Shown here: positions 1 through 28,524 of the stretch, piece after piece | How positions within the stretch are numbered: position 1 is the first letter of the stretch | How the letters are laid out: each line of letters begins with the position of its first letter | Source: a virus | Lineage: Duplodnaviria > Caudoviricetes | DNA: 28,524 bases | Strand: one strand, 5' to 3' | IMG/VR virus record: IMGVR_UViG_3300025880_000959 | Location: 1 to 28,524 of that record | The notes under the pieces: model-generated | What the model saw: the letters and a program-made list of their open reading frames with translations, nothing else | Database searches by the model: none | Told to the model about the DNA's origin: nothing | Program-made: the position numbers and the translations under genes

Positions 1-671
1 AGACCTGTCTTGTTCTTAGTGCCCTTCTTACGTACACCTGGATATGCACTAAACACATTGTCACTAGTGTCGCCACGCATACATTTCTCAAACAATAGAT
101 ACTGAGGGTCTTCTAGTGTCTTATGTTCTTTAGTCTTCTTGTCAATGACTGGACGACCTTTATCATCAAAATAGCCATCGATAGTAATTAATTGTCTAGT
201 AACACCGTTATACATATGAACAGACTCTGATAACAATTGTAGATAGTCAGTGTCAGTTGAGATAATGATATGCTCATCATCTGGATGTAGTGCGGCGAAT
301 CGTGCTATACAATCATCAGCCTCAGCATTAGGATCACGTAAAACTGTTACATTAGTTTTCTCTGATAAGAAATCAATTAATGATTGATAAGTCTCCCAGA
401 ACATTTCGCTCTCTTCGACCTCAGCCTCAGTCATGTCTTGTTCTTTGACTTTACGTGTTGCCTTGTAAGGCGTGTAAAAATCCTTACGCCATGAACGACC
501 TTCTAAACAAAAGACTACATGATCGACACCATAGTTACGAACTGCTTGGTTGACTGACCCTAGAGTCAGATGCAATGCCATGCCTATCTTTTCCCAAGTA
601 TCTGCATTACGTGATGCAACATGCTTGGCACGAAAGAATGTATTCATTGTGTCTATTAGTGCGTATTTCAT
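1..671 (-). CDS. rnh: T4-like RNase H / 5'-3' exonuclease (partial, runs off window start)
   Basis: Not in ORF track. Manual translation from ATG at 671 gives MKYALIDTMNTFFR...VVFCLEGRSWRKDFYTPYKATR...EADDCIA...ISTDTDYLQL...RGDTSDNV, the acidic motif series of the FEN/T4 RNase H family. Confidence 0.9.
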   Translation of the reverse strand, partial: MKYALIDTMNTFFRAKHVASRNADTWEKIGMALHLTLGSVNQAVRNYGVDHVVFCLEGRSWRKDFYTPYKATRKVKEQDMTEAEVEESEMFWETYQSLIDFLSEKTNVTVLRDPNAEADDCIARFAALHPDDEHIIISTDTDYLQLLSESVHMYNGVTRQLITIDGYFDDKGRPVIDKKTKEHKTLEDPQYLLFEKCMRGDTSDNVFSAYPGVRKKGTKNKTG

Positions 672-684
672 ATACCAGTACTCT

Positions 685-734
685 TATTTATCATAATATG
701 AGTGTATTATACGCAATAACTTAGCAGATTGCAA
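685..734 (-). promoter_or_regulatory. Tandem sigma70-like promoter and T4-late-like box upstream of rnh
   Basis: TTGCAA (734-729), 17 bp, TATAAT (711-706), followed by GATAAATA (692-685). Confidence 0.65.
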
Positions 735-758
735 GCCTTTATGGGTAAAAAGGGTAAA

Positions 759-1079
759 TTAAATAATTGGGGGAGGGGTAGGCGGAATATATGCTTGTAC
801 ACCAGAGTCTTTTGTAGGCTCGACAAAACCTTCTGCTTGTGCTACTTCTTTGTTATCAAAGAACTTATACATTTCTTCTATTAAAAATGCTCTAGTCTCA
901 GGGTTAGATAAGTCCATTCTGCGTTCATTGATAAGAGTGGTTTGATGTGACTTCCATGCATCAAATGCTTTCTGAGATACAGTTTCTAATAAGTCTTTAC
1001 CTGCTTGTCCTGGTAAAGGTGGAAAGGACATTGCTGGTAGTTCCTCTTGGTATTTTTTACAAAAGACTACTGTTTCCAT
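759..1079 (-). CDS. yggX: Fe(II)-trafficking / oxidative damage protection protein YggX
   Basis: VFC at Cys7, PG.xG, S.xA...W..HQT.LINE, and R..L..EM..F match the YggX pattern; Pro-rich C-terminal extension. Confidence 0.88.
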   Translation of the reverse strand: METVVFCKKYQEELPAMSFPPLPGQAGKDLLETVSQKAFDAWKSHQTTLINERRMDLSNPETRAFLIEEMYKFFDNKEVAQAEGFVEPTKDSGVQAYIPPTPPPII

Positions 1080-1501
1080 TATTGTACCTCTGAGCGGCCA
1101 TCGCCTAAATCTTTCTTTGTAACTACTCGCATTTCTGCACCTGTGATAGGATCAACATCTCTGTTTCTATTCTGAGGATCTGCTTGATCTTGTTCGTAGA
1201 CTTCTAATGCAATGTTTCGACATACAGTCTGAAACCATCTATCTACAAGTTCTTCATCAGTATCGTCTTCTTTTACTTTGTATCCTTGCTTGATAAGATT
1301 CAATACAAACTTATCATTCCAATCCATTTCAAATGCACCGTTATTAATATCTTCAGGATCAAGTTGCATGTCTAAGATAGATACCCAAGGTTCTCCAGCC
1401 CTAGTTGCCTTTTCCTTCTCACTAAGTTTATGTACTGATTTCTTTTTCGGTGCTGGTTCGGGTTTTTTCTTACCGAACATATTTTTTATATTTTCAAACA
1501 T
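1079..1501 (-). CDS. Hypothetical phage protein
   Basis: 140-aa ORF tightly packed between uvsE and yggX (TAATG overlap at 1079); no recognisable motif. Confidence 0.75.
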   Translation of the reverse strand: MFENIKNMFGKKKPEPAPKKKSVHKLSEKEKATRAGEPWVSILDMQLDPEDINNGAFEMDWNDKFVLNLIKQGYKVKEDDTDEELVDRWFQTVCRNIALEVYEQDQADPQNRNRDVDPITGAEMRVVTKKDLGDGRSEVQ

Positions 1502-2527
1502 TTAATCCCTCTCTGTCATATACTTATCATGCAATTTGAATGACGCAAGATTTTTACCTTTAGACTCGCACATAATGTCAGCCCATGCTAGATGATCAAG
1601 TGCCCAGTCATTTGCTGGATTGTTCCAGAAGTATTCAGAATGAGCCCTGAGTTTTTGCTTCTTGTAACCTGATTCTAGTAGTGTATCTAACTGTGGTAAT
1701 TCATCAGCATTGTGACCTACAAGACAATCCTCACGTGATACTGAGTAATGAATGACAGGACGAACACCACGCCATGAATCAATTATACGCTTACATCGAT
1801 CATCGGTTGGTAGAATGTATTCTCCGTCTTTGACCCAGTGATGGTGTATGTCCAAAACGAGTGCAACATGATCGGCGAGTTCGAGGCTGGCATCAAGTCC
1901 CCATGACATTTCGTCATTTTCGATTGTAATTGTGTTTCGTGCCTCGGGTGAGAGTCTGGGTAAGACATCGATAATACCTTGCGGACCTTTCTTGCCCGAG
2001 ATGTGTACATTGATTTTAAAGTCCTGAAATGATCGACCGTAGCCCATTGCCCTTGCCATATCAACATGATATTCAAACTCCGTTATACTGTTATTTACTA
2101 TACCTTCACTTGCTGATGCAAGAACTGTAAACTGACCTGGATGAAACGATAGCCTGACATTGTTTGTACGTGCAACCTCACCGATAGGCGCACATAGTTG
2201 CTCCATACGATTACGAACGTCAGTCTGTTTGTAGAAGTATGCGAATTCAGGATGACTGTAGCCACATAGCATATCACTAGTTAGACGTACCATACGTAAT
2301 GATTGGGGTAATGTAGCGACCTTAGATACAAGATTGTATGTATTAGTCAGATTACGCTCCATGATGTCCCACATTTTTTGTTCTGCGAGATCAGGATTAT
2401 TACGTAACCACGTGAGTGTAGTGGAACCCGTATTGAGACCCTCAGTAGAAACCATTTGTTGCTTGTGATTGATTTCTGACCATTTACATGCGAAGCCAAT
2501 TCTTTTAATATTGTTATTTGTAAACAT
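1502..2527 (-). CDS. uvsE: UV damage repair endonuclease (UvsE/UVDE)
   Basis: RIGFAC, RLSFHPGQF, IENDE, LDIHHHW, HYS, AHS and ESKGK motifs. Confidence 0.93.
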   Translation of the reverse strand: MFTNNNIKRIGFACKWSEINHKQQMVSTEGLNTGSTTLTWLRNNPDLAEQKMWDIMERNLTNTYNLVSKVATLPQSLRMVRLTSDMLCGYSHPEFAYFYKQTDVRNRMEQLCAPIGEVARTNNVRLSFHPGQFTVLASASEGIVNNSITEFEYHVDMARAMGYGRSFQDFKINVHISGKKGPQGIIDVLPRLSPEARNTITIENDEMSWGLDASLELADHVALVLDIHHHWVKDGEYILPTDDRCKRIIDSWRGVRPVIHYSVSREDCLVGHNADELPQLDTLLESGYKKQKLRAHSEYFWNNPANDWALDHLAWADIMCESKGKNLASFKLHDKYMTERD

Positions 2528-2528
2528 T

Positions 2529-2536
2529 GATAAATA
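2529..2536 (+). promoter_or_regulatory. T4-late-like promoter box for the 592-aa gene
   Basis: GATAAATA about 30 nt upstream of ATG 2566; the same octamer recurs in other intergenic regions. Confidence 0.55.
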
Positions 2537-2565
2537 CTCTTATAAAGTGATGGAAAATAAAACCT

Positions 2566-4344
2566 ATGCATGATATACGAAACATACTGAATATTATAAA
2601 CGAAAGTGAGGGTAATGTCAAATCTAATTTACCCGAAGCGAATCCGGGTGTAACGTCAGATTTAGTAAAAACCACAGCAAAGTTTCAAGGACGCTCAGAT
2701 GGTTCTAATGACGGCATGTCTAATGATTTTGAAGTAATGTCTTTAGAAGATTTCTTACTAGATAATGGCGTAGAACCTGATGAAGATGCAGAAGAATTGG
2801 CTATCAAACAACAAGCCCGGGCTGATGGAGATGATGAAGCAGAAGATTTAGAAGAATTCTATGTACCTCCCTACAATAATAACAAGAACATAAGATCAGC
2901 AAATCAGAGATCATCTGGTAGATGTGAAAAATGTAGAGGAGATGGAACAATACTCAATCCTCAAAGAACAGACGTTATGGTTTGCCCAGAATGTAGTGGA
3001 GCAGGATTCTTTGGAGATACAAAGAATCGCAGAGAACCAGCAGATCAATATACAGAAGGTTTAGGAAAGGATGGTAAAGGACCTGCTGTTAAGTATAAAG
3101 ATAGCACTCAAGCAGATTTAGATCAAAGAATTGCAAATGCAAGTCCACCTAAAAGAGATAAGGAAGAGGCTTCAGCAGATGAAGGCGAAGTTGCTAGACA
3201 TTTAAGACACATGAGACAACTCTCAGGTCAATCAAAAATCGATGAAGTACTTGATGCTCAATCTCGTAAATTAGGCGACAAAGAATTAACTGATTACTTA
3301 GATAGAATTCTAGCAAAACAAAAAGGTAAGACAGATAAGTACAAACTTCCGTATGTACACAGATCATTAGTTAAGGATCTTATCCCTATCGTTGACCAAG
3401 AAAAAAACCCGTATGATTTAGACAAATTAGCCAAAGACATTACAGTACGTCCGACTAAGTTACTTAAGCAAAATGAAAAGATGCAACACAGTGACGGTAC
3501 AACTAGTATTTTCTACAATGTTGGTATCCCTGCTTTAACAGGTTTAGGTTATGATGAAGAAAAACAAGAATTTGCTATTGTAAATACATGCCCAGGAGCA
3601 GGAGAGTGTAAGACATTCTGTTATGCTTTAAAAGGTGGATATGTACAATGGAGAGCATCATCATTAAGTCAAACACGTATACTTAACTACTTATGGAATG
3701 ATCCTGACGGATTCATGGAACAATTGTCAACTGAAATAGACAGAGAATCCAGAAAAGCAGATGCTAAACAAGGTAAACATAAAGTTACTATTCGTTGGCA
3801 TGATGCTGGTGATTTCTTCTCAGACAAATATTTAGAAATGGCTTATAAACTAGCCGCAACTCATCCTACTGTAGACTTCTATGCATATACTAAAATGGCA
3901 GACGTTGCAGGTTCAGTTCAAAATAGACCACCCAACTTTAAGATTAACTTCTCAATGGGTGCTAGAAAAGGTGAAGAGAAACGTGTAGACTTCGGTATAA
4001 CAAAGCATTCTTCAGTTGTTCCTAAAGATATCTTTAATGATCTTATTCAGAAAGATGGTAACAAGATTCTCAAAGATAAAGACGGCAAAATTCAATGGAA
4101 TAGTCCTGAAGATTGGGAAACATTCAAAGAAAGACTAGCAAACAAATATTCAATAAATCCACAGTCTATTATTAGTTATTCAGAAATGATGGATATACCA
4201 TTAGGTTCTCGTACTAAAGGCGACAATGCTGATGGTGCAAGAGGATTTAAAAATGATTTATGGAATGTTGTAGTTGCTCCAGGTGATGGAGATGATTCAG
4301 CCAATCGTGCAGACGTGCTTGGTACCTATCTGTTAATGCACTAA
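2566..4344 (+). CDS. GP88-like protein with acidic N-terminal region and DnaJ-type Zn finger
   Basis: C-terminal half has TCPGAGECKTFCYA, IRWHDAGDFF and FYAYTK, typical of phage gene product 88-like proteins. N-terminal half has CEKCRGDG...CPECSGAG. Confidence 0.7.
   Translation: MHDIRNILNIINESEGNVKSNLPEANPGVTSDLVKTTAKFQGRSDGSNDGMSNDFEVMSLEDFLLDNGVEPDEDAEELAIKQQARADGDDEAEDLEEFYVPPYNNNKNIRSANQRSSGRCEKCRGDGTILNPQRTDVMVCPECSGAGFFGDTKNRREPADQYTEGLGKDGKGPAVKYKDSTQADLDQRIANASPPKRDKEEASADEGEVARHLRHMRQLSGQSKIDEVLDAQSRKLGDKELTDYLDRILAKQKGKTDKYKLPYVHRSLVKDLIPIVDQEKNPYDLDKLAKDITVRPTKLLKQNEKMQHSDGTTSIFYNVGIPALTGLGYDEEKQEFAIVNTCPGAGECKTFCYALKGGYVQWRASSLSQTRILNYLWNDPDGFMEQLSTEIDRESRKADAKQGKHKVTIRWHDAGDFFSDKYLEMAYKLAATHPTVDFYAYTKMADVAGSVQNRPPNFKINFSMGARKGEEKRVDFGITKHSSVVPKDIFNDLIQKDGNKILKDKDGKIQWNSPEDWETFKERLANKYSINPQSIISYSEMMDIPLGSRTKGDNADGARGFKNDLWNVVVAPGDGDDSANRADVLGTYLLMH
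2593..2621 (-). promoter_or_regulatory. Consensus sigma70 promoter for uvsE, embedded antisense in the 592-aa gene
   Basis: TTGACA (2621-2616), 17 bp, TATAAT (2598-2593). Confidence 0.75.
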
Positions 4345-5201
4345 ATCTTAAGTAGTTCTTCGAAACTATAAAGGTTTGTCATATATGTTGATTTATCTTT
4401 AAGTACTGTTTCAACAAGATCGCCTTGTCTACGAGGTCCATACTTAATATCAAAGTCAACATTGTTAACTTCTTTGAACTTCTCTGCTATCTCAGTAACA
4501 CTTCTACCCACACCATGCCCTAGACATTCGATGCTGTTTGAAGGTTTGTCAATTGCTTTTGATAATGACTCACAGATTTCCATAACATGTACATAGTCTC
4601 TAAGACATGTTCCGTCAGGCGTATCATAGTCATTGCCAAAGATTGTTAGTTCTTTAGTGTCGATTGCATTGACAAGATTATACATCAGTCCATCAGGGTT
4701 TGTTGCAGGGAATCCAGCAGTACCAATCACATTATAGAATCTAAAGATTGAAAAGTCCTTTGGATTACGTTTCATACAGTATTCTATAATACAGTCTTCT
4801 GCCGCACGTTTAGAGACGCCATACGGGTCGTAGCAATGTTCTGCTACACCAGTAGATGCAAAGATAAAATTGTTAGTCTTTACTTTAGACAATACATTCA
4901 TTGTGCCATTGACATTAGTAATGTAGTAACTGATAGGCATTTCTTTGCTTTCATTGACTCTTACTTTACCAGCAAGATGTACGACTGCATCAAACTCCTC
5001 TTCAAAGTCCTTTGGAAAAGGTTGATTGATATCGAAAGGTAGATATTGAAAAAGATGATCTAAGTTAGACTCATCAGGATTAGTAGCATGATGAGGGAAG
5101 TTAATATCTAAACACCATACTCTATGTCCTTGCGATTGCAATAGAGTTGTTAGATGTGATCCTATATAACCTGCACCACCTGTAATTAATACTTTGCTCA
5201 T
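4341..5201 (-). CDS. galE: NAD-dependent epimerase/dehydratase, UDP-glucose 4-epimerase-like
   Basis: TGGAGYIG, VVHLAG, YGVSK (YxxxK), FRFYNV, IFGNDYDTPDGTCLRDYVHV and RRQGD. Confidence 0.9.
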   Translation of the reverse strand: MSKVLITGGAGYIGSHLTTLLQSQGHRVWCLDINFPHHATNPDESNLDHLFQYLPFDINQPFPKDFEEEFDAVVHLAGKVRVNESKEMPISYYITNVNGTMNVLSKVKTNNFIFASTGVAEHCYDPYGVSKRAAEDCIIEYCMKRNPKDFSIFRFYNVIGTAGFPATNPDGLMYNLVNAIDTKELTIFGNDYDTPDGTCLRDYVHVMEICESLSKAIDKPSNSIECLGHGVGRSVTEIAEKFKEVNNVDFDIKYGPRRQGDLVETVLKDKSTYMTNLYSFEELLKI

Positions 5202-5422
5202 AGTTTGATCGCTAATAGTAAAAGGATTGCTACTAATAATACGTTAGTCATAAAAATGCCTATTGCTAAAATTGTGTGATACCATATCCATCTTGTCTTG
5301 TATGCGTTTTCAATCGTTAGTTCTGCAGGATCTACATCATCCTTCATCATGTCTATGATGACCGTTTCTTTTTTGATTTCTGGTTCTGGTTTCTTCCAAA
5401 ACGGTGTATTATACCACGCCAT
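5198..5422 (-). CDS. Small membrane protein
   Basis: 74 aa with a C-terminal hydrophobic segment; SD-like GAGG upstream; ATGA overlap with galE. Confidence 0.7.
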   Translation of the reverse strand: MAWYNTPFWKKPEPEIKKETVIIDMMKDDVDPAELTIENAYKTRWIWYHTILAIGIFMTNVLLVAILLLLAIKL

Positions 5423-5453
5423 CTGCGTACCTCTTTCCTAGTTAGTAATTAGT

Positions 5454-5489
5454 ATTGTATATGGAAAAGGGCCTGATGTCAAGCCCTTT
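5454..5489 (-). promoter_or_regulatory. sigma70 promoter whose -35 lies in the loop of a terminator-like hairpin
   Basis: TTGACA (5482-5477), 17 bp, TACAAT (5459-5454). Inverted repeat AAAGGGC/GCCCTTT at 5466-5472 and 5483-5489, ending in a short T run on the minus strand. Confidence 0.7.
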
Positions 5490-5503
5490 GTTTACCAAAT
5501 TAT

Positions 5504-5725
5504 TTAGATGATTGATTCTTTGTCTTTTGTAGTCCACTGAATTTTAACGCCTCTGCGTTCTAACTCTCTAATACATTTTGCTCTGCGTTTTTTATTAGGT
5601 CTATCTGAATTGATTTCTTTGAATAAGTCTTCTTTAGATATTCCTTTGATATAGTAATTAGTTGTTACTAACTTACCTGTTCCTCTTTCTCTAATCGTTT
5701 CCGTTTTCTTATATTTCGTTGGCAT
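5504..5725 (-). CDS. Small basic hypothetical protein
   Basis: 73-aa Lys/Arg-rich ORF with GGAG SD upstream. Confidence 0.7.
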   Translation of the reverse strand: MPTKYKKTETIRERGTGKLVTTNYYIKGISKEDLFKEINSDRPNKKRRAKCIRELERRGVKIQWTTKDKESII

Positions 5726-5746
5726 TTCTCTCCGTGGTTGTGTGTG

Positions 5747-6238
5747 TTAAATTTCGACTGTAGTAGTCGGCTCCTCTATTTGAAGTAATCCTGCTGGTGG
5801 GTTATTATGCCCAATCATGCTATCACTACTTCCAATAAACTCTTCTCGCTTTGAATCCCAATTCTTTAAAGCATCTTTGATACTTGCTTCTGCTAATACT
5901 GAACAATGCAGTTTGATAGGTGGCAACTCTAAGGCGGCCGCGATGTCTCTGTCTTTGATTAACTGTGCTTCTTCTACTGTCTTGCCTACTAGCATTTCAA
6001 CAAACATAGTTGAACTTGCTATAGCACTTCCACAACCATATGTTTTGAATTTAACATCAACGATCTTTTCGTTTTTGTCTAGTTTGAGTTGAAGTTTCAT
6101 AACATCACCACATGCGGGTGCGCCGGTCATGCCTGTTGCTACATCTTTATCTTTAGGATCAAATCTTCCTACTGAATGTTTCTCTGGATTTTTAAGGACG
6201 TCCTCGAACCTGTCTACTACTTTTTGTGAATATGCCAT
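5747..6238 (-). CDS. iscU: Fe-S cluster scaffold protein IscU
   Basis: MAYS.KV, GAPACGDVMKLQ, FKTYGCGSAIASS and LELPPIKLHCSVLAE; all three Cys and the LPP[VI]K chaperone motif are present. Confidence 0.95.
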   Translation of the reverse strand: MAYSQKVVDRFEDVLKNPEKHSVGRFDPKDKDVATGMTGAPACGDVMKLQLKLDKNEKIVDVKFKTYGCGSAIASSTMFVEMLVGKTVEEAQLIKDRDIAAALELPPIKLHCSVLAEASIKDALKNWDSKREEFIGSSDSMIGHNNPPAGLLQIEEPTTTVEI

Positions 6239-6264
6239 ATTACTTTTACTACTACAAAAACTTA

Positions 6265-6465
6265 TTAAGTTCCGTAATGTTTGCGAATTGTTTCTATTTT
6301 TTCCTCTGCACCTGCGATCACTTCAATCTGTGTTTCAATTGCTTGAACTACGTCTGGGTGTTCGCCAATCCCTGCTGGATTGTCTTCATATACTTTAATG
6401 TTGGCTTTTGCCATTGCGACTTCGCCTTCAAGTTTTTTGATTAATGCTTCTAATAGATAATTCAT
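6265..6465 (-). CDS. Small hypothetical phage protein
   Basis: 66-aa helical ORF with NPAGIGEHPD, co-directional with neighbours. Confidence 0.7.
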   Translation of the reverse strand: MNYLLEALIKKLEGEVAMAKANIKVYEDNPAGIGEHPDVVQAIETQIEVIAGAEEKIETIRKHYGT

Positions 6466-6481
6466 TGTTGTTTTCCCTTAT

Positions 6482-6500
6482 ACATGAGTATTTATCATGT
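6482..6500 (-). promoter_or_regulatory. T4-late-like box inside a short inverted repeat
   Basis: ACATGA-TAAATAC-TCATGT; GATAAATA at 6496-6489. Confidence 0.55.
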
Positions 6501-6516
6501 TGAGAATTGATTTTTA

Positions 6517-7398
6517 TTATTTTCCAATTGCGTTACCATAAATGTGTACGTGAACTCTGCTAGTATAGTAGTATCCACGTTGTATTGCTTCATCTGCAAT
6601 CGTTGCTTCAGTCTGTACTAGACCTTCATATGTTCCACCTACACCCATAATCCATACAGGAAAATTACATCCTGCTTCTCTAAACAGTTTTATATTTTCT
6701 TCTACTTCTCTCCAACTCTCGTCGGTTCCATTGACTACAAACTTTAACTGACCCTTGTTAGATACTTCTGCATATCTACCGATTACATCAGGCTTGATTG
6801 CTTTCTTAGATTTTTCACCAGCGGTCGCCCATAGTTTAGGACTCAGACTCCAGTACCATTCTCTGCCACCTGCTGACCAATTTTGTATAAAATTTGCAAA
6901 GTCATCTTCGATAGGTCTTGTACCATTTGTCTCAACAGTGACATAGTTAGGCATGTTATTTCTTTTACCGAACTCATCTAAGATATTCATCATACCAGGT
7001 TGTGTGCCTTTGATCATAGGCTCGCCTCCTGTAAACACCATGTGTGTTTCTTGTCCTGTTGCTGGATGTATGAACTTACCATGAGGGAGAAGTGCTGTCA
7101 GTTCGTCTACTGCTTCTGTTACAGTCTTATCAGTGATAAGATGCTTGTATTTCTTACTCCATGTATAAGAACTATCGCATCCTTTGTCAAACACAGGAAG
7201 ATCAAACACACTATCTATGTTTGTGATGTCGATAGTTTCATAAGGGAGTTCATATGTTTCTGGATTAGTAGGATCCTTCTGACCAAAACCATTACATTGT
7301 AGATTACATAAAAAGAAACGCATCCACAACGAGGGAATGCCTACATACTGACCTTCGCCTTGTGCAGAAAAGAATGTTTCACTATACTTTAGTGTCAT
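6517..7398 (-). CDS. queE: 7-carboxy-7-deazaguanine synthase (radical SAM)
   Basis: ETFFSAQGEG, RFFLCNLQC...CDS, VFTGGEP, VETNGT, LSPK, QLKFVV and C-terminal RVHVHIYG. Confidence 0.9.
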   Translation of the reverse strand: MTLKYSETFFSAQGEGQYVGIPSLWMRFFLCNLQCNGFGQKDPTNPETYELPYETIDITNIDSVFDLPVFDKGCDSSYTWSKKYKHLITDKTVTEAVDELTALLPHGKFIHPATGQETHMVFTGGEPMIKGTQPGMMNILDEFGKRNNMPNYVTVETNGTRPIEDDFANFIQNWSAGGREWYWSLSPKLWATAGEKSKKAIKPDVIGRYAEVSNKGQLKFVVNGTDESWREVEENIKLFREAGCNFPVWIMGVGGTYEGLVQTEATIADEAIQRGYYYTSRVHVHIYGNAIGK

Positions 7399-7591
7399 TA
7401 AGTGCCTGTTCTCTTGTTAATCCCATTTCTTTTAGTGCTTCATCTATTTCAAAGTCATAGTAAGCACCTGTCATTTTTCTTAGTTTGCTTCTTTCACTTA
7501 GCATAACGGAACTTTCCCAGCAACCCCATGCCATTACAACGATCACAATTGACCCTGCAAAATATATGAAGATATCATAAATCATAGACAT
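7382..7591 (-). CDS. Small membrane-anchored hypothetical protein
   Basis: N-terminal hydrophobic stretch; alternative start ATG at 7585. Confidence 0.65.
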   Translation of the reverse strand: MSMIYDIFIYFAGSIVIVVMAWGCWESSVMLSERSKLRKMTGAYYDFEIDEALKEMGLTREQALNDTKV

Positions 7592-7620
7592 ATTATAACT
7601 CCTTTAAGGTTAAATGTCAA
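7592..7620 (-). promoter_or_regulatory. Consensus sigma70 promoter upstream of the small ORF and queE
   Basis: TTGACA (7620-7615, includes the upstream TGA stop), 17 bp, TATAAT (7597-7592). Confidence 0.8.
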
Positions 7621-8177
7621 TCCTGCCACCAAGATTCCCAGGGGAAATCTAACCAAAGATCAGGTGTCTCAATTCTGTTAATAGTTTCAGCAAAATAATC
7701 TACATCGTTGAATGAACTAGATTCATTATTAATAAGAGTGGCAAATTTAACGTTGTGATTCCAGACTGTATTCCAAGACTGCTCATCTGGAAAGCATCCA
7801 GCCTCCCAATCATTTTTTATCCAGTTAAGTGTTGCTCCTGAATCATTGATGTCTTCTACAATTAAAATCTTTTTGCGTTTACTTATATCCCAACGACTTT
7901 TTGTTATTTTAATCTCTTCTGGTTCTAATGCTCCGAATGCGTCAACCGACATCCAACAGTTAGATTCAGGTCCTTGTTGAACATTGTCTCGTAATGAAAC
8001 ATCTAAAGCATACATTGGAACTTTAACATAATGTGAGATCATTATCGCAGGAAGTAATCCTCCTCGTGTAATGCCTACAATGTAATCAGGTCTAAAGTTG
8101 TCTAAATGCATTTGGCGTAGAATTTCTTGTACACTGTTTTTAACTTGGTGTAATGTTACTTTTTGTATATCGCTCAC
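7617..8177 (-). CDS. Type I phosphoribosyltransferase, xanthine/guanine PRT-like
   Basis: IVGITRGGLLPA, PRPP loop ILIVEDINDSGAT and C-terminal WLDFPWE. Confidence 0.88.
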   Translation of the reverse strand: MSDIQKVTLHQVKNSVQEILRQMHLDNFRPDYIVGITRGGLLPAIMISHYVKVPMYALDVSLRDNVQQGPESNCWMSVDAFGALEPEEIKITKSRWDISKRKKILIVEDINDSGATLNWIKNDWEAGCFPDEQSWNTVWNHNVKFATLINNESSSFNDVDYFAETINRIETPDLWLDFPWESWWQD

Positions 8178-8407
8178 CGCTCACTCCTAATGGCTTCAGC
8201 CATCGCTTCGTAGTCTTCATCAACAAAAGGAGATGGAATAATTCCGTTCTCCCAATTCTCCGCACAATCTTCAGCATATCGTATTGATTTGCCTTCAAGT
8301 TCCCTAGATTCCACAAGTTTACCATGTTCAAACATGTCTACAACATAAGTTATAGTTGTTCGTGCTTTTACTGTTGCTTTTCTGTTGTTATTACCGAATG
8401 TTCCCAT
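8174..8407 (-). CDS. Small hypothetical phage protein
   Basis: Start revised to ATG 8407 (TAATG overlap with upstream ORF); contains YAEDCAENWENG. Confidence 0.7.
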   Translation of the reverse strand: MGTFGNNNRKATVKARTTITYVVDMFEHGKLVESRELEGKSIRYAEDCAENWENGIIPSPFVDEDYEAMAEAIRSER

Positions 8408-8565
8408 TAGAATATCCATTGTAAAATTAACACAGTTGCAATCCCTTCAAAATACGCAAACCACATCATTTGATGATTAGAAAGGTTAAATTTCCATTTA
8501 AACTCATCTGTTATAGCAATGTGTATATCAGCTACTTTCTTAAACCATTCTTTAATTTTATTCAT
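8407..8565 (-). CDS. 52-aa putative membrane protein (not in ORF track)
   Basis: MNKIKEWFKKVADIHIAITDEFKWKFNLSNHQMMWFAYFEGIATVLILQWIF*; SD AAGGAG upstream; fills the gap exactly. Confidence 0.7.
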   Translation of the reverse strand: MNKIKEWFKKVADIHIAITDEFKWKFNLSNHQMMWFAYFEGIATVLILQWIF

Positions 8566-8764
8566 CCTTTTCTCCTTTAAATTTATCTTTGATTGGTCCG
8601 TTTTCTAATAGAAAACTACCAAACTTATCACTGTTAACATAATCTCTAAAAACTTTTTTCGCTTCTTCTCCATAGTGCATCAGATCATGTTTATACGGAA
8701 CTTCTAATTGCACTGTTATTCTAATAGTGTCTTCTGCAATCGGATTTGGATTTGGTGTTCCCAT
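8558..8764 (-). CDS. Small hypothetical protein
   Basis: Start revised to MGTPNPNP at 8764 (TAATG overlap). Confidence 0.65.
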   Translation of the reverse strand: MGTPNPNPIAEDTIRITVQLEVPYKHDLMHYGEEAKKVFRDYVNSDKFGSFLLENGPIKDKFKGEKDE

Positions 8765-8898
8765 TATGTTCCTGCTATAGTAATAAGAAAACCACCGAAT
8801 AACATGAATGCTGTTCCTATAACACCTAATATTATTTGTACTATGCCAAAGTGCCACAAGATAGCAAAAATAATAAGACTAAATAAAAAATTCCACAT
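8764..8898 (-). CDS. 44-aa hydrophobic peptide (not in ORF track)
   Basis: MWNFLFSLIIFAILWHFGIVQIILGVIGTAFMLFGGFLITIAGT*; TAATG overlaps at both ends. Confidence 0.7.
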   Translation of the reverse strand: MWNFLFSLIIFAILWHFGIVQIILGVIGTAFMLFGGFLITIAGT

Positions 8899-9155
8899 TA
8901 GTTTAACCCCAATACATTTAATGCACTGCTTAGTCCTGCGTTGTGTAATTCGATATGATCATCTACTTCTTTGATGATCTTATCAGACCCTTCTACTCCA
9001 GCACTTGTTAAACGTTCTACGATTCGTTCTCCATTGGCTTTAGGTTCTTCGTTTACAATTCGTTGAAAAACGTCTGCAACTGATGAACTCTGGCAACATT
9101 GTACTAATCGATCTCTCGTTATTGTAGAGTAATTTATCTGTTGTCCTACTGCCAT
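8898..9155 (-). CDS. Hypothetical protein
   Basis: 85-aa ORF with GAGG SD upstream, coupled to the downstream ORF. Confidence 0.7.
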   Translation of the reverse strand: MAVGQQINYSTITRDRLVQCCQSSSVADVFQRIVNEEPKANGERIVERLTSAGVEGSDKIIKEVDDHIELHNAGLSSALNVLGLN

Positions 9156-9239
9156 TTAAAACCTCGGTCTATTGTTGTTGTTAAAAAGTATTACAGCCAA
9201 CATATATATTATTATTATATAGAATATCCAATCTGGCAT
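9156..9239 (-). CDS. 27-aa single-helix membrane peptide (not in ORF track)
   Basis: MPDWIFYIIIIYMLAVILFNNNNRPRF*; starts in TAATG overlap with the queD stop and ends adjacent to the next ATG. Confidence 0.55.
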   Translation of the reverse strand: MPDWIFYIIIIYMLAVILFNNNNRPRF

Positions 9240-9763
9240 TAGATTTCAAATCCTGCCGAATTAGCACCATGTTCAAAACACTCAACTGATCTTACTCTTA
9301 CAGTAGGATTAAGTGATTTCTTCATGTACTTGGCTTTTTCTAAGATGATTGTCATTTGTTTGAATACTTCTTCAGCAAACTTCTCTGATCCTACGTTATC
9401 CATTACAACAACTCTAGCAAGACCACTTTTACCTAAGTCCTTGATAGCACCTAGTTGAGGGTCATTCTTTGCTACAACGATTGTATGATCAAACTTATCT
9501 TCTAGCCAGTCTTTGAGTTCTTTTAAACCACCAAAGTCTTGTACCCAGTTGCGTTCGTCAAGGCTATCACATTCAAACACAAGTTTGAATCCTAGTGAGT
9601 AACCATGCAGTAATGAACAATGAGAATGTTTTGCTTTCCATTGTCGGAAGCAACAACTAAGTCCTCTGTCATTACCATACGTTTTAGTAGAGAAGAAGGT
9701 TCCCTGAGGGAAGTCTATTGCTTCTACTATTGACTTTTCTTTTTTCTTTAATAATCCAAACAT
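9239..9763 (-). CDS. queD: 6-carboxy-5,6,7,8-tetrahydropterin synthase
   Basis: HCSLLHGY (CxxxHG), WVQDFGGLK, FDH, SEKFA and VECFE; ~20-aa N-terminal extension. Confidence 0.88.
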   Translation of the reverse strand: MFGLLKKKEKSIVEAIDFPQGTFFSTKTYGNDRGLSCCFRQWKAKHSHCSLLHGYSLGFKLVFECDSLDERNWVQDFGGLKELKDWLEDKFDHTIVVAKNDPQLGAIKDLGKSGLARVVVMDNVGSEKFAEEVFKQMTIILEKAKYMKKSLNPTVRVRSVECFEHGANSAGFEI

Positions 9764-9768
9764 AATGT

Positions 9769-9797
9769 ATTTTGCTCTCTTTTAGTTTAATTGTCAA
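9769..9797 (-). promoter_or_regulatory. Possible sigma70 promoter for queD
   Basis: TTGACA (9797-9792), 17 bp, CAAAAT (9774-9769); weak -10. Confidence 0.45.
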
Positions 9798-10234
9798 TCA
9801 GATTGGGCAGATACGACTCTTTTTCGCAAACTGCTTGAACTAAATGAATGATCTCTGCCGTTGTATATGATTTTGCTACCACGTTGTTTAGCAATATCTT
9901 TACCTGTAAATTCTTTATTCTTATATTCATCACCTAATACTCTCACATCTATTGGAAGTGTTAGTAAAAGGTCTATTAGGTCTTGTTCTGTGTTGTAGAT
10001 AACTATCTCATCAACATACTTTACTGCCGCTAGTTGTATCTGTCTTTCAACTATGCTTTGTACTGGTTTGTTCTTTGTTGGCCTGTCTTCTGTAGGATCA
10101 TTTTGTAGTCCTACGATTAAAAAGTCACAATGTCTCTTTGCTTCTTCAAGCATAGTGACATGTCCTGCATGTAGCAAGTCAAAAGTAGAACAAGTAAATC
10201 CTATTCTACCTGAATCCTTATAATGTAACTTCAT
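9794..10234 (-). CDS. Cytidylyltransferase-family protein (TagD/RfaE-II-like)
   Basis: STFDLLHAGH (HxGH), LIVGL, ER..QL, VDE, G.EY and FSSSSLR; start revised to 10234 (ATGA overlap). Confidence 0.88.
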   Translation of the reverse strand: MKLHYKDSGRIGFTCSTFDLLHAGHVTMLEEAKRHCDFLIVGLQNDPTEDRPTKNKPVQSIVERQIQLAAVKYVDEIVIYNTEQDLIDLLLTLPIDVRVLGDEYKNKEFTGKDIAKQRGSKIIYNGRDHSFSSSSLRKRVVSAQSD

Positions 10235-10830
10235 TCTGTACCCCATCCTATAAAAAATAGCATTCTCTGATAGCCTTCTAAGTCATGTGTTATCTCATTG
10301 ACTCTATGTGCTTCATCTCTGCTGTATATTAGTAATCTGTTTGGTTTAGGTAAAAATGTGCCTTCGTCTTTGCTAAACACTATCTCACCTTTATAATTTT
10401 CTTCCCAAGTATCATGCATATACAAAATACTAGTAAACGATTGTTCCGCAGTGCTATTACCCAATGGTGGATCTGTATGTTCTTGTACATGTTGTGCTTT
10501 TGATTGATATTGAAACCACATACTACGAACATTTGGCTTAGTCAAGTTGAGTTCGTTCATGCGTTCGTTGATATTCTTTGTTACTTGTGGCAATGAAGGA
10601 GAACGTAAATACCATGCAACATTAACATATTCACTATCTATAGCACCATACTTTTCATGTGGGTATAGATATCTAATTGGACCAACTTCTGCAAAGTTAT
10701 CACCTGACAATGCTTTGCCATATCTAGGATCATCATTCCATTTTTCATTAGGATCAAATCTGTTAAGCATTTCTTTATTCAATGATTCAAACAAATCATT
10801 GGAAAGAAAATTGTCAGTCACGCAATACAT
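10231..10830 (-). CDS. 2OG-Fe(II) oxygenase
   Basis: N-terminal DNFL, HTD, ILYM...W...YKGE, PKPNRL, H.V and distal R; start revised to 10830 (TAATG overlap). Confidence 0.82.
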   Translation of the reverse strand: MYCVTDNFLSNDLFESLNKEMLNRFDPNEKWNDDPRYGKALSGDNFAEVGPIRYLYPHEKYGAIDSEYVNVAWYLRSPSLPQVTKNINERMNELNLTKPNVRSMWFQYQSKAQHVQEHTDPPLGNSTAEQSFTSILYMHDTWEENYKGEIVFSKDEGTFLPKPNRLLIYSRDEAHRVNEITHDLEGYQRMLFFIGWGTE

Positions 10831-11060
10831 TACTTTGTCAACACCTGCATCATCTTTGCCTGAGATTGTTCTTTTAACCAAACCTCTTCGGTATCACCGA
10901 ATGTTGGTGCGTTTTCTATTACATTGTCTAACATAAACTTTAGTAGATACAAATCTTGTTTGACTCCCCAACGAACATAGCCATCATTGTGAAAAGAATT
11001 CATCTCTACGATTGCTTTACGAATTTCGCTTGTGCAATAAGGAACATCCATATTAGGCAT
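10830..11060 (-). CDS. Small hypothetical protein (paralog of 24148-24369)
   Basis: 76 aa, TAATG-coupled to folE; EMxxxxNDG...APTF motif. Confidence 0.75.
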   Translation of the reverse strand: MPNMDVPYCTSEIRKAIVEMNSFHNDGYVRWGVKQDLYLLKFMLDNVIENAPTFGDTEEVWLKEQSQAKMMQVLTK

Positions 11061-11734
11061 TACTGCATCCTTGCTATACTTAAGAACTCTGCCCTTAGTG
11101 CAGGGTCTGATCTAAACCCACCACCTAATTTACTTGTTATAGTAGAACTACCTGCATCTTCAACACCCCTAGATTTAACACAGTAATGTTGTGCATCGAT
11201 TAAGACTGCTACATCTTCTGTGTTCAGGATAAATGATAGTGCGTGATATACTTGCTCAGTTAGACGTTCTTGTATTTGAGGTCTTTTAGAAAAATATTCT
11301 ACAACTCTGTTAATTTTAGATAGACCTAATACAGTCTCGTTCGGAATGTATGCTACAGTTGCTAGACCATCGATTACTACAAAGTGATGTTCACAATTAG
11401 ATTGTACATTGATGTTTCTTTCTACAACCATTTCGTCATACTTCATCTTGTTATCAACTACAGTTGCTTTAGGGAAAGCATCATAGTCTAGTCCCCAAAA
11501 GATTTCGTTGACATACATCTTAGCAACACGTTTAGGTGTGTCCATTAGACTGTCATCCTTAAGATCAAGTCCTAATGTTTCCATGATTGTATCAAATGAC
11601 TTTTCGATTTTGTCGATTTTGTCTGTACGAGATAGACCATTGTCAATGACTGGAGTTTCTACTCCCATTGAGACTAAATGATCGTGTACTTGTTGCCCTA
11701 GAACCGGGTCGGTTTTTGTTTTGTTATAAGACAT
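11060..11734 (-). CDS. folE: GTP cyclohydrolase I
   Basis: TPKRVAKMY, SNCEHH, GLSKINR, RPQIQERLT and HYCVKSRG. Confidence 0.96.
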   Translation of the reverse strand: MSYNKTKTDPVLGQQVHDHLVSMGVETPVIDNGLSRTDKIDKIEKSFDTIMETLGLDLKDDSLMDTPKRVAKMYVNEIFWGLDYDAFPKATVVDNKMKYDEMVVERNINVQSNCEHHFVVIDGLATVAYIPNETVLGLSKINRVVEYFSKRPQIQERLTEQVYHALSFILNTEDVAVLIDAQHYCVKSRGVEDAGSSTITSKLGGGFRSDPALRAEFLSIARMQ

Positions 11735-11780
11735 TTGTCTTTTCTCCTTCCTAACGCGGATAAATTAATTCAATTGTTTG

Positions 11781-11810
11781 TGTAGCCTTTGTGCTACATT
11801 AGTATTTATA
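11781..11810 (-). promoter_or_regulatory. Exact T4 late promoter consensus followed by a hairpin in the folE leader
   Basis: TATAAATA (11810-11803), then TGTAGC-ACAAAG-GCTACA (11798-11781). Confidence 0.6.
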
Positions 11811-12816
11811 CATTATACGATGATATGTTATATTTTTCAAGTATAAAGGGTAATATAACTTGATCTACAAAGTCCTTGTGTTGTTCTGAACCTGGATGTG
11901 GATCACCTTTACGTGGAAAATCATGTTCTGACACGTGATTTACCCAATGATGCAGGTTACGAACTGGCAAAAATGTATCTCTGTCAATCATCTTGTAAAG
12001 GTAATTTACTTCAGGGTGTGTATCTTTAATTGATACTTCTTCTAATTCTTTTTCAGGGTCTCTGCCTCGATTAAAAAGTGCATTATGATGAACTGCTACT
12101 CCTTCTACAAAATCAAATTTGTCTGCATAAAAATGATTTATCACCGGCCCATGCGGACCACAATATGTAAATACATCAAAATCATACTCAGTCATAAAAA
12201 AAGGTATCCCATGCATTTTTAAAAACCATTGTGTTCTTAAAACATGTTCGCATGTTTGCATAATTGCATATGTTGGATTTACATAGTTTGCAAAATATTC
12301 AATAGTCTTTTTATCTCTCCAATGAGCATTGAGTGAATAATGTCCCATATGATTAGGATTACGTATTGATGTAGGAGAGGCGGCTTGCCAGGCATTTGAT
12401 TGTTCTCTTAGTCGTTCTTCATCGATACTACTAACAAATTTTCCTTGGTAATCGAATCCTGCCATGCCTGTTTCTGCTCTTAAAAAATCTTCCATCATCT
12501 CAGTATGCGATTCACACTCAGGAATATGAGTTGTTGATTCATATGTTGCAGGAGTATCACTAAAATACAGCATTCGATCACAACCAGACCACATAACTCC
12601 TACTAAAATATCTTTTGGATTATATCCTTCTGACAATGCAATCTCAACTGCACTAATAACAGAACGAGATATGAATTCATTACCATAAGAACCTTGTCCA
12701 GAGTAACTTATTTTTTCAGGATTTAATGCTTTGACCATCCAAACTGGCCATGGTGTGTCTCGTGTTCTAATTTGAGAGTATGAACAACCACCTGAGATAA
12801 AGACTTTTGTTTTCAT
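11806..12816 (-). CDS. SGNH/GDSL-like hypothetical protein
   Basis: GGCSYS, GSYGN, VMWSG..R and C-terminal DPHP....H. Confidence 0.6.
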   Translation of the reverse strand: MKTKVFISGGCSYSQIRTRDTPWPVWMVKALNPEKISYSGQGSYGNEFISRSVISAVEIALSEGYNPKDILVGVMWSGCDRMLYFSDTPATYESTTHIPECESHTEMMEDFLRAETGMAGFDYQGKFVSSIDEERLREQSNAWQAASPTSIRNPNHMGHYSLNAHWRDKKTIEYFANYVNPTYAIMQTCEHVLRTQWFLKMHGIPFFMTEYDFDVFTYCGPHGPVINHFYADKFDFVEGVAVHHNALFNRGRDPEKELEEVSIKDTHPEVNYLYKMIDRDTFLPVRNLHHWVNHVSEHDFPRKGDPHPGSEQHKDFVDQVILPFILEKYNISSYNV

Positions 12817-13424
12817 TTAATATCTATCCATGTAAAAATTTGTACAATTCTAGCAGTATCATCAGTTGATCCAAAGCAAGGCCCGATGCCATGAAACTTG
12901 TATGCTGGGTAAATAAGTAATCTATTGTAGATCACATTAGAACTTGTATGCATAGTCCATTGGTTTATATCTTTGTCTTCTTTATTCAATACTAGAGTAT
13001 TTAGTTGGTCTATACTTAGCAACCGATCTAACCCAGTTGAGTTTTGCTTATAAAATAACGTTCCTGGAGTTGATTCTTGGTCTTTAGAAAGATACAAGAC
13101 ACCTGCATAATAGGAATTATCACTGCTATCTGCATGGACAACATTATCAAACATACCTTGCTGTCCTTCTTCCTTGCTTATTCTAAATTTGCCACTGTCT
13201 AGTTGTCTCATTTGTCTGAGATTCTTATGTAAGTGTTTAGATACTACTGCATCAATCCAAGCAGGACTGTGTGCATCTTTACTCATCTTGCCAGACCACG
13301 GCGCATTACCATGGGGAAATCCTTTTGATACCTTTTCAGGATAGTAGTCACATGTAAGTGCAACCTCTCTTACAAGATCAGGTTCATCATAAAAATTATC
13401 AATGATAGTTAGACTGGCATCCAT
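12813..13424 (-). CDS. 2OG-Fe(II) oxygenase-like protein (DUF6445-like)
   Basis: IIDNFY..P..VR, HAD, GVLYL, GT.FY, YNRL..Y....FH and R.VQ.F. Confidence 0.75.
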   Translation of the reverse strand: MDASLTIIDNFYDEPDLVREVALTCDYYPEKVSKGFPHGNAPWSGKMSKDAHSPAWIDAVVSKHLHKNLRQMRQLDSGKFRISKEEGQQGMFDNVVHADSSDNSYYAGVLYLSKDQESTPGTLFYKQNSTGLDRLLSIDQLNTLVLNKEDKDINQWTMHTSSNVIYNRLLIYPAYKFHGIGPCFGSTDDTARIVQIFTWIDIK

Positions 13425-14563
13425 TAGTTATTTTCAAATACTTTATTATATTGATTATTTACTCTAACAAATGTAGTACACTTACTTAAATCTTTGAGCA
13501 TACGTGCTCCTGCGTAAGTACAGGCGCTTCTAATACCCCCTAAGATGTCTTGTACTGTGTTTCTGACTGAGCCTTTATATGGAATCTTTACAGTTCTACC
13601 TTCAGAACTTCGGTAGTCTTTGAGTCCTCCAAAATGCTTAGTATTAGCAGTATCACTACTCATGCCATAGAATTGTATAAACTTCTTTTCTTCAGTTTTA
13701 TGTTTACGGTTTGTCAAATGATCTCTAACTTCGTACTCAATTTCATTTGTTTCATAAAACTTAGTGATTATGTCACCACCGCCCTCATCATGTCCTGCTA
13801 ACATGCCACCTAGCATTACAAAGTCTGCACCAGCACCAAATGCTTTTGCTACATCTCCAGAACTACTACAACCGCCATCAGCAATGATGTGTCCACCAAG
13901 ACCATGAGCGGCATCGGCACATTCAATGATTGCCGATAGCTGGGGATATCCCACACCAGTCTTAATACGAGTAGTGCAAACACTACCAGGCCCAATACCC
14001 ACTTTAACGATATCTGCTCCACTTAATATTAACTCCTCTGTCATTTCACCTGTCACTACATTGCCTGCAATGATAACTAACTCCGGGTATTTTTCTCTAA
14101 TCTGTTCTACTGTAGTCGCAAAACGTTCTGAATATCCGTTAGCAACATCAATGCACAAAAACTTGAGAGGGTTTAAACTCATAACTTTGTCAAGTTTTTC
14201 TAAGTCTTGTTCAGCAATACCGATACTCATTGCAACATAACATCTTTTTGCAAGACCGTTACCAGTAGTAAAGTATTCTACTAACTCTGGTGCTGAATAA
14301 GTCTTAACTAAACAAGTAAATAATTCTTGTTTAATAAGAGCATCAGCCATTTCAAATGTACCGACCCCATCCATATTCGATGCCATGATCGGCACCCCTG
14401 AGTAGTGTCCAGGCCTTTCTGTATTTTCAGGGAAGTCCGGATCGTAATTTCTAAAAGTATAACTTCTGCGAAGATCAACTTCTTTGCGAGAGCCCAGTGT
14501 TGATCTTTTGGGTTTTATAAGTACATCTGAAAAATCTAATTTAACTTCAGATTCTATTCTCAT
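13424..14563 (-). CDS. guaC: GMP reductase
   Basis: [51 protein letters not shown] and YRSSEG. Confidence 0.95.
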
Positions 14564-15750
14564 TAAAATTTTGCCTCTCTTGTGTGCTTTCTATAGTCAG
14601 TTGACATTCTCAACCATTCTTCGCCTTTGCCATCCATGATGTCAATACAACGATCAATTGTTCCGTTAGTCCAATCAGAGATATCGCCTATCTTAGAATG
14701 TGGACCAACTAGTAATGGATGTAATTTACCTATTGCATCTTCAAGTGACCATGGAAGATAAAGTCTGTCTATATCATTAGCAAATGTTTCAGGGAAACTT
14801 CTATAAGCAGGGAACAGAACATTACAACCTAATGCATCACCTTCTGAGACTGTATTGCTTACCCAGTCTTGCAATGCACAATTAAAGATAACTCTAGTAT
14901 CATTTAGCAAACGATAGTAATCGTTCTTAGATAGATTCTCGTGGATAACTAGTTTCTTTTGCTTCTGCAATTTCCTTGTACGTTTCATATATGAATCGTT
15001 ATTGCTTTTTAGTTCTCCACCTGAGAATACACAGAATTCTATACCATGATCTTTACCATATCTTTTATACCATTCTTCAATAAGGTCCATATAAAAGTCA
15101 GGTTGTTTCTCTTGGTCCCAACGAGCAGTAAATGCTACTCTCATTTTACGATCAGGAAAGTCTTTATATTCTTCTAATTCTAGTAAACGTCTGCGTACTT
15201 CGTCTTTACCAAATGCAAGACCTGAGATATTATAGATAGGAGCAGTCCAACCTGCTATCTTCATGTGAGCAACCATTTCTTCGTTAGTTGCTAAGACACC
15301 AGTAACAAATTCATTGACCATCTTTTCGTAAAGACCCATCCACTTCTCCATGCCCCAGACATGTACGAAATCATCTGGGTCAACAGATTGTGCTAAACAT
15401 CTTACAAAGACTTTAGGTCTGTGTTCTTCAGCAATTTGATCCATGATATAAGGAAGTGATTCGATACCAGGCTGAAACATATCTTCAAAAAAGATACAGT
15501 CTTCACTTGTTACTTCACCTTCTTTCATCAGTTTAACTAAAGACATCATCTGTGACATACCAAAGTATGAACGACCATGTGCATCTAACACTTGACCTGT
15601 TACAATAGATTGATCAGTTGATAATAGATCACCTGGGACAACTACATAATCAAGTTTGCGTTTATCAAAAGCCTCAGTACTCCAGTCTTGTAATTGCAAA
15701 GTGTATCTTGCTTCATAAGGCTCAAGTCCCATATAATATAATCGTCTCAT
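14563..15750 (-). CDS. GT-B fold glycosyltransferase
   Basis: [27 protein letters not shown]...SFPE resemble the GT4-like nucleotide-sugar-binding C-terminal domain. Confidence 0.75.
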
Positions 15751-16562
15751 TTCTTATCTCCGTTTAAACTTATTCGTTCTATGTCACTTTCAACACAACT
15801 TTCACCGTATTGTATTTCTATAATTTTTAGTGGTTCATCTGTCATGTTACGTAGTTGATGCCAACTCTTTTTGGGTATCCATGTCGAACCAAACTTATCA
15901 AAATTACCTAAATCCTTGTATGTCCCATCAGCATGTATGCTCCACACTGTTGCTATTCCTTCACTGACAAACCAAAACTCTGCTCGACTTTTATGTCGTT
16001 GCATACTTAGTGTTTTGCCTGGGTCAACAGTAAGTTCTTTTACTTTAACATATTCTGATTCTTCATGCAACACACGATAGTAACCCCATTTACGTTGAGT
16101 CTTTGGAGCCTTCCATTCTTGTAGGATCCATGAACTTGAATTCTTTTTGTCTTTGCCTCCTACACCAAACTCAAATGACACATTAGAATCATCTAAATCC
16201 ATTTCAGGGATATTCGTTTTAGTTCTATCACCACCGTTTGCATAAATGATATGACTGTCAGGGAACTCTGCTCTCAATTTTACAATCGCATCCTTACCAC
16301 TATCGTCACTATCATCAAATGTCATTACACCATCAACAGAACCAAGTGCAAACAATATTGCTACACGTTCATCAATAGGCATGAACGACCTGCCCTTCTT
16401 ACGAGCAAGCCATTCATCACTGTTAACTCCCACGATAAGTTTTGATCCTAACTCTTTAGAAGCATCTATATAAGATAGATGTCCTTTGTGTATAGGATCA
16501 AACCCACCTGTGATCAATACGATATTATCGGCGTTGATAGCGTTTCTCAAATCGTCTTGCAT
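15747..16562 (-). CDS. Cytidylyltransferase-family / mannose-6-phosphate isomerase-type cupin fusion
   Basis: N-domain TGGFDPIHKGH, GVNSD.WL..KKG and ANGGDR; C-domain R.WG.Y, LSMQRH..RAE.W, H.L.N and IEIQYG...E.DI.R. Confidence 0.88.
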   Translation of the reverse strand: MQDDLRNAINADNIVLITGGFDPIHKGHLSYIDASKELGSKLIVGVNSDEWLARKKGRSFMPIDERVAILFALGSVDGVMTFDDSDDSGKDAIVKLRAEFPDSHIIYANGGDRTKTNIPEMDLDDSNVSFEFGVGGKDKKNSSSWILQEWKAPKTQRKWGYYRVLHEESEYVKVKELTVDPGKTLSMQRHKSRAEFWFVSEGIATVWSIHADGTYKDLGNFDKFGSTWIPKKSWHQLRNMTDEPLKIIEIQYGESCVESDIERISLNGDKK

Positions 16563-16740
16563 CTACGTCCCACATGTTGGTAACTTGCTTACCAGCCAGA
16601 TATTTTTGGTTATACAATCTCCAAACATAACTGCGATTGTTGTACAAGTCTGCGGGTTCATATCGAAACCCGAAGTCTTTTGTGAAGGCTGTGTAAGCCT
16701 CAAGGTCCTCAAAAACTTGAACAGTTTTAGGGTTTGACAT
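16525..16740 (-). CDS. Small hypothetical protein between dpdL-like gene and sugar module
   Basis: 71-aa aromatic-rich ORF with AAGGA SD upstream; preferred over the overlapping 16563-16760 frame. Confidence 0.7.
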   Translation of the reverse strand: MSNPKTVQVFEDLEAYTAFTKDFGFRYEPADLYNNRSYVWRLYNQKYLAGKQVTNMWDVDARRFEKRYQRR

Positions 16741-16772
16741 TGTAATATTCCTTCTCTCATATTACCTTAGTG

Positions 16773-17186
16773 TTATGCATCCGAGTTATTCGGATACTCC
16801 ATTTCGCAACCGTTTTCGTTATCTTCGGCTACTGAAATCTTTATGTAACGACCTGGATACTTTGTTTGTATTTCTAATGCCAAATCGTCTGCGATCATTT
16901 CACAACTCTTATGATTAAGTTGTAATACACTTGTACTGCTTTCTACTTCTGCGTACAAACGTTCTAACCATCTTTTAAACTGTATAAATTCGATATCTCT
17001 ATCATCATGGAAGACCTCAATCCATACTTTGAAGTGAAATATATGTCTGTGAGGGTAGCCTAAGAACGATACATCGTCCCAGTCACCTGTCGCAAGTTTA
17101 GGATCAGTATCAGCACCAGGATACATGTGTATACCTTCTTTGCTAAATGTTACCCATATAGTTCTTTGTGCTGTTTTGTCAGTCAT
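16773..17186 (-). CDS. dpdL: QueD-like T-fold protein, DpdL-like (candidate CDG decarboxylase)
   Basis: EGIH.YP, LGYPHRHIF (LxxxHRHxF), DRDIEF, SCEMIA and V.ED.ENG; lacks the QueD CxxxHG motif; adjacent to the TGT-like gene. Confidence 0.65.
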   Translation of the reverse strand: MTDKTAQRTIWVTFSKEGIHMYPGADTDPKLATGDWDDVSFLGYPHRHIFHFKVWIEVFHDDRDIEFIQFKRWLERLYAEVESSTSVLQLNHKSCEMIADDLALEIQTKYPGRYIKISVAEDNENGCEMEYPNNSDA

Positions 17187-17228
17187 AGTGCTATGATACT
17201 CATTTTTAGTGTTAAAGTCAATGACTTT
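17183..17228 (-). promoter_or_regulatory. sigma70-like promoter overlapped by two palindromes
   Basis: TTGACT (17221-17216), 17 bp, TATCAT (17198-17193). Palindromes AAAGTCA-A-TGACTTT (17214-17228) and TCATAG-TG-CTATGA (17183-17196). Confidence 0.7.
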
Positions 17229-17230
17229 GG

Positions 17231-18799
17231 TTAATCAATCACTGCTTGAATGGCTTCGTCACTGTCTTCCATGTCTTCATCATTATTTACTTCAACAGTT
17301 TCGTCTACTGAAAAAAGTTGATCAAACATAGTACCTGCATTGACAGACCTTTTGCCTGAATTTCCTTGTGAACCTGATTGTATTTGCATCCATAGTCTGC
17401 TGTGTTGATCGATCAAGTCTAATGACTTCTGTCTATCATTAAGTGAGAATATTTCTTCAACAATTTCTCCGAATCTGATACGATCAAAAGTTTCATTCAT
17501 CAACATCTTAGGGATATTGCCTTGCTCATACTGTCGATTTGCTTCTTGTACAGCAAACATGTGTTGATACACATTATGTGCTTGAAGCATAGTATAACTC
17601 AATGTGTCCCAACTAGTCTTAGTTTCTTTACCATGTTGACCTAAGAAACCATGTCCTCTATAACATAAGTCTTTTAATACTAATGCTTTTGTTACAGGAG
17701 ATTCGGCAAACTTTTCATGTATACCATCTGCTAATACTGCGTCTGTGAAGGGCCTATTATCGTTTGCATAGTCTTTGTTCTCAGCAGTCTTCTCCATAGA
17801 GTAAGTCCACTTAGTGTTATGTTCCATTGTTGAGTTATTGTATGCTAATCCTTTTGCCGCCGCAAAGAAAGGTGATGCACAATCAAACGTAATCTTTAAC
17901 TTAGGATTGTGATACTTTCTTACTGCTTTTTGAATATCTGTAAACAATACTGCATACTCTAAAATAGATGTTCCTAGACAATGAATAAGATCATGCTTAC
18001 CTTCTTCTAATAAGCCATCATGTATAATATGTACAATACGTTTTAGTGTTAGATGTATGTCAATCTTGTTTTGACCACCGAATGCCCAACCATTAAAGTG
18101 ATTGTCTGGGTATGCGTTAGGATCGCAATACATTTTCATTTGCTCATACCATTCATCTGACTGAGAATGATTTCCACCTTGCAATACATTAAGAAACTTA
18201 CAAGCACCACTTCGATTATGAATAAAATAATCATTATTGATATGTGTAGCAATCATTGCATCTTCGATTGTTTTGATACCATGTACTGATTTACCATCTT
18301 TACCTTTAACGTGATATGTACCTAATGACATTGACGGTATATCTAAACACATACCATAATCCATGTATGCATCCATCCACTTCAGAACTTTTATACGTTG
18401 CTTCATTGCACGTGGGCAATTAGGATCTTTCCAGTCTGCGGGCCACTGACACTTTAGGATCTGAAAACCACCAGAGTCTCCTAACATGAATGTGCCTTCT
18501 TCCCGCTCTCGGATAATAGATTCACTAGGAATGTCTTTAGTGATGTCTAAGTCGGCGTGGCCCGCAGAATACAACCCCCATTTGTAAGTGTATAATCCTT
18601 CTTTAGAATTTAGAAAGTTAAGACGTTCAACATCTCCGTTGAAGCCTGCAGGAATACGTTCTTGTGGAAAGTACTCTTCGCCTTTGCGTTGCTTACCTAA
18701 ACCAGCAATAAAGAAACTACTAACAGCAGGTAAAAACAATGCCCAATCATCATCTTGTTGTGCTGAAAGATTTACTTGTTCTACCATATTTTTATCCAT
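17231..18799 (-). CDS. dpdA: TGT-fold guanine transglycosylase, DpdA-like
   Basis: GDSGGFQ, CLDIP, LNVLQG, GWAFGG, IHCLGTS, TFDCAS and late HN occur in the order expected for the TGT barrel; located among folE/queD/queE in a phage. Confidence 0.8.
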   Translation of the reverse strand: MDKNMVEQVNLSAQQDDDWALFLPAVSSFFIAGLGKQRKGEEYFPQERIPAGFNGDVERLNFLNSKEGLYTYKWGLYSAGHADLDITKDIPSESIIREREEGTFMLGDSGGFQILKCQWPADWKDPNCPRAMKQRIKVLKWMDAYMDYGMCLDIPSMSLGTYHVKGKDGKSVHGIKTIEDAMIATHINNDYFIHNRSGACKFLNVLQGGNHSQSDEWYEQMKMYCDPNAYPDNHFNGWAFGGQNKIDIHLTLKRIVHIIHDGLLEEGKHDLIHCLGTSILEYAVLFTDIQKAVRKYHNPKLKITFDCASPFFAAAKGLAYNNSTMEHNTKWTYSMEKTAENKDYANDNRPFTDAVLADGIHEKFAESPVTKALVLKDLCYRGHGFLGQHGKETKTSWDTLSYTMLQAHNVYQHMFAVQEANRQYEQGNIPKMLMNETFDRIRFGEIVEEIFSLNDRQKSLDLIDQHSRLWMQIQSGSQGNSGKRSVNAGTMFDQLFSVDETVEVNNDEDMEDSDEAIQAVID

Positions 18800-19445
18800 A
18801 TACTTTATCTATTTGTTTGATTAGTGTGTCTGCTACTAACCTGTTACCGTTAACGTTAAGATGTCCTAACGTTCCGCCTGTTGTATGTTGTCCCTTAAAA
18901 CATCCATGTTCATAACCTGCCGCTTCGACCAAAGAGTGATTACATGTTTGATCTTCGTAAGTCAACGGTCTTCTATGATGTGTTGAATCCTGTGCTGTGA
19001 ATATCTCTACAAAATCATATCCCAAGTATTTTAACAAAAAACGACATGCATTCATATGATATTGGGTAACCTTAATAGAATGTTCGATATTATAACCATC
19101 TACGATCCAATCTTTATACCAAGATTGATCAGGATTGCATGTCATTGGACATCCATTCTGTTCGTCCCATGATTCATGTCTATTAAAATCAGTATAAGAT
19201 ACTATAACTAAAGGATTTACATCATTTATATGATAATCTATCATGTCATCCTGAAGTGTTCTTGCAATAAATTCATTGCTACTACCTGCTACAGCATGAT
19301 TGACATGCTCTAACTTGTAATGATCCGCAACCAGTTGACTGAATCTATTATGGATAGTTACTTCACCTTTGAGATCATCTGATTGATCTATTCCAAGTGT
19401 GTAACTATCTCCCACAGCATAGAGTAGGTCATATGGTTTCACCAA
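18792..19445 (-). CDS. SGNH/GDSL-like hypothetical protein
   Basis: AVGDSYT.G, NHAVAGSSN and C-terminal GHLN..GN..VA. Confidence 0.65.
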   Translation of the reverse strand: MVKPYDLLYAVGDSYTLGIDQSDDLKGEVTIHNRFSQLVADHYKLEHVNHAVAGSSNEFIARTLQDDMIDYHINDVNPLVIVSYTDFNRHESWDEQNGCPMTCNPDQSWYKDWIVDGYNIEHSIKVTQYHMNACRFLLKYLGYDFVEIFTAQDSTHHRRPLTYEDQTCNHSLVEAAGYEHGCFKGQHTTGGTLGHLNVNGNRLVADTLIKQIDKVYG

Positions 19446-20177
19446 CTACTTCGCTTGTGCTGGTAATAGATATTCGTAAACTGTGTAACCACTGTCTACA
19501 GTAATCTGTGCCGCACCTTGATCTGAAATACGTACAGTCTTGTCACCAGGAAGATCCATGATTGACAAGAATACTTTAACAGGCCACTGCCATGTTCTAC
19601 TCAACGTTCCAGTAACACCTGGTTGAAATACAAAGTTACCTGAGTGAGTTGAAGGATCACCAAAGAAGATTTTAAGATCACCACCTTCTGTCTTAGTTGT
19701 GAAGTTTAGTTCTTCAGAGTTTGCTTGTGCTTGTTTCTTAAGACGCAAGATACCTGCAATAGTAGGTTCAAACTCAATGTCCCATGCCGCACCTTTAAAC
19801 GTAACGTTTCTGACTTTTTCTTCGATTAATGCTTTTGACATTAAACGATAATCATTAACAAAGTCACCTGCTTTAGTAGCAAAGTGAACTGCTGTAGGGA
19901 TATCTTCTCCATCTACATTTTTACGAGTCATATCAATAGTAGCACTTGCATCATAATCATCAAAACTTAGAATAGTTTTGAGTTTGCCTAGATTAGGCAT
20001 GCCAAATGTACCGATAAACTCAGCGACAGGAGTCTTTGTCTTGCCACTAACGACAACAGACTTGTCTTCAGCGATTGCTCCAATCTCTGTTTCTTCTGCT
20101 GTACCTACGATTTTGACTAGATCAATGATGCCTAGTCCGTAAGTGTATTCAATTAAATCTAATAAATTATCTTTCAT
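19446..20177 (-). CDS. Putative DNA polymerase sliding clamp (gp45-like)
   Basis: 243-aa acidic beta-rich protein directly downstream of polB with a clamp-like C-terminus (ITVDSGYTVYEYLLP); assignment relies largely on size and context. Confidence 0.6.
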   Translation of the reverse strand: MKDNLLDLIEYTYGLGIIDLVKIVGTAEETEIGAIAEDKSVVVSGKTKTPVAEFIGTFGMPNLGKLKTILSFDDYDASATIDMTRKNVDGEDIPTAVHFATKAGDFVNDYRLMSKALIEEKVRNVTFKGAAWDIEFEPTIAGILRLKKQAQANSEELNFTTKTEGGDLKIFFGDPSTHSGNFVFQPGVTGTLSRTWQWPVKVFLSIMDLPGDKTVRISDQGAAQITVDSGYTVYEYLLPAQAK

Positions 20178-20193
20178 GTGTTTCCTCTTAATG

Positions 20194-20244
20194 TATTTAG
20201 GTAGATATACTGCGTATTATATCTGGTTTTATTGGGTAATGCAA
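20194..20244 (-). promoter_or_regulatory. sigma70-like promoter plus degenerate late box
   Basis: TTGCAT (20244-20239), 17 bp, TATAAT (20221-20216); CTAAATA (20200-20194). Confidence 0.65.
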
Positions 20245-20261
20245 GTGATTTGGTCACCAAC

Positions 20262-22973
20262 TTACCCAAAACTGAATAACTCATCAAATGTTGAGTTTGT
20301 GTCTGTGTTGGCTCTCAAGTCCCATTTAAGAACACCTAAGAGATTACTAATCTTTTCATCAACAAGTGTTGACTCCATTAGATTATCGTCAAAGGGAAGA
20401 TCCTTAAACCATTGTGGGAGTCTAAGTTGATCTGTAGGGTATGCAATACTTGTGTAGCCTAAAGGATTTTGCTTTAGTTTACATACGACAACTTTAAAGC
20501 CATCCATGATCTCCATTGAGTAGTTGTCTCCATGAACACGTTTAAGTGTATTCCAGTTCATTGCCGCCCTCACGTGACCAGGCATGTTTGCTCGACCAGT
20601 CTTAGATTTCTTTTCTAACTGAGTATAAGAAGTTAGTTTGTTTACACCTTTAGGCGAACCTTTTGTCCAAGAATCCTGTTGACCTAATGTGATCTTAAAC
20701 TCTTTGATCTTTTCAATGATATCTTCTCGTTCTTTACCAGACAAAGCCATCTCCAATACTTCCATTAAGAATTCTTGTATATACTTAGGAGTATCTGCTC
20801 TTTTTAAGTCTAAGCCCATTGCTTTAACTTTCATTGCATTGTTAATATCAGTACGTTTGCCTTCGTTATCATAGATATTGATTGCATATCGTTTTTTAGT
20901 GATGAACAAACCTCTGTCGCCACAAACTTCTCTACCACCTTTGATTATCTCGCCTTTCTCACGTGGACAATGAAATGCCTTCTCCATAAAACCAGGGAAC
21001 GATTCATTACATTGATCAGACATACTCTCGTATAAGTCAATGAACATCTGTTTCTTTTCATCAATAGGCATGTCTTTGGGAAGTTCATCTTTTAGCATTG
21101 GCCAAGCAGAGAAATAACATGAGTCAGTATCACCATATACCATTGAGTCTCCTACGTGATCATACACGCCAGTCATTATTTCATTGACATATGCAGACAT
21201 GTGTTTAGTAACACTTCGTCCAGTCAATGTTACAGACTGTCCTATACGTTTGTCATAGAATCGACAATGCTCATTCAAAAGTGCGCCATATGCTGAGTTC
21301 AATAGAATCTTACGAACTAACTGTCGCTTGTCCCAATACTCAATGTCTTCTTTTGTTTTAGCCTCTCTGAGTTTGCCCTGCATAATCTTACGATCAGAAT
21401 ACCATTTAGATAACAGTCCAGGAATCACACCCTCAACATCTGATCTAAAGATTGTGCCATTAGCACTGAGAATATATGGATTATTAGAATCATAAATCAT
21501 CTTCCATATCTGAGCCGCACTCATGTCTTCTGAACGCCCATCTTCATAATCAATCGTTAGCATCGTGCCACGTTCCTGATTCTGAATCGCAGTGTATTCA
21601 AGTGAGCCGAACAGTCCTTCCCATAAGACAGGACCTTCTACTGATGCATCACCTTTCTTGTAACGAGATTTCTTTTTAGCAAGTTCAAGTCCTCTTTCAT
21701 CCATGTACTGACTAGTAAGAGCCTGTCTTACTTGACCTACAATAGTCTCTGGCGCCATGTTCAATGCTCGTATCACTGAAGGATACAGAGAGTTGATATC
21801 AATAGAGCCTATCCAGTCATGCAATCCTTTCTTGGGATTCATAACATATGCCCCAGCCGCCTGACCTTGTGAACCTTCGTCTCTATTACGTTTTTTATCT
21901 GGAACAACAAACCCTCGTTCATGTGCTTCGTTCATAATAGCCATTTCGATCATAGCCACAGAACCCATAACAGTTGGAAGTAGTACAGTATTTTCATGTG
22001 CCATCTGATTAGCAAGTTCCATGAACTGTAACTTATCATCTAGTTTTTTGAGTAGTAAAGTATCCTGTCTGTTATACTCAATAAACTTCTTAAAGTCTTT
22101 GTTGTATAACTGATCAAGTGAACCTTCGTATTCAGTCTTCTTCTCGCCTACTTCTAACTCACCAATCGCATCTAGTTTATAACTATGACGAGATTCGTAG
22201 TTGTACTTTTTGTAGAGTGCTAGATAATCTAAATGAATACGACCTACTAAGTCGAATGTTTCTTCTTCTTTACCAAATCGTTCGTATGTTCTCTTCTTAG
22301 GAAACTGACCTAATAGACAAAACTTACGAGTGTCATCTTTCGACATCACACGTGTAACACGATTGACCATGTAAGGAATATCATAACCTTCTGAGTTCCA
22401 ACCCGATAACACATCAGCATCTTCGATTAGTGAGAAGAATGCATCAAACAATTCTTTCTCTGTTCTAAACAACATTGTATCAGGGAAGTCTTTGATAGCC
22501 TCCTGTGCAGTCTCATATGTCATATGAGAGGGAGGAACAGCCAAGCATACCAGTTGATCAAGCCAGTCTAAATATAAACTGACAGCAGTAACTGGATTGA
22601 AAGGATCACTCGGAGGAGAGAACCCTTTTGCAGGATCAAAGTCTACTTCAATATCGAAGAAACATGTATGCAGTTTAGGAGCATCTATCTTTAGATAGTT
22701 TTCACTAAGACAACGAAAGACAGGATTGATATCGCTTTCAAATAATTTCTTACCTGAATGCATTCGTTTTTCCCTCTCAAACTCTGACTTCTTTAGAGTA
22801 GAGAAACGACTGACCTTATCATTATAGATACTATGCGATTTACCTTTGCTATCCTCAAAGTACATAATGTAATTTGTAGGATACTCTCGGAACTCACGTT
22901 CGCCAGTTGGTGTTCGCTCTATAACATGAATCTTGTCATTGCTTTTGTCGTGTACTGCATCAACGTATGACAT
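20262..22973 (-). CDS. polB: Family B DNA polymerase (gp43-like)
   Basis: Exonuclease motifs FDIEVD, GWNSEGYD and YNRQD; polymerase motifs DINSLYPS, KILLNSAYG, YGDTDS and KKRY. Confidence 0.97.
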   Translation of the reverse strand: MSYVDAVHDKSNDKIHVIERTPTGEREFREYPTNYIMYFEDSKGKSHSIYNDKVSRFSTLKKSEFEREKRMHSGKKLFESDINPVFRCLSENYLKIDAPKLHTCFFDIEVDFDPAKGFSPPSDPFNPVTAVSLYLDWLDQLVCLAVPPSHMTYETAQEAIKDFPDTMLFRTEKELFDAFFSLIEDADVLSGWNSEGYDIPYMVNRVTRVMSKDDTRKFCLLGQFPKKRTYERFGKEEETFDLVGRIHLDYLALYKKYNYESRHSYKLDAIGELEVGEKKTEYEGSLDQLYNKDFKKFIEYNRQDTLLLKKLDDKLQFMELANQMAHENTVLLPTVMGSVAMIEMAIMNEAHERGFVVPDKKRNRDEGSQGQAAGAYVMNPKKGLHDWIGSIDINSLYPSVIRALNMAPETIVGQVRQALTSQYMDERGLELAKKKSRYKKGDASVEGPVLWEGLFGSLEYTAIQNQERGTMLTIDYEDGRSEDMSAAQIWKMIYDSNNPYILSANGTIFRSDVEGVIPGLLSKWYSDRKIMQGKLREAKTKEDIEYWDKRQLVRKILLNSAYGALLNEHCRFYDKRIGQSVTLTGRSVTKHMSAYVNEIMTGVYDHVGDSMVYGDTDSCYFSAWPMLKDELPKDMPIDEKKQMFIDLYESMSDQCNESFPGFMEKAFHCPREKGEIIKGGREVCGDRGLFITKKRYAINIYDNEGKRTDINNAMKVKAMGLDLKRADTPKYIQEFLMEVLEMALSGKEREDIIEKIKEFKITLGQQDSWTKGSPKGVNKLTSYTQLEKKSKTGRANMPGHVRAAMNWNTLKRVHGDNYSMEIMDGFKVVVCKLKQNPLGYTSIAYPTDQLRLPQWFKDLPFDDNLMESTLVDEKISNLLGVLKWDLRANTDTNSTFDELFSFG

Positions 22974-23236
22974 TAAATAGTTCTACCAACTGTCTCCAAG
23001 ATGTCGTTTAGTTGTTCGTGGTCAGCGTTTGTATCAGTTAGTTTGCTTTTGTATGCTACTCTGATTGCTTTTTTAAGAATTGAAGGTTTGATCTCAAGTT
23101 CTTCTGCGATTGCTTTCACAGTATCACTTAGACCACCGTTAAGTGTTTCTACTTCTTGCATTACTGCCATACCTTCATTGACAAGTTGCTTTAATTTATT
23201 AACCTGCTCTGGGTTAAAGTATTTTGCTCCGGACAT
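22973..23236 (-). CDS. Small helical protein, possibly a dsDNA-binding protein (T4 DsbA-like)
   Basis: Coiled-coil followed by EELEIKPSILKKAIRVAYK; start revised to ATG 23236 after GGAG; TAATG-coupled to polB. Confidence 0.55.
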   Translation of the reverse strand: MSGAKYFNPEQVNKLKQLVNEGMAVMQEVETLNGGLSDTVKAIAEELEIKPSILKKAIRVAYKSKLTDTNADHEQLNDILETVGRTI

Positions 23237-23271
23237 AATCACTCCTATTAATTAATTTTGATTGTCTGCAT

Positions 23272-23300
23272 AGTATATAGTACTTACAGGCCGGAGTCAA
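23272..23300 (-). promoter_or_regulatory. sigma70-like promoter for the polB unit
   Basis: TTGACT (23300-23295), 17 bp, TATACT (23277-23272), with an A-tract upstream of the -35. Confidence 0.7.
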
Positions 23301-23317
23301 TCTTTTTTTTGGAGCGT

Positions 23318-23542
23318 TTACCCGTTTCGTTTATCGATATCTTTGCAGATATCTCTTGCTAGGTTGCCGCCTGTATTGACGAATAAGAACGGAAACACAG
23401 CATGAATAATGACTGCAAATCCGGTACAAATCATAAGTACACCATAGGATAAGGCGTAGCATAAATGGGCAAAATAACTTTCGCCTAGGGAGTGAGGATG
23501 TTCAGTAAATTTACTGAAATATGTGTGGATTCTCTTTGCCAT
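23318..23542 (-). CDS. Small membrane protein (DUF6356-like)
   Basis: FTEHPHSLGESYFAH...IIHAVFPFLFVNTG; start revised to MAKRIH at 23542. Confidence 0.7.
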   Translation of the reverse strand: MAKRIHTYFSKFTEHPHSLGESYFAHLCYALSYGVLMICTGFAVIIHAVFPFLFVNTGGNLARDICKDIDKRNG

Positions 23543-24050
23543 AGATTTTAATATACTTTCCAGCAACCATATCAGCCGCCGCTTCAATTGGTGAGCCAGG
23601 ATAACTATCACCGGCTTTTATTAAATCCTTTTCACCTTGTCTAATGTGGACCAATTCATGGAATACAGTTCGCATAATATCAATCAAGTTTCTATTGCCA
23701 TAGACCCAAATTTCATCAGAACCCATTTCATGTTTACCTGTATGATGACCTTCTTGGGCTTCTTCAGTATCATAACTGATCACAATTTTAGGCATGTTTT
23801 CTATCTGTAGACGTTCACCCATCCAATCAGCACCTTTCTGTGCTTCGTCTTCGATGTTTAAATCATCATCAAACATTTGATCAGATGCAGTTAGTTCTTG
23901 TCTTGCTTTGTGTGCTTGTTTAGATGCACTTTTGGCATTGCGATAAATCTTGCCTTTCTCGTCTACATCATACTGGTCGCTTTTAATCTTAGGAAGTCTA
24001 TTTTCTAAGTCTTTAAGCGGGGATTCATTGATAAATTGTGAGGCTCTCAT
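23511..24050 (-). CDS. HExxH zinc metallopeptidase-like protein
   Basis: RTVFHELVHIRQ with downstream E..A; start revised to MRASQFINE at 24050 because the upstream in-frame sequence overlaps promoters and the opposite gene. Confidence 0.7.
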   Translation of the reverse strand: MRASQFINESPLKDLENRLPKIKSDQYDVDEKGKIYRNAKSASKQAHKARQELTASDQMFDDDLNIEDEAQKGADWMGERLQIENMPKIVISYDTEEAQEGHHTGKHEMGSDEIWVYGNRNLIDIMRTVFHELVHIRQGEKDLIKAGDSYPGSPIEAAADMVAGKYIKIYGKENPHIFQ

Positions 24051-24055
24051 AGTAT

Positions 24056-24063
24056 TATTTATC
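24056..24063 (-). promoter_or_regulatory. T4-late-like promoter box
   Basis: GATAAATA 5 nt before ATG 24050. Confidence 0.6.
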
Positions 24064-24090
24064 AAAAAATGCTTTTGGGAAATGTTTTGC

Positions 24091-24119
24091 TTGACATTTG
24101 CCGCATTAAATATTATGAT
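24091..24119 (+). promoter_or_regulatory. sigma70 promoter for the two plus-strand genes
   Basis: TTGACA (24091-24096), 17 bp, TATGAT (24114-24119). Confidence 0.75.
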
Positions 24120-24147
24120 AAACAGTAACAAATTTAATGGGAACAAC

Positions 24148-24369
24148 ATGATATTACCACATAGTGAAAAAGCAGAACACATAATATGGGAACTTGAATA
24201 CGAGATGAAGAATCCTCGTAACGATGGTTGGACTGGCAGAGACATGAAACGTAGACTGTGGGATATCAAAATGAAAGTAGATAAAGCATTAAAAGATGCT
24301 CCTACCTATGTTGATGAACCTGAATACGAAGACCTCTATCTAATCGAAAAACTGAAGGACACCATATGA
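24148..24369 (+). CDS. Small hypothetical protein (paralog of 10830-11060)
   Basis: Start revised to MILPHS at 24148, downstream of the promoter; ATGA overlap with the dehydrogenase. Confidence 0.75.
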   Translation: MILPHSEKAEHIIWELEYEMKNPRNDGWTGRDMKRRLWDIKMKVDKALKDAPTYVDEPEYEDLYLIEKLKDTI

Positions 24370-25157
24370 AGTTAGGCATCATTGGATCAGGATTCGTTGG
24401 TTCAGCAGTAGCAAATGGTTTTAGTGTAGACACTGAGCAAGTTATAGTTGATCCAAAGTTTACAGACAATACACTTGAAGACTTAGAAGATACTGAGATT
24501 GCATTTGTATGCGTTCCTACTCCACAACAAGATACACACTTAGATGTAGACACATCTATTGCACGTGGCGTACTAACAGAATTAAATAAGTTAGAGTACA
24601 AAGGTGTGGTCGTTGTCAAGTCTACTATCACTCCACATCATCTAAAACAGTTTAAGACACTTTACAGCAAATTACGACTAGTATATAACCCTGAGTTTTT
24701 AACTGAAGCAAATAGTAAACAAGAATTTATCAATCCACATATGCAAATACTAGGTGGAGATTTACAAGACTGTATTGAAGTAGAACAAGCATACATCAAT
24801 CATAGCAAAGTTAAAATTGTGCCTACGTTTAAGACAGACTTGACATCAGCAAGTCTAATCAAATACACAATCAACAGTTGGTTAGCAACTAAAGTAACAT
24901 TCTTTAATGAGTTATTTCATTTGCATCAATCAAGTCATGCCGAAACATCATGGGAACAGTTTACAGATATGCTAAAACGTGATCCAAGAGTAGGCGATAC
25001 TCACATGCAAGTGCCTGGACCCGATGGTGAATTTGGCTTTGGTGGACATTGTTTGCCTAAGGACACAAAGGCATTGCTTTACTATTCTAAACTAGAGGGT
25101 GCGCCACTAGACTTACTAGACGAAGTAGTTAAAAGTAATAGTGGTATTCGCAATTAA
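24366..25157 (+). CDS. ugd: UDP-glucose/GDP-mannose 6-dehydrogenase family protein (short form)
   Basis: GSGFVG, CVPTP, KST, NPEFL, K...N..LA..V.F.NE and GFGGHCLPKD; ends before the usual C-terminal domain. Confidence 0.88.
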   Translation: MKLGIIGSGFVGSAVANGFSVDTEQVIVDPKFTDNTLEDLEDTEIAFVCVPTPQQDTHLDVDTSIARGVLTELNKLEYKGVVVVKSTITPHHLKQFKTLYSKLRLVYNPEFLTEANSKQEFINPHMQILGGDLQDCIEVEQAYINHSKVKIVPTFKTDLTSASLIKYTINSWLATKVTFFNELFHLHQSSHAETSWEQFTDMLKRDPRVGDTHMQVPGPDGEFGFGGHCLPKDTKALLYYSKLEGAPLDLLDEVVKSNSGIRN

Positions 25158-25825
25158 GCAGAGTTTGCTCTTAATTTCTTAATAAAATCAATCGATTTTT
25201 GAGTACGAACACCTGTTACTTGTAAAGTAACTCGTGGATGATGCCCTGCATTTGCTGTACAGTGAGGAACATCTTGCCATTTAAATGTAGTCACATCGCC
25301 TGCTTTCCAATGAGCAAAGTTATAGTTACCGTAACCCCAAAACTGTCCCGGTTGCCAATCTGTTAGTTGAATCATATATCTTTCTACAGTGCTTGGGTCT
25401 TCAGGGTTCCATTTCTCTAACTTGTCCATGTGTAAGTTCCATACTTGACCTGGATGCTGTACATGAACTCTAGTCATCATGTCATCTAAACCAAACTGAT
25501 CTGCAATTGCTTGTATGTTAGGTGGCACTTCCCAGTTAAGATTACTGACAACATAGTCGATACCATAACCGGTCTTTTCTAAGTCATAGTCTTCAGTCTT
25601 AAATTCATCTTCTCCTCTGACTTTAGATTCTTTTTTAGGGTTACCTCTTGTACGCCAAGTTGCTTCTTTCGATTCTGCTACAACTTTGTCTAATTCTTCT
25701 TGTGTGATGCTACTCAAATCAATTATACCCACTCTATCAACTGTATCATATAGAGGATGCATCAACTCAGGGTCAAAGTGATAATTGCTTCTTAGTTTTA
25801 ATTGTTCCCAACTGCTTTGTGTCAT
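25154..25825 (-). CDS. Double-stranded beta-helix / 2OG-Fe(II) oxygenase-like protein
   Basis: Q.PGQ...LHMD, W..GD, PH.TANAG..PR.TLQ.TG (HxD...H...R). Confidence 0.7.
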   Translation of the reverse strand: MTQSSWEQLKLRSNYHFDPELMHPLYDTVDRVGIIDLSSITQEELDKVVAESKEATWRTRGNPKKESKVRGEDEFKTEDYDLEKTGYGIDYVVSNLNWEVPPNIQAIADQFGLDDMMTRVHVQHPGQVWNLHMDKLEKWNPEDPSTVERYMIQLTDWQPGQFWGYGNYNFAHWKAGDVTTFKWQDVPHCTANAGHHPRVTLQVTGVRTQKSIDFIKKLRANSA

Positions 25826-26454
25826 AATAATACTTTTACTTTAATGTCTTTTTGTTTATAATCTTGTCGATATATTTCAGGAGGAAGATCAATATGTAAC
25901 CAATCTGATAATTGAATGTTATTGTATACTTCTGTGCCTTTGTGTTTATACCAAGAAGTCATTATATCTTTGTTTTGTTCAGTAATGATCTTGGACATCT
26001 CTTTCAAGTTCTTATAGTATTTATGATATAGAGGGTATGTGATATCAAAATGTCCACACTTTACCCACCAACCTAAACATGCGTCATCATCTCTGTGAAC
26101 TAATATAATAGGACAGTCTGGCCAGTTCTCTTTGAGAAAATCTATGTGATGTGCGAACACATGACTCTTAATTATTTTTACTTTGTCCTCATCTGCATTA
26201 GAGAAAGGACTGTCAAACTCTGCTTCACAAACTTCTTTAGAATAATTTGGTAGTTCGTCAAAGAAACCACCGAACTCCATACCTGGATCAAAATATGCAC
26301 CCAAATGCATTAATTCTTTTTCTCCACTAGCATCATGCCAATATAATCTATCTGGACTATAATCAGATGTATCGATTGACTTACTAAAATAAATGTTCTT
26401 ACATACACTACTCCATTTAGATCCTGGAGCTCCTGCTACAAATATATACTTCAT
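25822..26454 (-). CDS. P-loop sulfotransferase/kinase-like protein
   Basis: YIFVAGAPGSKWS, IIKSH and IILVHR; start revised to MKYIF at 26454. Confidence 0.6.
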   Translation of the reverse strand: MKYIFVAGAPGSKWSSVCKNIYFSKSIDTSDYSPDRLYWHDASGEKELMHLGAYFDPGMEFGGFFDELPNYSKEVCEAEFDSPFSNADEDKVKIIKSHVFAHHIDFLKENWPDCPIILVHRDDDACLGWWVKCGHFDITYPLYHKYYKNLKEMSKIITEQNKDIMTSWYKHKGTEVYNNIQLSDWLHIDLPPEIYRQDYKQKDIKVKVLL

Positions 26455-26455
26455 A

Positions 26456-27007
26456 CTAGTCCCACAATCCCTCAAAATATTTCCCAAACAGTTTGAAGCC
26501 GTTTGTGATACGCTCTTGGTATGCTGTGCGTCCTTCCCAATCAATTTTAAATGTATCGTTAGGACCTTTGACCATTTCACTATGGCCTTTGTGTTTACCT
26601 TCAGTTATGTCAATCCACTGAACATCGTGTTCACCTGAGTGGAACTGCTCTTCCCAATCGTTATGTTTGCTTTCAAAGGCAAAGATCATTTCATCCATCA
26701 CCCAATCCCAGCGTTCAAAGAACTTGCTGTCAGTCTCACCATTTTTAGTGTATGCTGTTAGTTCTTTCTTAGTAGGACGCAACTCTGCAGGTACATCTTC
26801 AGGGTACACATACGGAGAACCGTGCTTGGTCTCTTTGAGTTGCTTGAGCATTGGCAAGATAATATATGCAAGAGTGTGATCCATGCTCCACGTATCAAAG
26901 TTATCAATACGAACTGATACTTTCTGTTCGTTGGTAATGCCCAACTTATATAGAAAGTTGTGATACCAACGATGTTTTGGATACCCGCCAATTTTAACTT
27001 TCATCAC
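26456..27007 (-). CDS. Conserved-looking phage hypothetical protein
   Basis: 183-aa Trp-rich ORF (DTWSMDHTLA, RWDWVMDEMIFAF, LFGKYFEGLWD) with GAGG SD. Confidence 0.75.
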   Translation of the reverse strand: MMKVKIGGYPKHRWYHNFLYKLGITNEQKVSVRIDNFDTWSMDHTLAYIILPMLKQLKETKHGSPYVYPEDVPAELRPTKKELTAYTKNGETDSKFFERWDWVMDEMIFAFESKHNDWEEQFHSGEHDVQWIDITEGKHKGHSEMVKGPNDTFKIDWEGRTAYQERITNGFKLFGKYFEGLWD

Positions 27008-27029
27008 TCTACCTCTACAAATATATACT

Positions 27030-27695
27030 TCATATATTTCTCTCTTTCTTTGTTCTAATACCGTCTAACACTTCTTTGTCAAGCCAATATTCATCTACAT
27101 ACTTGACATACTTGTGATTTGCATCTTCATTAATGAACTTCATCATATCTGGATTGTCATGTGCAATTGGAAAGTCTAAGACTTTGCTGATATACTTTAG
27201 ATAGTGAGACTTGTGTAAGAAGAATGCTTCATGGTCTAAGAAATGTGTGTTATAGTCTAACAGATTGTCATAGTAATAGTCAAGTGCTATGGGCATAGTG
27301 ACTTCTTTTCTGACTCTAAGTTGTTGTGCTTCGTTGATGTTCTTGTCTCTAACGATGATACCGATAGTAACGTCAATGCCTAACTGAATACATTCATCTG
27401 CAAATTCTTTGATCTTAGGAACGTAACGTACACCATCATACATGAAAGGACAACTGACATTTGCTACCCAATAGTCATGTTCACTGAAGTCAAAGTCTTT
27501 TAAACGTTCTGGATAGACCCAATACTCAGCAAATGTTTCTTCATCACTAGGTACCCAATACTTGTCATGTAATTCTTTCCAACCACCTACGTCATCATGT
27601 AGACTAAACAGTCTACTGAATAGATGATTACCAGACCCTTGAGGTCCTGTGATGATTAAGAGTTTCTTATTTGTGATATCGTTGCTGTCCAACAT
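27030..27695 (-). CDS. P-loop sulfotransferase/kinase-like protein
   Basis: LLIITGPQGSGNHL and IIVRD resemble the 5'-PSB and 3'-PB regions. Confidence 0.6.
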   Translation of the reverse strand: MLDSNDITNKKLLIITGPQGSGNHLFSRLFSLHDDVGGWKELHDKYWVPSDEETFAEYWVYPERLKDFDFSEHDYWVANVSCPFMYDGVRYVPKIKEFADECIQLGIDVTIGIIVRDKNINEAQQLRVRKEVTMPIALDYYYDNLLDYNTHFLDHEAFFLHKSHYLKYISKVLDFPIAHDNPDMMKFINEDANHKYVKYVDEYWLDKEVLDGIRTKKERNI

Positions 27696-28335
27696 AAGTC
27701 CTGATCTTTAATGGATTAACTTCGTCTGTAGGACCTGTGCCACTGTCTGGAGACCATACAAAGACAATTACATCTTCATCTTCACAGATAAAGTTATGTA
27801 AACAGTTTCTACGCATAAAGAATATCTCTCCTTCATTGATATCATAGAACTCTTTGTTATCTAATTCTATTTTGCCGTTGCCTCTGATGACTAGGCCAAC
27901 TCTGTGAGAAGGATGCGTGTGTAATGTTTGATACATATGAGCAGGGAAATGCACATAGTTAATAACTGGGTCGCCTAGTCTGCCTGGATTGATAGCAGTA
28001 GTATTCGTACCACCGTCCATGTAACTTAAGTTACCCATGTCTAAACATTCTTGTATAAAGATACGAGTTTCTAATAAACTAAGTCCAGGAAAATCAACGA
28101 TACATGCAGAACTGTTTTCTCCACATGATACACTGAAAGCATCTCTTGTATTGACACATCCATACTTGTATGATAATGAGATGTCTTTGCTATCAAAACT
28201 AGCATTTCTCATCATAACATATGCCATGCCGATTGGCGTATAACTTTTAACTTCGTGGGATTCTACTTTAATAATTTTCAGATTCCAGCGATCTTTTATA
28301 TCTAACTCTCCGAAAACGTTTGTCATACCTTTCAT
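27667..28335 (-). CDS. Cupin-domain protein
   Basis: QTLHTHPSHRVGLVIRGNG, GEIFF and LHNF. Confidence 0.75.
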   Translation of the reverse strand: MKGMTNVFGELDIKDRWNLKIIKVESHEVKSYTPIGMAYVMMRNASFDSKDISLSYKYGCVNTRDAFSVSCGENSSACIVDFPGLSLLETRIFIQECLDMGNLSYMDGGTNTTAINPGRLGDPVINYVHFPAHMYQTLHTHPSHRVGLVIRGNGKIELDNKEFYDINEGEIFFMRRNCLHNFICEDEDVIVFVWSPDSGTGPTDEVNPLKIRTYVGQQRYHK

Positions 28336-28524
28336 TTTATTAAACTCCTTAGGTCTGAGGGTAACACTGCTTCTTCCATTCTTTCAGGATGCCAAACTAT
28401 TCCCCAAACTTGTCTGTTTTTATGTTTAAATGCTTCGATACTACCATCGTCTGCATGAGCAATCGCATTTAAGTCTGCACCAACTTCTTTAATTTGATTC
28501 ATATGAAAACTATTTACTTCATAT
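28332..28524 (-). CDS. Class I glutamine amidotransferase / peptidase C26 (PuuD-like), C-terminal part
   Basis: Not in ORF track. Manual translation YEVNSFH...ADDGSIEAF...WGIVWHPER...* ends in ATGA overlap with the cupin gene. Confidence 0.85.
   Translation of the reverse strand, partial: YEVNSFHMNQIKEVGADLNAIAHADDGSIEAFKHKNRQVWGIVWHPERMEEAVLPSDLRSLIK

Follow-up and report, generated by a model that had tools for sequence, protein, structure and literature searches.

A GT4-Like Glycosyltransferase Gene Accompanies a DpdL-Type 7-Deazaguanine Pathway in a Marine Jumbo Phage

The Gene Block

The window analyzed here, a stretch of DNA of 28,524 nucleotides in full, is from a contig of a marine jumbo phage that covers approximately 8% of the phage genome. 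It harbors folE, queD, queE, dpdA, dpdL, a 71-aa ORF, a cytidylyltransferase-like/cupin fusion (CTP-cupin) and a glycosyltransferase (GT), every one of them on the minus strand (Table 1). A preliminary description had recognized folE, queD, queE, a TGT-like gene and a T-fold gene as a co-directional block, and this arrangement is confirmed, with some ten non-conserved ORFs interspersed among the pathway genes. The biosynthetic enzymes of a DpdL-type system, FolE, QueD and QueE, are thus all present in the window. QueD has a CxxxHGY motif instead of HGH, and QueE, with NCBIfam matches below the cut-off, matches the phage QueE PHROG. A phosphoribosyltransferase-like gene nearby possibly serves in the salvage of released guanine. 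The 71-aa ORF, the CTP-cupin gene and the GT gene do lie beside dpdL, but the dpdL promoter to which they had been assigned is a mere consensus match, and sigma-70-like sites are no more frequent in the window than in shuffled sequence (66 observed, 73 expected). Metatranscriptome contigs from one estuary study overlap parts of GT, CTP-cupin, dpdA and queE, and these contigs may derive from DNA.

Table 1. Positions of the genes and features of the block in the window
Feature	Position	Strand	Identification and status
QueE, CDG synthase	6517..7398	-	phrog_2076, E 1e-49; core
Xanthine/guanine phosphoribosyltransferase-like	7617..8177	-	PF00156; common neighbor, 59/150 GT loci
QueD, CPH4 synthase	9239..9763	-	PTPS Pfam PF01242, phrog_2389; core
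Second cytidylyltransferase-like ORF	9794..10246	-	Optional neighbor
FolE, GTP cyclohydrolase I	11060..11734	-	NCBIfam FolE above cut-off; core
GMP reductase GuaC	13424..14563	-	NCBIfam above cut-off; optional neighbor, 20/150 GT loci
GT4-like retaining GT-B glycosyltransferase	14563..15750	-	Core, new component
Cytidylyltransferase-like + cupin fusion (CTP-cupin)	15747..16562	-	Pfam CTP_transf_like, MannoseP_isomer; optional neighbor
71-aa conserved ORF	16525..16740	-	Confined to long-DpdA loci
DpdL, proposed to decarboxylate CDG; QueD paralog with T-fold	16773..17186	-	LxxxHRHxF; core
Sigma-70-like consensus site upstream of dpdL	17193..17221	-	10/12 matches; no evidence of function
DpdA of the long type (522 aa), a DNA guanine transglycosylase	17231..18799	-	TGT fold, motifs; core

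DpdL and the Transglycosylase

The T-fold gene encodes a DpdL. The protein has the LxxxHRHxF motif with its three histidines, it is related to QueD (hhalign 93%), and tblastn matches it to the DpdL proteins of phages PA5oct, ACP17 and phiST. All 12 pocket residues described for phiST DpdL by Cui 2023 are retained (G18, H20, L42, H46, R47, H48, F50, R63, E66, S94, E96, and E121). The proposal that this QueD paralog decarboxylates CDG to 7-deazaguanine (DG), which the preliminary description had mentioned, is indeed found in that paper (PMC10516641).

The transglycosylase was recognizable by its fold alone, as Pfam, PHROG, NCBIfam and PDB sequence searches gave no identification. Its AlphaFold model (pLDDT 86.6) has TGTs among the Foldseek matches listed (best E 1e-7), the motifs DSGGFQ, HxLG and FDCASP are present, and the protein is 33% identical to PA5oct QCG76197, a homolog that Cui 2023 lists as DpdA3 (PMC10516641). 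The short DpdA3 of the phiST type (approximately 260-290 aa, acidic) was ruled out for this protein, which at 522 aa differs in motifs and charge, and a profile of the long-DpdA family did not match short DpdA3 proteins.

The phiST system, in which plain dDG was measured in phage DNA (PMC10516641), is among the closest known ones: FolE, QueD, QueE, the DpdL motif and pocket, a TGT-fold DpdA and a locus without QueC are shared. In contrast to the window, with its 522-aa DpdA carrying TGT motifs, its GT and its 71-aa ORF, phiST has a short, acidic DpdA3 (259 aa) of a class mostly lacking the DSG motif, kinase-like and MazG neighbors, full replacement of G, and no GT. The dpdA-GT-dpdL loci of PA5oct/Paride and ACP17, on the other hand, have the same gene set as the window. 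PA5oct and ACP17 are among the DpdL phages listed by Cui, and in the text available their GT is not discussed (no word beginning with “glycosyl” occurs in the main text, and the one in the supplement is unrelated; PMC10516641).

The Glycosyltransferase

The GT consists of two Rossmann domains with an Arg...Lys pair for the diphosphate and D295-x7-E303, which we take to be the acidic-x7-acidic motif of retaining GT-B enzymes, and it looks catalytically intact. Its nearest structures are small-molecule GT4s; T4 AGT ranks 25 among GT-B folds, and neither T4 AGT nor BGT is among the sequence matches listed. The protein is acidic. It shares approximately 23% identity with the ACP17 GT and 66% with that of BUCT-ZZ01, and belongs to a subfamily other than those of PA5oct/Paride and ACP17. 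A complex predicted for the GT and three copies of DpdL scored 0.03, which bears on an interaction neither way.

Linkage of the Glycosyltransferase to the Pathway

Among 150 GT-anchored loci flanked by at least 4 kb of sequence, folE, queD and queE were found in all 150, DpdA in 148 and DpdL in 145, the latter intact in nearly all; after dereplication at <50% GT identity, pathway genes were still present at 13/13 loci. The gap between DpdL and GT has a median of 253 bp and is within 1.5 kb in 94/104 cases. Occurrence of the GT independently of dpdA and dpdL, which the preliminary description had named as counter-evidence, is exceptional: the GT is hardly ever found without dpdA, dpdL and folE/queD/queE, an outcome that favors that description. 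The deazaguanine pathway has a dedicated partner in the GT, and the two are found together in many unrelated phages. As a side observation, one marine clade has no dpdL at the locus; one of its five records is 20% complete.

These data bear on two readings in which the sugar has nothing to do with DNA. The GT, CTP-cupin, GalE and Ugd could form a host-surface or virion glycan module located here by chance, and clusters of GT, HIGH nucleotidyltransferase and cupin genes in jumbo cyanophages have been ascribed to surface polysaccharide (PMC7824862). This idea suits CTP-cupin, GalE and Ugd, whose presence varies. For the GT, co-occurrence in 150 loci largely refutes it, as linkage persists down to approximately 20-35% GT identity, including compact queD-queE-folE-dpdL-GT-dpdA operons and other gene orders. 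Moreover, when one GT subfamily was used in a single scan of 185,579 prokaryotic genomes, only two short MAG contigs turned up; on one of them the GT adjoins a gene of an accessory family, EVE, and on the other EVE and dpdL. We consider a glycan module that includes the GT highly improbable. Alternatively, the GT might yield a soluble pterin or deazaguanine glycoside for storage, detoxification or UV screening, with plain dDG or dCDG in the DNA; we regard this as distinctly unlikely, since DpdA is present at 148/150 GT loci and the GT tracks the type of DpdA, not the biosynthetic genes.

The association with DpdA type is seen at dpdL-anchored loci. Long DpdA occurs with the GT at 20 loci and without it at 4, whereas short DpdA3 occurs with the GT at none and without it at 21; dereplicated, the counts are 12, 2, 0 and 9 in the same order (p = 6.7e-5, kinship ignored). 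The GT-less loci are a small, partly redundant sample from an ACP17-seeded scan and cultured phages, because a scan of viral contigs with phiST DpdL gave no matches. In a quick DpdL tree, GT-less rows lie at several places, forcing at least five changes. The GT itself is found with four DpdA classes. At the level of whole genomes, half of the 12 cultured dpdL phages have it (six lineages, including PA5oct and ACP17), and none was found in phiST. Two of its subfamilies are estimated at ~1600 and ~2800 stored stretches.

The 71-aa ORF is found at 79/80 close loci, 174/191 long-DpdA loci and 0/125 loci of other DpdA classes; Pfam and Atlas searches gave no match. The CTP-cupin and GalE/Ugd, previously suggested to supply the sugar donor, found no support as fixed parts or as dedicated suppliers: the CTP-cupin fusion is present in 29/80 close loci, CTP-like genes in 44/150 GT loci and 1/13 at 50% dereplication, and GalE/Ugd in 3/13 at the same level. 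Core status was dismissed for these variably present genes and for GuaC (20/80), two oxygenase-like ORFs (1/80 and 3/80), a 336-aa ORF (14/80) and a 217-aa ORF (1/80). The EVE family had no match in Pfam and no meaningful one in PDB or Atlas, and its hhalign comparison with QueE gave 0.4% over 21 columns.

The Absence of QueC from the Window

As the preliminary description had claimed, neither QueC nor QueF was found in the window, the search covering the ~8% of the genome on this contig. A QueC encoded by the host or elsewhere could lead to preQ0 or ADG, so that the inserted base would be a known one, with or without a sugar on its amide or amine. The low completeness of the contig leaves room for this, divergent, C-terminal QueC-like matches occur in some jumbo relatives (G003, G004, G012 and G015), and host enzymes may complete a phage pathway (Iyer 2021). 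Full-length QueC was nevertheless found in none of 47 related records, 5 of the 6 cultured GT phages have no QueC match whatever, QueF above cut-off was found in none of 26 records, and DpdL is intact in nearly all GT loci, which makes this route very unlikely.

A Putative Sugar-Bearing 7-Deazaguanine

On balance, we lean towards a DpdL-type 7-deazaguanine DNA system whose dedicated GT glycosylates the base after DpdA has inserted it into phage DNA. By established chemistry, FolE, QueD and QueE would convert GTP to CDG. The free base would be the substrate of DpdL, which would probably turn CDG into DG as Cui 2023 proposed. Long DpdA, judged by its TGT fold and motifs, would then put the deazaguanine in place of some of the guanines once the DNA has been replicated. 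The GT4-like enzyme, from its fold and motifs, is predicted to be a retaining hexose transferase whose NDP-sugar donor would probably be host UDP-glucose. DG lacks an obvious hydroxyl acceptor for a sugar; the sugar might sit at N2 or at pyrrole carbons of DG or, should CDG be the inserted base, at its carboxylate. It would likely serve to conceal the base from restriction enzymes, as well as from the glycosylases by which bare DG is excised.

Published observations concern both points. PA5oct DNA resisted five restriction enzymes, which the authors read as modified G (PMC12191111). A phage with bare DG was restricted by 17/22 tested glycosylases and phages with 7-substituted bases were mostly spared, according to a preprint (bioRxiv 2025.10.29.685425). 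Furthermore, the phiST study reports that ACP17 dpdA and dpdL yielded no dDG in E. coli (PMC10516641); the gene between the two in ACP17 is the GT.

The order of events could also be reversed, such that the GT glycosylates free DG or CDG and long DpdA inserts the bulky glycosylated base, giving the same kind of product. The tight GT-DpdL linkage, the small-molecule GT4s nearest to the acidic GT, and the model of Cui, which fits only the free base in the DpdL pocket (PMC10516641), are consistent with this order. It would, however, require four divergent DpdA classes, including proteins of approximately 300 aa with other pocket-loop sequences, all to accept a glycoside, and we consider it unlikely.

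Glycosylation after insertion would parallel T4 alpha-glucosyltransferase acting on 5-hydroxymethylcytosine, where a retaining GT-B enzyme likewise adds a sugar shield to a base modified beforehand. Sugared 7-deazaguanine derivatives are known from animal tRNA, in which mannosyl- and galactosyl-queuosine carry the sugar on the cyclopentenediol side chain; there, the nucleic acid is tRNA and the enzymes are unrelated. To our knowledge, known phage DNA glycosylation concerns pyrimidines. A 2013 computational survey of base modifications by Iyer et al. in NAR may already predict a link between GT and deazaguanine. Our literature search, which drew mainly on open-access papers, did not find glycosylated deazaguanine in DNA.

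Implications for Phage DNA Modification

We give even chances to the wider proposal that widespread aquatic and clinical phages bear a glycosylated 7-deazaguanine, with a GT4-like enzyme placing the sugar directly on a ring nitrogen or carbon or on the carboxylate of CDG. There would then be two strategies among DpdL systems: full, nucleotide-level replacement by bare DG with short DpdA3, and post-replicative insertion with long DpdA and GT, the sugar shielding the base from DG-excising glycosylases. If true, this would represent a new DNA nucleoside and a glycosyltransferase chemistry that is likewise new, the gene family concerned numbering hundreds to thousands of viral contigs, and the modified G of the therapy-relevant PA5oct/Paride-like phages would get a name. 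The GT could be a component missing from the failed DpdL reconstitution, and sugar shielding against DG-specific defense glycosylases would be directly testable. A sugar-bearing purine of this kind could be measured in phages that are already cultured.

Identity of the DpdA, DpdL and glycosyltransferase genes

The 522-aa protein had no match in Pfam, PHROG, NCBIfam or PDB sequence searches. Its model (pLDDT 86.6) resembles tRNA-guanine transglycosylases in structure, and it is 33% identical to QCG76197 of Pseudomonas phage PA5oct, a DpdA3 in the list of Cui 2023 (PMC10516641). The 137-aa T-fold protein is, by its sequence, DpdL, the QueD paralog proposed to decarboxylate CDG. It carries the DpdL motif, matches the DpdL of PA5oct, Acidovorax phage ACP17 and Cellulophaga phage phiST, aligns with QueD at a profile probability of 93%, and conserves 12/12 pocket residues from the supplement of Cui 2023. 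A profile match (GlgM), a predicted structure (pLDDT 96; best structural matches SPS, BshA, GlgA and PglA) and residues conserved over 130 homologues (R210, K215, D295-x7-E303) identify the 395-aa protein as a GT-B glycosyltransferase of GT4-like type (GT).

Gene order

The window is an entire 28.5-kb viral contig with an estimated completeness of 8%, and is thus a fragment of a jumbo phage. Near-identical DNA is present in marine and estuary metagenomes, with 5 studies left once possible source samples are removed. The minus-strand order is polB, a 243-aa gene (from its position probably the sliding clamp), a 217-aa ORF, dpdA, dpdL, a 71-aa ORF, a CTP-like-cupin fusion, GT and guaC, followed by 2 more ORFs, folE, several small ORFs, queD, PRT and queE. 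The phage-borne IscU/NifU-like scaffold could service the radical SAM protein QueE.

Features of the window and of compared loci (L-numbers)
Feature	Location	Remark
Fe(II)-trafficking protein	window 759-1079	phage-borne
UV endonuclease UvdE	window 1502-2527	
IscU/NifU-like scaffold	window 5747-6238	
QueD	window 9239-9763	motif CxxxHGY, not CxxxHGH
71-aa ORF/CTP-cupin overlap	window 16525-16562	38 bases shared with annotated CTP-cupin start
Ugd, sulfotransferase-like and cupin ORFs	window 24366-28335	upstream of polB; looks like a variable sugar-tailoring island
QueC-like PP-loop protein	L378:1024-1719	GT-carrying jumbo phage
EVE	L252:8689-9213	
EVE	L093:7219-7704	ACP17 gp122
EVE	L367:9241-9999	
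Second GT family	L081:9364-10707	
Second GT family	L307:14218-15570	

The glycosyltransferase belongs to the pathway

Among 80 close GT loci, dpdL is present in 77, the other 3 beginning <1.5 kb upstream of GT; dpdA and folE are each found in 72. CTP-cupin accompanies GT at 29 of these loci, and ugd at 3. Two further GT subfamilies were sampled from viral and metagenome contigs. After 172 of 322 GT-anchored loci with <4 kb on one side were left out, 150 were kept, duplicates included. All 150 carry folE, queD or queE, 148 DpdA and 145 DpdL, at a median dpdL-GT distance of 253 bp. Dereplication by GT identity leaves DpdA/DpdL at 106/104 (90%, n = 107), 29/28 (70%, n = 30) and 13/13 (50%, n = 13). 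A single-pattern scan of prokaryotic genomes for GT returned nothing beyond two short MAG contigs. GT is a core pathway member, in keeping with the link to dpdA and dpdL that the preliminary description had proposed. The donor genes named there fared worse: GalE or Ugd occurs in 90/150 GT loci but in 3/13 after 50% dereplication, and CTP-like genes (cytidylyltransferases) in 44/150 but 1/13, so neither is core.

Four DpdA classes accompany GT: long PA5oct-like, ACP17/BUDD DpdA2-like, a weaker relative of the latter, and a ~300-aa class, putatively DpdA1-like by its motifs. These classes are interleaved across the GT tree (9 changes vs a minimum of 3), indicating that GT and dpdL were kept together while DpdA was swapped.

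From the dpdL side, 53 loci were collected, 8 without DpdA in view. The remaining 45 comprise 20 long-DpdA loci with GT and 4 without, and 0 short phiST-type loci with GT and 21 without; dereplicated, 12/2/0/9 (p = 6.7e-5, kinship ignored; Phosso classed by its distant dpdA). Of the 4 long-DpdA loci without GT, one is a 5.9-kb fragment and the other three form a clade (L101-L103, 26-32 kb fragments). The arrangement in this clade is folE-dpdL-505-aa DpdA2-like-queE, with GT absent from the fragments. Whole cultured genomes carrying GT are PA5oct, Phosso, ACP17, BUDD, BCSR5 and BUCT-ZZ01; it is absent from those of phiST, RHph_I1_18, Ahp1, Bakedbeans, D479 and MA9V-3. GT-less rows are scattered over the DpdL tree, a quick tree of 124 columns, forcing at least 5 changes.

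Short DpdA3 and accessory families

Short DpdA3s are strongly acidic and mostly lack the DSG motif of TGT (e.g., loci L084, L089, L091, L092, L128-L134). A P-loop ORF lies within 2.5 kb at 10/21 short-DpdA3 loci vs 21/295 long-DpdA loci. A nucleotide-kinase-like gene often adjoins short DpdA3 and is fused to DpdL in L128 and L130-L134. Short DpdA3s may work at the nucleotide level, contrary to the post-replicative action proposed in Cui 2023 (PMC10516641), and their traits and kinase-like neighbour hint at a pre-replicative path to full dDG replacement.

The 71-aa ORF occurs only with the long-DpdA class (174/191 loci). A family of 140-180 aa and uncharacterised function, here called EVE, is absent from the window and present in 80/150 GT loci; by record it accompanies 11/27 with GT vs 0/12 without, and was seen only in GT-carrying dpd phages. 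It often sits between dpdA and dpdL, is apparently fused to DpdL at some loci, and is found in 5/5 of the GT loci (among the 150) without local dpdL. One clade (L201, L203-L206, L357, L361-L363, L371) has EVE-GT-dpdA with queD/queE/folE, local dpdL missing. A second GT family (~450 aa), which could extend the sugar, lies 3-10 kb off in 38/150 GT loci and adjoins dpdA in BUCT-ZZ01.

QueC and QueF

Neither QueC nor QueF was found in the contig. Pfam QueC matched 11/47 related records, 4 above cut-off and all partial; two partial matches presumably represent NAD synthetase, judged by their motifs. Another, the L378 protein, ~180 kb from its locus, is a divergent QueC-like protein with a C-terminal cysteine cluster; partial matches in three phage records (G003, G004, G012) are similar to it. 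QueC had no match in 5/6 cultured GT phages, and QueF none above cut-off in 26 records. The pathway had been described as QueC-less, which holds for the module and is unproven for the genome, of which the contig represents an estimated 8%.

A variant of the DpdL system with a predicted glycosylated base

No glycosylated deazaguanine was found in the literature searched, which was compared in part (PMC10516641, PMC12191111, PMC7824862, PMC7318152, PMC10761892, PMC6892783; preprints bioRxiv 2026.05.19.726188 and 2025.10.29.685425); Iyer 2013, possibly relevant to priority, lies outside that search. The GT-carrying variant of the DpdL system is real, widespread, new and testable, and a glycosylated base in the DNA of these phages is its prediction.
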